DNA of 56,353 bases from a virus (taxonomy: Duplodnaviria > Caudoviricetes), in IMG/VR virus record IMGVR_UViG_3300046804_004565, positions 1 to 56,353 of that record; one strand, given 5' to 3'. Positions 1 to 56,353 of the stretch are shown here, piece after piece (positions within the stretch are counted from its first letter, which is position 1; every line of letters begins with the position of its first letter). The position numbers and the translations under genes are program-made. The notes below the pieces were generated by a model. That model had not been told where the DNA came from and made no database searches. It saw only the letters and a program-made list of their open reading frames with translations.

Positions 1-117
1 ATGTTTATCTCTATATAGTTTATATTTTGGCGTTGGTGGTGCCGACGATACTTTGGCTACTACTGTTGGAGCAATAGCCAAACCAAATAATGTTCCAAAA
101 AATGTTCTACGGTTCAT
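1..117 (-). CDS. Partial ORF with twin-arginine (Tat)-like signal peptide; runs off window edge
   Basis: Manual translation MNRRTFFGTLFGLAIAPTVVAKVSSAPP...; RRxFF motif plus hydrophobic stretch; starts 3 nt after the stop of the upstream gene. Confidence 0.55.
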   Translation of the reverse strand, partial: MNRRTFFGTLFGLAIAPTVVAKVSSAPPTPKYKLYRDKH

Positions 118-119
118 AA

Positions 120-839
120 TTAAAATTTCCTTTCCTTCTCCATTCTGCGGAGTGTTTGCTCGGGTGTTTCATTTGGTAGCATTTCATATGAACAGCCAAT
201 CGTTCCACCTTTCCAAGATCCAGTTCTTTCGCCCACTTCATCATCAAATCTTACATCTAATGTAGTGCTGACCTTTTTCATCCAAGGAACACATCTTACA
301 GCCCAAGTTCTACGTTCAATATGACAAGTTGCCTTGCGGTTTTGCACAGTGCCATTCTTTAGGACATATGTATAATCGTATGTCTTGGCATTTTTGCTTA
401 CCCAAGCTTCGGTTTCCTTATACCATTTATCCCAATCTCTTTTACCAGCCTCTTCTTTACATACTGTATTCATATCCCAATCAAGCAGTTCAGTACGCTT
501 CCATTTATATGTCCAAGGCATATCGATGGTCAATGATTTATTATGAAATTGAAATACGGTTGCTTCCCAGTTGTTAAGATCGGGATAAAGATAAAAACCG
601 TAATTATGTTCTTCTCTGGAACTTTGGGCTGCTTCTACTCCAAACGATGGTGTACGAATATAAAATGTTATAAAATATAAACTGATGATCAGTTTGGGCT
701 CATAACAATAATGAGGACCATTCCATCTAAACGAGATGTCTTTAGTCAATAGAGCAATTTCACCCCAAGAAAATCTATATGAACGATCTCTACCGCCGTA
801 GTTATGCTCATAACCGATTAGTTTTAAAAATTTGTTCAT
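120..839 (-). CDS. Hypothetical phage protein
   Basis: Long ORF; start moved to MNKFLK (839) to avoid overlap with the upstream gene. Confidence 0.75.
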   Translation of the reverse strand: MNKFLKLIGYEHNYGGRDRSYRFSWGEIALLTKDISFRWNGPHYCYEPKLIISLYFITFYIRTPSFGVEAAQSSREEHNYGFYLYPDLNNWEATVFQFHNKSLTIDMPWTYKWKRTELLDWDMNTVCKEEAGKRDWDKWYKETEAWVSKNAKTYDYTYVLKNGTVQNRKATCHIERRTWAVRCVPWMKKVSTTLDVRFDDEVGERTGSWKGGTIGCSYEMLPNETPEQTLRRMEKERKF

Positions 840-841
840 AA

Positions 842-1135
842 TCAATCCAATCTGATTGTTGAGCCCTTGAACCAAATACCCTTGCTTACATTGCCGGACA
901 CTTTGGTTCCGTTTGGAGCAGTTGCTTCAAATCCAGTATTAAAATATTCCTGTGTGCCATTGAACCATCTGTAGCCAGTAATCTTGATATTTGTAAATCC
1001 ATTCGCCTGTAATACTCTGGTCGCACCTTCTGAATCAACAGCAATCACAGGAGCAAATACTGTCATACCGACACCAACAGCGAACAAAATCAATACAAAT
1101 ACTACTCCAAGTGTTTCCTTATTATTAGTTTTCAT
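842..1135 (-). CDS. Small membrane-anchored hypothetical protein
   Basis: N-terminal hydrophobic helix; abuts its neighbours. Confidence 0.7.
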   Translation of the reverse strand: MKTNNKETLGVVFVLILFAVGVGMTVFAPVIAVDSEGATRVLQANGFTNIKITGYRWFNGTQEYFNTGFEATAPNGTKVSGNVSKGIWFKGSTIRLD

Positions 1136-1138
1136 AAC

Positions 1139-1348
1139 TTATTCATCCAACAGTTGTAACGCTTCATTGATTTGCTTACGCACTTCTTGCGCCATATCAT
1201 CTGCTGTATTGAATGTAGGACCGTGCTTGAGATGATTTCTAAGCATATAATCAATATCGTGTAAAGCAGCCCAAGCATCATTTGCGTGAATAGCACGAAG
1301 ATGCTCGCTGCGTTCTTCTGGCAGATTAAACTCTAATGTTGCTTTCAT
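1139..1348 (-). CDS. Hypothetical phage protein
   Basis: MKATLEFNLPEE start; 4-nt overlap with the upstream gene. Confidence 0.7.
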   Translation of the reverse strand: MKATLEFNLPEERSEHLRAIHANDAWAALHDIDYMLRNHLKHGPTFNTADDMAQEVRKQINEALQLLDE

Positions 1349-1812
1349 AGTTGTAGATTTTTAGCAGCTTGCCAAGGATAATGCCACGGCTGTTTTTCAC
1401 TGTCAATGTTTTTGATCCATTCTTTCGCAAGTTCTATATTGCTAAACTGCTTGGCACTGCCACACAATCCAAGAATCATATTTCTTGCATCTTCTTCAGT
1501 TGAACCTTCCCAACTATCGCACCCAGAGCAACTTCCATAATAATCAGTCATTATAACAACTTCTCCATTATGAAACTTATATGCAATAGCAATAGTTCCC
1601 TGCCAATCACCTTCATTCCACCATCCGATCACTTCGGCATTTTTACCAAAGATATTACGCATCACATCCTCGTGACCACCAGCATAACGAGGTTGTGACA
1701 ATACATGCGGCCAATCAATATAATCTTCAAGAATAAGAGACATACGAAACACTGTGCCCGATTTGTATAGAATGTCAATAACTTTTCTCACTTTTTTCTC
1801 ACTTTTATACAA
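1345..1812 (-). CDS. Hypothetical phage protein (GSCSGCD motif)
   Basis: 155-aa ORF with CxxC-type motif; start uncertain. Confidence 0.65.
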   Translation of the reverse strand: MYKSEKKVRKVIDILYKSGTVFRMSLILEDYIDWPHVLSQPRYAGGHEDVMRNIFGKNAEVIGWWNEGDWQGTIAIAYKFHNGEVVIMTDYYGSCSGCDSWEGSTEEDARNMILGLCGSAKQFSNIELAKEWIKNIDSEKQPWHYPWQAAKNLQL

Positions 1813-1833
1813 CTGCTTTATATTTATTGATAT

Positions 1834-1989
1834 ATGGGAAGAAAGAAAAAATACAAAACATTAGAAGAAAAACTGGTCGCTGACCGTGAAAAGGCTATGC
1901 GTTATTACTTCAACAATCAAGAGGTTATAAAGAAAAAGAACTTGAGGAGGTATTATGAAAACAAGCGGAATATACAAGATAGTCAATAA
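1834..1989 (+). CDS. Small basic protein upstream of homing endonuclease (51 aa)
   Basis: Manual translation MGRKKKYKTLEEKLVADREKAMRYY...DSQ*; TATTTAT motif at 1821-1827; overlaps the GIY-YIG start. Confidence 0.55.
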   Translation: MGRKKKYKTLEEKLVADREKAMRYYFNNQEVIKKKNLRRYYENKRNIQDSQ

Positions 1990-2656
1990 GATAGACGGCA
2001 AATGCTACATTGGTAGTTCTCAAAACATATTGGGAACTACATACAAACAAGGCAGATTTTATGCCCATAAAAGAATGCTCAAGTTGCGAATACATCATTG
2101 TGTTCATTTACAAAGAGCATATGACATATACGGAATAAATAATTTTGATTTCATTATTGTCGAGGAAGCTCGTCCAGAAGATTTGGTACAGGTGGAACAA
2201 AAATATTTGGACGAAGCCAGACGAAACCCATCAATGTATTATAACTGCTCGTATGATTCAGGCAGAATTACTATGACTCCGGAAATTATTTCAAAAATAA
2301 GAGCATCAAATCAAGCGTATCAATCTAAAAAAATATGGACAGCCGAAGAGCGTGCAAAAATGTCAAGAAAAGGTAAAAACCATCCAATGTATGGAAAAAA
2401 ACACACAGATGCTAGCAAAAGAAAAAACAGTGAATCTAACAAAATTGCACAATCTGGAGAAAATAATTCCCGCTTTAACCCCACAGTTCGTTCTTTCTAT
2501 AATAGAATATCAAACGAATCGTTTGTCGGAACCAGATACGCTTTTATAAAAAAATACAACTTGTGTGGAGGAAATGTTTCTGCCCTAATAAACAACAAAG
2601 CAAAAAGTGTAAAAGGATGGATTATTCGAGGAATAAATGAAATTCAGGAATGCTGA
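1955..2656 (+). CDS. GIY-YIG homing endonuclease with NUMOD3-type DNA-binding motifs (free-standing)
   Basis: GIYKI...YIGSS, conserved R, E (EQKYLD) and N (YNC); HPMYGKKHT motif; opposite strand to flanking genes. Confidence 0.9.
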   Translation: MKTSGIYKIVNKIDGKCYIGSSQNILGTTYKQGRFYAHKRMLKLRIHHCVHLQRAYDIYGINNFDFIIVEEARPEDLVQVEQKYLDEARRNPSMYYNCSYDSGRITMTPEIISKIRASNQAYQSKKIWTAEERAKMSRKGKNHPMYGKKHTDASKRKNSESNKIAQSGENNSRFNPTVRSFYNRISNESFVGTRYAFIKKYNLCGGNVSALINNKAKSVKGWIIRGINEIQEC

Positions 2657-2693
2657 TAAACAAAAATAAAACAATACAAGAAATGGATACTGA

Positions 2694-3839
2694 TTACTTC
2701 GTAGGGTCGCAATTCTCAATATCCACTCTGGCGTAATTTGGGATTTGGAGACCTGTGAGCCCGTTGTATTGAAACTTCACCTCTCGCCCAATCCACTTGT
2801 TCTTTTCCTTTAGGAATTTAGCACCTTGCTCCATCGTTCCCTTGAAAGTGGCATCAAAAATCTTGCCATTCCAGTTGAGCGTGATGATCTTACCAGTTCC
2901 AGCCCAGTTGCCTTTTCCTTCCGTAATTTCAACAATGGTAGCCTCATCATCTTCCAACGGCTTCCACTTCAAAAGATACGAACTGCGTTTGTGTTCGTAT
3001 GGCGAACTTGGCACACGCACAATGACACCTTCCTGACCATCATCGACATACTTGTTGAAAATGGCACGAACCTCATCAAGAGAATGAGCCATTTCAGTTT
3101 CAACGGCACGATAATACTTGCTATATTTCGGAAGAAGTTCATCAAGACGAGCCTTACGAACAGAATACTTGTTACAAGCATCGGTGGCGGTGCCAATGTT
3201 ATAACAATCATAAATATAGAACCTCACCATCTCTTCACTCTTCTTCAAGTCAGCATCAGTAATCTTCTTTGTCTTACGAACAATACTCATCAACTCGTTC
3301 AGTTTCTGGCGATAATCATACGAGAACAATTCGCCATCAAGAACGGCTTCTGGATAATCAGCGAAGAACTTTTCCAAGTCCTTGGCGATATGTGGAATTG
3401 AAATATACTCCTCGCCCTTTCTGGTGGTAAGACGAACACGTTCACCATCATATGTTGCTACACAACGAGCACCATTGTATTTATTCTGTACAAATACTCC
3501 CTCGTCCCAGTCAATTTTATCAAGTCGGTCCTCAAAGTTCTTCGCCAACATCGGTTCTACGAATGAAGTAGAACTGTCAATCTTGGTTACATCGGTTGTA
3601 TAACCCAGCTTGACCTTCTTGTCCCACTTGGCTTGAGCCTCGCTAACAGCCTGTTCATCGGCAGTCGTAGCATTAGCACGCCCAACATTCTTGGGTTCGC
3701 ATACAGTCCATTCACTCAAGACCTTCTTGCCATCTGTCTGACCAGACTCGACGCGGAACTTGTTGCCATCAATCTGCACGGTCCATTGCTGAACAGCACC
3801 AGTAGAAGTACGAGAGAACAATGTTGGGAGTGATTTCAT
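2694..3839 (-). CDS. lig: ATP-dependent DNA ligase
   Basis: Motif I KYNGAR, LDGELF, EGVIVR, LLKWKP; PMLA before motif I. Confidence 0.92.
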   Translation of the reverse strand: MKSLPTLFSRTSTGAVQQWTVQIDGNKFRVESGQTDGKKVLSEWTVCEPKNVGRANATTADEQAVSEAQAKWDKKVKLGYTTDVTKIDSSTSFVEPMLAKNFEDRLDKIDWDEGVFVQNKYNGARCVATYDGERVRLTTRKGEEYISIPHIAKDLEKFFADYPEAVLDGELFSYDYRQKLNELMSIVRKTKKITDADLKKSEEMVRFYIYDCYNIGTATDACNKYSVRKARLDELLPKYSKYYRAVETEMAHSLDEVRAIFNKYVDDGQEGVIVRVPSSPYEHKRSSYLLKWKPLEDDEATIVEITEGKGNWAGTGKIITLNWNGKIFDATFKGTMEQGAKFLKEKNKWIGREVKFQYNGLTGLQIPNYARVDIENCDPTK

Positions 3840-3846
3840 ACTGTAT

Positions 3847-3874
3847 AGAGTGACAGGTTTTTATAGAAAGTCAA
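3847..3874 (-). promoter_or_regulatory. Sigma70-like promoter TTGACT-N16-CACTCT
   Basis: Shares TTGACTTTCTATAAAA with the promoters at 4320-4347 and 4669-4696. Confidence 0.55.
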
Positions 3875-3877
3875 GAG

Positions 3878-4009
3878 TTATTTACGCTTTAATCCAATAG
3901 ATTCAAGATAACCTCCGTGTACTTCAGAATATTCGCCTTCAAGTTTCTTGTATTTCTTTCGGAGATTATAGTAACGCTTTTTCCAATTTGTTTTCTTCTT
4001 GGTTTTCAT
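3878..4009 (-). CDS. Small basic hypothetical protein (43 aa)
   Basis: Manual translation MKTKKKTNWKKRYYNL...; fills the gap between genes. Confidence 0.5.
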   Translation of the reverse strand: MKTKKKTNWKKRYYNLRKKYKKLEGEYSEVHGGYLESIGLKRK

Positions 4010-4010
4010 A

Positions 4011-4310
4011 TTATACCTTCTTCTTTAGCGGTTTGCGTACCCATTCTCCACCCACCCAAACCAGCCGCTGATTGTTCTTCTTGGCTCGTTCAACATCACG
4101 CCAATCGGGTTCGGGAATAGGATACATAATGTGTTTGGCTTCTTTCATGCCCATTCCAAGCCGCTTGGCAATCTCTCTAAATCCCATCTTATGATCAAGA
4201 TGAAGATGCTCAATCATGAGCTTGAGAGCATATGCATTTGCTTCTCGTTTAGCTTCGTGTCCAGCACCCGATGCAGTGCTGTAAAGATTATATAGCGTTG
4301 CTTCGTCCAT
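4011..4310 (-). CDS. Hypothetical protein, possible helix-turn-helix
   Basis: MGFREIAKRLGMG segment resembles an HTH. Confidence 0.6.
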   Translation of the reverse strand: MDEATLYNLYSTASGAGHEAKREANAYALKLMIEHLHLDHKMGFREIAKRLGMGMKEAKHIMYPIPEPDWRDVERAKKNNQRLVWVGGEWVRKPLKKKV

Positions 4311-4319
4311 AATGGATAT

Positions 4320-4347
4320 ACTATGACTATTTTTTATAGAAAGTCAA
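4320..4347 (-). promoter_or_regulatory. Sigma70-like promoter TTGACT-N16-CATAGT
   Basis: Repeated motif TTGACTTTCTATAAAA directly upstream of a start codon. Confidence 0.6.
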
Positions 4348-4655
4348 GAACAATTTACCGCAAGCATATTCGCTCGCACAGCTTCCCACTCGGCATTCTT
4401 CTCAGCAATCAGCTTCAGAGCTTCTTCTTCACTATCAACGAATACCGTGTATTTGGCGAAAAAAGCATCGTTCACAAAATATGTGATTCCCTGCATAGTG
4501 ATATAACTATCACGATTGTTAGTGACAATTAGCGGTACAAACTCCTTATATTGACTTGCCCAACGGAAGTGGGCTTGCATAGTGCCATCGGCAGAAGGAA
4601 ACGAATAAATGTTTCCGAAACCCTCTTGGATGAAGTAACGTAGTGGATCTTTCAT
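4344..4655 (-). CDS. Hypothetical protein
   Basis: 103-aa ORF with its own upstream promoter motif. Confidence 0.65.
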   Translation of the reverse strand: MKDPLRYFIQEGFGNIYSFPSADGTMQAHFRWASQYKEFVPLIVTNNRDSYITMQGITYFVNDAFFAKYTVFVDSEEEALKLIAEKNAEWEAVRANMLAVNCS

Positions 4656-4668
4656 AATTTAGAAAGAT

Positions 4669-4696
4669 ACTCTAACTACGTTTTATAGAAAGTCAA
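4669..4696 (-). promoter_or_regulatory. Sigma70-like promoter TTGACT-N16-TAGAGT
   Basis: Third copy of TTGACTTTCTATAAAA. Confidence 0.6.
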
Positions 4697-4705
4697 GACT
4701 TTATT

Positions 4706-5494
4706 TCAAAGATCGAAGAATTCACTTTCCTCGATTTTTAAATTACTAATCCAGATTTCTTCACCCACAACTGGATCTTTTTTTGGTTTTCTAAATGTCC
4801 ACTTTTTAACATCAACTTTAAGTTTTAGTTTATTTGCTGTATTTCGGATGGATTCGATATTTTTTGTGATGAAAAGAAATCTTGCTCCGGAGTCATTGAC
4901 ATTCTTTAAATAATCGATATTGAGTTTCAATATTTCATCGTCTTCTATTCTATAGCAAGCGTTATTATTTGTCTCCGGATACGGAGGATCGCAGAAAACA
5001 AAATCATTTTTTCCAATTAAAATTGAAAATGCGTTGTCATAGGTTATTGTATTTTTCATTCTTGGTGCATAGAATTTTATTCTATCGACGACGGTTGTTC
5101 TTGCATACCTGTCCGCGACCATCCAGCCTCCCATCCCAAAAAACCTATTTCTATTCAAATATAGAAAACGCATTCCTTTCTCATTTTTTGAGAGACTTGC
5201 GTCTGGCTTCATATATTTTTTAAAAGTGTCTTTGTCTTTTTTTGCTGGTAAATTTTTTATGATGTAATCGGAGTTATCTCGCATAACATCATATGTGGAT
5301 ATGAGATCACGATTGATATCAGCTATCTTGCAGTGCTTTTTTTCATCATCGTTCAATACTCTGAAATACGTCGCGCCTCCGCCGACAAACGGTTCAATAT
5401 AATACTCATAATCTTTTGGGATATATTTTTTTATATCTTTCCAATTCTTGTCCTTGCTTCCTGCCCACATAAAAGGTGTTTTATGTTTAATCAT
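4706..5494 (-). CDS. Dam-like (D12 class) N6-adenine DNA methyltransferase
   Basis: WAGSK, EPFVGGG (SAM-binding), DIN, DPPY catalytic motif. Confidence 0.9.
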   Translation of the reverse strand: MIKHKTPFMWAGSKDKNWKDIKKYIPKDYEYYIEPFVGGGATYFRVLNDDEKKHCKIADINRDLISTYDVMRDNSDYIIKNLPAKKDKDTFKKYMKPDASLSKNEKGMRFLYLNRNRFFGMGGWMVADRYARTTVVDRIKFYAPRMKNTITYDNAFSILIGKNDFVFCDPPYPETNNNACYRIEDDEILKLNIDYLKNVNDSGARFLFITKNIESIRNTANKLKLKVDVKKWTFRKPKKDPVVGEEIWISNLKIEESEFFDL

Positions 5495-5979
5495 TTATTA
5501 TAAATATTTGATTCTTTCATCATTTTTAAAAATGATTTTCTACCTTTGTCTGCACTTTTTCCTAATTTACCTTGCTTATACAAATCCCAAACAAGAATTG
5601 ATGGGATATTGAATACATTAACAATTCCATTTCGCAAGTCAATCTGATTGATATCCGCAATCATAAAATAGTCAACTTTAGATATTTTGTGTTCGTAAAA
5701 TTTATTTTCGTCAAACCGTCTTCCATCACCGATTTGATTGCTTGGGCGGAACATTACTTTATTGGTGAGACAGCGAACTTCTGCTTTTTTATTTTCTGGA
5801 TCTATTACATCATAAGGATCTCCCTCGGAGACAGCTTTTTTATAGCCTTCCAATTTAGAAATTCTTTTTTCAATAATCATCGAAATACGACGACCATCCA
5901 TATAAACTTCTACCCATTCGTCTATGCTTAGACCCATACCTTCTGCTGCCAACGGCACATTAAATTCGATTTTAATCAT
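5491..5979 (-). CDS. Putative PD-(D/E)xK-like nuclease coupled to the methylase
   Basis: E...PYD...EVR arrangement; 4-nt overlap with the MTase; function inferred. Confidence 0.4.
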   Translation of the reverse strand: MIKIEFNVPLAAEGMGLSIDEWVEVYMDGRRISMIIEKRISKLEGYKKAVSEGDPYDVIDPENKKAEVRCLTNKVMFRPSNQIGDGRRFDENKFYEHKISKVDYFMIADINQIDLRNGIVNVFNIPSILVWDLYKQGKLGKSADKGRKSFLKMMKESNIYNK

Positions 5980-6017
5980 GAATATATCAAGTTATGATGA
6001 AATAGTTTTGATGGAAG

Positions 6018-6275
6018 TCAAGACTTAATTTGCTCTTCCAGATATTCTTTAAGTTCGATCAGGTCTTTCTTTTCAAGAATAACCTCATCTCCATATGGTC
6101 TTCCAGTCTTCAAGATATGCCAGATACAACGCAGACGATATCTCCAAGAGTTTTCTACGGCATATCCACGTTGCCAGAATGAAACATACCACATTTGGTC
6201 TTCGTGATCTTTTTCAAAATGAAGTTCGTGAGTGTGACACCCACAAGTGATGTGTAGTTCGTTATCTTTTTTCAT
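6018..6275 (-). CDS. Hypothetical phage protein
   Basis: 85-aa ORF with CGCHTH motif. Confidence 0.65.
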   Translation of the reverse strand: MKKDNELHITCGCHTHELHFEKDHEDQMWYVSFWQRGYAVENSWRYRLRCIWHILKTGRPYGDEVILEKKDLIELKEYLEEQIKS

Positions 6276-6487
6276 AAATTTCTTTTGATAAAATCACGCG
6301 AATGACTCAACTTTCCCATAGCTTCCAATTGCTTTCCTTCGCAGAATCTGCGATGCATATATGTAAGCTCTTTAGTTGTTTTGCTTGTCAATAATGTAAT
6401 TGTAAATCCCTGTGAATTAAGATGCTCAATCATAGTGGATCGGTTTAGCGTTTTGATCTTGTCCAATTTTGGTCTGAATGATCTCAT
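6272..6487 (-). CDS. Hypothetical protein
   Basis: Overlapping-stop/start packing; start set at MRSF. Confidence 0.55.
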   Translation of the reverse strand: MRSFRPKLDKIKTLNRSTMIEHLNSQGFTITLLTSKTTKELTYMHRRFCEGKQLEAMGKLSHSRDFIKRNL

Positions 6488-6488
6488 A

Positions 6489-6653
6489 TTAGTCAAAAAA
6501 TCCGCCCCAAATCAATAACGCAACCAGAATCGCGTGACTGATGACGGTGACAAACACATTGTATTTGTCGGTTCTTGGCTGATCGTGCTTGGCAAGAACC
6601 ACGCCGATATCAAGCGCAAACATCAATAGAATTAATACTTGTGGAATATGCAT
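6489..6653 (-). CDS. Small two-TM membrane protein (54 aa)
   Basis: Manual translation MHIPQVLILLMFALDIGVVLAKHDQPRTDKYNVF...LLIWGGFFD*. Confidence 0.6.
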   Translation of the reverse strand: MHIPQVLILLMFALDIGVVLAKHDQPRTDKYNVFVTVISHAILVALLIWGGFFD

Positions 6654-6658
6654 ATAAA

Positions 6659-7063
6659 TTATTCAGTTTCAGTTTCCTCTTCACGAACAAAGTTCAAAAA
6701 TTGTTCATCCGAGTATTCTACTCCATTCTCATATCTGGCGGTATTATTCACAGGTCCAATCATCTGATAAAACACATCGTCTTCCTGATAATCGGCTTCA
6801 TCCTTGGGACTAATCTCATACTCGGCATTTTGGCTGTTTTCATTATTCTTTTCTGGATAATACTCTGGGGTTCTTGGGTTGGTATCAGTATAAATCTTCA
6901 ATCCAAGATTGTTTTTGTTCTGCATTATCCAATCACCAATTTCCTCGTTGGTCTTGCCATCCAGTTCAGGGAACTTGCTGGGATCAATGACCACATCTTC
7001 ATATCCAGAAATTATCGTCATTTTCTGACAATATTCAAAACGCAATAGTTTTCTTTTATTCAT
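6659..7063 (-). CDS. Acidic hypothetical protein
   Basis: 134-aa ORF in operon arrangement. Confidence 0.65.
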   Translation of the reverse strand: MNKRKLLRFEYCQKMTIISGYEDVVIDPSKFPELDGKTNEEIGDWIMQNKNNLGLKIYTDTNPRTPEYYPEKNNENSQNAEYEISPKDEADYQEDDVFYQMIGPVNNTARYENGVEYSDEQFLNFVREEETETE

Positions 7064-7923
7064 GTCAAATTGTTCATTTCGCTGTCAGTAACAGATATGT
7101 TACCAACATCTTTTAGATTTACATCATGCATAGTATCGTATATGGTAACTACTCCATCTTCGATTACCATATAATGATTGCTATCTGTGTCCAATGCATA
7201 GTTGACGCTTAATGAACAATCAAAATTGCGATTGCTCTTGTAATAGTCGGTAATCGGGGCTTTGTATATGCCTCCACCTTGCTGTTGTATAAGAATCTGC
7301 GGAACCTTGTGTCTTGTATGACCAACAATCTGATTTATATACTTGACGGGAGCGAATGAATCCCAATCCACCCAGTTGATACCACCGTTCTTGTGCATTC
7401 CACCTCTGTCCCATCCAGCGGCAAACAACGGAGCATCTTTTCCATCCCTTGCCAGTTTGTCATTGGCAACAACAGCGTCTTTGAGTATCTCATCAACGAC
7501 TTGTATTGAGTTTTCGCGCTGCTCCCCAACAGAAATTATTTTCCATTGGGCAGAACTCAGTCCGGCGTGAATGAACAGGAATCCAGCATCAATATGATAC
7601 CAACTAAATTGAGCTTTGTGTTCTTCTTTCAGTATTTCATTGATGAACTTGTTTTTGCTGTCTCTATAACCAGAGCAACGAAATGCTGGATTATCATTAT
7701 AGAAATACATTGTGTCGTGGTTGCCGATGAGCGGCACAATCTTCTTGTTTGGTAATACGGAGTCACGCAGCCACGCAGCAGTGTCCATTACTTCAAAATC
7801 ACTATCACCCCAAGCATCAAAGTAGTCGCCTAACAAAATGCACTTGTCGTGTGGCACCTTATCTATAATAGATTGGGCACGTAGGTGTCGGTGGTGGATA
7901 TCTGATAACACTAAAATTCGCAT
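7060..7923 (-). CDS. Calcineurin-like metallophosphoesterase
   Basis: SDIH, GDYFD, GNHD, HAG, GHT motifs. Confidence 0.9.
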   Translation of the reverse strand: MRILVLSDIHHRHLRAQSIIDKVPHDKCILLGDYFDAWGDSDFEVMDTAAWLRDSVLPNKKIVPLIGNHDTMYFYNDNPAFRCSGYRDSKNKFINEILKEEHKAQFSWYHIDAGFLFIHAGLSSAQWKIISVGEQRENSIQVVDEILKDAVVANDKLARDGKDAPLFAAGWDRGGMHKNGGINWVDWDSFAPVKYINQIVGHTRHKVPQILIQQQGGGIYKAPITDYYKSNRNFDCSLSVNYALDTDSNHYMVIEDGVVTIYDTMHDVNLKDVGNISVTDSEMNNLT

Positions 7924-7929
7924 AAAAAT

Positions 7930-7957
7930 ACTATAGGGGGTACCTAAATTTTGTCAA
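7930..7957 (-). promoter_or_regulatory. Promoter TTGACA-N16-TATAGT, -10 box 6 nt from ATG
   Basis: Near-consensus boxes. Confidence 0.65.
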
Positions 7958-8318
7958 GCCGCTTTTTCTTTATATAATCACTGTTTATAAACTCTTCCGG
8001 TGTCATAGAAGATTTCTTTTGATTGCAACTATGACAACAAACCACAAAGTTAGATGAGCTGAACGCATTGCCCCCGCTTGATTTGGGAATATAATGATCT
8101 ACAGTGGCTTGCTCTCCTCTTTTGGTCGAATCGCGCTTCAGATTAGATTTTCTGCAATAGAAACAAGATAATGGCCCCTTCTTGGACTCTCTGGTCAAAA
8201 AGGCATTCTTTGACCTATTCCACCGTTTGCTTTCCATTGTGGAATAGGTTTTGTTCAGAAGCACAAGGTGTGCGTAACTCTGAATATGCACATCATCGTT
8301 ATGGATGATGTGCTTCAT
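7944..8318 (-). CDS. HNH endonuclease
   Basis: CFYC...TVDHYIPKSSGG...N...CCHSCNQKK. Confidence 0.85.
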   Translation of the reverse strand: MKHIIHNDDVHIQSYAHLVLLNKTYSTMESKRWNRSKNAFLTRESKKGPLSCFYCRKSNLKRDSTKRGEQATVDHYIPKSSGGNAFSSSNFVVCCHSCNQKKSSMTPEEFINSDYIKKKRLDKI

Positions 8319-8321
8319 ACA

Positions 8322-8633
8322 TTACTCTTCGTCTTCACCCGTGTCTTTTGAGTCGCAAAGCAACTGCTTTCTTTTTGGTGGCGACTTTACATCACCATTG
8401 GCAACTGCTGCGGAAGGCTTTCCCGTAGTTTCCCAGTTGATCTGGATGCTGTTCATATGCTTTTCCGGCATATACACCATACGGACACCATTATGGGCAA
8501 GGATGTCAACCACATCGCGCAGTTTCATATCCCGCAGTTTTTTTAGATTGCCTCCACCCGCTTGGGCACAGGCATTTTCCAGCATAAGATAAAAATCTTC
8601 GCGGCACAACTGTTGTTTGATATTGTCGTTCAT
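8322..8633 (-). CDS. Hypothetical protein
   Basis: 103-aa ORF, tightly packed. Confidence 0.6.
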   Translation of the reverse strand: MNDNIKQQLCREDFYLMLENACAQAGGGNLKKLRDMKLRDVVDILAHNGVRMVYMPEKHMNSIQINWETTGKPSAAVANGDVKSPPKRKQLLCDSKDTGEDEE

Positions 8634-8642
8634 AAATTTATA

Positions 8643-9371
8643 TTAGGTCCAAAAAAAGTTTCTGTTGTTTACAATCCAAGTCAACCATTTTGTGTCGTTG
8701 TCTTCGATTTCCTTTTCAATACGATTCACTTCCTTGTATTTTTCTTCGTATGCAAGATCCTGCATTTCATCTGAAGGATATGCGCCTTCCATCTGCTTTT
8801 CGAGCGAAGGACGAATGTTTTTGATATAATCGTAGCATTCTTTCAGTTCCTTGGAGAATTTAGCGTGAATTTCACTCGACGCCTCGTAATCAGTATGATC
8901 AAAGCACTTTTCCTGTTCAACAAAATGTATCACCATCTTGAAGTTGATGTGAGGAATAAGCCATACCTTGTCCGACCAAGTGTTTGGTATTCCATCCATA
9001 AGCCATTTCTGCTTGGGAAAGATTTTGCAGGTAAAGTATTCGTAAAAGAAATAACTGACTCTGCGATATGTAAATCTGGCAAGAATGTGGTTTCTGATGA
9101 AGTATTGGATAGGATACTTTTTCTTGAAATACTCATCAATATTTTTCTGGTCTCTCATAGACAAAGAAAACAATGGCGTATTATACCAGAAATAACAGGC
9201 GTGTCGCTGTTTATATGATAACTTCAGATGCTCTTCCAATGTGGAAGCGGCGCTGTGCATATACAGCACATCCGTTGCCTTTTCCCACAAATCAACTATT
9301 CTGTCCTTAACTGTAGGTTTGTATTCTCCTTTTGGGAGAATTATTGCATGTGTTCGTTGTTCAAAGTTCAT
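8643..9371 (-). CDS. Hypothetical phage protein
   Basis: 242-aa ORF ending in FFWT. Confidence 0.7.
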   Translation of the reverse strand: MNFEQRTHAIILPKGEYKPTVKDRIVDLWEKATDVLYMHSAASTLEEHLKLSYKQRHACYFWYNTPLFSLSMRDQKNIDEYFKKKYPIQYFIRNHILARFTYRRVSYFFYEYFTCKIFPKQKWLMDGIPNTWSDKVWLIPHINFKMVIHFVEQEKCFDHTDYEASSEIHAKFSKELKECYDYIKNIRPSLEKQMEGAYPSDEMQDLAYEEKYKEVNRIEKEIEDNDTKWLTWIVNNRNFFWT

Positions 9372-10209
9372 TTACTCTATAAGGGTTGACGAAATTCATA
9401 TTGCTGCGCCTGTTATCTTGTATGGTGTTGTTATAATTATAACGCCCAGATAGGTGAGCAGCATATATATTTTTTGCACGAATACCTTGGCAGAAATCAT
9501 ATGCCTCGTCAAGTGTAAAATGGGTAGGATCGTCTCTGTCTTCCAAATTGAGGAAAGTGCAATCCATTATAATATCCTTTACGTCATATAATTGGTCGTA
9601 GTCCGGAATCTGATATGCATCAAGACAATATGCGAATAGATTGGCACGATATGTCTCATTAAAGTCGGAATTCTTCATTCCCTTACGAATAAAAGATGGA
9701 ATGTCCAATCCTTGATACTCTTTCTTCAATCTTGTGCGATTTTCGTAAATGACATAACCAAGTGTGCTCTTGTTCTTCTGATGGCTCATATCAAAAGCAC
9801 GCACAAATTGCTTGTTGCCAAGATCAACTTCAAAGCCAGCTGAAATAGGAACAAAATCGAGCTTGTAACGCAACCAGTTGCCATTACGCTTCTTGATAAA
9901 GTCAATAAGATCACCCATCAAGTAGTTATCACTTGGAAAATAGACTGTAAGAGGCTTATTAGCATCCATTGTGTCCTTGTTGCGGCTCATGCCTCTTCCA
10001 GCATTACGAGCGCCAATGATGGCAGGAAGACCAAAGACATGATCTCCGTGGTCGTGACCAATGAAAATATGCTCTATACCAGCAAGATAGTTGCCAATGC
10101 TTGTAGCAGCACCTTCACCCGCATCAAATAATATATTACGGGTTTTGTCGTGGCACCAGTTGCTGTAAAGTGCCTTGCTGAAAATAGAAATGTTGAGACC
10201 GTTATTCAC
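9361..10209 (-). CDS. rnz: Short-form RNase Z (tRNase Z; metallo-beta-lactamase fold), resembles the Thermotoga type
   Basis: FSKALYS...ILFDAGEG, HxHxDH (HDHGDH), H (MSHQ), D (CLDA), DCTF, H (PTHF), HLSGRY; type assignment from recalled sequence similarity. Confidence 0.8.
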   Translation of the reverse strand: MNNGLNISIFSKALYSNWCHDKTRNILFDAGEGAATSIGNYLAGIEHIFIGHDHGDHVFGLPAIIGARNAGRGMSRNKDTMDANKPLTVYFPSDNYLMGDLIDFIKKRNGNWLRYKLDFVPISAGFEVDLGNKQFVRAFDMSHQKNKSTLGYVIYENRTRLKKEYQGLDIPSFIRKGMKNSDFNETYRANLFAYCLDAYQIPDYDQLYDVKDIIMDCTFLNLEDRDDPTHFTLDEAYDFCQGIRAKNIYAAHLSGRYNYNNTIQDNRRSNMNFVNPYRVNEL

Positions 10210-10216
10210 AGCCTAT

Positions 10217-10244
10217 ACATTATTCAGTTTTTATATAATGTCAA
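10217..10244 (-). promoter_or_regulatory. Promoter TTGACA-N16-TAATGT, -10 box 7 nt from GTG
   Basis: Same architecture as the other promoters. Confidence 0.6.
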
Positions 10245-10247
10245 GCG

Positions 10248-11129
10248 TCAATTAATGGTCAGGATTACATCATCCAATCCAACCAGCAGTGCATTCATAT
10301 TATCCACCTGCGCCACTCTGAATCTCATTGTTTGACCGAGACAGTCTTGAAGGTAACTTGTGATGTCGAATGTCAATTTTTGATAATCGGAGAAAAGTGG
10401 GTCACTTTCTTGCGATGTATAAAAATTCACCAAAATACCATCAAGACTCGTAAGACTCAATGGATCCGCAACGGTATTCATTATGTCTATTGATGCAAAT
10501 TGATTTGGCGGTGGTCCGCCAAGTCCAACAAAATCCATATTTGATCCAACCGCCCAAAAATCTGCGGTATTGTATACAGCATAGTAGAATGAGATGCTTG
10601 CGTTGTTCACAACGTGTGGAACAAAGAAGTCCTGATACAATACACTGGTGGTTGGACCACCTTGGTTTGTGAGAACCGCGTGATCTCCGGACGGAGGAGT
10701 AAATGCGCCTTCGTATGGATAATTTATAGAACCGCTGTATGTGTATACCTCGCCGCCACTTCCAGTTTCATACAATACAGTCCATCCATTCAATCCATCT
10801 TCGAAGCTTGGATTGATGAGCAATGATTGAACCGCAACTGGCTGGGCCAATAATGATCTATTTGAAACAAACGACCATCCTGTTTTTCCAGTGCCGCTTG
10901 TTTTGATCCAAGTTTCATTCTCTTGTTCAAATCCGATGATGTCTTCTGTCAATGAATTATACCATATTTCATTCTGGTATTTCAAGGCAAAGCGACGTTT
11001 GGTGATATCCAATATTGATACTTTTTCTCCCACCTTCAGTATGAATGTTTCTCCGCTACGAGAAAACATCGCTCCAACAGGAGCAGCCACCACATTTTCC
11101 GGACTTGATTCTTTGAGTATGTTAAACAT
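10248..11129 (-). CDS. Paralog family member 1: shared N-terminal module plus galactose-binding/CBM-like beta-sandwich
   Basis: SSPENVVAAPVG...WIKT...TGW; LINPSFEDGLNGW...LDDVIL brackets typical of CBM-like domains. Confidence 0.7.
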   Translation of the reverse strand: MFNILKESSPENVVAAPVGAMFSRSGETFILKVGEKVSILDITKRRFALKYQNEIWYNSLTEDIIGFEQENETWIKTSGTGKTGWSFVSNRSLLAQPVAVQSLLINPSFEDGLNGWTVLYETGSGGEVYTYSGSINYPYEGAFTPPSGDHAVLTNQGGPTTSVLYQDFFVPHVVNNASISFYYAVYNTADFWAVGSNMDFVGLGGPPPNQFASIDIMNTVADPLSLTSLDGILVNFYTSQESDPLFSDYQKLTFDITSYLQDCLGQTMRFRVAQVDNMNALLVGLDDVILTIN

Positions 11130-11141
11130 GGATAAATTGGT

Positions 11142-11537
11142 TTATATCAACTTGTAGGTGATTTTTCCAGTTCCTTGATCAAGTGTTAGACCTGTTATTT
11201 TCGCCAAGTCGCTGTATTTTTCGCAATCCCAAGCGGTATCGCGTATATCACGAAGTTTTGCTCCGTTCTTTCCAGCGTCAAGTGTTTCATCCTTAAGATC
11301 AGCATTCTTTGGCAAATCTTCATCCTTGATTGGATTGATCACGAATGACACATTGTCTTTGGCGGTTATGACCCATCCATCAGACAGATTGAGGTCTTTG
11401 TATCTGTCGGTGTCTCTCAGATTTGCTATTGCCACTTCGAATCTTTTGCAAATCGCATCTCTTACGTTTTTTGGAATTTTGTTGTCCATATTAAATGGAG
11501 CCTTGTTCCAGTTGATTATTTGTGCGTCTATTTTCAT
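11142..11537 (-). CDS. Hypothetical protein
   Basis: 131-aa ORF. Confidence 0.65.
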   Translation of the reverse strand: MKIDAQIINWNKAPFNMDNKIPKNVRDAICKRFEVAIANLRDTDRYKDLNLSDGWVITAKDNVSFVINPIKDEDLPKNADLKDETLDAGKNGAKLRDIRDTAWDCEKYSDLAKITGLTLDQGTGKITYKLI

Positions 11538-11569
11538 AAATTTATATCAATTGATTGTTGTGGAATATT

Positions 11570-14500
11570 TTATTCTATTGTTAGGTTGTATGGCGGATTG
11601 ACATAATTGTTCCATCCATCTGCGAAGATGGCATATTTCCCATCTCCATATACCATTGTGTTCCAGTAACTGTTTGTTCCTGTGCTGCCAAGTGTCCAGT
11701 TGATTCCATCGGTTGATGTTGCAATGTCCATTTGGTTATCTGAACCGTCTGCGAATACAATGAATTTTGTACCATCAAATATTACTCCTCGTGGATCAAA
11801 GTACGATGATGTGGAAATATAGTTATAATCCCAATCTATTCCATTTGCGCTTGTGATTACTGTTTGTTGGTCTCCTGTGGCAACAAATATTCCATTACCA
11901 TATGCTATTCCAGCATTCCAGTCATCTGGCATATACGAAGAGGACCAGTTGGTTCCATCCGCAGAATACACTCCTTTTGGAGCCGTTGAAACAAGTCCAA
12001 GATTACCAGTATCACCGTATCCAACCACCCATAGTGTATTGTCTGTTTTTACAATCATTGATGCACGAGAAGCCATGTGCGCTTGTTTTGCGTCGGTTAT
12101 GTTGGATACCGTCGGCGTGTTGTGATTTGTGTCATCTCCCGTTCCAAGTCTTCCGTTTTCGTTATACCCTATGCCATATGCTGTACCATCTTCTTTTACA
12201 TATACAACACTGCTATTGTTTGCAGATACGCTTACAACTTCAGTATCAATCAATGTTGGGGTATTTCTGGCTGTGGTATCTCCTTGACCAAGCTGTCCGT
12301 GGCCATTGTATCCCATACCATACAAGTTTCCGTTGTTCTTGACATAAAATGCCGTGTTTCCACCAGCGGCACATAATCTCACACTTGTGTCAACGGATAT
12401 AGGAGTATTGCTGTCGTTGTTTGTTCCGTCGCCAAGTTGACCCCAATTATTTTGTCCAATTGTATACAGAGTTCCGTCGGATTTGATATACATGCTGTAT
12501 TCTTCACCAACTGCTGCTGATACAACATTTGTGTCCACTTGCACCGATTGAGTCACATAACTGTCTGATGTAATCCCAAGTTGACCGGATCCGTTGTATC
12601 CCATACCCCACAATGTATTGTCATTCTTGATATACAATGTGTTTTGACCATATTCATTTCCAAATGATTGAGAAACATTGGTGTCTATCTGTATAGGAGA
12701 AAATGCGCTGTTGAATGTACCGTTTCCAAGTTGACCAAACCCGTTGTATCCCATTCCCCAAAGCGTGCCATCATTTTTCACGAATGTGGTGTGATCATAA
12801 CCAGCCGCGACGGTTTTCACATTGGTGGTTATAGGAAGGAATTTGGAGTAATGTCCAAAGTCCCCGTATCCTCCGAATCCAAGCTGGCCGTAGTCGTTTA
12901 ATCCGCATCCATACAATGTTCCACTCTTCAGTGCCAATGAATGATCTCGGCCAGCGGCAAAAGCATCAACCGTCTGATTATTGAATGATTGACTGTATGA
13001 ATACCACTCGTAATTGATATCGTAATCTCCCCACCATGTTCCAGCGACATATTTACCATCGCCATAGGCCAAGCAGCGGATGTAGTTGTTTGCTGGAGTG
13101 CTTTGTTCTGTCCAAGTATCTCCATCCGGAGATGTCACGATTCTTCTGTCTCCAGCAGCGACAAATTGTCCGCCGCCATATACAACGGCATTCAGTTCAT
13201 GCCATTCTGTATTTATCAACGAGCCAGATGTCCATGTTATACCATCCGTCGATGTGAATGTTTCTGGTCTTCCATCGTTCCATCCATCTGATACTCCGGA
13301 TACAGCAACATATTTTCCTGCTCCATAAGCGACACCGGATATACCTCCCTCGACGTTATCAATAGAACCTGTGTTCCAGATCTTTGCATCCGTTGAGTAT
13401 CTTATCTGTGTATTTCCTTCTCCTCCACCAACGATGAATTTTCCACCGCCATACACGCTTCCTCTCCAACGATGTTCATCAAACTGATTGTCGTAATAAT
13501 TGAACTTCGTCACGCCATCGGCTGTCCATCCAGTCAAAGGATTGGTGGAGAACATTCCGAATGGATATACTGGGCCTCCCATTTGAAAAAACCAGTTGTA
13601 GCCCATTCCATACAGCAGCTTGTTGGTTTTAACATACAATGAATGCTCGTTACCAGCAACTACCGATGAAACATCCGTGGCTATTTGCGTTGCAGGATAT
13701 ATATCGTACCAAGGATATACACCAAGTTCACCATCGCCGTTATATCCCATACCCCAAAGCGTGTTGTCATTCTTGATATACAATGTGTGAGAATCGCCAC
13801 CTGTGATATATCTGACATTTGTGTCAACTTGCATTGGTGTATGAATGTGTTCTTCGACATCCGGATTTATTCCGATCTGCCCGTCCCAATTTCCTCCCAT
13901 CATCCATAGGGTGTCATCATTCTTAATGTATCCACTGTGATATCCTCCCGCACCAACGGCTTTTACTCCCGTATCGATTTGGAATGGTTCATCCCAATTG
14001 TAAAATGGACTTATTTCACTTCCAAGTTGATTATCCCAGTTTTCTCCGATACCAAACAATACATCACTATTATTGATATACAGCAGATGATATCCGCCAC
14101 CAGCAATCGCCTTGACACTTCCGGTAATTTGCATGAACACGTTTGTGCTAATGTTGAATGCGTCACCGGTTGCCCACACTGTTCCATCAGCCATTAACAA
14201 TGCTGTGTAATATTCACCAACAGCAATATCTGTTATTGCACCAGAACCTGTGATATCTCCATCCAAAACATTCTGGGTCCAATCATTATAACTGTCGTTG
14301 GTGCCATTTCCAAATTGGCCATCGTAGCCATATCCTGCAAACCATAGCGTACCATCGTTTTTGAGCGCAGATGCAAACCATCCTTCACAACTTGCTCTGA
14401 CAGTTTTGACATCCGTTAGTACGAGACTGGCGGTGTTTCTGTAATCTGTTGTTCCATTGCCTAATTCGCCATCGCTATTATATCCAGAAGCCCACAAATC

Positions 14501-14887
14501 TCCATTTGTCTTTAGGAAATAACTCTGATAATATCCTGCACCGACTGCGATAATATCTCCCATTATAGGATTGGTCTCATTCACTATGCTTACAAACGAA
14601 TTTGCAGACGAGGCATATCTCCAACCAATGTCATTATTTCCATTTCCGGTCTTGACCCAAGTTTCGTTTGGTTTGGAGAATGATATATCACTTTCTTTCA
14701 AAGTAGGAAATCCGGCATCACTATAATGCGCTTGAACCAGCGACTTCTTCGAAATACTCAGTTCGCGCACACGACCATTATGAGAAACGTAGAATTTTTC
14801 TCCGTGTCTGATGAATCTTGCGCCTTTTGGGGCTTTCACGATGCCTTCTGGACTTGATCTGTCAAATTGTGCTGGTATATTGCTCAT
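11570..14887 (-). CDS. Paralog family member 2: RCC1/BLIP-II repeat and Asp-box-like (SxDGxxW) beta-propeller protein, likely virion fibre or adhesin
   Basis: Many LWGMGYNxxGQLG repeats in two blocks; STDGITW, SPDGDTW, SADGTNW, SANGIDW, STDGINW repeats; start set at MSNIPAQ. Confidence 0.85.
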   Translation of the reverse strand: MSNIPAQFDRSSPEGIVKAPKGARFIRHGEKFYVSHNGRVRELSISKKSLVQAHYSDAGFPTLKESDISFSKPNETWVKTGNGNNDIGWRYASSANSFVSIVNETNPIMGDIIAVGAGYYQSYFLKTNGDLWASGYNSDGELGNGTTDYRNTASLVLTDVKTVRASCEGWFASALKNDGTLWFAGYGYDGQFGNGTNDSYNDWTQNVLDGDITGSGAITDIAVGEYYTALLMADGTVWATGDAFNISTNVFMQITGSVKAIAGGGYHLLYINNSDVLFGIGENWDNQLGSEISPFYNWDEPFQIDTGVKAVGAGGYHSGYIKNDDTLWMMGGNWDGQIGINPDVEEHIHTPMQVDTNVRYITGGDSHTLYIKNDNTLWGMGYNGDGELGVYPWYDIYPATQIATDVSSVVAGNEHSLYVKTNKLLYGMGYNWFFQMGGPVYPFGMFSTNPLTGWTADGVTKFNYYDNQFDEHRWRGSVYGGGKFIVGGGEGNTQIRYSTDAKIWNTGSIDNVEGGISGVAYGAGKYVAVSGVSDGWNDGRPETFTSTDGITWTSGSLINTEWHELNAVVYGGGQFVAAGDRRIVTSPDGDTWTEQSTPANNYIRCLAYGDGKYVAGTWWGDYDINYEWYSYSQSFNNQTVDAFAAGRDHSLALKSGTLYGCGLNDYGQLGFGGYGDFGHYSKFLPITTNVKTVAAGYDHTTFVKNDGTLWGMGYNGFGQLGNGTFNSAFSPIQIDTNVSQSFGNEYGQNTLYIKNDNTLWGMGYNGSGQLGITSDSYVTQSVQVDTNVVSAAVGEEYSMYIKSDGTLYTIGQNNWGQLGDGTNNDSNTPISVDTSVRLCAAGGNTAFYVKNNGNLYGMGYNGHGQLGQGDTTARNTPTLIDTEVVSVSANNSSVVYVKEDGTAYGIGYNENGRLGTGDDTNHNTPTVSNITDAKQAHMASRASMIVKTDNTLWVVGYGDTGNLGLVSTAPKGVYSADGTNWSSSYMPDDWNAGIAYGNGIFVATGDQQTVITSANGIDWDYNYISTSSYFDPRGVIFDGTKFIVFADGSDNQMDIATSTDGINWTLGSTGTNSYWNTMVYGDGKYAIFADGWNNYVNPPYNLTIE

Positions 14888-14933
14888 AGGTTGTATAATG
14901 ATTATATTATAAATATAACCTATTAGATTAAAA

Positions 14934-16259
14934 TTATGGGTTCTTTCCAACTTGCCAGTATGTTTTTCCGTTAAAACTTATAGTTGCTTGGGAACCATAT
15001 GCCATACTATTTGCTGTTATATATGACCTTGATCCAGTAGCGGCATTCACAGTTCCTCCAGTATATGCGGATATTTTCAACAAGTTTGCTACTCTGTCTA
15101 TTCTGCACGCAAAGCCGGGCGATCCTTCTTCCGCACCGGCGAAGAATAGTCCAACCAGCTTCCAAATTCCTCCTATTTTGGCATATACTCCAGATCCAGA
15201 GTCTCCACCCAACCCAACTACGGTTCCATCACTTTCTATTGCCAAACAATCTGAAAATAAAACGGCATCATTTCCCGCATCAGTATATCCAGAAACATAA
15301 AGCGAAGTTGATGTATTCGTTATTTGGACGACGCAACTACTGTATGTATCCGGACCTATTGGTCCAGTAGTTCTTCCGGACTTGAATACTTCTGTGCTTG
15401 TGGTTATGGCGTCTATTTCAGCCGTGCTTGCAAATGGTGGCGGCGTTCCTCCAAACGTTGCTCCAATAACATCCCAACTTCCGCTATCTACGATGGCATT
15501 ACTGAGATTAACAATACCACAATCCACATAGTTTGATCCGGTGGATCTTAGTGGATATGCTCTTTTTGTTATTCCTATCAGATCGGTACTTTTATTTACT
15601 ACTCCGCTATCCCACGAACTTTGCTGATACATGTTTATATTGTTGTAAGCGGCGTAGGTAGCTGGAAAGTTGTAATCATCCGAAAAAAACTTGGATGTGG
15701 ATGGATTTGATCCACCAGGCGTAGCGCAAACGTGATTGTTTGTTAGTGCAACGAGTTTATTGTCGGTAGAATCCAATACCATAACTCCAAGAGTTCCTGC
15801 ATTTACATATCCAGTCGGAGGAGTTGCTGCCATAGATACTCCACCTCTTAATGGACGAGTGGTGGCACGATTCACGCTAACTGGCGCAGTCACATTGGGT
15901 GGAACAGAATCATCTCCCACAGGATTACACACGGACAAAGACAGCGGTCCACCGTTTGCAGCATTGTTTTCTCCCAACTTTCTCATCGTGGCTGATGTGT
16001 ATATTTTGGTTGGAACAACATAAACATCCGTGCTGTATTCAACGCCGTCAACATTTATCTTGGATGGTATTCTTTTTTCCTGCGGTATTTGATTCAAAGG
16101 AAGTTTTTTCTCGACTCCAAATCTGATGCACTTTTCTTCTGTATACTTTCCTTTGGAGTGCTTGCATCCATATGCAACCTGAACGGTGCCATATGCATTG
16201 TCAAGATGAAGATCTTCCACAACCTGTTTTAGTTTTTCCAGATTATTATTGTTATTCAT
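14934..16259 (-). CDS. Trypsin/chymotrypsin-fold serine protease (Nal1-like architecture)
   Basis: GTLG...LTNNHV (His), VDCG (Asp), KSGRTTG, GDSGS (Ser), VGLFFAG. Confidence 0.8.
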   Translation of the reverse strand: MNNNNNLEKLKQVVEDLHLDNAYGTVQVAYGCKHSKGKYTEEKCIRFGVEKKLPLNQIPQEKRIPSKINVDGVEYSTDVYVVPTKIYTSATMRKLGENNAANGGPLSLSVCNPVGDDSVPPNVTAPVSVNRATTRPLRGGVSMAATPPTGYVNAGTLGVMVLDSTDNKLVALTNNHVCATPGGSNPSTSKFFSDDYNFPATYAAYNNINMYQQSSWDSGVVNKSTDLIGITKRAYPLRSTGSNYVDCGIVNLSNAIVDSGSWDVIGATFGGTPPPFASTAEIDAITTSTEVFKSGRTTGPIGPDTYSSCVVQITNTSTSLYVSGYTDAGNDAVLFSDCLAIESDGTVVGLGGDSGSGVYAKIGGIWKLVGLFFAGAEEGSPGFACRIDRVANLLKISAYTGGTVNAATGSRSYITANSMAYGSQATISFNGKTYWQVGKNP

Positions 16260-16617
16260 AAGTGACGTATATTATTCCGCTTCCTATTCCTGTGGTTATT
16301 GGTGGAGGGTTTGATATCACAGGAGATTTTGTTCCCATATATTTCCATCCTGTCTTGTTGCTCTTGGATTTGGTTTTGACCCAGAGTTCTTGAGGCTTGG
16401 AGAAGAAAATGTCATACGAGTTGATCAAAGAAGAATATGCTATTCTTTTGAATTTTGCATCATTTGCCACAAACAATCTTTTTTGGATGTTCAGCGAGTT
16501 TATTCCTTTTGAGTTTATCAGGAAAAACGAATCGCCTCTTCTGAAAAAAGAATCGCCGGGATTTGCCGAAACAATGTTTTCCGGTGAAGAATATTCAAGT
16601 GTGAGTCTTATTCTCAT
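16252..16617 (-). CDS. Paralog family member 3: shared N-terminal module almost alone
   Basis: SSPENIVSANPG...ELWVKT...TGWKY. Confidence 0.7.
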   Translation of the reverse strand: MRIRLTLEYSSPENIVSANPGDSFFRRGDSFFLINSKGINSLNIQKRLFVANDAKFKRIAYSSLINSYDIFFSKPQELWVKTKSKSNKTGWKYMGTKSPVISNPPPITTGIGSGIIYVTYE

Positions 16618-16653
16618 AGTTAATAAATTCTGCTGTTCATGTTTATATATTTC

Positions 16654-19602
16654 TTAAATAGATGAAACTCCGTATCTAGATGATAAATAATTGTGTATTG
16701 CGGCTCTTGGTCCACTGTATGTTACAATGCTGTTCAACGAAGATGTATGACCTGTTAGATTACCCCTTGTAACAATTACTTCTGGAACAGTGCCTGTCCA
16801 TCCTCTGTAATTTATCTTATTTGCTGCAAACTTGAAGTTTCCAGATCCGCTGTTTACATACGAGCCTGTATGATTGAAGTATACATAATAAGATCCTGTC
16901 GTGGATGTGACTTCCCAAACATATGCTCCATTTGTATTCGGTTCCGTATATGAGTTGTCTATTCTTGTCGTTCTGAAGCATCCCATATAAGATGTGCCTC
17001 CCAATCCCCACCAAGAGTCGGATGCTGCGCTTTCACCGTCATACAATGTATAAGCATCTTGATTCGAGCTTGCTTCACCAAGTATGAACAGTGATGCACC
17101 GTTTTTCATGTTTTGTGTATATGTCAAATCGACCGTTCCAAGATTTGCGCTGGCAAATGCAAGTGTCGGCTTGTAATTTATAGAAGCAGATCCAGCGGAA
17201 ACAAATGTCGGCATGCTTGCATAAGAAGTTTGTGTATAATTGATATTGTTTCTAATATTATACCAAGTTGATACTTTATTACTTCCGCTGACTTTATATC
17301 CGCCCATAGCAGATACCCACAATACCGTATCATCAAACCATCCATTTGCCTTGGATGAAGATATCGCAGTAAACAACGAAGCAGAGTCTTGTATTACGCC
17401 GCCGTCGGCAGTGACTCTTGTAATATATTTGTCATATACTTGTTGTGCAGTAAATGTTGTTGGGTCGTATTTGGATTGCAGATAGTTATACACCTTTTCT
17501 CTGGTTCCAGTTGGATTGACTGGCGTATAACTTGCAAGAGAACTTGTAACTTGACCGCCAATATTTTTTCCGAATGCAAGGATTTCAGCGATACCTCCCT
17601 TGATAGATCTATCATTTCTGCCAGAATTATCGGAAATAATGTGATACGACCCAGAGTTATATGCATATGCTCCTTCCGTATATACTCTCTCTTTATTGAT
17701 ATTGACAATATATCCTGTAGAGTCGGCTGTTAGATCCCATATATTTGTACCAATGTTTGGAGTATACGCCGTGGTTCCAGCTATTCTAACCGATCTGAAT
17801 GCACCCATAAAAAGGCTAGATCCGTTCAAATACCACCATTGATCCGTGTCTGTTCGGGTTGCATATAGAGAATATAGATTGTCAGGATATGTTTGTTCAG
17901 CAACTATAAACATCGTAGATCCACTAAAGAATGTGTTTGCAATATTTCCAAGTATCAGTGCACTTCCAGTATCTCCACCGGCACCATCGAATATCATCAT
18001 TCTGTTACCATACAGACCATCGGATCCAGTGGTAGAAAGTCTAGGACATTGTGTAGATCCAAGAGATTGAGTGGCGTCTTGATTTCCAATGATATTGTAC
18101 CATTTTACAACATAACTTCCAGACAACTTGTATCCGCCAGCTCCAGAGAACCAAAGAGAGGCGGAAGTATACCACCCATTGGATTTTGCAGTGCTAATCA
18201 TTTCGATGATTGCATTTTGATCGGCAACGGTTCCCCCATCAGCCGTTACTCTGGCAAAATATGTATTAGCTTCCAAATTTGGATCTATAGGAGATATAGT
18301 TGGAGTTACAGTTATTGTTGGGGTTACTGATATTGTTGGTGTGTTGGTGGATGTTACTGTTGGGGTCGGTGTACTGGTGGATGTTACTGTCTGTGTCGGC
18401 GTAATGGTCGCAGTTGGGGTAAGAGTTGGAGTAGGAGTTAGACCAGGTGCCACCAAATCATATTTTTCTGACCATATAAGATATCCAAGACCATCAAGTG
18501 CTCGGACAAGTATACTCTGAATTCCAAATTGTCCCGTGTATGGATTTCTGACAAATCCAAGAGATCCTGTTACAACTGTTGCAACTGGCCCTCCCGATGT
18601 AAGAGATATTTGTTGACCGCTCGTGAAATATGGTTCTCCAAGAAAATCAATTGCAAAATATGGATTGTCGTCTGTGCTTCCTCCCGGCGTATCATATCTT
18701 CTGACCGTTGTAGCCATTTCGATATCCCACTTGTTTGTGGAATAATTTGGAGTAAATGTCGCATAACCGTTATAGTCATATTTGTAAATTGTATAACCAG
18801 TTCTGGCTGCGACGTAGTTCCAGTTAAGAGTGAATGGAACCATCTGTGTTGCTGTTGGAGTGACCGTGATAGTCGGCGTAATTGTAGGTGTCACACTTAT
18901 GGTTGGTGTGATTGTTTGAGTAGGCGTATTTGTCGGTGTATATGATACCGTGGAAGTTGGTGTAGAAGTTGGAGTTGCGGTCGGAGTCTCACTTGGTATT
19001 GGCGTCTCAGTTGGTGTTGGAGTTTCCGTCGGAGTAGGTGTTTCAGTCGGCGTTGGAGTCTCGGTTGGTGTTGGAGTTTCCGTCGGAGTAGGTGTTTCTG
19101 TCGGGGTAGGTGTCGGTGTAGGAGAAGATCCGGCGGTCGGAGTTACCGATGCAGTTGGAGTTATTGTCGGCGTATTTGTCGGTGTAGGTGTAAGCGTGGA
19201 AGTGAGCGTCACCGTCGGTGTTGGCGTCGCCGTGCTGGATAAGGTAATACTTGGAGTTAAAGTTGGAGTTGGGGTCGGTGTTTCTGGGATCGATAATGCT
19301 CCTGGAGATTTTACTCCCATAAACTTCCAATTTTCTTTTCCATCTTCTCCAATTGCCCACAGTTCTCTTGGTTTGGAAAATCTTATTTCATACGAATCCA
19401 ATGGTAAAGCAAACACATAATCTTTGTATTTTGGGTCATTGAAAATGAAAAGCTTTTTTGGTATTTCCAGTTTCTTAATACCATTTTGATTGATCAAATA
19501 GAATCTATCATCTTCTCTATAGAACAAATCACCAACCTTTGCAGAAACAATTCCTTCCGGGTTGGAATCTTGAAGAGTTAAAATTATGCGAAGTGTTGGC
19601 AT
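16654..19602 (-). CDS. Paralog family member 4: Pro/Thr-rich stalks plus two tandem LamG/ConA-like domains
   Basis: [12 protein letters not shown]; two long PT tracts; duplicated unit [10 protein letters not shown]...AKSNGW / [10 protein letters not shown]...SKANGW. Confidence 0.8.
18840..19285 (-). repeat. Degenerate 18-nt coding repeat (TPTETP/TPT units)
   Basis: About six TPTETP units; gttggtgttggagtttccgtcggagtaggtgtttc occurs twice, 54 nt apart. Confidence 0.85.
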
Positions 19603-19627
19603 TTTATTAATTAAGTATATGTCATGA

Positions 19628-20416
19628 TCAAACGCACGATATTGCCAATGTCCAAGATGTCCCGACGCCGCCTTCGCAATTTGGTATCACTCGAACCCTA
19701 AGTGTTGTTGTTCCAGATGGAATGGTGACAGTAGGAGTATATGTGTTTGAAATGCATCCAGAATCCGCAATCGATACTCCGTTTGCATATAAGATCAGTC
19801 TATCTTTTTGCATGTATGCATTGAATGAAACATTTATGCTTCCTCCACCGACAAAATCACTCGTCACATCGTATGTTACATCATATCCCTCGTCCCCTCC
19901 GGAAGAATTAAGATTTAGAGAACAAAATCCGCCAGGAAAAGGAGTTCCAGATGGAGTCACCGTTGGAGTTGGAGTTGGTGGAGGTAAACTGGTGGTTGGT
20001 GTCGGAGTTACTGTCGGCGTCGGGGTTAGTGTTATGGTAGGACTTGGTGTTGGAGTTGGTGAGGCGGGTATTTCCACGGCAAATGGATTGCATACACATT
20101 GAAATCTCCAACCGGTGTTGTCCCCAGAATCAGTTTCTTTTCCCCATACTTCTCTTGGTCGCAAAAACTTTACCTCATATGATTCCGGTACAGAAGAAAA
20201 TGTATGAAACTTTCGGTCGGAATTAGGGTATTTGAATTCGGAGGCAGATCCTATAAAACGTCTCTTTGGTATATACAGTTCTTTCGCCAATACTCCATCG
20301 TCGTTAACAAGATAAAATCGTTCGCCTTCTCTATAGAACAGTTGTCCAATTTTGGCGGACACTATTCCTTCCGGATTTGATTCTTTAAGATTTAAAAGTA
20401 TGTAATTTTGTTTCAT
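19628..20416 (-). CDS. Paralog family member 5: PT linker plus small Cys-containing beta domain
   Basis: [12 protein letters not shown]...EVWGK...TGWRF; PT tract. Confidence 0.75.
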
Positions 20417-20427
20417 CTGCTGTTATG

Positions 20428-20856
20428 TTAAAACACCGATGCGGCGGTTCCTCCATCAAGAATCACATCACCGTATACTGGTCCAGCTCCTGATGCGTTT
20501 CCTCCATCCACATAATAAATATTGGCGGTAGGAGTTGCTGTAGTCAGGTTTATCGACTTGGAAGAAACAAACTTCCATCCTTTGGCGTTGAATCCAGAAC
20601 CTGTTTTTATCCAAAGTTCGTGGGCTTTTTCAAATACTATATATTTGTTGGTTATTGACGGATACCAAAGCTCGTTATAGTATTTTGTGGCGAAGCTTCT
20701 TTTTCTTACGTCTATTCTCTGATACTGGTTGTTCTTTATCAGATAAAAAAGATCGTTTCCTGACCTGTAAAAGTATGTGCCTGGAAAAGCGCGGATGATT
20801 TTTTCCGGATTGGCGTTTTCCAATTCAACCTGGCGTGTCTTTGGCAGAAATCTCAT
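20428..20856 (-). CDS. Paralog family member 6: shared module plus short DGGxA tail
   Basis: ANPEKIIRAFPG...ELWIKT...KGWKF; VDGGNA / LDGGTA. Confidence 0.7.
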   Translation of the reverse strand: MRFLPKTRQVELENANPEKIIRAFPGTYFYRSGNDLFYLIKNNQYQRIDVRKRSFATKYYNELWYPSITNKYIVFEKAHELWIKTGSGFNAKGWKFVSSKSINLTTATPTANIYYVDGGNASGAGPVYGDVILDGGTAASVF

Positions 20857-20902
20857 ATATATAATAAATATAACGAGATCCCAACTTCAACTTATTATAT
20901 TA

Positions 20903-21211
20903 TCAAGATGTTGGCGGAGTTGACAAGTTCTCTATTTCTTTGACCACTTCCATCAACACCTTCTTGCGGCTGTTGATGACAGTATCATACTTCTTCATCT
21001 TTTTGAGTTTGACGCCCAGTATCTTGTCAAATCTGTCTTTTTGCTTCTTGTAAGCCTGATATATCTTGTCTTTCTCGGCATTATAATCAGCCAATTCCTG
21101 TTCTACTTTCTTCTTCCACTCGTTGAGGAGATATACTTTTTGATCCGGCGTTATTTCACCATTAGGATCTATCTTCATCTGATTGTCTGTCGTAACAGTT
21201 TCGTCGCTCAT
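20903..21211 (-). CDS. Coiled-coil hypothetical protein
   Basis: K/E-rich helical ORF. Confidence 0.6.
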   Translation of the reverse strand: MSDETVTTDNQMKIDPNGEITPDQKVYLLNEWKKKVEQELADYNAEKDKIYQAYKKQKDRFDKILGVKLKKMKKYDTVINSRKKVLMEVVKEIENLSTPPTS

Positions 21212-21762
21212 ACATCACCTTGTTTTTCTTCCTGCACTTCTATCTGAATATCCTCCGGAGCTTCAGTTTCGGCTATTTTGAATGTTTTGCGGCAACCGAA
21301 TGGATTATTAACGTGCAGGAAATAGCAGTTATAGCACAGAAATTCAAGATTCTCACCTTTCTTGTTCTTGGCGTTGCCGTCGATATAGTTCAATAATACC
21401 GGAACAACATTGTCAGATATTCTGCGTTCGCTGAATCCGCATTTGTTGCACTTTTCTTCCATTCTTTTGGAACGGATAAGACGGGTCTTGAGACGATTGG
21501 TGCTATAGTTTGGAAATTTGCCTTCTAAAATCTTGTTCAGTGGATACTTTCCGCTGTCTTCGTTCTTGATCGCCTTGCTGATTCCTTTTCCAGCCATATT
21601 TGCCACTCTGCCATACAGCCCATACATCTTGGCATATTTGCGATATGTCATAAAGCTCACACCCAGCTTGCGCGAGCACTCTGCTTCTGTTTTGCTTATG
21701 CTCTGGGCGGCGAGGATTTCGCTCTCCAATAGCATTCTTGTTGGTCTTCCTTTGAGTAGCAT
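21208..21762 (-). CDS. HTH plus degenerate HNH-like zinc-binding protein
   Basis: SKTEAECSRKLGVS (HTH-like); CNKC...LNYIDGN..N...NLEFLCYNC. Confidence 0.65.
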   Translation of the reverse strand: MLLKGRPTRMLLESEILAAQSISKTEAECSRKLGVSFMTYRKYAKMYGLYGRVANMAGKGISKAIKNEDSGKYPLNKILEGKFPNYSTNRLKTRLIRSKRMEEKCNKCGFSERRISDNVVPVLLNYIDGNAKNKKGENLEFLCYNCYFLHVNNPFGCRKTFKIAETEAPEDIQIEVQEEKQGDV

Positions 21763-21774
21763 AAATAACCTTTC

Positions 21775-22029
21775 TTATTTTTCAGATGATACAATGGTGC
21801 TGTATGTGTTTGATACGATGACAAAATCTCCAAGTTCTTTTCTGTCTATCAGAAAAGATTCATCTCTTGTCCATATGAAAATATAATCATCCTGTTCGTG
21901 ATATGAACAGGACTTGAAAGTCTTGGCACCAACTCCCTTGATGCTTACATAAAGCGTCTCGTGATAATCTTCCTCGGTCAAGTGTTGACCCCAATCCTTC
22001 TGAAGTTGTATCGCCTGTTTGCTTGTCAT
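21775..22029 (-). CDS. Hypothetical protein
   Basis: Start set at MTSKQ to avoid overlap. Confidence 0.55.
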   Translation of the reverse strand: MTSKQAIQLQKDWGQHLTEEDYHETLYVSIKGVGAKTFKSCSYHEQDDYIFIWTRDESFLIDRKELGDFVIVSNTYSTIVSSEK

Positions 22030-22033
22030 ATGA

Positions 22034-22381
22034 TCACTCCGATATTCCTGCATCGTCCTTCGCCAAGTCTTGACCAGATTCTTTCAGGAAACTCTTTCTC
22101 AGATCTTCCGCCAAAGAATATTGGGCCGCGTTGTTCAATGCTACATATGCATTCACCAGCTTTTCCTTGCGTGAATTTTTTGTCTTTTTCACGATGAGAA
22201 GAGCACCGATGTTGAAGGTCGTTGGCTTCTTGAGTTCCTGTTCTATCGCACGGGCACAAGCTTCAAACAGTTGCGAATTTTCGGTGTCAAAAATTTCCGA
22301 ATCTATGGATACCGGCTGCACCCAATCCGGACCTTCCACATAATAAGTGACTGTTTTAGTCTGCGATTTCATTTTGCTCAT
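22034..22381 (-). CDS. Hypothetical protein
   Basis: 115-aa ORF; TATTTATA directly upstream. Confidence 0.65.
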   Translation of the reverse strand: MSKMKSQTKTVTYYVEGPDWVQPVSIDSEIFDTENSQLFEACARAIEQELKKPTTFNIGALLIVKKTKNSRKEKLVNAYVALNNAAQYSLAEDLRKSFLKESGQDLAKDDAGISE

Positions 22382-22390
22382 ATATAAATA

Positions 22391-24070
22391 TTAATTAAAT
22401 TCAGTTCCTATTGATACATCTCCATCATTTATGGTGTCGAGGGCTTGTAATTTTAATTTTACCTTCTCACACACCTCTTCTTCAACCGTGTTAGCCACGA
22501 AAACTATCTTTTGCAGGGATTTTGTTTTGCCACCATCTCTCCAAACTCTGCCCAGCGCCTGTCTTAGATCTACGGCAGATGGTGTGGGTGATATAAGTGC
22601 GATTCTTGGATAGTTTCCATTCAGATCGTGCAAACTAAGTCCGGCTCCTCCCGCCTTCACGTTCACTATAATAACTCTTTTTTTATCGGCTTGAAAGGCG
22701 GCAATATTGTCGTCGCGTTCACTTCCTTTGTTTTCGCCCCATACAACACAGTTTGTATCCAACCGCTTGCTTAATGCTCGCACGGATTCGCTGAAATTTA
22801 CGAATATGACCACGCTCATACCAGCTTCTATGGAATCTTCCGCCATTTCAACAAACAACGGTATTTTTATAAGTTCAGCTTGTTGTCTGGCTCGTAGCAT
22901 AATGGTCATTGCATTCAACTTATATTCTTTAGTATTTTTACAAACCGCCCTAAGATACGCCAACTCCTTGTCCATCTCTTCGTAGATATGCTTGAGTTCT
23001 TTCTCGGATTGTTCATCGATGTTATATGCCTCGGCAATAACTTCGCTGTCCGGAAATCCTTTGATATCCTCACGGCGTATTCTCACACCTCGTTCGAGAA
23101 AAAGGTCAGCGTGAAGTTTTCTTAATACATCCTTGCTACCATCAAACTCCCAACCAAATCTTCCTTTATCGCAACCGTGCTCTCGCAAAAATGTAGTCCA
23201 CTTACCATTCTTGTATACTCCTGTGATAAGACCAACTGTCTTTAGTTCGATTGGATTGATAGCATTGGTCGCGGAGCAGCATAGTATCTTATATCCCTGT
23301 TTGTGCGCGGCTATGGCGATTTCAGAGTTGATGGTACCGTGACCTTTGAGACGATGACTTTCGTCAAATATGATCAATGTGTTCTTATGGAGATTCCATT
23401 GAAAGAATTGGCGGTTGCTGGTGCGGCTAATTGGTTTCCATACACCAATCTCTTTATACTTCCCCGTCTTCACGGACTCGTAGTTCAATACGAATTCGGG
23501 CTTCATCCCAAAGTGATTAATTATGACTTTGTTCCAAGAGTATATGACTGCCTTGGGACATACCACGGCAATCTTCATACCAAGCTCTCTTGCTACAGCC
23601 ACGGCGGCATATGTCTTGCCAGCACCGGTATCACTGCCATCAAGCGCCGCTTTATGTTGCAGAATAGCTGCGCACAGCTTTGATACAACAGGAACCTGAA
23701 ACTCTCTTAGTCCGGTTATGTTTTTTACTTCGTAACTCTTCAGAGAACTTGTTGTAGGCACATCAATTTTCTTGGTGGCATTGTCTTTACCGAAGTCTTC
23801 TCTGAAGTCGGCTTTGTATGTCTGCCATTCATACAACGCCCATTGATTTAATTTATTCTTGCCTATGCTATATCCCTGCGCCTTGAGATTGATCTTGCTG
23901 TTATTCCAGAATACAAAAAATCCTTCAAGATAATCTTGAGGTATAACCCACCAGCGCATCCACTTAGGACCATATTTGGTGTTTACCTTGGCTGGCTCGG
24001 ACCAGTTTATGAATAACTTTTTATCAGTTCCCATGAACGTCTTTTGTTCGCTTGAATCTGTCAGCTTCAA
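22391..24070 (-). CDS. Superfamily 2 (SNF2-like) helicase/ATPase
   Basis: DTGAGKT, DESH, SAT, GGAGLSL, QALGRVWRDG. Confidence 0.9.
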   Translation of the reverse strand: MKLTDSSEQKTFMGTDKKLFINWSEPAKVNTKYGPKWMRWWVIPQDYLEGFFVFWNNSKINLKAQGYSIGKNKLNQWALYEWQTYKADFREDFGKDNATKKIDVPTTSSLKSYEVKNITGLREFQVPVVSKLCAAILQHKAALDGSDTGAGKTYAAVAVARELGMKIAVVCPKAVIYSWNKVIINHFGMKPEFVLNYESVKTGKYKEIGVWKPISRTSNRQFFQWNLHKNTLIIFDESHRLKGHGTINSEIAIAAHKQGYKILCCSATNAINPIELKTVGLITGVYKNGKWTTFLREHGCDKGRFGWEFDGSKDVLRKLHADLFLERGVRIRREDIKGFPDSEVIAEAYNIDEQSEKELKHIYEEMDKELAYLRAVCKNTKEYKLNAMTIMLRARQQAELIKIPLFVEMAEDSIEAGMSVVIFVNFSESVRALSKRLDTNCVVWGENKGSERDDNIAAFQADKKRVIIVNVKAGGAGLSLHDLNGNYPRIALISPTPSAVDLRQALGRVWRDGGKTKSLQKIVFVANTVEEEVCEKVKLKLQALDTINDGDVSIGTEFN

Positions 24071-24341
24071 AGATGTTGCATTTTACGGGAGTAGAGTCGT
24101 TGCGTATGACGCCGATATTGAAATACTGTTCCATTTGATCATAAAAGGCTCTGCCAGTCGGTTCGTCGGCGCTATGACCAATACTTTCGGCATTGTTCAT
24201 ATATTGAGCGCGGGTCTGCTTCAGATGACGTTGGCACATTCCTTCCAAGTGCTTGATGACACCGCCAATGGTTTCAAACAGAATTACTGGATTTTTTCCG
24301 TTCTGTTTCACGGTGCTGTCCACGATATAATATTTTGGCAT
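24024..24341 (-). CDS. Hypothetical protein
   Basis: 105-aa ORF. Confidence 0.6.
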   Translation of the reverse strand: MPKYYIVDSTVKQNGKNPVILFETIGGVIKHLEGMCQRHLKQTRAQYMNNAESIGHSADEPTGRAFYDQMEQYFNIGVIRNDSTPVKCNIFEADRFKRTKDVHGN

Positions 24342-24359
24342 ATAACCTTTTATTTTTTA

Positions 24360-24515
24360 TCAACCCAGTCGCAGGTCGCCAGTGATTTTCACCAGATGGT
24401 TGACATCATTCTTGAGCCAGATGTCGCCGTTGCCATCAACGGTGATAAGATCTAAATCTACTGCTTGCTGAACTGTGATTGGATTTCCTTGATAGTATAT
24501 TTGTCCTGTGTACAT
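24360..24515 (-). CDS. Small hypothetical protein (51 aa)
   Basis: Manual translation MYTGQIYYQGNPITVQQAVDLDLI...; both promoter motif types lie upstream. Confidence 0.5.
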   Translation of the reverse strand: MYTGQIYYQGNPITVQQAVDLDLITVDGNGDIWLKNDVNHLVKITGDLRLG

Positions 24516-24603
24516 AGTTTGAATGGGTTGTATATATAAATATAAGATTGTCTACTATTATGCTTGTGCATATTGCAATTGTCAATATATATTTATACAC
24601 AAG

Positions 24604-24999
24604 ATGAAGCTAAAGAAACTATTAGAACAGCAAGGTGTGGATATAGAAAACAAGGTAGCGACGTTTGAGCGCACACTACAATCATTATACCCAGAGATAG
24701 ACGAAGTGGGAATATACTATGATAGAAACAACGGCAGCTTGTTTCTTAGCGACTTTTATATCAAACCAGAACATAGAGGCAAAGGAGTTGGCACAAAAGT
24801 AATGAATAGCATTGTTCAGTTCGCCAACAATGTTAAGCTCCCAATTGTTCTCATACCAGAACCCGAAGATGATGATATGTCAACATCAGATCTGATAAAC
24901 TTTTATAAGAAGTTCGGATTTGTAGTAAACAAAGGCAAGAAGAAGGATTATACTTTCAGCGACCCATTTGCGTTGACGATGTATCGTCTGCCGTCATAA
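24604..24999 (+). CDS. GNAT-family acetyltransferase-like protein
   Basis: IKPEHRGKGVGT acetyl-CoA motif, FYKKFGF; start set at MKLKKLL after TATTTATA. Confidence 0.85.
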   Translation: MKLKKLLEQQGVDIENKVATFERTLQSLYPEIDEVGIYYDRNNGSLFLSDFYIKPEHRGKGVGTKVMNSIVQFANNVKLPIVLIPEPEDDDMSTSDLINFYKKFGFVVNKGKKKDYTFSDPFALTMYRLPS

Positions 25000-26058
25000 A
25001 CGGCCATAGTCCTTAAGTTTCGACTTTATATAGTCTTCGACCTTGTTGTCTGCTTGTGATAACTTGTCACCGACATATTTGCTGTTCCATTGAGACAAGC
25101 TTCCTTTGATGATAGTCTTTACTTCATCGGGTATGCTTGGATTTTCCTTGATATCCTGAATATGATTGATGAGATTTTCATTTGTTGTGTCGGCAACGTG
25201 ATGTTTGTATAAGAATATTATTGTCACTATCACACATATAACAAGTGCAGCGGCAAGTATCATCCAACCTTGTATATGTGGTATGGCGACGGCTGCGCCT
25301 CCGAATGTCGCCGCCGCGATGGCAAGAGATGATTTGCCAACAGGAGAATATATTGTTCCCAAGACACATAGTGCCGCCATTATTCCACAGCCAATCATGA
25401 GCTTGGTCTGCATTCTTTCGACGGCAGCAGCATTGTCCAACTTCTCTTGGAGTGCGGCTTGTATCTTGGCGTTTGCTTCTTTGAGTTTATCATTCAGTGA
25501 TTTGGCATCAGTTATATATTTCTGCTCTGTCTTCAGCCATTCATCCTTTGCCGCCTGAACTTCTTTCTTTGCTATATTGGCTTGATCAACCAATCTGGCA
25601 TTATCTGCCACAACCTGGTTGTGCTTCTTTATCAAATCCTCCAAGCTTGTTTTCTTTTCGTCCAATTCGTCCTTCAGCCTTTGATTTTCTGCCTTGATTG
25701 CTTCATATGTCGGACTTTTTCCTATCGCAGCCTGCGCTTCAACTACTCTGTTGTTGATTATGAGATCCAATCTGCTTGGGGTCGTATAAAACTTAAACGC
25801 TTCATTGGCACCATATAGCTTGTTGGCACCTTCCTGTAGCTGGTTGTCCTGTGCTTGGATTGTCTTTTCAAGCTTTACTTGGACATCGCTTATTTTGGAC
25901 GCCACATCGGCATCGTGTTTCTTTTTCAGATCGTCTATCTGTCTTTCAACGTCCGATTTTCTGCTATATTCCTTATATAGAATACTCTCCAGAAGATGAC
26001 ACCCCGTCAGACTTAGTGCCAGTATCATTAGGAGCAATTGAAAAACCATTTTTTTCAT
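24994..26058 (-). CDS. Lipoprotein with long coiled coil and C-terminal TM segments
   Basis: Lipobox LSLTGC; ~200-aa heptad-rich region; 2-3 hydrophobic helices. Confidence 0.7.
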   Translation of the reverse strand: MKKMVFQLLLMILALSLTGCHLLESILYKEYSRKSDVERQIDDLKKKHDADVASKISDVQVKLEKTIQAQDNQLQEGANKLYGANEAFKFYTTPSRLDLIINNRVVEAQAAIGKSPTYEAIKAENQRLKDELDEKKTSLEDLIKKHNQVVADNARLVDQANIAKKEVQAAKDEWLKTEQKYITDAKSLNDKLKEANAKIQAALQEKLDNAAAVERMQTKLMIGCGIMAALCVLGTIYSPVGKSSLAIAAATFGGAAVAIPHIQGWMILAAALVICVIVTIIFLYKHHVADTTNENLINHIQDIKENPSIPDEVKTIIKGSLSQWNSKYVGDKLSQADNKVEDYIKSKLKDYGRL

Positions 26059-26230
26059 AAAATTTCATCGTCTCCTGTATCACCTCGTTGAAATGATTTT
26101 TGCATATTCCGTGGCTTGTTCTATAGCCATCATCCTTGAACTGTTTTGTGATGATTTTGTCCGAATCGCACCAAGCGCATAGTTCAACGAATTTTGTAAC
26201 CTTGTTTTCATTTAGTATGGGGTCGTACAT
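25973..26230 (-). CDS. Small Cys/His zinc-binding hypothetical protein
   Basis: CAWC...SHGICKNH. Confidence 0.55.
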   Translation of the reverse strand: MYDPILNENKVTKFVELCAWCDSDKIITKQFKDDGYRTSHGICKNHFNEVIQETMKFYEKNGFSIAPNDTGTKSDGVSSSGEYSI

Positions 26231-26238
26231 TTGGTAAT

Positions 26239-26598
26239 CTATTCCTGATACACGAGATCTCCTTGGAATTTTATACCCAAAACCTTTTCTACCAATCTGA
26301 GTGCGGCGTTTTGATTTCCCGAATTGACCAGTTCATCAAACTGCTTCTTTTGTTCATCGGTGGCAACACTAAAGAACTTGAATACTTCCATTACACCGGC
26401 ATTATTTGCAAACACAGCCTCTTTCATCGGAGGAGTTTCTTTGACATTCTTTTTGTCGGTATCAAACGCCTTTATTGTCCACCGACCAGCCATATCACTT
26501 GTTATGCCAGCGCGAGGTTCCTTGATCTCGGAACCTCCTTCGCTGATTGTCTCTTGTATCAGAGAACAATAGTGATTGACTGGGTCGTGTTTTACCAT
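26239..26598 (-). CDS. Hypothetical protein
   Basis: 119-aa ORF. Confidence 0.6.
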   Translation of the reverse strand: MVKHDPVNHYCSLIQETISEGGSEIKEPRAGITSDMAGRWTIKAFDTDKKNVKETPPMKEAVFANNAGVMEVFKFFSVATDEQKKQFDELVNSGNQNAALRLVEKVLGIKFQGDLVYQE

Positions 26599-27419
26599 TT
26601 TTCTTCTAATCCCGCTTGAATTTGACTTGCGAAGTGATTGAGTGGATCTGCTGGAGTTGTGAACAATGGTGTCTTGCCGTAAGATACGGTGTTCTTGTCA
26701 TTGATCACTTTTGTTTCTGGCGCAGTAAGGTTTGTGGATGCCAATGCTGGCTGTGCTCCACTTCCTACTCCGGAACTCTTGAGAGGCTTTTGAGCAGGAA
26801 CTTCTGGTTCAACTGGAGCGGTCAGCGTTACAACGGCAACTTGTGGAGCTTCCATATCGCCGCACTCTTCGAGACCAGCAGCCTTTAGCTTGGTATAATA
26901 TTTTGGATCTTCTTTGAGATGGTCCATAGCAATCTTGGTTGCCAAAGCATCATCCTTTGTATGCTCGTGTTCAATCTTTTTTCCCATTTCCAATTCTTTT
27001 GGGTCAATGTTTTCCATAATATCTCCTTGTTTGTCTGATTTAAAATACATATCCAAATCGCTATAATACTTTGGATTGGTTTGTAGATTTTTGATTACGA
27101 TTGGGCGAGCAACATCCTTGCTTGGATATTCCATATGCTTCATTTCCCAACGCAGTCCTGCCATAATTTCATCTGGACTGAATCTATCATCTTTAAGATC
27201 GTCTTTGGTGATGGTATCATACAATGAACTACCAATCACAGTATTGCCTTGCATATATGTGTATCGGCGGCTTGCTGGATAATCATCCAATCGACGCGAT
27301 GTCTGGTTGCTTGAAAACGTTCCTGCCCAATTGGTTGGAGCTACTGCTCCACCTGCCATTGCTCCGCCACCATATCCAGCAGATTGCCCAACAAAATATT
27401 CTGCGATTGATTTAGCCAT
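26592..27419 (-). CDS. DUF5661-like domain protein with internal duplication
   Basis: ELEMGKKIEHEHT...IAMDHLKEDPKYYTKL plus a degenerate copy EIMAGLRWEMKH...NPKYYSDL; family name from memory. Confidence 0.65.
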   Translation of the reverse strand: MAKSIAEYFVGQSAGYGGGAMAGGAVAPTNWAGTFSSNQTSRRLDDYPASRRYTYMQGNTVIGSSLYDTITKDDLKDDRFSPDEIMAGLRWEMKHMEYPSKDVARPIVIKNLQTNPKYYSDLDMYFKSDKQGDIMENIDPKELEMGKKIEHEHTKDDALATKIAMDHLKEDPKYYTKLKAAGLEECGDMEAPQVAVVTLTAPVEPEVPAQKPLKSSGVGSGAQPALASTNLTAPETKVINDKNTVSYGKTPLFTTPADPLNHFASQIQAGLEEKW

Positions 27420-27705
27420 TGATTAGTCCTCTTTTTAAAACTGGTTCATTGCGTATTCCCATTTTTCCCTTAAGCATATTAAGTGCTGCCTTTGGGTTCA
27501 TTCTACCAAAGTTGACGCCGAGAATACCATGCTCATTACAAAACTTCTGTAGTTCTTTGACATCATCTTCGTTGTAATCAGATATGGCTGACTCTTCTGA
27601 TCTTTTCTTGAGTAGATTATTGATGTCACTCAATGACACTTCATCTTTGCCCTTGCCATTTGGGCGAAGCATAGAAAGGTTCATCGTATTCCATTGTTCG
27701 TTCAT
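27412..27705 (-). CDS. Hypothetical protein
   Basis: 97-aa ORF; TATTTATA upstream. Confidence 0.6.
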   Translation of the reverse strand: MNEQWNTMNLSMLRPNGKGKDEVSLSDINNLLKKRSEESAISDYNEDDVKELQKFCNEHGILGVNFGRMNPKAALNMLKGKMGIRNEPVLKRGLING

Positions 27706-27757
27706 ATATATGGTCTTATATAAATATAAGCCAGAGCATCTATTCTACCTTTTTATA

Positions 27758-27853
27758 TCAAAAGATGCAGCCAAGAACTGCAAGCGCCACAAGTATTACC
27801 ACTATAACTGCTAAAACCGTTTTAATACCGTTTAGCAGTTTTTTAATCATCAT
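27758..27853 (-). CDS. 31-aa single-TM peptide
   Basis: Manual translation MMIKKLLNGIKTVLAVIVVILVALAVLGCIF*; ATGA overlap with the upstream stop. Confidence 0.45.
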   Translation of the reverse strand: MMIKKLLNGIKTVLAVIVVILVALAVLGCIF

Positions 27854-28278
27854 GAACCATATGATCCCAAACCCAACTTCTTCTTCTCTTCTGGCGTGAG
27901 TATATTCTTTACAAAGTGCTTGGTTATTCTACCACTCATTACATTAGCTTCGTCTTCTATCTCACCGCCAATTTCAGGAATATTATCAGTTATTCTCTTT
28001 TCATAATCCTGCTTCATATGTGTTAGTTCGTGAGCAATAGTTCTGCAATAGTCAATCATATGTCTACCGCCAGCAATACTGCTGATTGTTTTGGTGGATG
28101 GCATATATGCTCCGGTAGTAATAGGTTCGTTTGGATTTGCTCCAAGTAATCTGATGGTAATAGGTTTATCACCCAACCCAAGCTGTTCAACGGCATACTT
28201 TACATATTTGGCAATAAGAACCTGAGTATCTTTATCAATACTTGGGCATCCTTTGACTATTACCAGTTTGGCATTCAT
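27850..28278 (-). CDS. HExxH zinc metallopeptidase-like protein
   Basis: TIAHELTHMKQ...EDEAN. Confidence 0.7.
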   Translation of the reverse strand: MNAKLVIVKGCPSIDKDTQVLIAKYVKYAVEQLGLGDKPITIRLLGANPNEPITTGAYMPSTKTISSIAGGRHMIDYCRTIAHELTHMKQDYEKRITDNIPEIGGEIEDEANVMSGRITKHFVKNILTPEEKKKLGLGSYGS

Positions 28279-28308
28279 ATAGGATAAATATATACCACTT
28301 TATATAAA

Positions 28309-28336
28309 TTGACAGTTTTTTGGGTGTGCTTAGAAT
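28309..28336 (+). promoter_or_regulatory. Promoter TTGACA-N16-TAGAAT for guaC
   Basis: Near-consensus boxes. Confidence 0.7.
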
Positions 28337-28349
28337 GTATCACCTAATT

Positions 28350-29414
28350 ATGAAGCAATATTATTCCTATCAGCAAATATTCCTGAAGCCAAGATATTCC
28401 GAATATCATTCGCGCTCAGAAGTAGATACATCGGTCGTGCTTGGACAAAACGTGTTCAAGCTGCCAGTTATGCCAGCCAATATGGCTTGCACTATTGATG
28501 TCAAACTGGCGAAATGGTTGAGCGAAAATGAATATTTTTATGTCATGCATCGCTTCAACAAGAACCACGAGGACGCGCCGAACACAGACAATAAAAACTT
28601 CATCGAACTTGCAAACAAGGAAAATTGGAAGAACATCAGCATCAGCCTTGGTGTGAAGGATGAAGACAAGGAACTGATTGAATACTGCATCAAGAACGAA
28701 CTGGTGATCGATTATATCACAATCGACATCGCCCACGCCCACAGCATTCGTATGAAGGAAATGCTTGCATATCTGAACAGAATGTATCGCAGTGATATGT
28801 GCCAGCTTCCTCGACCATTCATCATCGCAGGAAATGTGGCTTCACCAGGTGCGGTGGTTGATCTTGAAAATTGGGGCGCGGATGCTTCCAAGGTTGGTAT
28901 TGCCCAAGGCGATGCTTGCACCACATATGGTCAGACCGGATTTGGTGCTCCTATGTTCACTTGCATTCAGGAATGCGCACAAGTTGCAAAGAAGCCAATC
29001 ATCGCTGATGGCGGCATTCGTGTGAACGGTGACTTTTCCAAAGCGCTCGTTGCTGGTGGCACAATGGTTATGGCGGGTAGCGTATTTGCGTCTTGCATTG
29101 ACTCACCCGCCGAAACTGTTCAGAAGATCACAAAGATGAATGAACTACGAGAAGCTATGAAAATTGGCGCACAAGGTGTTTTGGAAAAAAGTCTGGACGA
29201 GATGCTCGCCAAGAAAACATACAAGGTTTATTATGGCTCCGCTTCCGCCAAGAACAAGGGAGCAAATGTTCACGTTGAAGGTCGCATCGTTGAACTTGAA
29301 TGCAACAAGATGACTTACGAGCAAAAGTATCAGGAAATCAAAGAGAGCATCCAGAGCAGCATATCATATGCCGGTGGAGATCTGTCATTGGTCGAATATG
29401 GAGTAAGAAGCTAA
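28350..29414 (+). CDS. guaC: GMP reductase
   Basis: PANM, YVMHRF, IDIAHAHS, AGNV, KVGIAQGDACTT (catalytic Cys), IIADGGIR, YGSAS, VEG, QSSISYAGG. Confidence 0.92.
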   Translation: MKQYYSYQQIFLKPRYSEYHSRSEVDTSVVLGQNVFKLPVMPANMACTIDVKLAKWLSENEYFYVMHRFNKNHEDAPNTDNKNFIELANKENWKNISISLGVKDEDKELIEYCIKNELVIDYITIDIAHAHSIRMKEMLAYLNRMYRSDMCQLPRPFIIAGNVASPGAVVDLENWGADASKVGIAQGDACTTYGQTGFGAPMFTCIQECAQVAKKPIIADGGIRVNGDFSKALVAGGTMVMAGSVFASCIDSPAETVQKITKMNELREAMKIGAQGVLEKSLDEMLAKKTYKVYYGSASAKNKGANVHVEGRIVELECNKMTYEQKYQEIKESIQSSISYAGGDLSLVEYGVRS

Positions 29415-29590
29415 CTCATCAGCTGACGAAGAAACTGCAAGTGGTGCTGACCCTCATAACGGGATAGGTAATAACAAAAAGTTACCACCGTGTGAGGGTC
29501 TTCTTTTTGCAGCTTTTCGCGAAGCTCCTGATACTGCTCATCTCTGAACATATCAAGATATTCCACACACTTGTCGTCAAGGTTTTGCAT
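29411..29590 (-). CDS. Small hypothetical protein (59 aa)
   Basis: Manual translation MQNLDDKCVEYLDMFRDEQYQELREKLQKEDP...; converges on the guaC stop. Confidence 0.45.
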   Translation of the reverse strand: MQNLDDKCVEYLDMFRDEQYQELREKLQKEDPHTVVTFCYYLSRYEGQHHLQFLRQLMS

Positions 29591-29596
29591 AAACCG

Positions 29597-29627
29597 AAAA
29601 GACGAGGAATCTTATTCCTCGTCTTTT
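29597..29627. terminator. Bidirectional intrinsic terminator
   Basis: Perfect inverted repeat aaaagacgaggaat-ctt-attcctcgtctttt. Confidence 0.7.
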
Positions 29628-29767
29628 TCTTTGGTTTTGTCTTTTCCTTTGACGCTTTTCTTCTTCTTAGGACGGAACTTCTCGAATTTTCTCGTTTCGA
29701 TCTCGTCTAATTCTTCGATGTCTATACTTATATAGTCTTCTTTGTATCTGTCATTATTTTTGCTCAT
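29612..29767 (-). CDS. Small charged protein (51 aa)
   Basis: Manual translation MSKNNDRYKEDYISIDIEELDE...; TATTTAT upstream. Confidence 0.5.
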   Translation of the reverse strand: MSKNNDRYKEDYISIDIEELDEIETRKFEKFRPKKKKSVKGKDKTKEKDEE

Positions 29768-29820
29768 ATTAGTGTGCAATAAACTTTCAAAGAATAAATA
29801 TTACATAAAAAAGTAAAACA

Positions 29821-30504
29821 TTAGGCTTTGGATAGTATTACCTTTGATGAAGGATGCACTGTGCCGGATTGATCGACGACACAAAGTCCCTTCATATTGC
29901 CTTCAACATACTCGTATATCTCTCCGTGAAATTGACCGATATGGGTTTCAACATATTGGGATTTTACCAGCGGACTGACTTCGTTCTCTTTGTAGAATCT
30001 TTCTATAGTCGTTGTTTTTTTCAAAGTAAAACCAACAGCAGCAGAAACTGGTTTTTCAAAAGCTTTTGCTTTGTCTGTGCTTCCGAATCCTCCAGTTCCT
30101 CGTTCTGTATTGCCCAGAGATTCTTGGTTATTGGATTGTTCCTCGAATGACACTTCATTGTAGAATTCAAATATGATTTGCGCGATACGATCACCGACCA
30201 GAACGTTGAAATCTTCGTTTCCAAGATTGATAAGAATGACGCCAATGTCTCCGCGATAATCCTCATCAATGACACCGGCAAGCACATCTATGCCCTTCTT
30301 GAACGCCAACCCGCTGCGAGGAGCGATTCTTCCATACATTCCTTCGGGAATAGCCATAGACAATCCGGTCTTGAAAAGTTTTCTTTCACCGGGTTTCAAA
30401 ATATAAAATTCTGTAGAGTATAAATCATACCCGGCTGCTTTCATACTTCCGCGTGTAGGAACAATTGCGCTATTGATATTCTTTGTTATTGATACTTTTT
30501 TCAT
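29821..30504 (-). CDS. dut: Trimeric dUTPase with C-terminal extension
   Basis: AGYDL, RIAPRSGLA, GVIDEDYRG, GDRIAQ, RGTGGFGST. Confidence 0.95.
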   Translation of the reverse strand: MKKVSITKNINSAIVPTRGSMKAAGYDLYSTEFYILKPGERKLFKTGLSMAIPEGMYGRIAPRSGLAFKKGIDVLAGVIDEDYRGDIGVILINLGNEDFNVLVGDRIAQIIFEFYNEVSFEEQSNNQESLGNTERGTGGFGSTDKAKAFEKPVSAAVGFTLKKTTTIERFYKENEVSPLVKSQYVETHIGQFHGEIYEYVEGNMKGLCVVDQSGTVHPSSKVILSKA

Positions 30505-30513
30505 AAAATGATA

Positions 30514-31125
30514 TTATGGTGTATAACCAAACCGGTCAAACACATACTTCTCAGTGTTGTATATTATTTTCTTTGATTTGTCTGAAATTTGTCTGTTGTA
30601 TTCTTGTCTATTTTTTCCCTTAAATAGATTTGGTTCTCTGTGTATATTTTTCACATAAAACCAATAGTTCAAAGGATCTACTTCTTCTCCCGCGTTTTTT
30701 AACGCTTTTTCCAAATCTACAAACAAATTCTCAACTTTTCCTATAAAGTGCATCTTGATATCGGTAGGATATGCAGGATCTTCTCCGATGTATCTTGCCA
30801 AATAATTGGAATAGTGTCCCATCCAGAATGGGCCATACTCTTGTATCCAAGTATCAAAATCGGGACACTCTTTTTCTTTGGCACTGAATCTGTCTCGTTT
30901 GCTCCAATACCAAAAAGACGGCCACCAGGTATATGGGTGACGCACAAAGCAGAAGTTGTATGTATTTTTGCTTTCAGTCATCTGATGCAAAAACATATGT
31001 CCATTCTGGGGATATCGGTATCTTTTACTGACAAGATCAAACTGATACAAAAATGCTTGGATTTGAGATCCTCCACATTTTGGGATATGAATAAAACTAG
31101 ATTTTCTAAGAAGTAAATTGCTCAT
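30514..31125 (-). CDS. Sulfotransferase family 2-like protein
   Basis: FIHIPKCGGS (5'-PSB loop), FVRHPYTWWPS (3'-PB), FIGKVENL. Confidence 0.8.
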   Translation of the reverse strand: MSNLLLRKSSFIHIPKCGGSQIQAFLYQFDLVSKRYRYPQNGHMFLHQMTESKNTYNFCFVRHPYTWWPSFWYWSKRDRFSAKEKECPDFDTWIQEYGPFWMGHYSNYLARYIGEDPAYPTDIKMHFIGKVENLFVDLEKALKNAGEEVDPLNYWFYVKNIHREPNLFKGKNRQEYNRQISDKSKKIIYNTEKYVFDRFGYTP

Positions 31126-31126
31126 A

Positions 31127-31435
31127 TTAATGAATGCTTACCACTACATCGGTGTGCGTCAAACCATAATCTCCCTTCCAGCCCTGTTCATTTTTTCCAA
31201 ATACGATATGTTCTTCTCCCTCTAACGCATTGTATATGACCATTTCTGGAAATGAAGAGTCGATCTCTTTCTTGTATTGAAAATGCGAGCGAATTTGGTC
31301 TGATTGCAAAAATTGATCAAATATATTTGTTATTTGATCCAATGGGGTGCTGCGAACAATCACAACTCCTCTTCCACTTCCACCAAGTTGTCTGACGTGG
31401 GTGATTATAAATATAAAAAGATTTTGGTAATTCAC
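31127..31435 (-). CDS. Hypothetical protein
   Basis: 102-aa ORF in operon. Confidence 0.55.
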   Translation of the reverse strand: MNYQNLFIFIITHVRQLGGSGRGVVIVRSTPLDQITNIFDQFLQSDQIRSHFQYKKEIDSSFPEMVIYNALEGEEHIVFGKNEQGWKGDYGLTHTDVVVSIH

Positions 31436-32235
31436 GTTGTTTTTACTTTCTGATTACTTTTATGTTTTTCCATTGATTCGGAATCATTTACGTAGAAAGT
31501 CAAACTATTTCTGTATTTTTGGAACAATTCTTCCATTGAAGCATCAAATTCGGAGTTAGTCAATAATAAAGATTTCATTTTTTCATGGTCTTTTATTACT
31601 TTCGATTTTTCGACATAAAACATTTGTCTGAATTCAATTGTGCTTATTTGGTTGTCGATTGCGTATTTACACAAATCATCCAATTTTTTTATATTTCTTG
31701 TATTGACTGTAGTTATGAATTCCACTCTGGCTTCTGGCCAGTCTCTTTTTAAGTTTTTTATGTTTGTCAATATTTTGTTCAAGTCCGATCCCCCTCTTAT
31801 TTCTTTGTGAATTTCGGGATCTACGGTATCTATCGATACAGTTATTTTATTAATTCCAGCGTTTCTTAGGTCATCCAAGTTATGTATGTGAAGTAAAGTC
31901 CCATTTGTCTGTAATCTGAATGATTGTATCGGCTTTGCCTTAGAATTAGAAACCATTAGTGCAAACTTTGTCATTCGTTTGTCCATAGTGGGTTCCATCG
32001 CACACCCAAGTTGAAAATCATTGACAGAATTCACTTGAGTTTCTATAAATCTTAAAAAATCTTCCTCGCTAACCAACTTGTTATCTCTGTGATTGTGACA
32101 ATAGACACAATGCAAATTACAACTCAGGTTGCTGTCAAACAATATGGTATTGAAATCGTGTGGGGATGGAAATTTTATATCATTTATATTTTTGTGGGAT
32201 ATTCTGTAAAAATGTGGCTCTAAATCTGCTCTCAT
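31432..32235 (-). CDS. Radical SAM protein
   Basis: CNLHCVYC, EPT, QTNGTLL, VSID. Confidence 0.88.
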   Translation of the reverse strand: MRADLEPHFYRISHKNINDIKFPSPHDFNTILFDSNLSCNLHCVYCHNHRDNKLVSEEDFLRFIETQVNSVNDFQLGCAMEPTMDKRMTKFALMVSNSKAKPIQSFRLQTNGTLLHIHNLDDLRNAGINKITVSIDTVDPEIHKEIRGGSDLNKILTNIKNLKRDWPEARVEFITTVNTRNIKKLDDLCKYAIDNQISTIEFRQMFYVEKSKVIKDHEKMKSLLLTNSEFDASMEELFQKYRNSLTFYVNDSESMEKHKSNQKVKTT

Positions 32236-32241
32236 TTTAAA

Positions 32242-32874
32242 TTATTGGTTATAATTAAACCTCTCAAATACGTATCTTTCGGTTTTATATATTATTTCCT
32301 TCGATTGATCCGATATTCCTTTGTCGTATGTTTGTTCATTTCTCCATTTTATCATGTTTGGATCATTGGGTGCATTTTTTACTACTTCGTCAAAATATTC
32401 TTCGGAAAAATACTTTTCTCCTATGTTAACTTCTCCAGCCTGCAATAGCGCCGTCTTTACATCCGGAACAAGATTCTCGACTTTTCCTACAAAATCTATC
32501 TTTTTCTTTACAAGATATGTGGGGTCGTCTCCCGTATATCGTTTTACCAGTCGTGTATAATGTCCCATCCAAAAAGGTCCAAAATCTTTAACCCACACAT
32601 CAAAATTTTCACATTCTCTTTCTTGTAAAGAAAACCTGTCTTTTTTGCACCAAGTATAAAACGAAGGCCACCAGGTGTATGGATGTCTCACGAACGTAAA
32701 GTTATAATATTTGTTATAATCTGGCATTTGATGTAAAAACAAATGGCCATCGTGGGGGTGGTCATACCGCTTTTTTACATTCATAGCTATCTTGTATATC
32801 AACGATTGTACATATGTACCAGCGCATTTTGGAATGTGTATGAAGTTCGACTTTTCCAGTTGTAAGTTGCTCAT
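32242..32874 (-). CDS. Sulfotransferase family 2-like protein (paralog of 30514-31125)
   Basis: FIHIPKCAGT, FVRHPYTWWPSF, GPFWMGHY shared with the paralog. Confidence 0.8.
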   Translation of the reverse strand: MSNLQLEKSNFIHIPKCAGTYVQSLIYKIAMNVKKRYDHPHDGHLFLHQMPDYNKYYNFTFVRHPYTWWPSFYTWCKKDRFSLQERECENFDVWVKDFGPFWMGHYTRLVKRYTGDDPTYLVKKKIDFVGKVENLVPDVKTALLQAGEVNIGEKYFSEEYFDEVVKNAPNDPNMIKWRNEQTYDKGISDQSKEIIYKTERYVFERFNYNQ

Positions 32875-34055
32875 AGTTTTATCAAAATTGGAGTCAATTC
32901 AATCAGCTTTCCAAAAGTTTTCAATCTAAAAATACCAAGCATCATTTCGGAGTCCGGTTCATATCCGTCGTATATTATATTTCCCAGATTCTGGATGATA
33001 CCCATATTCTCCATAGGATTATTGGCTACAAAGTCCTTTTGAGAGAAATACAATAGCATATTGTTTTTATTTTGTTCGATATATCCGTGGTTGAATATTC
33101 TTGTGCGTAGGTCCGTGCTTGTATTTGGCTGTTCTTTGGCTATATATCTTTCAGCCAATACCCAGTTATCGATATAAACGTGAGTAGCGAACGGTTCTAC
33201 GTGATATAGGAAGTTTTCATCTATAACATCAGTCATCACAAATCCTATGTTGAGCTTCTTTGGCATAATAGGATGCTGATACTGGTCGTTTTGTATCCAG
33301 CTTTGCCATTTTCTCATATAATATCTTGCGGATCTGTTTCGCATAGCGTGGAACTTTGGATCTTGTGTCTGATTTTCCACGCCATCTTGAAACTGCCCAC
33401 CTCTGCAAGTAAAATGATATACAAGCGCATCCCAAGATTGCATCATTTCACACCCATTTAGAATCATACGCTGGAAAATATCAGAGTCTTCATAGTATGA
33501 ATGCAGAACCTCGTCGTGCATTCCGATATCTGTCAGATTATTTTTGTATGTCATCCACGGAGCGAATATGCCTCTGGATGTAATGTCCTTGTTATCGACG
33601 ATATACTTGGCTACATAACTATCAAACTCAGCTTTCTTGAAGTCTTCTGGATACATCCCAAAGTTTTCCACAATCTTTTCCTTTCCAGCAGGATGCAGAG
33701 GGGGCTCTATTCTTGTTGCAGATACAACGGTGTTTGGTTTGAGATATTTGACAAGATTAACATCGAACCCTTTACCCATATACATATCCGCGTGGAATAC
33801 ACAGATCACGTCGCCTGTAGATTGCTCTATGCAACGGTTATATCCATACGCAATGCCCTTGTATTCAGATGAATCGTTCTTGGTATACTTAACTTCGGGG
33901 GCATTTGCTTTTAGCCATTCTTCTGTGCCATCATTATCGGCGTCGATATACACAACTATCTCGTATGGAAGCTGCGAGTTTTCCTTGATGGATGTTATGG
34001 AACCCTTCAAATAGCGAAGGTTGTTTTTTGTTGGGAGGCAGTATGAAATTTTCAT
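32871..34055 (-). CDS. Glycosyltransferase family 2
   Basis: DADNDGT, YNRCI, HADM, EDSD, YHF. Confidence 0.85.
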   Translation of the reverse strand: MKISYCLPTKNNLRYLKGSITSIKENSQLPYEIVVYIDADNDGTEEWLKANAPEVKYTKNDSSEYKGIAYGYNRCIEQSTGDVICVFHADMYMGKGFDVNLVKYLKPNTVVSATRIEPPLHPAGKEKIVENFGMYPEDFKKAEFDSYVAKYIVDNKDITSRGIFAPWMTYKNNLTDIGMHDEVLHSYYEDSDIFQRMILNGCEMMQSWDALVYHFTCRGGQFQDGVENQTQDPKFHAMRNRSARYYMRKWQSWIQNDQYQHPIMPKKLNIGFVMTDVIDENFLYHVEPFATHVYIDNWVLAERYIAKEQPNTSTDLRTRIFNHGYIEQNKNNMLLYFSQKDFVANNPMENMGIIQNLGNIIYDGYEPDSEMMLGIFRLKTFGKLIELTPILIKL

Positions 34056-34234
34056 AGTTTTGAGTGTTCTATTCCGACGATTTCTACCATTTGCTTTTCT
34101 TTTTCCGTCATATTATTATAAAGTTCGTACATTTCTTCTTTGATTTCATTCAGTTTAGCCCTCGGAGAATCATTGTCAATGCAACGTTGTATCTTATAAT
34201 ACAACTCTATATATTTTCTAGCAGCCTCGGTCAT
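34052..34234 (-). CDS. Small hypothetical protein
   Basis: Start set at MTEAARK; fills the gap between two GTs. Confidence 0.45.
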   Translation of the reverse strand: MTEAARKYIELYYKIQRCIDNDSPRAKLNEIKEEMYELYNNMTEKEKQMVEIVGIEHSKL

Positions 34235-35099
34235 ATAGTTCGGGATTGTTGTTATAACGTTGTCGCATTTGCTCCGTGAGTTTGACGAAGCCATATTCGT
34301 CATATGATGGTGCTTCTCCCCACAGTTCAAGCCAAGTTCTAAAGTTCTTTTGCTCGCTGATTTTTTGTCTGTCGGACGTTCCTGTCAGTTTGTCGTGCTG
34401 TCCGAGAAAATGACTACTACGTGCTCCAAAATGCCATACCATTGCTCTCGGAGTAACCACAAATTCGTATCCTTTTATCTGCATCATCACGCTCTGCATA
34501 TGATCTTCAAACGAACTTGGTGCAAACCTTGCGTCGTTGTTGATGAAATACTTGGTGCGCATCATATACGACACGCCTTCTACTTTTCTAAAGTTTGGAT
34601 GTTCATTCTTAACAAACCGGTCTGCCCAACTTAGGAATCCTTGACCATCAAAATCGTGATGATATACACCAAACCCACCATCAACCGGAGCAAATACCGT
34701 TCCCACTCTGTCTTGATTGTTGAAGATATTTGGTTCGCATCTCCAAGCACAAGCTACAATAGGTTTTTCAGTATTTGATACAATATCAAGCAAAGGCTTG
34801 TCATAGTGACGGCTGATATACATGTCACTATGCACGAGATTAAAATATTCTGTTTTGACTCTTTTGATTGCTTCATTGACGCCTCCTCCTATGCCTTTTG
34901 GCACAATATTCTCTTCGTAAATACAATGTATATCGGATTGTGAGAGAAGCCAATCACGAGTCTCTGTATCATTCTCTGTATAAACAATGATGGGCTGGTT
35001 CTTGTAATATGCGTTCTCACGAATGGACTCGACAACCAGCTTCAAGTATGGAAGCGATTTATAACTGTTGATTATCCAAGTGTAGATAGGTTCTCTCAT
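34218..35099 (-). CDS. Glycosyltransferase family 2
   Basis: GGVNEAI, HSDM, FEDH, WHFG. Confidence 0.82.
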   Translation of the reverse strand: MREPIYTWIINSYKSLPYLKLVVESIRENAYYKNQPIIVYTENDTETRDWLLSQSDIHCIYEENIVPKGIGGGVNEAIKRVKTEYFNLVHSDMYISRHYDKPLLDIVSNTEKPIVACAWRCEPNIFNNQDRVGTVFAPVDGGFGVYHHDFDGQGFLSWADRFVKNEHPNFRKVEGVSYMMRTKYFINNDARFAPSSFEDHMQSVMMQIKGYEFVVTPRAMVWHFGARSSHFLGQHDKLTGTSDRQKISEQKNFRTWLELWGEAPSYDEYGFVKLTEQMRQRYNNNPELYDRGC

Positions 35100-35121
35100 G
35101 ACTTCCTCCTATTGTAATTAG

Positions 35122-35433
35122 TCAAATCAAGAAATCAAGTTGAGCCTGTGTGTATCTTTTAATGACATTATCAAAGAATAGTTGAGCACTATATTCAACA
35201 TCACCTTCAAATTTCATTGGACCATCTTTCCAAGACAATGTACCAATAGGCTTACCATCTTTATGAAATTGTACAGTATATGCCGGTGGAACATACAAAC
35301 TGCTATTTACCAAAAAACTACTTGTATTTGTCGTATACGCATTATAAGAAAATTTGTAATTTGTATCTAAATTGGATGTAAGCGAATCTGGCTTCATAAA
35401 ATCAAATTCTAATTGTGTTTCAGTTGTATTCAT
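35122..35433 (-). CDS. Hypothetical protein
   Basis: QLEFDF start and QLDFLI end. Confidence 0.55.
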   Translation of the reverse strand: MNTTETQLEFDFMKPDSLTSNLDTNYKFSYNAYTTNTSSFLVNSSLYVPPAYTVQFHKDGKPIGTLSWKDGPMKFEGDVEYSAQLFFDNVIKRYTQAQLDFLI

Positions 35434-36196
35434 ATTTTTCCGCTTCCGCTCTCAGGTTGATATAGTCATTATACAATCCGGACTTTATAAAGAACTTCTG
35501 CATTCCTGCTTCAGCAAGTCGGCAGTATGTGGGAATGTCAATGCCAGCCACGCCTCGCTTAACCGTAAGAGAGTTGTGATGCAAAATACAAGCTCTATCA
35601 ACAACGCCGATCTTATAGCCAAGTTTCTTAGCAGTCAAAGCAAATAGCCAGTCTGGTCCCCAACCATACATAAGATCGGTGTCTATGTTTCCTACTGCTT
35701 CAATCAGTCTGCGAGAAATAAGAGGACATTGGAAATCTGAATATACCACCTGTCGTATTTCCTTGGAGCATCTACTATGCATTCCTTTCCAATGACACTG
35801 CTGGTTTGGTTCTATGTTATAGAACGATGGGGCAACGATGTCGTATTTGATTTCTTGGCTACCCCACGTACCAGCAAACACTTCTTCAAACATTTCTTCA
35901 CGCAACGTGCGTATGAACTCGTATGGATGAATAGTAAGGTCATTACTAAGGAACATCATAGAGTCATACTCGGCGTTTTCTTTTACATACTCCATCGACG
36001 CATTCAAACCTCCACCGAAATACACATTGGTTTCCAGTTGGAATGATGTATATTTGCTTCTTCCTTCGGGCTTGGATGCGTTGTCGATGACAAACAGGTC
36101 ATAGTCCTGCCTCTCATATGGCTTAAGAGACTCATACAGCATATCTGTATAGTCTGGCAGATTATGATTTAGAATGAATGCGGCTGTTTTACCCAT
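35420..36196 (-). CDS. Glycosyltransferase family 2
   Basis: ILNHN, VIDNAS, FGGGLN, LSND, GWGPD. Confidence 0.82.
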   Translation of the reverse strand: MGKTAAFILNHNLPDYTDMLYESLKPYERQDYDLFVIDNASKPEGRSKYTSFQLETNVYFGGGLNASMEYVKENAEYDSMMFLSNDLTIHPYEFIRTLREEMFEEVFAGTWGSQEIKYDIVAPSFYNIEPNQQCHWKGMHSRCSKEIRQVVYSDFQCPLISRRLIEAVGNIDTDLMYGWGPDWLFALTAKKLGYKIGVVDRACILHHNSLTVKRGVAGIDIPTYCRLAEAGMQKFFIKSGLYNDYINLRAEAEKYEYN

Positions 36197-36197
36197 A

Positions 36198-36611
36198 TTA
36201 TGATCCGTTGAATACTTTCATCTTGATGCTTCTACCAGTCATTTCTGCCGGTTGAATGAAAAACTTCTTTTCTGGCTGCGTGATCTCGAAGAACTGCTCC
36301 AGTTCTTCCTCGTTGTCCGCAAACATCATAAAATCTTCTTCTGTTCCAACTTCCCTGCACTTGAACAGATTATATTGCGTGGTAACAACAGTGGTATATC
36401 CTTCGTGGTGCTTGAATACTTCGGATATGAAATAAAACTCCAATACAATAATAGCAAATGTATTTACGGTATGTGTGATATTATCAAACAACTGGTTATT
36501 CATCACCAGCCCCTTTAGGTTTGCTATCGCCGCCATCATAGGAAATAAGTTCAGTATGGCGAGACCAAACACCAGATAATAATACAAGCTTTTCTTTGGA
36601 CCAGTTGTCAT
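36198..36611 (-). CDS. Two-TM membrane protein
   Basis: Two hydrophobic helices; own promoter TTGACA-N16-TACTAT at 36625-36652. Confidence 0.65.
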   Translation of the reverse strand: MTTGPKKSLYYYLVFGLAILNLFPMMAAIANLKGLVMNNQLFDNITHTVNTFAIIVLEFYFISEVFKHHEGYTTVVTTQYNLFKCREVGTEEDFMMFADNEEELEQFFEITQPEKKFFIQPAEMTGRSIKMKVFNGS

Positions 36612-36652
36612 AATAATCTATGCAATAGTAGCATATATAACAGAGTTGTCAA

Positions 36653-37528
36653 TCAGCAAGATTTTATTATATCAACAATCTGTTTGGCTCGGGTTTCTGC
36701 TCTATGATGTTCTTGCACCTTTTTATATATGTTTTCCGCCAAAGCGTTTCTTATATAATCGTTGTTCAGCAGATATTCTATCTTTTCCGCCGCCTCTTTG
36801 GGATTGGAATAATACATTATGTCTCTGCCGTCTATGAATAGGTCATATATGCCGGTAGATGTAGATATACGGTTTGTTACAACGGCGAGCTTACATCCAC
36901 CCGCTTCGAATATACGGCGTGTTATTTCATCGTTATTGGCATATTGATACGCGACCGTGCCGCTGTTATAAAAATCATTGTTCTCCTGCGGCGGTATTCT
37001 TTTATTGATGAACTTATCTCCCAATGCACTTTGAACATATTCAACACCAGGTCTTTTACCACAAGTTGTGATGCAGACATTGCTGCGTCGTATATTCTCA
37101 TTATAATAAAATAAGAATTCATCTCCCCAATGATTCAGCCAATGAACGTTATATCCCATCTCTTTGTATTTCTTCTGACATCTCAGGTCTGGAGTAAATG
37201 CAGCGTTGACATATTTGATTCGTTCCATCGCCTGACCAAATGTCTGCGGCTCGTCTCCAAGTTCAAGTATAACTTTAGCGTGGCTTATTTCTCTCAATCT
37301 TTTGATTTGTGCATCAAGTGATGGCGAAGTCCAAGGCCAAGAAACAAAAACCGCCTCATATTCATTTGCCTTGACAAAGAAATGCTCCAAGTTGCAGTTT
37401 CCTGCATCAAAGTAATATGCATACACATAATGACCGAGCCTTTTGAACGCATAACTCAGTCCAAGCGGACAACTCCAAAATGTTTCTGGTTTACTGGCAT
37501 TGTCGTGCCATAGCATTGCAATCTTCAT
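36653..37528 (-). CDS. Glycosyltransferase, CgeB/GT-B-like
   Basis: GDEPQ, RIFEAGGC, LFIDG...YYS, KIEYLL. Confidence 0.8.
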   Translation of the reverse strand: MKIAMLWHDNASKPETFWSCPLGLSYAFKRLGHYVYAYYFDAGNCNLEHFFVKANEYEAVFVSWPWTSPSLDAQIKRLREISHAKVILELGDEPQTFGQAMERIKYVNAAFTPDLRCQKKYKEMGYNVHWLNHWGDEFLFYYNENIRRSNVCITTCGKRPGVEYVQSALGDKFINKRIPPQENNDFYNSGTVAYQYANNDEITRRIFEAGGCKLAVVTNRISTSTGIYDLFIDGRDIMYYSNPKEAAEKIEYLLNNDYIRNALAENIYKKVQEHHRAETRAKQIVDIIKSC

Positions 37529-38346
37529 AGTTTTTCCAGTATTTTATCCACCGCCTGATATGTGGTATATTTCTGCTTGAATCCGAGATAACGCAACTTC
37601 TCGCAGTCCATAAAGAAGTTTGGCGACTGGACTATTTGATGGAACTCAGGAGCGTCAACGTATGTTATCAAACTGGTCGAGTTTGTCTTTTTGACCACAT
37701 AATCCACAATATCGTTGATGCGGGTGCTTTCTTCGCCTCCGACATTGTATATTTCGTTCAACTTTCCCTTTGTCGTAATCAGATTGATGGCATCCGACAC
37801 ATCCTCCACGTGAAGAAAGTTGCGATAGTTATCGCCGTAATACAAGTTTATCGGTTCGTTCTTGGATATGTTGTTGATAAGATATTCAAGGGCATTCTTT
37901 TTCTTTCCTGCACCAACATCACCGCCGATTACATTGCACAACCTGATTATCCTATAGTTTTTCTTGTATGTTTTGCAATAAGACTCTACCAATGCCTCCG
38001 CCGCTCGCTTTGTGATGGAATAAAAACCTTTTGGATCACAATAATCATTCTCGTTGGCGGGATTATATTTGCCATATTTTCCACCATACACAAACCAAGA
38101 ACTCACAAAGTTGAACGTGCCCTTTACATTCGGCAATACATCCATCAACTTTTTCAGGTTGGTATCTATATCTTTGTGCAGATTATCGTGAACGTGATAG
38201 TTGTGAGTTGTGCTGATAAGATACAGCACATCTCCCATACCATCAACGCTATTGGCTTCTCTGGGAGCAATAACGCAATCAGGATATATTCTGGCAAAGT
38301 TGCTGCCAACAAAGCCAGTTCCACCAAATATGGTTAGTTTTGCCAT
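37525..38346 (-). CDS. NAD-dependent epimerase/dehydratase
   Basis: GGTGFVG, SSWFVYG, YSITK, RLCNVIG. Confidence 0.88.
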   Translation of the reverse strand: MAKLTIFGGTGFVGSNFARIYPDCVIAPREANSVDGMGDVLYLISTTHNYHVHDNLHKDIDTNLKKLMDVLPNVKGTFNFVSSWFVYGGKYGKYNPANENDYCDPKGFYSITKRAAEALVESYCKTYKKNYRIIRLCNVIGGDVGAGKKKNALEYLINNISKNEPINLYYGDNYRNFLHVEDVSDAINLITTKGKLNEIYNVGGEESTRINDIVDYVVKKTNSTSLITYVDAPEFHQIVQSPNFFMDCEKLRYLGFKQKYTTYQAVDKILEKL

Positions 38347-39644
38347 GTTGATAATACTTCTTCGATATGATTCAGATTATCTTGTGATATGGTAGGCGCG
38401 CACCCAACAAAGAATACCAGATCAAGAACCTTGTTGGACTCTGGATACTTCTTGTAGTCGTCGAGGTGTTTGTATCCTTTGTGGACCAACAAGTTTCCAG
38501 CAAAGTAGTTTCTGGTTTGCACACCGTTCTTTTCGAGGAAAGATACAAGCTTTTCCTTCTGCTGCTTGCTTTCGCATATAATAGGCACGCCGAATGGAAC
38601 CCAATCCGTTTCAATAAAGGTATTTGGAAAAGCCAGCCCATTTACATACTTTTTCAAAGATGTTTGGATGGCATCCTTGTTTGATTGGCGGGTCTTGCAG
38701 ATATATTCAAGCTTCTTCAACTGTTCCATACCAATCGCCGCTTGTAAATCAAGTGGCTTTAGATTCCAGCCGATGCGATTGAATACATACTTGTGGTCGA
38801 TGATCAGTTCAGGAAACTCTGGTAGCCAGTTGGAGAATCTGCGGTTGCAGGAACCGTTGCACAATAGATTGGCAACACCAACGCAATAACAATCTCTGCC
38901 CCACGTTCCAAAGCTTCTGGCAATATCAACGATCTCTTGAACGTCGGAGGATACCATACCACCTTCCAGCGTTGTAATCTCGTGAGCAGGATAGAAAGAG
39001 CAGCTTGATGCAATAGCATACTCGTTAAGATACTTACCTCTCCATTTTGATCCAAGAGAGTCGCAGTTATCCAAGATCAGTTTCAGGTCGTGTTTCTTTG
39101 TGAGAGCAAGCATCTCGTCCATATCAGGAGGATTGCCCAGCACTGGACTGAGAAATACCGCTTTGGTTCTTTCATTGATCTTTTCTTCGATCTTCACAAG
39201 ATCAAAGTTCAACGTTGACCATTCGATGTCGATGAATACCGGCGTTAAGTTATTGTGAACAATAGCCGAAACCGTTGTCGGAAACCCGACAGCCGACACA
39301 ATGATTTCATCTCCGTCTTTCCATCCGAAATATTCTTTGCACGCAGCAATCAACAGCAAATTGGCGCTTGATCCGCTATTACAGAAGAAAGAGAACTTGT
39401 TGTTGATATGCTTGCCAAACTCGCGCTCGAATCGTGCACAAGTTTCTCCCGAAGAAGACCATTTGCCAAAAAGAAATGTTTCTATCGCCGCCACAAGCTC
39501 ACTCTTGTCAAAGTAAGCGCCGGAATAGTATATCTTCTTCTTGTCTTTCGCCACAAGATTGTGGGCAAACTTGGGGATAAATCCGTATTTCTCGGACATA
39601 TTATCCACGAACTTTGAAATATCTTCGCGTTGGTTGTTATCCAT
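38334..39644 (-). CDS. rfbH: RfbH/DdhC-like NDP-4-keto-6-deoxyglucose 3-dehydratase (DegT/DnrJ fold)
   Basis: NSGSSANLL, DNCDSLG, SFYPAH (His in place of the Schiff-base Lys), WGRDCYC...C...HKY Fe-S ligands, FAGNL. Confidence 0.85.
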   Translation of the reverse strand: MDNNQREDISKFVDNMSEKYGFIPKFAHNLVAKDKKKIYYSGAYFDKSELVAAIETFLFGKWSSSGETCARFEREFGKHINNKFSFFCNSGSSANLLLIAACKEYFGWKDGDEIIVSAVGFPTTVSAIVHNNLTPVFIDIEWSTLNFDLVKIEEKINERTKAVFLSPVLGNPPDMDEMLALTKKHDLKLILDNCDSLGSKWRGKYLNEYAIASSCSFYPAHEITTLEGGMVSSDVQEIVDIARSFGTWGRDCYCVGVANLLCNGSCNRRFSNWLPEFPELIIDHKYVFNRIGWNLKPLDLQAAIGMEQLKKLEYICKTRQSNKDAIQTSLKKYVNGLAFPNTFIETDWVPFGVPIICESKQQKEKLVSFLEKNGVQTRNYFAGNLLVHKGYKHLDDYKKYPESNKVLDLVFFVGCAPTISQDNLNHIEEVLSTWQN

Positions 39645-39645
39645 A

Positions 39646-40374
39646 TTAGTTGAAATTGCAGGTTTTGTTGAAAAGTTCTTCCCAGTTTATCACAGGGCTC
39701 ATATATTTTGGCTCGCAATGTGTAGAATAACCGGGTAATGGGTTGATGAGGCTACGCCCTTCACTTGTAAGACGAGCAAACTTATCAAAGTCTCTCGTAA
39801 GACCACCAACAACATCGCAGTATTGCACGTGAATGTTGTAATCACGCTTGAATGTCTTGCCGAGGCACGCATATGTGTTGGTCGTGTTTGGAATGGTTTT
39901 CCAATGAACACTTGGCGTGACTCCGACCTTGGACAATAGCTCCTCATACATTGGGTAGAAATATTTATCGTTATGATCGTATAGCGTTATATAGTCTACG
40001 TCAATAAATTTAAATCCCTCTTTTAAGATTTTTGGCCAATTGTGATTATGAAGATAATCATCCTCTACAAAATATATTATGTCATCGTCGGCAAAATCCG
40101 ATTCTTTTGCGACATTCAATAGATTAAGAAAACTCTTGGCATCGTTTCCTCCCTTACGTTCAAACAGCTTGAACTTGCCGTTGTATTTTGGATTTTCAAG
40201 GAAATGACCACTTCCATTCACCTCGCCGTCAAAGCTGATGTTAAGCTCACAATCCTCGTCCATCGTGTTCAGAAAGCTGTTAAAGCATCCTTCGCGGGTA
40301 AAGAAAGATGGTCTTGCCTTGTTGGCAGAATTGCTTGAAAACTTGCAGTGTCTGGCAAATATCTTGATTTTCAT
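39646..40374 (-). CDS. GT-A fold glycosyltransferase-like
   Basis: IIYFVEDDYLH, TLYDH. Confidence 0.7.
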   Translation of the reverse strand: MKIKIFARHCKFSSNSANKARPSFFTREGCFNSFLNTMDEDCELNISFDGEVNGSGHFLENPKYNGKFKLFERKGGNDAKSFLNLLNVAKESDFADDDIIYFVEDDYLHNHNWPKILKEGFKFIDVDYITLYDHNDKYFYPMYEELLSKVGVTPSVHWKTIPNTTNTYACLGKTFKRDYNIHVQYCDVVGGLTRDFDKFARLTSEGRSLINPLPGYSTHCEPKYMSPVINWEELFNKTCNFN

Positions 40375-41132
40375 TCTATATTAATGTTCAGATATGGTTC
40401 AACGGTATTGTATTCGAACCCGAATATCTTGTCTTTTCCTGTGAATGGTCCCGCAAACTCTTCGTTTACGGCAGAAACCCAATCTCTGTCCTTGTTATGG
40501 CTCCAGCAGCTTACCTTCTTGATCATAGCTTCTTTGGATCTTACCCAAGAATAGTGGTGTATGAAAGGCTTGCCGTTGTGCGTAACATTTCTCGCTCTCT
40601 GATTGTATGGCACATAATCAAACACACCAGAACGCTCGTTTTCGTGGAATATGAACTGATCTTGTGTGTATATTCCATTTTCCACCAACGCGATTGAATC
40701 TTGCCAATCCTTGCACTGATACTTGAAATCTCTGAAGTAAAAATAGTTTGCCAGTTTATAGCTTGTCAGCAGTTTGCCTTGTTGCTCTGCCCACCAAGCA
40801 CTGAACTCTTCTGGCACGATTATTTCGTCCGTGTCAAGAAACATAAAATAATCCGTACCTTCTGGGGCAAGCATTATCCCTATTTTTCTTGATGCATTGC
40901 AATGCCATCTGGAACTTGATCCTTTGTAATAATCAAACTGCACAAATTCTGCTTTTGGATTTTCATTAGCGGAGCGCAGCAATAGCGCCTGATCCTGCTC
41001 TGTTCCATCGTGAAAATGGGTACAGAATGGAACAATCACCTTGTGCGACACTTTCAAAGCTGCGTCAACGCAAGGCTTCAAAAACATATAATCGTTGGTG
41101 CAATAATTGATGATTGTGGTAATTTTTTTCAT
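40371..41132 (-). CDS. GT-A fold glycosyltransferase-like
   Basis: FLDTDE, HHYSWVR; start set at MKKITT. Confidence 0.72.
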   Translation of the reverse strand: MKKITTIINYCTNDYMFLKPCVDAALKVSHKVIVPFCTHFHDGTEQDQALLLRSANENPKAEFVQFDYYKGSSSRWHCNASRKIGIMLAPEGTDYFMFLDTDEIIVPEEFSAWWAEQQGKLLTSYKLANYFYFRDFKYQCKDWQDSIALVENGIYTQDQFIFHENERSGVFDYVPYNQRARNVTHNGKPFIHHYSWVRSKEAMIKKVSCWSHNKDRDWVSAVNEEFAGPFTGKDKIFGFEYNTVEPYLNINIE

Positions 41133-42073
41133 TTGATGAATACTTCCTCGAATTGTTTCATTACATTTTGTGGAGAAAATCTGACAGAATATCTGTCCCA
41201 ATCGACGTTGTTGATGTAATTCTTGTCTATCTGTAGAAGGTATGCTAGGACATCATCCCCGTTTTTATACAACAAGGCACGATCACCCAGCATATCAATG
41301 TGCGCACGCATATACCATCCATACGGAGCATCATATGTAAATATGGGTTTATTGCGAGAAGAAAATTCTCCAACTGCCAATCCGAATGTTTCTCCATCCG
41401 ATCTACCGTGGAGCATAGCGTCCGAAGTATTAATGAACTTTGTCTTGTAAAGATTGCTGTGATTGAACGGGAGAAATTTGGTACGCGGATGATCCGTGAA
41501 TTTTTCCGTGTTCAAAAATATTGCCCACAGGTCGTTTCTTCTGTTCAAAGCTTCGACCAATGCGTGTTGAACAAATGGAATATCAAACTGCTTGTAGCCT
41601 CCAAGTCTACCGATCACAAATGCATCGGATGGAATATCCAGTTCATTTCGCAAATTATCGTTCGTATTTGGTAAATTTATGATATGAGGAACCCATTTGG
41701 TATGACCGAATCTTTTGGCCAGCCATTCACTAACTCCAGCATACACATTTCCGTGCGGCTCTGTCATGCTGAATATGCAGTGAATTGCGGTCCTACAGTT
41801 TGTTGGAGTTACTCCTTCATTTCTTCCTCCAGCTTTGGCAAAATAGAACACATCTATCTTTTCTTTGTCGATGATGCTCTGTATTTCAGACTCGTTTTCA
41901 TACAATATTGTTTTGAATTCCGAATATCTTTCTGGCGGACACGTGGATTTCAATCTGGAACTCATTACTATTGGTTCTGCGCCAAAAATATCTCTTATAC
42001 CGGCGGAGTAATCGTATGTGACCGTGCCGCACCCTCTGTGGTCAAGCTGTTCAACGTGGACTGCTATTTTCAT
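41129..42073 (-). CDS. GT-B (GT4-like) glycosyltransferase
   Basis: DAMLHGRSDGETFGLAVGEF; start set at MKIAVH. Confidence 0.8.
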   Translation of the reverse strand: MKIAVHVEQLDHRGCGTVTYDYSAGIRDIFGAEPIVMSSRLKSTCPPERYSEFKTILYENESEIQSIIDKEKIDVFYFAKAGGRNEGVTPTNCRTAIHCIFSMTEPHGNVYAGVSEWLAKRFGHTKWVPHIINLPNTNDNLRNELDIPSDAFVIGRLGGYKQFDIPFVQHALVEALNRRNDLWAIFLNTEKFTDHPRTKFLPFNHSNLYKTKFINTSDAMLHGRSDGETFGLAVGEFSSRNKPIFTYDAPYGWYMRAHIDMLGDRALLYKNGDDVLAYLLQIDKNYINNVDWDRYSVRFSPQNVMKQFEEVFIK

Positions 42074-42807
42074 GGCACCATTCTCCGCAAAGTATATATT
42101 TCCGGTGATAAATTCTTGAAATTTTTCCAATCATCCCATTTGGCGCTTATGAACTTTCCAGATATGCCGTCGCTTTCGCTGGAAACCAACCATTCAATCA
42201 AAGACAGTGCTGGTTCCGGATCATCACCACCCATACTCTGTTGAACCGCTTTCTTGTATTCTTGCTCTCCAATAACTTCTGGACCGGCGCTGATTGGTCC
42301 ATTTATGATATTTGTCTTGATTGCACCTGGTGCAACTGCGTTTATATCGATGTTGGCTTCTTCCAATGATATCGTTTCCACCAATCTAACAACCGCAGTC
42401 TTTGCAACCGCATATGCTGAAAAATATGCTCGGCCATTTCCGGCACCTCCTCCAGCTAAACAAACTATCTTTGGTCTTATGGCTCTGTCCATCAATGGCA
42501 TAAATGCGCGTATGACATTATATGTTCCATCGAGGTTGATTCTGATAGTTTCAGACCATTTGTCAGCGTTTGTCTTTGATACCTTTCCAAGTTCTCCCTG
42601 CGTTCCAGCACAAGTAATAATTGCATCAAAATGTATGTCGCAATCAAGAAAATATCTTGCCCATTCCTCCACCTCTTCATAATTTGATACATCACATTTG
42701 AACTGAGAAGATCTAGAAAGTCCATATATGGTGTGGCCCTTCACCGAAAGACGATCCGATACCATTTGTCCTATTCCAGAAGTATTACCTGTTAGCAATA
42801 TGTTCAT
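42070..42807 (-). CDS. Short-chain dehydrogenase/reductase
   Basis: TGNTSGIG, CAG, INLDG, YAVAK, NAVAPG. Confidence 0.9.
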   Translation of the reverse strand: MNILLTGNTSGIGQMVSDRLSVKGHTIYGLSRSSQFKCDVSNYEEVEEWARYFLDCDIHFDAIITCAGTQGELGKVSKTNADKWSETIRINLDGTYNVIRAFMPLMDRAIRPKIVCLAGGGAGNGRAYFSAYAVAKTAVVRLVETISLEEANIDINAVAPGAIKTNIINGPISAGPEVIGEQEYKKAVQQSMGGDDPEPALSLIEWLVSSESDGISGKFISAKWDDWKNFKNLSPEIYTLRRMVP

Positions 42808-43528
42808 CGTTTGACTTTTTTATTGATGGAATAAGTTTTATACCTATGTTCATTTGATTGCTGATATCAATCAGCGTATGAATTTCACGCCCAAGAGTAT
42901 CGTTGGTATATGGTCCGCCTGGTTTCAGATAAGACAATTGACCAATTCGTTTATCAGATTGCAACCCTTCGGATACTGCCTTTGAATCTGCTCCAACCAC
43001 TTTGCAAACTGCGTCAATTTCATTGATAAACGCAATAGAACAAGCCAGAAATGAATTAAGCGCGTGCTTGACCATCTCAGCGGATTCCAGATTCATCCAT
43101 AGCTTGTTTGCTTTGATGGGTCTGAACAACTCATCTATCTTTTCATAATATTTGGCATCGCCGCCTATTACAATTCTCTCAGGATTCATAAAGTCATTTA
43201 TTCCCTTGCCTCTTCTCAGATTTTCTGGAGAACACATAATGACCAAATTTGGCCAAAGAGATTGCAATTTCGCGCACGTTCCTACAGGAACTTGGGTAGA
43301 AATTAAAACAATCGTATTATCTTTTGCATAACACAGCACTTTTTCCAATCGTTCAAATATCACACTTGAGTCCGGCTTGCCGTCGCTATAAACGGGAGTA
43401 TCATAACACACCCATATGATTTCGCTCTCATTTACTCTTGTATCTTCCACATTTACTTTGTGGAATTGTTCCATACAAGCGGCGGTGATATATGCCAAAT
43501 GTCCGTGTCCTATCACAGATATATTCAT
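42785..43528 (-). CDS. UDP-glucose/GDP-mannose dehydrogenase-like protein (short, no C-terminal domain)
   Basis: DTP, STQVPVGT, SPENLRRG, SAEMVKHALN, DKRIG. Confidence 0.78.
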   Translation of the reverse strand: MNISVIGHGHLAYITAACMEQFHKVNVEDTRVNESEIIWVCYDTPVYSDGKPDSSVIFERLEKVLCYAKDNTIVLISTQVPVGTCAKLQSLWPNLVIMCSPENLRRGKGINDFMNPERIVIGGDAKYYEKIDELFRPIKANKLWMNLESAEMVKHALNSFLACSIAFINEIDAVCKVVGADSKAVSEGLQSDKRIGQLSYLKPGGPYTNDTLGREIHTLIDISNQMNIGIKLIPSIKKSNDEHIANR

Positions 43529-43531
43529 AAT

Positions 43532-44215
43532 TTATCCCTGTCCCATATTTGCTTCTCTTGACCAGTTTTGATTATAAAACTTGTTCTGAGAAACCTGTCT
43601 TTGGATTGTTTTATCGTGGATGATTGCCCATTCAACTTCTTTTGGAAGAGTTGCCACCGTCACCGCACCCACAATTGTCTCGTGCAATGGCTTTTGCCAT
43701 TGAATTTTAAGACTGTTCTTGTATATGCGAGACTGATAATCGCCGTGATTCCAGTTTACTATTGGCAAGTCACCGAAATGTTCACGTATAGTTCCCAGAT
43801 GCCATCCCCACATAGCGGCATCTTGTGGGGTGGCTCCTCTTACGATGTTGACTCTGGGAACTCTATATAACTCCACCGTCTGGTTTGATCTGAGCAACTC
43901 TTGCATATTTTGCAACAGTTCAGAAGACAAGTATTCATCCGCATCCAATTGCACGATATAGTCACCAACGCAGCGTTTGCTGCCATAGTTCTTGTGCTCG
44001 GCAAAATTCTTGTTCAATGCGTGTTGAACCACGGTAAATCCATAGCTCCTCGCATTGGCAAGTATTTTCTTTGTCTCCTCGTTGTCCGAGAAGTCATCAA
44101 GGATGACAACTTCATCATTCGGAGAATGTGATTCAATATGATCCTTGAGCTTGGAGATCAGAACTCCAAGCTCATCGGTCTCGTTATGGCAGGTTACAAG
44201 ATAACTGATTTTCAC
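43532..44215 (-). CDS. Glycosyltransferase family 2
   Basis: TCHNE, DDFSD, FAEHKN, LDADE, LHE. Confidence 0.85.
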   Translation of the reverse strand: MKISYLVTCHNETDELGVLISKLKDHIESHSPNDEVVILDDFSDNEETKKILANARSYGFTVVQHALNKNFAEHKNYGSKRCVGDYIVQLDADEYLSSELLQNMQELLRSNQTVELYRVPRVNIVRGATPQDAAMWGWHLGTIREHFGDLPIVNWNHGDYQSRIYKNSLKIQWQKPLHETIVGAVTVATLPKEVEWAIIHDKTIQRQVSQNKFYNQNWSREANMGQG

Positions 44216-45510
44216 GAGGAAACTGGTTCAATTTTCTTGAATTTTGGTAATGTGATGGCGACCTTCTTTTCAAACACAGGTAGATGCTTGTCGAGAACTT
44301 CGACCAACTTCTTGGCGGCTTCGTCCAGATTGAACTTCTGCGAATTTTGTGTGCGCAGCTTCTCGGCGTTGGGAACATAGTTGATATAGTTGTTATACAT
44401 ATCTTCCAGCTTCTGAGCAGCGATGCTGTAATTGGCATTGAACCACTGGCCTTCCTTCACCAACCAATCGTTGCAAGCGCTCGGAGGTATATTCACCAAT
44501 GTGCCTGGCAGAAGATTTGATATGTCTTCTGGCAAGAAATCAACGTGACCACTCCATCCTGTTGTAAGCAGAGGCTTGCCGCTCAGAGTTGATTCCAATA
44601 ATGGACGACCAAATCCCTCACCGTGTGTCAAGCTGACATTAACTTTCACCTTTGGATGATTATACAGACGATTCAGTTCTTCCGGAGTCAATTCTCCGTG
44701 GATAACATATACGTTTGGAAGATTGCCGGATATATTGACTCGAATGTCGTGAATCTTTTTCAATATTTCGGCTTTGTCGATTTTTGAGAAGGTGGCGCCG
44801 CTGGTCTTTAAGATCAATGCTGGCGGGTTCTTCTTGTTTTTGAATACTTCACTGAATATCTTCACAAGCATTCCTACATCCTTGCGATCTGCACCCAGTT
44901 CTCCTTGAATCCAGTGACCAACAAACAGATAGCAGAAGTTTTCCGGAATAGCTTCCAATGCCCTGTCAATTTCCGGAGAAGGTTCGGAAGTTTTCCTGTA
45001 TACCGATGTGTCAATTCCCTCGAATATCACTTCAATAGGTTTGTTGACTTGTATCTTTTCAACTGCACCGGTCTTTTCGTCCTTGCGATCATATGCCACC
45101 TTTGCCAATACATCTCTGGAGAAGACGGAGGGAACAATCGTGAGATTCATTCTATTGACACCTTCTACCCATTCTGGCTTTGGAACGGTGCTTTCAATAC
45201 CGGCTGTCACGCCAATATTGAATTTTCCACGGGGCTGGAACTCATTTGGAATGGATACCTGAATAAATAGTTCAGGTTGTGCCGTAAGGTTTGCTGTAAG
45301 AATTCTGCTCTTGATTTCCTTGACCATAGGACGACTTTCGTCATCAAGCATTGTGTTAGGACAAACGCCCCAACGCATAGGAACAATCTTAACGTCAAAC
45401 TTGTCCCACTTGATGATATCTGCCGCGATTGCAAAGCAATGGTCTCCATATCCGCTGCGAGAAGCAATCGGACCTTGGATTACACATACTGGTTTGATTT
45501 CGTTGCTCAT
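44212..45510 (-). CDS. GT-B (GT4) glycosyltransferase
   Basis: SGYG, RKDVG, GEGFGRPLLE, WSGHVDF. Confidence 0.85.
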   Translation of the reverse strand: MSNEIKPVCVIQGPIASRSGYGDHCFAIAADIIKWDKFDVKIVPMRWGVCPNTMLDDESRPMVKEIKSRILTANLTAQPELFIQVSIPNEFQPRGKFNIGVTAGIESTVPKPEWVEGVNRMNLTIVPSVFSRDVLAKVAYDRKDEKTGAVEKIQVNKPIEVIFEGIDTSVYRKTSEPSPEIDRALEAIPENFCYLFVGHWIQGELGADRKDVGMLVKIFSEVFKNKKNPPALILKTSGATFSKIDKAEILKKIHDIRVNISGNLPNVYVIHGELTPEELNRLYNHPKVKVNVSLTHGEGFGRPLLESTLSGKPLLTTGWSGHVDFLPEDISNLLPGTLVNIPPSACNDWLVKEGQWFNANYSIAAQKLEDMYNNYINYVPNAEKLRTQNSQKFNLDEAAKKLVEVLDKHLPVFEKKVAITLPKFKKIEPVSS

Positions 45511-45530
45511 TTATATAACCTTTGTTTTTA

Positions 45531-45881
45531 TTATGGGTTTGTGCCAGCAGTGTTTTGATCATCCTGCTCCGCGAACACGGCGAAGATTTGACTGGTGACA
45601 TCACCGATCTCGTCCTTGTATTCCTGACCCTTGGCTTTCTTTTCCTTGGCGATTTCTATGCGCTTCTCTGTGGCTTCATATACTCTGCCCTTGGCAGCAT
45701 CATCGCTGATCGCCTTTTGCTTTTGTTTTTCGTATGTGGCTTCGATTTCGTTCTTGAGTTCCTTGTCCTCGTCGGAATAACTCTTCATCTCTGCCTTCTT
45801 GTCCTTTTCAAGCTCGAATAATCTCTTGGTGAGATCATAGATTTTGTCTTTTGCCTCGTCGGTTGATAATTTTTTAGCCAT
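45531..45881 (-). CDS. Coiled-coil protein with internal tandem duplication
   Basis: AKDKIYDLT...KDKKA...Y.DE and AKGRVYEAT...KEKKA...YKDE. Confidence 0.65.
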   Translation of the reverse strand: MAKKLSTDEAKDKIYDLTKRLFELEKDKKAEMKSYSDEDKELKNEIEATYEKQKQKAISDDAAKGRVYEATEKRIEIAKEKKAKGQEYKDEIGDVTSQIFAVFAEQDDQNTAGTNP

Positions 45882-45886
45882 AAGTT

Positions 45887-47365
45887 TTATTGATTGAATT
45901 TTGTTAGCACCGCTTCCTTGTCGATTTTTGGCATCGGGAACCCAACTGAATTCGTGAACATAGTATGCCCAACGTATTCATCGTGGCGATGGATATTGAA
46001 ACGCTCTCTGCCTTTCCAATTTGACATCATACCATCCAAACCATCAGCCATCTTTTCGCACATACTCTCGGCGCTCAGTTCTCCTGCGCCAAGCATCCAC
46101 TCTCTTCCCAGCAAGCCATACTCTTCACGCTTTTCCTTGCCGATGAGATACCAATACATGAATGCTTCGGCACAGTCTTCCCAGCGAGCATAATCCGCGA
46201 GGATGTATGGAGTAGGAATGCTGCCTTGCATCATGCGTGCGCCTGGAAATATTGGTGTAACCCACTTTCCGTGCTTCTTGTATCTACCATCCGCATTTGT
46301 TCCCCAACTGTTGTCAAATTCGTATTTGTTTCCATTGTCGTCGGTGAATCCACATTGATCCTGCAATCCACCTGTAACGGTAACCACAATTGGTGTTCCT
46401 GCCATAACGCTCTCGGCGGTTCCAAGACCAAATCCTTCGTTGTCGGAAAGATTTACTGTGATGTCAGCGATGTTATATAGCTGATTCATCTTGTCCGGCA
46501 ATACTTTGTCGGTGCTGAATACAACGTCATAGTTTGGACAATATGCCTGTTTGCAGGCTGGTAGATCCGTGCCGTTCTCGTCCACAGGATTTGTGTGCAA
46601 GAAGAACACGCACTTTTCAGCTTCTTCTTTTGGAAGATTGTCGCAGAATGCTCTGTATGCCAGCAGGATGGTGCTGGTTTGCTTGCGGCGAATGTTGCGA
46701 TTGTTATAAAAAATAACAAACTTATAATCCTTCTTGAAGTATTGCTTGCGAATAAGTGCAAGTTCACTCTTTTCCGGATCTGTTGTGAGAGGACGGAAAG
46801 TCTTGCCATTGATTCCGTGAGGAACATATGTGACTGTGGTTGGCTTGTTCAATGCATTACCGAGTACGCTTTCAACAATGTTCTTGGTCTGCTTGCTGAT
46901 GCAGCCAATCCAATCGCAGCTTTCATAAAATGCACGATTGTACATTGGGTAAGGAAGATCGTCCCAGATACTATAAAAACCGATAGGTAGCTTCTGGCGA
47001 AGCTCTCGCTCGATTTGGTAGAGCCAGCCCCAGAAACGTGGATCAGTAAAATGGAGCAGCGCATCAGGCTTCTCCATCTTGATAACTTCGTTCAGGATAT
47101 TGGCATCGCCATAACCATCCACCGGATAAAGGCGAACATATGAATCCGTTAGACCAGTAGCCTGATTGGTGGCTTGATCAAGATTCATAATCTTGCCCTT
47201 TTCGGGATGGGTGACGCTACCAGCGATCTGAACCCAGTTGTATTTGCCAGCCAGACCCATCACAAACTCTCTTGCCATCGTGGCAATACCAGAATGCATT
47301 CTTAGGTCGTCGCACAGCAGGATAATCTTCTTTCTGTCCTTTTGAGGAATATAACCAGTTGCCAT
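45887..47365 (-). CDS. GT-B (GT4) glycosyltransferase
   Basis: SGIA, VPHG, RNIRRKQ, NEGFGL..AE, TGGLQDQ. Confidence 0.87.
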   Translation of the reverse strand: MATGYIPQKDRKKIILLCDDLRMHSGIATMAREFVMGLAGKYNWVQIAGSVTHPEKGKIMNLDQATNQATGLTDSYVRLYPVDGYGDANILNEVIKMEKPDALLHFTDPRFWGWLYQIERELRQKLPIGFYSIWDDLPYPMYNRAFYESCDWIGCISKQTKNIVESVLGNALNKPTTVTYVPHGINGKTFRPLTTDPEKSELALIRKQYFKKDYKFVIFYNNRNIRRKQTSTILLAYRAFCDNLPKEEAEKCVFFLHTNPVDENGTDLPACKQAYCPNYDVVFSTDKVLPDKMNQLYNIADITVNLSDNEGFGLGTAESVMAGTPIVVTVTGGLQDQCGFTDDNGNKYEFDNSWGTNADGRYKKHGKWVTPIFPGARMMQGSIPTPYILADYARWEDCAEAFMYWYLIGKEKREEYGLLGREWMLGAGELSAESMCEKMADGLDGMMSNWKGRERFNIHRHDEYVGHTMFTNSVGFPMPKIDKEAVLTKFNQ

Positions 47366-47410
47366 ATATAACCGTTGTATTATGATTTAAATTTGATTTC
47401 TGTCAATGTT

Positions 47411-47620
47411 TTAAAATGCAGAACCGCTGATTTGTAGGTCCGTTGTTCCATCAATCTTTGCTTTGAAGTCTGGGTCGTTGGTATACAGATATACACAGCG
47501 ATTGACCAGCTTCTGCAAAGTCATTCCGCTCGACAGTCCAGCTTCCTTAAACGACGTATACTTGTCTTTGAAGAGGTGAACTGATGTGAATGATGTTTCG
47601 TGACTTGTTTTTAGTTTCAT
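47411..47620 (-). CDS. Small protein, possible ribbon-helix-helix DNA binder
   Basis: TSVHL strand followed by two helices (YTSFKE..., LQKLVNRCV). Confidence 0.55.
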   Translation of the reverse strand: MKLKTSHETSFTSVHLFKDKYTSFKEAGLSSGMTLQKLVNRCVYLYTNDPDFKAKIDGTTDLQISGSAF

Positions 47621-47705
47621 ATATATGTGATATAGTTGTTTTCTCTATATACATATATATGACTTTCACTTTTAGCATATATATAAACTATCCAGAGTTT
47701 ATATA

Positions 47706-48710
47706 TTACCCTTCTTTGCCATCACAGTAAAGTTTGCCTTCTGGGCTTTTAAGCGTCTTAAACACGCAATACTTGCAGTTTTTACGAGCTTTGCCAGGAT
47801 TCTTAAGGAACACCGCATCCTTATTATATTCTCCATTAGCATCAAAGCCATTATTTATAAAATCCAAGAAAGCGGTTTCTACTTCACGCATACTTGTCTT
47901 GCCATCTGGTGGAGAAATGCGTTGAATACGTTGCTGTGGGAACTCTACATCTTCTAATAGCTTACGCTTGACAACAAAGAACTCGACTTCGATGTCAGAC
48001 ATAGGAATCTTGAATGTCTGGTGATAGAATCGCTTGTAGAGCAATAGCTGATCGATCTTGGTTCTGTCGGCTTTCTGATACTTGTTCCATCCACGAGTGC
48101 TGGTCTTGAAGTCAAGAATAAGAATCTTTCCCGTAGCCTTCTCTTTCAACACGATATCCAAGAATCCTTTATATAATATATTGCCATTCCGCATAGGAAT
48201 TTCCAGCGGAAGCTCTATACCAACAACTTCATACTTCTTGCTTGGGAAATGTTTGCTGCGCTGCGCATATGACAATACGTGATCAAGGATAATCTTACCA
48301 TCATTTTCAAACTCGGCTATGGTGGCAGAAGTAGTCAAGCCAAGCGCATCAAGCTCATCTTCATTAAGTTTAGATTGCTCTTCATCCGCAATCTTAAGCT
48401 CTTTCAACCCTTCTTCAAACGACTTCTTGAAGATGGAAAAAGTGTCGATACCATCGGCTTCAGTCGCTCCTTGGGTATAAAGAACTCGGAGATACTCCTG
48501 CAATGCTTCGTGTATGCCTGTTCCGAATACTGTGTGTATGCTGGCTTCGTATGGCGCAAGCTTGTCTATGTATGACAACTTCCATTGCATAGGACACTTC
48601 AACCACATAGCATATTGGCTAAAGCTCACGGTTTTGGCTTTCTTAGCCTGTTCTGTTGGAGTAACTTGCGGTTCCTGCTCTGGTTCTGCGTAAAAATCGT
48701 TAATAGACAT
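47706..48710 (-). CDS. PD-(D/E)xK RecB/Cas4-like exonuclease
   Basis: SFSQ...CP, GTGIHEAL, E, GFLD, ILDFKT, QLLLY, CKYC...C. Confidence 0.85.
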   Translation of the reverse strand: MSINDFYAEPEQEPQVTPTEQAKKAKTVSFSQYAMWLKCPMQWKLSYIDKLAPYEASIHTVFGTGIHEALQEYLRVLYTQGATEADGIDTFSIFKKSFEEGLKELKIADEEQSKLNEDELDALGLTTSATIAEFENDGKIILDHVLSYAQRSKHFPSKKYEVVGIELPLEIPMRNGNILYKGFLDIVLKEKATGKILILDFKTSTRGWNKYQKADRTKIDQLLLYKRFYHQTFKIPMSDIEVEFFVVKRKLLEDVEFPQQRIQRISPPDGKTSMREVETAFLDFINNGFDANGEYNKDAVFLKNPGKARKNCKYCVFKTLKSPEGKLYCDGKEG

Positions 48711-48775
48711 AATGGAAGTATATAGTAAAAGGTTTTATGATGTCAATCATCAAATGGTTATATTTATTTAGATAA

Positions 48776-49228
48776 ATGCCTATGGAAAATAAAGCTTATA
48801 CCCACATATTGCAGAAAAAAGGAATTCTAAAAACATTTCAGGTTGCAAAAGTTGTGAAAAGAAAAGACATAGACGAGTTGAAAGAGTTGGTGAAAAAAGT
48901 CGCGTCGGATGAAGAAGAGTATCATCAATTGTTGAAGGAAGAAATGGCGAAGATTTCGAATATGCACGATGTCAACAATCCAATACCGGGAATCATATAT
49001 GGTGACGATAGTATATCATCAAAAAGAAATATGATTTTCACGATATCTCAGAAAATCGCGGACAATCTGAAAAAGCAAAAATTCACCAAACAGGAACTTG
49101 CTCTGCTGATTTCCTCAGTCATATCAAAGTTGGACCTTGATCAGGAAGATTTCCAGAAATTGAACGAGGAGCTTGGCGAGGAGCTTGGAGAAGACGAAGA
49201 CGATGAAGAAGATGAAAGTGAATTTTAA
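48776..49228 (+). CDS. Hypothetical protein with acidic tail
   Basis: 150-aa ORF; TATTTAT upstream. Confidence 0.65.
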   Translation: MPMENKAYTHILQKKGILKTFQVAKVVKRKDIDELKELVKKVASDEEEYHQLLKEEMAKISNMHDVNNPIPGIIYGDDSISSKRNMIFTISQKIADNLKKQKFTKQELALLISSVISKLDLDQEDFQKLNEELGEELGEDEDDEEDESEF

Positions 49229-49872
49229 ATCACTTTGCACTTTTCGATAAAGTCGTCAACATACTCGTTTAGCACCGGATCAAAGATGATCTTGGACATA
49301 TCCGGTTCATCAACGTGAGGCCACTCCACAATGTGATGCGCCGCACCCTTGATCTTCGGATCATACTGGCGTTCAAATTCATTTGCCGGTTGAACAAACT
49401 CCTTATAGTTGACGGTTCCAGAAATGTCTCCATGTTGCTGATGTTGGCGTGTCCATACATATTTGCTGATATGACAGAGTTTGCCGCCCCACTCATCCTT
49501 CAACCACTGTAGTTCGTCAACTGGATACTGATCATATCGCACATCTGTGACGATATAGTAATCATAATTGCTGTTTACAATTTCTTGGCTGGCAAGATTG
49601 GTCCAGTATCTTCCATTAGTGCGTTTACGCTGCGCATCTCCATACCAAACAAGAAGAGGACGAATCAACGTCTTTTCTTCGGTTACTGGAGTAAACGCGG
49701 ATATTCCCAAGTAGGTTTTAAGAAACTCATCGCAATGCTGCTTAAGCGGACCAGCGAAGGAAACTTTCTTCACAGTCTTACCCGCCTGTTGAAGTTTCAT
49801 TTCCAATATGGATGCGAAAGTGTCTTTACCGGAGCGTGCAACTCCTCCCAATCCTATAACCTTTTTATTCAT
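49225..49872 (-). CDS. Deoxynucleoside monophosphate kinase (T4 gp1-like)
   Basis: GVARSGKDT P-loop, SFAGPLK, R.LL..YG, VTDVRY. Confidence 0.85.
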   Translation of the reverse strand: MNKKVIGLGGVARSGKDTFASILEMKLQQAGKTVKKVSFAGPLKQHCDEFLKTYLGISAFTPVTEEKTLIRPLLVWYGDAQRKRTNGRYWTNLASQEIVNSNYDYYIVTDVRYDQYPVDELQWLKDEWGGKLCHISKYVWTRQHQQHGDISGTVNYKEFVQPANEFERQYDPKIKGAAHHIVEWPHVDEPDMSKIIFDPVLNEYVDDFIEKCKVI

Positions 49873-49876
49873 AAAT

Positions 49877-50323
49877 TTAACACCAAGTGCGATGCTTTTC
49901 GGCTATCCACTCATCTCCGTCGTATTCCATAATTTGCCACTTTATATTAGATGGAATCTTGACAATCTTAAGGTCAGCAAAATTACCATTGGCTTCTTCA
50001 CCAAGCTCTTCAATGACTTCAATCAAGTCCGGATCAGTTCTGTCTTCTGGACGTTGCGCAAGATTATGTTTTCCGTAATCAAAATTATCCATATCAAGTG
50101 TACTTGACGCTATCCAAAATAGTCCAGTTGGATATCCATCTACTTTCTTGTATGTTATCTTTTCGTTTACACATGCTGACTCAAAGAAATAGCACTTCTT
50201 ACCTTTCTTCTCAGCGAGTTTCTCAATCGCCTTTGGAGAAAGACCAAATCCGCCGTAATCAGCATTAATGGCGACCTTGATATACTTACTTTTTGCCTTT
50301 TGACTTTTTCTTTTTGCTTTCAT
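49877..50323 (-). CDS. Conserved-looking phage hypothetical protein
   Basis: INADYGGFGLS, RTDPDLIEVIEELG, EYDGDEWIAEKHRTW; start set at MKAK. Confidence 0.7.
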   Translation of the reverse strand: MKAKRKSQKAKSKYIKVAINADYGGFGLSPKAIEKLAEKKGKKCYFFESACVNEKITYKKVDGYPTGLFWIASSTLDMDNFDYGKHNLAQRPEDRTDPDLIEVIEELGEEANGNFADLKIVKIPSNIKWQIMEYDGDEWIAEKHRTWC

Positions 50324-50618
50324 TATGAACAGATAGTACCACACTCATATATGAAGAGGAAGGAAATTTTTCCCCAAAGTTGAACTTTTTTCCATTGACA
50401 AAGAATGGTTTTAGCACTCTATCACCGTTTATGAAACTACGCTCAGTCTCAATATATCCTTGCGCCTCAAGTTTATCCCGAAGTTCAGTGAACTTGGGAT
50501 GGTCGATGTGGCCAATGGAAGTGCCTTCTATTCTTTCTCCATCCAAAGAATATAAGACAACGAGTTTTTCTTCCTTCACACTGGTTATATACTTGTTGGC
50601 TATTCTGAACTTTTTCAT
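50286..50618 (-). CDS. Hypothetical protein
   Basis: 110-aa ORF. Confidence 0.6.
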   Translation of the reverse strand: MKKFRIANKYITSVKEEKLVVLYSLDGERIEGTSIGHIDHPKFTELRDKLEAQGYIETERSFINGDRVLKPFFVNGKKFNFGEKFPSSSYMSVVLSVHNESKKKKSKGKK

Positions 50619-51103
50619 ACTTCAGTAAGTTCCTTGATTTGCTTCTCGTTATATCCGTATTTTGATATGATGTTTTGGATATCATCCTTTGTCAACAACG
50701 AAATATATTCAAGCACATTTCGTTCGCTGTCTTGGAAATGGGCGGACAAAAGCGACAACAGTGCGGGATTATATTTCTCGCTCTTGCTCTTGATATATGG
50801 GTAGAACGCTCGCTTCTTGGGCACGAATGCAATCAGCACCTTGTAGAAGTCCTTGGGAGACAACACACTGCTATATTTTTGAACTTGATTCACACCGTCA
50901 ATGAGTTCTGGTTGCATACTCAGAAATCTGCATACCATAAAGCTCGACCAACTCTTTTTATCAGCCTCGGAAAGCTTGTCAAAATAGTCAGGGTCTTGCT
51001 TTTCACGGATGTGATTGATGTGATCAAACAACCCCCTTGGTTTTGGGGCTGAGTCGGTTGCTGTTGACTTTTTTCTTGGCATTTTAGGATTAAACCCATA
51101 CAC
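50615..51103 (-). CDS. Clamp loader small subunit (T4 gp62-like)
   Basis: LFDHINHI, FMVCRFLS, KKRAFYPYIK, C-terminal YG; pattern recognised from T4-like gp62. Confidence 0.7.
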   Translation of the reverse strand: MYGFNPKMPRKKSTATDSAPKPRGLFDHINHIREKQDPDYFDKLSEADKKSWSSFMVCRFLSMQPELIDGVNQVQKYSSVLSPKDFYKVLIAFVPKKRAFYPYIKSKSEKYNPALLSLLSAHFQDSERNVLEYISLLTKDDIQNIISKYGYNEKQIKELTEV

Positions 51104-51287
51104 GTTTATCGTATTGCACGAACGTAGTCAATCCAAATCCGTTCTTGGCATTTGACCAAGCACCGGATTCATTCTTTGACGACGCTATCTTCGTGAATGG
51201 CAAAGCGTTAGCTGATGGCTTGGCCAAGTAAAACTTGGAACCAAGGGCCAACTTGCCAAATTCAATTTGTTTTGTTGTTTCGTTCAT
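51090..51287 (-). CDS. Hypothetical protein
   Basis: 65-aa ORF in operon. Confidence 0.5.
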   Translation of the reverse strand: MNETTKQIEFGKLALGSKFYLAKPSANALPFTKIASSKNESGAWSNAKNGFGLTTFVQYDKRVWV

Positions 51288-51609
51288 ATTTCTTTTCCTC
51301 TGCGGTTTTCGATTCCAATGTCTTTTCCATATTCAATACCAGTCTTCTGATGTCATTCTCGATTTTATGGAATCGCGACTGATACTCAGTCTCTTTCTTG
51401 TCCAGCTTGTCCGTTTTTACGGATTGTCTTTTTAAGTTATCAAATACAACTCTGAGTGTGTCTGTGATGGCATTTCCTGCCTCCGAAAGCTTTTTGTTAT
51501 GTTCGGATGACTTCTCGCCCAACATCTTTCCAAGTTTACGCAACTTGATTATCAAATATACATCAAGCCCGATCAACAAAGAAAGTATAATATAGACTAT
51601 TGTTTCCAT
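51262..51609 (-). CDS. N-terminal TM plus coiled-coil protein
   Basis: Hydrophobic residues 4-21 followed by heptads. Confidence 0.6.
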   Translation of the reverse strand: METIVYIILSLLIGLDVYLIIKLRKLGKMLGEKSSEHNKKLSEAGNAITDTLRVVFDNLKRQSVKTDKLDKKETEYQSRFHKIENDIRRLVLNMEKTLESKTAEEKKYERNNKTN

Positions 51610-51640
51610 AAAAAAGTGCCAAGATTATATGTCTTGGCAC
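51610..51640 (-). terminator. Hairpin with U-tract overlapping promoter TTGACA-N17-TATAAT (51624-51652)
   Basis: gtgccaaga-7nt-tcttggcac followed by 6 U on the minus strand. Confidence 0.55.
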
Positions 51641-51648
51641 AGTTGTTG

Positions 51649-52308
51649 TCAAGACGCGAGCATTCCTCTCACTTCGGTCACATTATCCAAGAAGTGAATC
51701 CAGCTTGGATGATGTGCGATTTGAATTGTGGAACTGACCGGTATCGGAGGCGGGGCTTTTGGCTTACGAATAAGTTTAAGACCTGCCTGATCTGGCGTCT
51801 TGTCTGCTTTTTTGCTATTGATATCTTTGTGGCACCACACCATATTTTCAAAGGTGTTTCTACCACCCTTGGTGCGCGGAATAACGTGGTCTATATTACC
51901 TTCCTTCCAGCTTAGTGCCTTACCTGTATACTGGCATATACCACCGTCGCGTTTGCGGATGCTTTCCTTGGTAGGACGAGGTGTGATAAGAGGCATCTTG
52001 CTGTAATTTGGCTGGATTATGACACGTGGCGCACGAATTGTCATATTCGATGTGCGGATAGCAAGGTCATAATCCCTGATAGGCAACTTCTTCCAAGTAT
52101 CCCAATCAACAGGCTGAACATACTCGGGATTATCCCAATCCACATTACCATTTTCATCAACCGCAAAATTCATATCTATGGCAAGAGCGGCTGGATTATT
52201 TCCATCCGATCCACCAAGCATAGCAATCAGCGCTTCCTTAACTGTCTTTGTGTTAAGAGCTTGCCATAAGCCGTTTAGGCATAAAACTGGTTGATTGACT
52301 ACATTCAT
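51649..52308 (-). CDS. HNH endonuclease (McrA-like)
   Basis: VLCLN, IRKRD..CQYTG, IDHVIPRTKGG, N....H..N..K.DKTP. Confidence 0.85.
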   Translation of the reverse strand: MNVVNQPVLCLNGLWQALNTKTVKEALIAMLGGSDGNNPAALAIDMNFAVDENGNVDWDNPEYVQPVDWDTWKKLPIRDYDLAIRTSNMTIRAPRVIIQPNYSKMPLITPRPTKESIRKRDGGICQYTGKALSWKEGNIDHVIPRTKGGRNTFENMVWCHKDINSKKADKTPDQAGLKLIRKPKAPPPIPVSSTIQIAHHPSWIHFLDNVTEVRGMLAS

Positions 52309-52361
52309 AATATATCCTTTACAGATATAACTATGCTCTACTTTCTATAATAAGTCAAGGC

Positions 52362-52565
52362 TTATTTTGATACAGGAATAACTTTATCTATTCTGAAGTA
52401 TGGATCAAAGTCCACTTCCATATCGTCGTCGAACAAAATGATGGTTCTATTGGCCTTGTGCAATACGTGTGTCACTTTCAGTTTCTTTTTGGTCGAGGAT
52501 ATAACGATATCCCCAACTTCAAGTCGCTTTGCAATTTTATCAATGTATACTGTTTTTGTTTTCAT
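52362..52565 (-). CDS. Small hypothetical protein
   Basis: AKRLEVGDIV; SH3-like beta pattern. Confidence 0.55.
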   Translation of the reverse strand: MKTKTVYIDKIAKRLEVGDIVISSTKKKLKVTHVLHKANRTIILFDDDMEVDFDPYFRIDKVIPVSK

Positions 52566-52577
52566 CTTAAATAAATA

Positions 52578-52769
52578 TCAATATTTTGTGGCAAGGTGCC
52601 AATAACCGCAATAGGTGCATTTGTAAGGTGTTCTATCCGAACGATATTCCATACGTATTCTTTTTGCATCACGAAGAGCATCACTGCGAGACACATAGTT
52701 TGTTTTAGTCTCACAGGATGCTTTGTGATGATTATTTGAGGACTTGGTATAAGATTTTCGTATAGTCAT
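52578..52769 (-). CDS. Small zinc-finger protein
   Basis: YKCTYCGYWHL. Confidence 0.6.
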   Translation of the reverse strand: MTIRKSYTKSSNNHHKASCETKTNYVSRSDALRDAKRIRMEYRSDRTPYKCTYCGYWHLATKY

Positions 52770-53844
52770 CTTTTCCTACGGGCTTGCCGTCAAGTATTTT
52801 GAATATTATGGCTGCTCTGCCTGTGCTTCCATATGCTTGCAGAATTTCCGCAGCGGCATTTTTACGAGGCATTTTTACACGAGCAGATGCGAACTCAAAT
52901 AATGCACCCATTATCTTATGCACTTCTTTCATAGCATCACAGATACGCGAGGCATGTCCAGTTGCCATTGTAGCAATCTCAAAGTCAAACTTTTCAGTAA
53001 GATACTCAAAGAATTCTGGATAGCCTGTTGGCTCATGTGATAATGTATGACGAGGCAGAAACCAATCAATGTAAACATCAATGATTTTGTCTATGCTTGA
53101 TACTTCCGACTTAAGCCTATGAAGCATGAGATAATGTGCAGACTTTATCTTTAGAATATATTGCTCATTGTTGTAATATAAGCAGATACCTTCCTTATCG
53201 CGCATATCTGCCACAGCCTTCTTCATATCTTCTATGCTGTCATATGAATATGTCTGTGGACGACGAAGTTCCATATTTTCCGCCAAAATGTTCAATGAAA
53301 CCTGCGATACGAGGTCATAATTATCGTGGTATATCACACCAATTAGAGCCATATCCGGTTCATTGCCGTAATCAAGCACGATGCGATTGGTGGGAGTCAT
53401 CCATTCAAAGATGTATGACTCCGAGTTCTGCACAGAGTCCAAGAAAGCCTTGAACTTCGGATACTTGTTAAGTAAAAAGTCAACTTCATTTCCGTTTGGT
53501 TGTGTGCGCACATCAACTGTTCCGCGAGTACGTACAACGAGATGTCCCTTATACTTTGAGAATATAAGTGTAGAACCATCAAGCTTTTCCATCAACTTAG
53601 AATTTTTCAAAGAAGCTGGGGTGGGAAACAAGTCCGGCTTCTCATCAAGGTTAAAAAACTTCTTGAATGATAATGATACAGGATTGCCTTCCGCATCCCA
53701 TAAAGAAGAACGAAATATAAGATTGTCCTTGTTCCACGCAGTCCCAAACGGCACAGGCTGAACAAGAAAACAATCGTATTCACCAACCTTGTGCTGGTGA
53801 ACCATAAAATTGGTTCGATCTATGGACTGGATGTCTATTTTCAC
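52732..53844 (-). CDS. RNA ligase 1 family (T4 RnlA-like)
   Basis: FKKFFN, EKLDGS (motif I), RTRG, FEW...NRIV, EGI, LKIKS..Y. Confidence 0.85.
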   Translation of the reverse strand: MKIDIQSIDRTNFMVHQHKVGEYDCFLVQPVPFGTAWNKDNLIFRSSLWDAEGNPVSLSFKKFFNLDEKPDLFPTPASLKNSKLMEKLDGSTLIFSKYKGHLVVRTRGTVDVRTQPNGNEVDFLLNKYPKFKAFLDSVQNSESYIFEWMTPTNRIVLDYGNEPDMALIGVIYHDNYDLVSQVSLNILAENMELRRPQTYSYDSIEDMKKAVADMRDKEGICLYYNNEQYILKIKSAHYLMLHRLKSEVSSIDKIIDVYIDWFLPRHTLSHEPTGYPEFFEYLTEKFDFEIATMATGHASRICDAMKEVHKIMGALFEFASARVKMPRKNAAAEILQAYGSTGRAAIIFKILDGKPVGKDDYTKILYQVLK

Positions 53845-53850
53845 AATGCC

Positions 53851-53878
53851 ATAATATAATAAGATGGCATATTGTCAA
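53851..53878 (-). promoter_or_regulatory. Promoter TTGACA-N16-TATTAT, -10 box 6 nt from GTG
   Basis: Near-consensus boxes; flanked by the inverted repeat atgccat/atggcat. Confidence 0.6.
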
Positions 53879-53909
53879 TAAAAATCCCACGGCTTTTGAC
53901 CGTGGGATT
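53879..53909 (-). terminator. Intrinsic terminator
   Basis: aatcccacgg-7nt-ccgtgggatt with U-tract on the minus strand. Confidence 0.7.
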
Positions 53910-53932
53910 GAGTTTTGTCAAGTATTTATTGC

Positions 53933-54142
53933 TTATTCAGCAATAGCGGAGCGCAGAGCGGCAACCTGACGACCATCAAGACGGATCTTGGTAAACTTAC
54001 CAGTCTCCGGATTGTTAGCAGAGAGAGTGAGATAAGTAGAAACACTCTTCTTGTTAGCCTTGGAGAAGTACAGAGCAAAACCATCGTTGATGACGGTTGT
54101 AGCTGTCTTCGCGCCGTTATGTGTATTTGTAACCTTTTTCAT
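53933..54142 (-). CDS. Small basic hypothetical protein
   Basis: 69-aa ORF followed by a terminator. Confidence 0.65.
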   Translation of the reverse strand: MKKVTNTHNGAKTATTVINDGFALYFSKANKKSVSTYLTLSANNPETGKFTKIRLDGRQVAALRSAIAE

Positions 54143-54205
54143 ATGTTTATGTTGTTTTGTTTTTTATTATTCTTATGTTGAATAAGATAAATACAAGTAT
54201 GCAGA

Positions 54206-55156
54206 TTATCCCACGATTGTCAATACCTTTTCGCGAGAAATCTTGTTAATTGCGATTTCTTTTAGTTTGAATTCGAAGTCAAGATGTAGCGGATCTTTGT
54301 GGTTCGCATAAATAGCAGGAAGCATCGTGGGAAAATCGGCGTGAGCACGCGGATTCTTGCCAGCCAGAGACTCGCTGAAATGGAACAACGGAACAACATC
54401 TTTCGGCCAAGTATTGAGGGCAAGATGGAATGCGTGTGAATCGGATTCCCCGCCACTATTACAGAGATGGTGAAGATTGTCAAAAGTAATGGGAATACCG
54501 GCACGCCTATAAACATGATTGTACAAGTTCACTACTGTCCAACTTCTCGGCTTGTCCTCGTTTTCAAGCACAAGACGGCTGCGAACAGACTCACTCATCA
54601 GTTGATATGATTCCAAGAATCTAATAGCGGCTTCGTCAAAGTTGCCATCATTCCAACAGTTCATATGGATGTTGATTGGTGCCTCATATGAACGAGGAAG
54701 ATCAAGCATATCCATGATCATAGCGTGTTGTTCCAAGTCTCTGATGGAATTCTTGCGAGTATTTGGATTGGGACTGGCGGGAACAACAAACTGGTCTGGA
54801 TGCATACTGCATCTGATACCATATGCTTTTATAGTGGCCGATGCGTCGTAAAACTCTGCAATAATCTCATCTGCATTATAGAAATCATTCACACCGAACT
54901 TGAGATCGGGATGTGTCATCAATGGGAACACATTGCTGCCAATACGATAGTTCCAGCCTTCCTTTCCACATTCTTTAAGAATAGCGTGGATAGTTCTGAT
55001 ATTGTTCAGCGAACGGTCAGCAAGAACCTTCATCGCCTCCTTCTTACCCAATTTCTTGTATTGGGCATATGTCATTACATTGAACTTGATCTTCTGCTCC
55101 TGCAATCCTGTATGGATGCAGCACAAAGATGGAGTAATATTAGATGGTAAAATCAT
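54206..55156 (-). CDS. uvsE: UV damage endonuclease
   Basis: YRIGS, SMHPDQF, INIH, RLVLENED, PITFDNLHH, FHFSE, HAD, EFKLKE; start set at MILPS. Confidence 0.9.
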   Translation of the reverse strand: MILPSNITPSLCCIHTGLQEQKIKFNVMTYAQYKKLGKKEAMKVLADRSLNNIRTIHAILKECGKEGWNYRIGSNVFPLMTHPDLKFGVNDFYNADEIIAEFYDASATIKAYGIRCSMHPDQFVVPASPNPNTRKNSIRDLEQHAMIMDMLDLPRSYEAPINIHMNCWNDGNFDEAAIRFLESYQLMSESVRSRLVLENEDKPRSWTVVNLYNHVYRRAGIPITFDNLHHLCNSGGESDSHAFHLALNTWPKDVVPLFHFSESLAGKNPRAHADFPTMLPAIYANHKDPLHLDFEFKLKEIAINKISREKVLTIVG

Positions 55157-55163
55157 AAAATAC

Positions 55164-55191
55164 ATTATGCACTATTTTGATAGTTTGTCAA
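55164..55191 (-). promoter_or_regulatory. Promoter TTGACA-N16-CATAAT, -10 box 7 nt from ATG
   Basis: Near-consensus boxes. Confidence 0.65.
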
Positions 55192-55200
55192 ATGGGCAAT

Positions 55201-55232
55201 AAAAAAGGACACCATTTACGGTGTCCTTTTTT
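55201..55232. terminator. Strong intrinsic terminator after the OMP gene
   Basis: aaaaaaggacacc-atttac-ggtgtcctttttt. Confidence 0.85.
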
Positions 55233-55251
55233 TAGTAGAACTGATTGTTTA

Positions 55252-55995
55252 TCAGAACTTTACGCTCAAACCACCGGAGACACCGTTGATGGTGTTACCA
55301 GCAGTGAATAGACTGTCACGGCGTTGGTAAACATCGGCGGAAACTGTGGCTCCCTTGATGTATGTAGCAACTCCGAGACCAGCAATGACGTACTGCTTGC
55401 TGTCTTTGAACGCGGCGATTGTGGCTGCGGTAGGATCATTGAATCCATATCCAAGAGCAGGAACGAGCTTCAGGCTATTGAAACCAAATGGCAATCTGAC
55501 ATTGGCTTGTAGATTGTTGGTGTGGTTCTTTAGATCGGCACGAGCCAATACATCCCAAGTGAACTTGGTGTTCTTTACACCACCGCTCAACTTAGCAAAT
55601 GGTTCTACGCTGCTGGCGTATCCATTGCTTTGGGCTGTCTTTGAAAATGTGTGGTATGTACCACCAAAAGTCAAATCAGCAAGGGGGGACGTGAACTTGT
55701 ATCCAATGTTTGTATCAATGCGCTTGAACAAGCCAGCGGCAGCAGTACTTGATACCGTGGTCTTTCCTACGGTAGTTACTGTCGTCTTGTCTTGCAAGGT
55801 ATTGAACGTTGTTACGCCAAGGACGAAGCCAGAAGCTTCCAATTCGGCACCAGCGATGAGAACGTTCTCAAAAACCAATGTACCCTTGTCGATATAGTTG
55901 GTTAGATACTTCGCATCAGCCGTAACGCCAACAGCGGCGTTTAGTGTAACAGCGGCAAACAATGCCGTAATTAGTGCTAGTAGTTTCTTTGTCAT
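55252..55995 (-). CDS. Outer-membrane beta-barrel protein (porin-like)
   Basis: Sec signal MTKKLLALITALFAAVTLNA; alternating amphipathic strands; C-terminal GLSVKF (beta-signal Phe). Confidence 0.75.
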   Translation of the reverse strand: MTKKLLALITALFAAVTLNAAVGVTADAKYLTNYIDKGTLVFENVLIAGAELEASGFVLGVTTFNTLQDKTTVTTVGKTTVSSTAAAGLFKRIDTNIGYKFTSPLADLTFGGTYHTFSKTAQSNGYASSVEPFAKLSGGVKNTKFTWDVLARADLKNHTNNLQANVRLPFGFNSLKLVPALGYGFNDPTAATIAAFKDSKQYVIAGLGVATYIKGATVSADVYQRRDSLFTAGNTINGVSGGLSVKF

Positions 55996-56048
55996 ATATA
56001 TTTTATTTAGTTTATTGTTATATACTTCACTTTCGTAAAGTATAGATA

Positions 56049-56076
56049 ACTATACGCTTGCGGCTCGTTTCGTCAA
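56049..56076 (-). promoter_or_regulatory. Promoter TTGACG-N16-TATAGT for the OMP gene
   Basis: Near-consensus boxes. Confidence 0.65.
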
Positions 56077-56139
56077 GAAAATTTTTGAACGTATATATTA
56101 CAAAAATGATAAATTTTATATCAGAAATAGTTTCTTGTC

Positions 56140-56198
56140 GGAATACTCTTGGCGTTACTCAATTGCAACCAACGTGAAGGTGGTATTCCCCTGCAATC
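56140..56198 (-). ncRNA. Minimal HDV-like (theta-type) self-cleaving ribozyme
   Basis: GAUUGCA-GG-GGAAUACC-ACC-UUCACGUU-GGU-UGCAAUU-GA-GUAAC-GCCAA-GAGUAUUCC. P1 7 bp with G1.U wobble; P3 ACC/GGU; L3 UUCACGUU; P1.1 UC/GA; vestigial P4; J4/2 G-C-C-A-A with catalytic C; P2 GGAAUAC/GUAUUCC. Confidence 0.88.
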
Positions 56199-56353
56199 TG
56201 TAGCCGGGGAGAGTCGAACTCCCGTGCTATATAATATACATACAAACATATACAAGCTTATCTCTTATAATCCGACAATGTTTGGTAGAGCACCACATTG
56301 AAGTTGAGAGTTCTGTATTGACTCGCTGTTATTACCGACTCTCTGCCTTATAA
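56199..56353 (-). ncRNA. ssrA: tmRNA, 3' portion (5' end and tag ORF outside the window)
   Basis: T-arm GGGAG-UUCGACU-CUCCC, acceptor strand CGGCUAC, discriminator A, U70 for the G3.U70 Ala identity pair; no anticodon arm upstream; UAAGCUUGUA at the position of tmRNA UAAGCAUGUA; pk4-like pseudoknot (CAAUGU/ACAUUG, loop CUCU pairing with AGAG). Confidence 0.8.

Follow-up and report, generated by a model that had tools for sequence, protein, structure and literature searches.

The right end of the window, i.e. the whole 56,353-nt stretch of phage DNA analysed here, carries on its minus strand the 3' part of a tmRNA gene (56199..56353, about 155 nt), which runs to the contig edge and was recognised by Rfam model RF00023 and by homology to L004, a related locus with a full-length tmRNA. 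Direct reading showed that the minus-strand string quoted in the first-pass annotation is the exact sequence of the window. Within this part, all on the minus strand, lie a T-arm (GGGAG/TTCGACT/CTCCC, 56207..56223), the same in a second relative, L022; an acceptor 3' strand CGGCUAC (56200..56206), delimited from the sequence and from comparison with L022, with U70 at 56202; and a discriminator A73 (56199), which the sequence and the ARAGORN ends of homologues predict to be the last templated base of the tmRNA, and after which no CCA is encoded. In family alignment A2, the T-stem was paired at 100%, with both-sided changes at 3/5 pairs. RF00023 gave a 5'-truncated match (56353..56196, model positions 186-374, E 4.3e-9), whose 26.8 bits fall short of the gathering score (47), since the gene is cut at the contig end; for the same reason, as expected, ARAGORN called no gene over the window. 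About 236 nt of the tmRNA, among them the acceptor 5' strand and the tag frame, thus lie off the contig. The window is 94% identical to the L004 tmRNA over 125 nt, and the relatives' tmRNAs, in which the 5' acceptor strand, the resume codon and the tag frame are present, score above the gathering threshold (85-124 bits; 89 bits for L004 and 85.1 bits for the full L022 tmRNA). The model match and the homology to L004 and L022 therefore uphold the earlier reading of this region as a tmRNA with a T-arm, an Ala-type acceptor, A73 and no CCA. A GUGGCCG-like acceptor 5' strand had also been predicted: that of L022 is indeed GTGGCCG, the window's own being off the contig, and if the latter is alike, the window tmRNA would carry the alanine identity pair G3.U70.

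The window tmRNA is a mosaic. Its body resembles that of L004, while the T-arm and acceptor resemble those of L022, the 25-nt stretch made of T-arm, acceptor strand and discriminator being identical in the window and L022. Given this combination, the acceptor stem may be mismatched. A second contig with the exact window variant was not found by searches with a junction 27-mer, a pattern and an L022 18-mer: the exact 27-mer spanning the junction occurred in 0 viral contigs, and the 18-mer from the L022 5' end matched L022's own contig alone, so that the window 5' half was not recovered by these searches. Contigs from sequencing runs extend beyond the right end of the window.

Directly behind the discriminator, on the same strand, 59 nt (56140..56198) are interpreted, from their fold and from family covariation (alignment A5, see below), as a minimal HDV-like (theta-type) ribozyme, with predicted scission 5' of G 56198. 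Helix P1 (7 bp) is formed by GAUUGCA (56192..56198) and UGCAAUU (56161..56167) and is closed by a G1.U wobble, G 56198 lying opposite U 56161. Helix P2 (7 bp) is formed by GGAAUAC (56183..56189) and GUAUUCC (56140..56146). The 3-bp P3 (56168..56181) pairs ACC 56181..56179 with GGU 56170..56168 and encloses L3, UUCACGUU (56178..56171), two bases of which form the 2-bp P1.1, U 56177 with A 56159 and C 56176 with G 56160. Positions 56147..56160 hold J1/4 GA (the 3' side of P1.1), a vestigial P4 GUAAC and J4/2 GCCAAGA, the latter with a candidate catalytic C at 56152 (C47 of the alignment, invariant). The canonical nested double-pseudoknot order of P1, P2, P3 and P1.1 is found in the window, and these helices all pair within 59 nt as the first-pass annotation had it. 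As for the "reduced P4" that it described, this is indeed very small, but amounts at best to a single G-C pair around UAA.

Taken alone, the window sequence is less telling. Comparison with HDV-family models, proposed in the first-pass annotation, came out negative: no Rfam HDV family matched the element at gathering score, or even at E up to 10. Such models presuppose a P4, and for RF02682 the lack of a match is explained by the reduction of P4 to GUAAC; in another such phage, a relative that does possess a P4, located behind a tRNA-Ala-like gene, gave a weak RF02682 match (22.9 bits, E 0.018). A structure-only descriptor (7-bp P1, 3-bp P3, P2 of at least 6 bp, correct topology) matched 7 distinct sites in the window, whereas 40 sequences simulated with a first-order Markov model had 1.15 on average; as six of these are sites other than the element, base pairing in the window alone is not convincingly above chance. 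The nested MFE fold of the element was not unusual (z -1.26), which is expected, since the method is blind to pseudoknots. In our assessment, the decisive evidence is comparative: seeded homologues start one base after the discriminator of a tmRNA or tRNA, and they covary.

With a fixed-core pattern, 10/10 viral and 14/14 metagenome matches abutted a tmRNA-type 3' end, and ARAGORN called a tmRNA upstream of 9/10 and 13/14, respectively, both misses being loci cut short. A relaxed pattern retrieved 22 viral stretches, of which 20 were real: a tmRNA preceded 15 of them and a tRNA 4 (3 Ala, 1 Pro), leaving 1 without an assigned partner. The gap between the CCA-less tmRNA discriminator and the ribozyme core was zero in 15 of these 20 matches, and the sister copies stood 0-1 nt behind tRNA-Ala or tRNA-Pro. 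For all homologous CCA-less tmRNAs, ARAGORN placed the 3' end at the discriminator, one base ahead of the ribozyme; the cleavage site predicted in the window likewise lies 0 nt from the tRNA-like end. The architecture is thus not unique to the window: no fewer than 14 distinct sequences were found at the tmRNA-ribozyme junction, and 15 viral loci had a complete tmRNA with the ribozyme. The +1 base was A, not G, in 7/14 distinct tmRNA-associated junctions, and the opposite base was always U. With our model R1, each phage fragment had a single strong copy, located at the tmRNA in all cases. Two weak R1 matches, G002:35568 (13.6 bits) and G003:39331 (11.6 bits), were unconvincing. A 14-mer of the core occurred in at least 111 stretches; among the matches listed, 4 were real and the others were chance matches in coding DNA. 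The exact pattern gave no ribozyme copy in species-representative prokaryote genomes; a Thioclava scaffold match among prokaryote genome contigs had no P1 pairing and 14.8 bits with R1, and was set aside as chance. Positions 56100-56353 had no blastn match in the cultured-phage collection.

Covariation was evaluated in alignment A5, composed of 14 sequences of the ribozyme family. In this alignment, 94.7% of cells were paired, vs 26-40% with the partners slid, and P1 cells were paired at 100%. Both sides changed at 14/19 pairs, and 0/500 shuffles attained the observed score. All four helices contributed: both-sided changes affected 6/7 pairs of P1, 6/7 of P2, 1/3 of P3 and 1/2 of P1.1; two pairs of P3 and one of P1.1 had been fixed by the search patterns and are hence uninformative for covariation. 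The outer P3 pair was A-U in 11 sequences and G-C in 3, and a P1.1 pair was U-A in 10 and C-G in 4. G46, C47 (56152), A50 and A52 were invariant in 14/14 sequences, and the window copy kept all 21 invariant positions of A5. The family J4/2, GCYRAGA, agrees with the RF02682 consensus GCUAAGA.

Close relatives of the window tmRNA indicate how this arrangement may have arisen. Among 30 related loci, 20 have a full tmRNA, called by ARAGORN, ahead of the same neighbouring gene, and Rfam added L022; all 21 of these ribozyme-less tmRNAs encode CCA, and R1 had 0 matches on the 30 loci. By contrast, CCA was absent from all 14 distinct junctions with a ribozyme. Relative to the CCA-type relatives (alignment A1), the window holds a cassette of about 90 nt exactly at the A73|C74 boundary. 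Besides the ribozyme, this cassette includes a spacer with a weak AGAAA/UUUCU hairpin (56110..56139, minus strand), the first ~25 nt of which resemble L152, L160, L085 and L153 in a blastn extension past the ribozyme. It is followed in A1 by tCA (56107..56109, minus strand), which may be what is left of an earlier CCA, and then by a T-run, as after CCA in the relatives. CCA and ribozyme alleles occur together in one freshwater sample, and the runs containing window DNA are labelled freshwater. Both cassette junctions are spanned by a 158-nt Logan unitig present without differences in runs X1 and X2; the window may itself derive from this sample. The assembly graph branches at the locus, with many co-occurring strain variants. 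Matches in RNA runs X15 and X16 were pieces of relatives' tmRNAs alone and did not cover the ribozyme site.

Further downstream, a sigma-70-like promoter (TTGACG, 16-nt spacer, TATAGT; 56049..56076, minus strand), conserved in the ribozyme-less relatives, precedes an ORF of 247 aa without family match (55252..55995, minus strand). No consensus terminator was found between the tmRNA and this promoter. The window genes are all co-directional and read well in the standard genetic code, as had been supposed; the genes downstream of the tmRNA and ribozyme differ between phage groups. PolyA_pol (CCA-adding enzyme), SmpB and AAA_33, a family which we take to cover the T4 Pnkp kinase, had no match in five phage fragments that are just 12-34% complete; given this incompleteness, the absence carries no information. 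RNA_lig_T4_1 was present in the window alone among the phage fragments searched; as a ribozyme-specific partner it was discarded, since in relatives it also lies beside CCA-type tmRNAs.

Taken together, the locus is likely to be a phage tmRNA gene in which a 59-nt HDV-like self-cleaving ribozyme replaces CCA and cuts at A73, thereby maturing the tmRNA for trans-translation. Transcription would continue from the tmRNA into the ribozyme, which would fold as a nested double pseudoknot (P1, P2, P3 and P1.1, with almost no P4). We infer that C 56152 in J4/2 is the catalytic residue; it would act as general acid, like HDV C75. The predicted scission separates A 56199 from G 56198, a site supported by its coincidence with the zero-gap junction of the homologues. 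The cleaved tmRNA would end at A73 and bear a 2',3'-cyclic phosphate, and the ribozyme fragment would start with a 5'-OH. CCA can be added to a 2',3'-cyclic phosphate end only after healing. This would fall to a phosphoesterase, of host or phage origin, and a CCA-adding enzyme would then complete the tmRNA end. If the 5' half beyond the contig edge is intact, the host AlaRS would charge the tmRNA via G3.U70, for trans-translation with SmpB.

Other explanations were weighed against this scenario. The element could be a structured, non-catalytic RNA that merely resembles the HDV fold and serves, for instance, as a signal for processing, as a site for protein binding or in place of a terminator. 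The missing Rfam HDV match, the near absence of P4 and the +1 A in place of the canonical G in half of the distinct tmRNA-associated copies are in line with this, and some element defining the 3' end is indeed needed, as no consensus terminator precedes the next promoter. However, P1 and P2, which are mutually pseudoknotted, covary together with P3 and P1.1; the invariant GC..A.A of J4/2 fits the drz-Fpra consensus; a start exactly one base past the discriminator fits a ribozyme cutting 5' of its own first base; and ribozyme activity has been proven for close analogues located behind tRNAs, according to the main text of the theta study (PMC10879173). We consider a non-catalytic RNA improbable.

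That CCA is lost in every ribozyme-bearing copy and kept in every ribozyme-less one links the element with the end of the tmRNA and not with the downstream gene. This mutual exclusion speaks against an active ribozyme whose main role lies downstream, as an insulator or as the source of a structured leader with a 5'-OH, host nucleases finishing the tmRNA end. The next gene, moreover, has a promoter-like site of its own, kept where the ribozyme is lacking, and downstream genes vary among phage groups. Such a role appears very improbable, even though the genes are co-directional, no terminator-like site follows the tmRNA and about 25 nt past the ribozyme are also conserved in some family members. 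The window copy itself might be dead or chimeric, through recombination, an assembly artefact or decay into a non-functional tmRNA remnant: the contig stops inside the gene, an L004-like body is joined to an L022-like 3' end, and strain variants branch the assembly graph at this point. It is nevertheless highly improbable that this accounts for the locus, considering that the separate Logan unitig, possibly from the source sample, spans both junctions unchanged, that 21/21 invariant positions are retained, and that complete tmRNAs share the architecture in 15 viral loci.

A self-processing tmRNA thus being the preferred reading, we lean slightly towards a broader one, in which the element belongs to a ribozyme lineage specialised on Ala-type ends (tmRNA, tRNA-Ala) in uncultured, mostly large phages. 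This lineage would travel as a mobile cassette of about 85-90 nt that replaces CCA, would free tmRNA maturation from host 3' nucleases while making it dependent on end-healing, would tolerate A+1 in half of its members, and would account for some of the "isolated" theta ribozymes described at a distance from ORFs. As judged from sequence, this is a known kind of element, an HDV-like/theta ribozyme, on a new partner, the phage tmRNA, and it recurs in many uncultured phages. If true, it would be the first natural ribosome-rescue RNA found, in the literature searched, to make its own 3' end, and ribozyme 3' processing would extend from tRNAs to tmRNA and from gut to freshwater-labelled phage DNA. 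Some theta ribozymes, left unassigned through detection with tRNAscan-SE only, would also gain a concrete function. Near-identical tmRNAs with either CCA or a ribozyme, even in one sample, constitute a natural paired experiment on the swap, and the identity of the enzyme that takes off the 2',3'-cyclic phosphate ahead of CCA addition becomes a testable question. The +1 A variants should be of interest to HDV-ribozyme enzymology. For annotation, ARAGORN and Rfam place the tmRNA ends correctly, while the ribozyme itself goes unflagged.

Theta ribozymes have been described as minimal HDV-like ribozymes at phage tRNA 3' ends (Kienbeck et al. 2024, PMC10879173), and, as the main text of that study reports, in vitro cleavage by the tRNA-associated ones depends on Mg2+ and on the C (PMC10879173). 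Judged on this verbal description, the element resembles them in its length (about 56-60 nt), in having almost no P4, in a predicted cut site abutting a CCA-less discriminator and in its occurrence on Caudoviricetes-like contigs; the window's ribozyme family is also found behind tRNA-Ala and tRNA-Pro. It differs from them in that the upstream RNA is a tmRNA, not a tRNA, and in that the window lies in freshwater-labelled runs and reads well in the standard code, whereas the published set is more than 80% gut phages, with many cases tied to suppressor tRNAs and recoding (PMC10879173). In that study, partners were found with tRNAscan-SE only, the criterion being a cleavage site within +/-5 nt of the tRNA 3' end, and 526 matches were classed as "non-tRNA-associated" (PMC10879173). 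As tRNAscan-SE, used alone, is blind to tmRNAs, tmRNA cases would fall among these 526. The word "tmRNA" has 0 occurrences in the main text of PMC10879173, and likewise in the preprint; full-text literature searches found no description of a tmRNA-coupled HDV-like ribozyme, although the theta data file of isolated ribozymes may list such sequences. With drz-Fpra of F. prausnitzii (RF02682), the element shares the nested double pseudoknot with a 7-bp P1 and a 3-bp P3, the ..CACC-U.C.CG.U-GGU.. core and a J4/2 close to GCUAAGA; it differs in its P4, here GUAAC, and in its P1.1, here G-C and A-U instead of two G-C pairs. As regards tmRNAs, the tmRNA database paper mentions a CCA position "not always encoding CCA" (PMC11915505), and the word "ribozyme" has no occurrence in that paper. 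Like other one-piece tmRNAs (RF00023), the present family has a tRNA-Ala-like domain, helix 2 and pseudoknots, and the relatives' tag frames end in ...LAAA, ...AVA or ...VAA; it differs in that its 3' end would be set by a predicted cis ribozyme, and not by an encoded CCA and host nucleases.

The minus strand at the right end of the window reads as the first-pass annotation had quoted it: a T-arm (GGGAG/TTCGACT/CTCCC, 56223..56207), an acceptor 3' strand (CGGCTAC, 56206..56200) and a discriminator A (56199) with no CCA after it, followed by a 59-nt stretch showing the HDV-like helix order, from G 56198 to C 56140. In the ARAGORN and Rfam check that it had proposed, at a permissive threshold for Rfam, the tmRNA family RF00023 matched 56353..56196 with 5' truncation (model positions 186-374, 26.8 bits, E 4.3e-9), but ARAGORN made no call across the window, no family reached its Rfam gathering score there, and with the E cutoff raised to 10 the HDV-family models still gave nothing in the 86 nt spanning the element. 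In the numbering of the related viral locus L004, tmRNA positions ~237-391 are present, and the 5' acceptor strand and tag frame fall past the contig end. Of the tmRNA body, 130 nt are visible, with 94% identity over 125 nt to L004, whose full tmRNA scores 89 bits in Rfam. In another relative, L022, the 25 nt of T-arm, acceptor strand and discriminator are identical to those of the window, and the 5' strand, GTGGCCG, is as had been predicted, giving G1-C72, U2-A71 and G3.U70. The relatives' tmRNAs encode tags such as AKRNLAKTSFLSVRKNTGAEMLAAA. By homology, the left part of the locus can thus be assigned to a tmRNA.

The absence of CCA was clearly not shared by the closest relatives. Among 30 related viral loci, fetched using the UvdE-like endonuclease gene as a handle, ARAGORN called a complete tmRNA upstream of this gene in 20; the remaining ten were six loci with too little upstream sequence, three 38%-identity relatives without a call, and L022, whose tmRNA was missed by ARAGORN and found by Rfam (85.1 bits). 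All 20 called tmRNAs, and that of L022, encode CCA, with a T-run after it and no ribozyme, and R1, a covariance model of the ribozyme family, found no copy in the 30 loci. When the 354-nt end of the window was compared with the relatives by blastn, two blocks aligned, the tmRNA and the promoter region downstream of it, and the interval between them did not. In line with this, the alignment of window and relatives (A1) shows an insert of ~90 nt in the window that starts exactly after the discriminator and is followed by tCA and the same T-run that stands after CCA in the relatives. In two DNA sequencing runs from one freshwater-labelled sample (X1 and X2), possibly the source of the window, a 158-nt unitig covers 56071-56228 with 0 differences, and other contigs, identical over 56199-56276, diverge at 56199 into alleles with CCA and a T-run; at one contig joint, 113 bases are skipped and 22 other letters stand instead. 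By blastn, the tmRNA body of the window resembles none of the other ribozyme-bearing tmRNA bodies, whereas the ribozymes are 80-92% identical between the window and these tmRNAs, so that the history of the ribozyme differs from that of its tmRNA. From these sequence comparisons, the ribozyme appears to be a cassette substituting for CCA.

Summed contig depth in X1 peaked at window 56252-56300, about five- to tenfold above the flanks, and the variant contigs there are many. Many co-occurring phage strains share this part of the tmRNA, which probably accounts for the contig break here.

The arrangement is recurrent and mobile, rather than one-off. Scanning for the 14-base P3-L3-P3 core gave at least 111 stretches, and the full ribozyme was present in four among the matches listed, all behind a tmRNA. 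With a specific fixed-core pattern, 10 viral stretches were found, each immediately preceded by a T-arm and acceptor of tmRNA type (10/10), nine with an ARAGORN tmRNA call and the tenth in a locus cut 180 nt upstream; the 14 stretches in metagenome contigs all followed a tmRNA-type end, 13 with ARAGORN calls and one in a cut locus (the two sets overlap, at least three contigs being the same to judge by their equal lengths). A relaxed pattern gave 22 viral stretches, of which 20 were real and two were chance matches within coding DNA. The partners of the real copies are 15 tmRNAs, three tRNA-Ala(UGC) (L168, L175 and L178), one tRNA-Pro(UGG) (L173) and one unclassified T-arm-like end. In all cases, base 1 of the ribozyme comes right after the discriminator, or lies at most one base from the tRNA end given by ARAGORN, and CCA is encoded in none of the 14 distinct tmRNA-ribozyme junction sequences. 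Five phage fragments each had one strong R1 match, at the tmRNA. A pattern scan of 185,579 species-representative prokaryote genomes gave a single match, a chance one, and the cultured-phage collection gave none by blastn.

In L173, where the ribozyme follows tRNA-Pro, the tmRNA of the same locus (11169-11554, minus strand) has CCA and no ribozyme, and its tag (AEDNVISYDFSYDDV...) almost matches the tag of L153, which has the ribozyme at its tmRNA; judging by sequence, L173 and L153 add a second presence/absence pair to that of the window and L022. Ala-type acceptor ends precede 18 of the 20 real copies (15 tmRNA, 3 tRNA-Ala). A ribozyme sub-lineage seems to be tied to ...UCCA ends, perhaps as the result of recombination where T-arms and acceptors are similar.

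The unclassified case, L176:2109-2193 (+), is a family ribozyme after a T-arm-like end (...GGAGGTTCGAATCCTCT CTCCCCT G) for which no tRNA or tmRNA was called by ARAGORN, or by Rfam at its gathering score. ARAGORN also misses the tmRNAs at L022:1327-1707 and L174:1077-1457 (-), both above the Rfam threshold (85.1 and 50.3 bits, the latter confirming the L174 tmRNA); a U2-A71 acceptor pair is present in one and a TGCAACT T-loop in the other. Counts of phage tmRNAs made with ARAGORN only will run low.

Pairing alone is weak evidence for the fold. The nested MFE of the element is unremarkable, and a loose structure-only descriptor matched 7 sites in the window vs about 1.15 in Markov simulations; other sites of this kind (minus strand 27578, 24600 and 2127; plus strand 52727 and 54659) are taken for chance matches. 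The comparative evidence for the predicted fold is strong. In A5, a gapless alignment of 14 distinct ribozymes (10 behind tmRNAs, 3 behind tRNA-Ala, 1 unknown), standard pairs occupy 94.7% of cells vs 26-40% with partners slid 1-3 columns, and both sides change in 14/19 pairs. None of 500 shuffles matched the observed covariation score, a count rather than a probability, since the sequences are few and related. Both-side changes affect 6/7 pairs of P1 (paired in 100% of cells), 6/7 of P2 (85.7%), 1/3 of P3 (outer pair A-U in 11, G-C in 3) and 1/2 of P1.1 (U-A in 10, C-G in 4). Two of the P3 pairs and one of P1.1 were preset by the search patterns and are uninformative. As P1 and P2 cross, the fold that they specify together is a double pseudoknot rather than a hairpin. 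Invariant bases of the element are G46, C47, A50 and A52, and its 7-nt J4/2, GCYRAGA, matches the consensus of RF02682 (GCUAAGA), the Rfam HDV ribozyme from F. prausnitzii. The catalytic C is described as the first position of J4/2 in theta ribozymes (PMC10879173); by analogy, the candidate here is C 56152, provided that the G before it is assigned to the vestigial P4.

Variation was also seen at +1, where A instead of G, paired with an invariant U, occurs in 7/14 distinct tmRNA-associated ribozymes of the family alignments A2 and A5 (L085, L097, L150, L152, L153, L159 and L160); all four tRNA-associated copies and L176 have G. A different HDV-like element, with a P4, immediately follows a tRNA-Ala(UGC)-like gene at L163:302-448 (-), or about 23101-23247 of G004:C1, in a phage fragment that also has a tmRNA with ribozyme. 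It matches RF02682 weakly (22.9 bits, E 0.018), with G1.U, P1.1 GG/CC and a 7-bp P4; the tRNA-like gene has an odd T-loop, scores 32 bits with RF00005 and is missed by ARAGORN.

The window covers all of an IMG/VR virus record (56,353 bases), classed as linear and with an estimated completeness of 18%, and is therefore a fragment of a large phage; a 1126-aa RCC1-like-repeat protein, two glycosyltransferases and an aminotransferase (regions 11570-14950, 44212-47365 and 38334-39644, minus strand), with this completeness, fit a jumbo-phage fragment. All its long ORFs are on the minus strand and read uninterrupted in table 11, in agreement with the standard code proposed for this phage. Just downstream of the tmRNA lies the neighbouring UvdE-like UV endonuclease gene (319 aa, 54206-55165, minus strand), then, 2.3 kb downstream of the tmRNA, a T4 Rnl1-type RNA ligase (PF09511, 47 bits; 52732-53844, minus strand), and an HNH endonuclease at 51649-52308. 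The neighbourhood of the ligase is the same in relatives with CCA-type tmRNAs. The ribozyme might instead serve mainly in mRNA processing; a promoter-like site that belongs to the next gene downstream, and that relatives without the ribozyme conserve, argues against such a role.

Sequence, homology, junction, covariation and CCA exclusion are direct observations; from a mechanistic point of view, self-cleavage in Mg2+ has been published for tRNA-theta pairs and is abolished by changing the C of J4/2 to U (PMC10879173). The tmRNA precursor would likewise be cut between 56199 and 56198, leaving A73 with a 2',3'-cyclic phosphate. Host or phage enzymes would then heal this end and add CCA, and alanylation would follow. 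An HD domain with 2',3'-cyclic phosphodiesterase activity is present in some bacterial CCA-adding enzymes, and T4 Pnkp heals 2',3'-cyclic phosphate ends. Neither a CCA-adding enzyme nor a Pnkp-type healing enzyme was found in the phage fragments searched, which are too incomplete to judge by.

The first-pass annotation had placed a ribozyme against a tmRNA discriminator, and the junction, CCA exclusion and covariation in homologues confirm this observation; homology, recurrence and covariation also support its interpretation as a tmRNA with an HDV-like ribozyme. Theta ribozymes behind phage tRNAs have been published (PMC10879173); the main text and preprint of that work contain no mention of tmRNA, transfer-messenger, ssrA or trans-translation, and partners are described there as detected by tRNAscan-SE only. 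It reports 526 matches as "non-tRNA-associated", mostly non-coding and >200 nt from an ORF, exactly the pattern that a ~390-nt tmRNA gene would give. Full-text searches gave no paper in which an HDV-like or self-cleaving ribozyme is tied to a tmRNA 3' end; the supplements of the theta paper could list the present sequences among its isolated theta ribozymes. The CCA position of tmRNA genes does not always encode CCA, according to the tmRNA database paper (PMC11915505). On comparative grounds, the element is best placed among the theta-type HDV-like ribozymes, its new context being a putative self-processing tmRNA. Its family differs from the theta ribozymes as described in PMC10879173 in its partners, here tmRNA and tRNA-Ala and there mostly Met, suppressor and Leu tRNAs; the runs that contain the window are freshwater-labelled, and >80% of the matches in that work are in gut phages.
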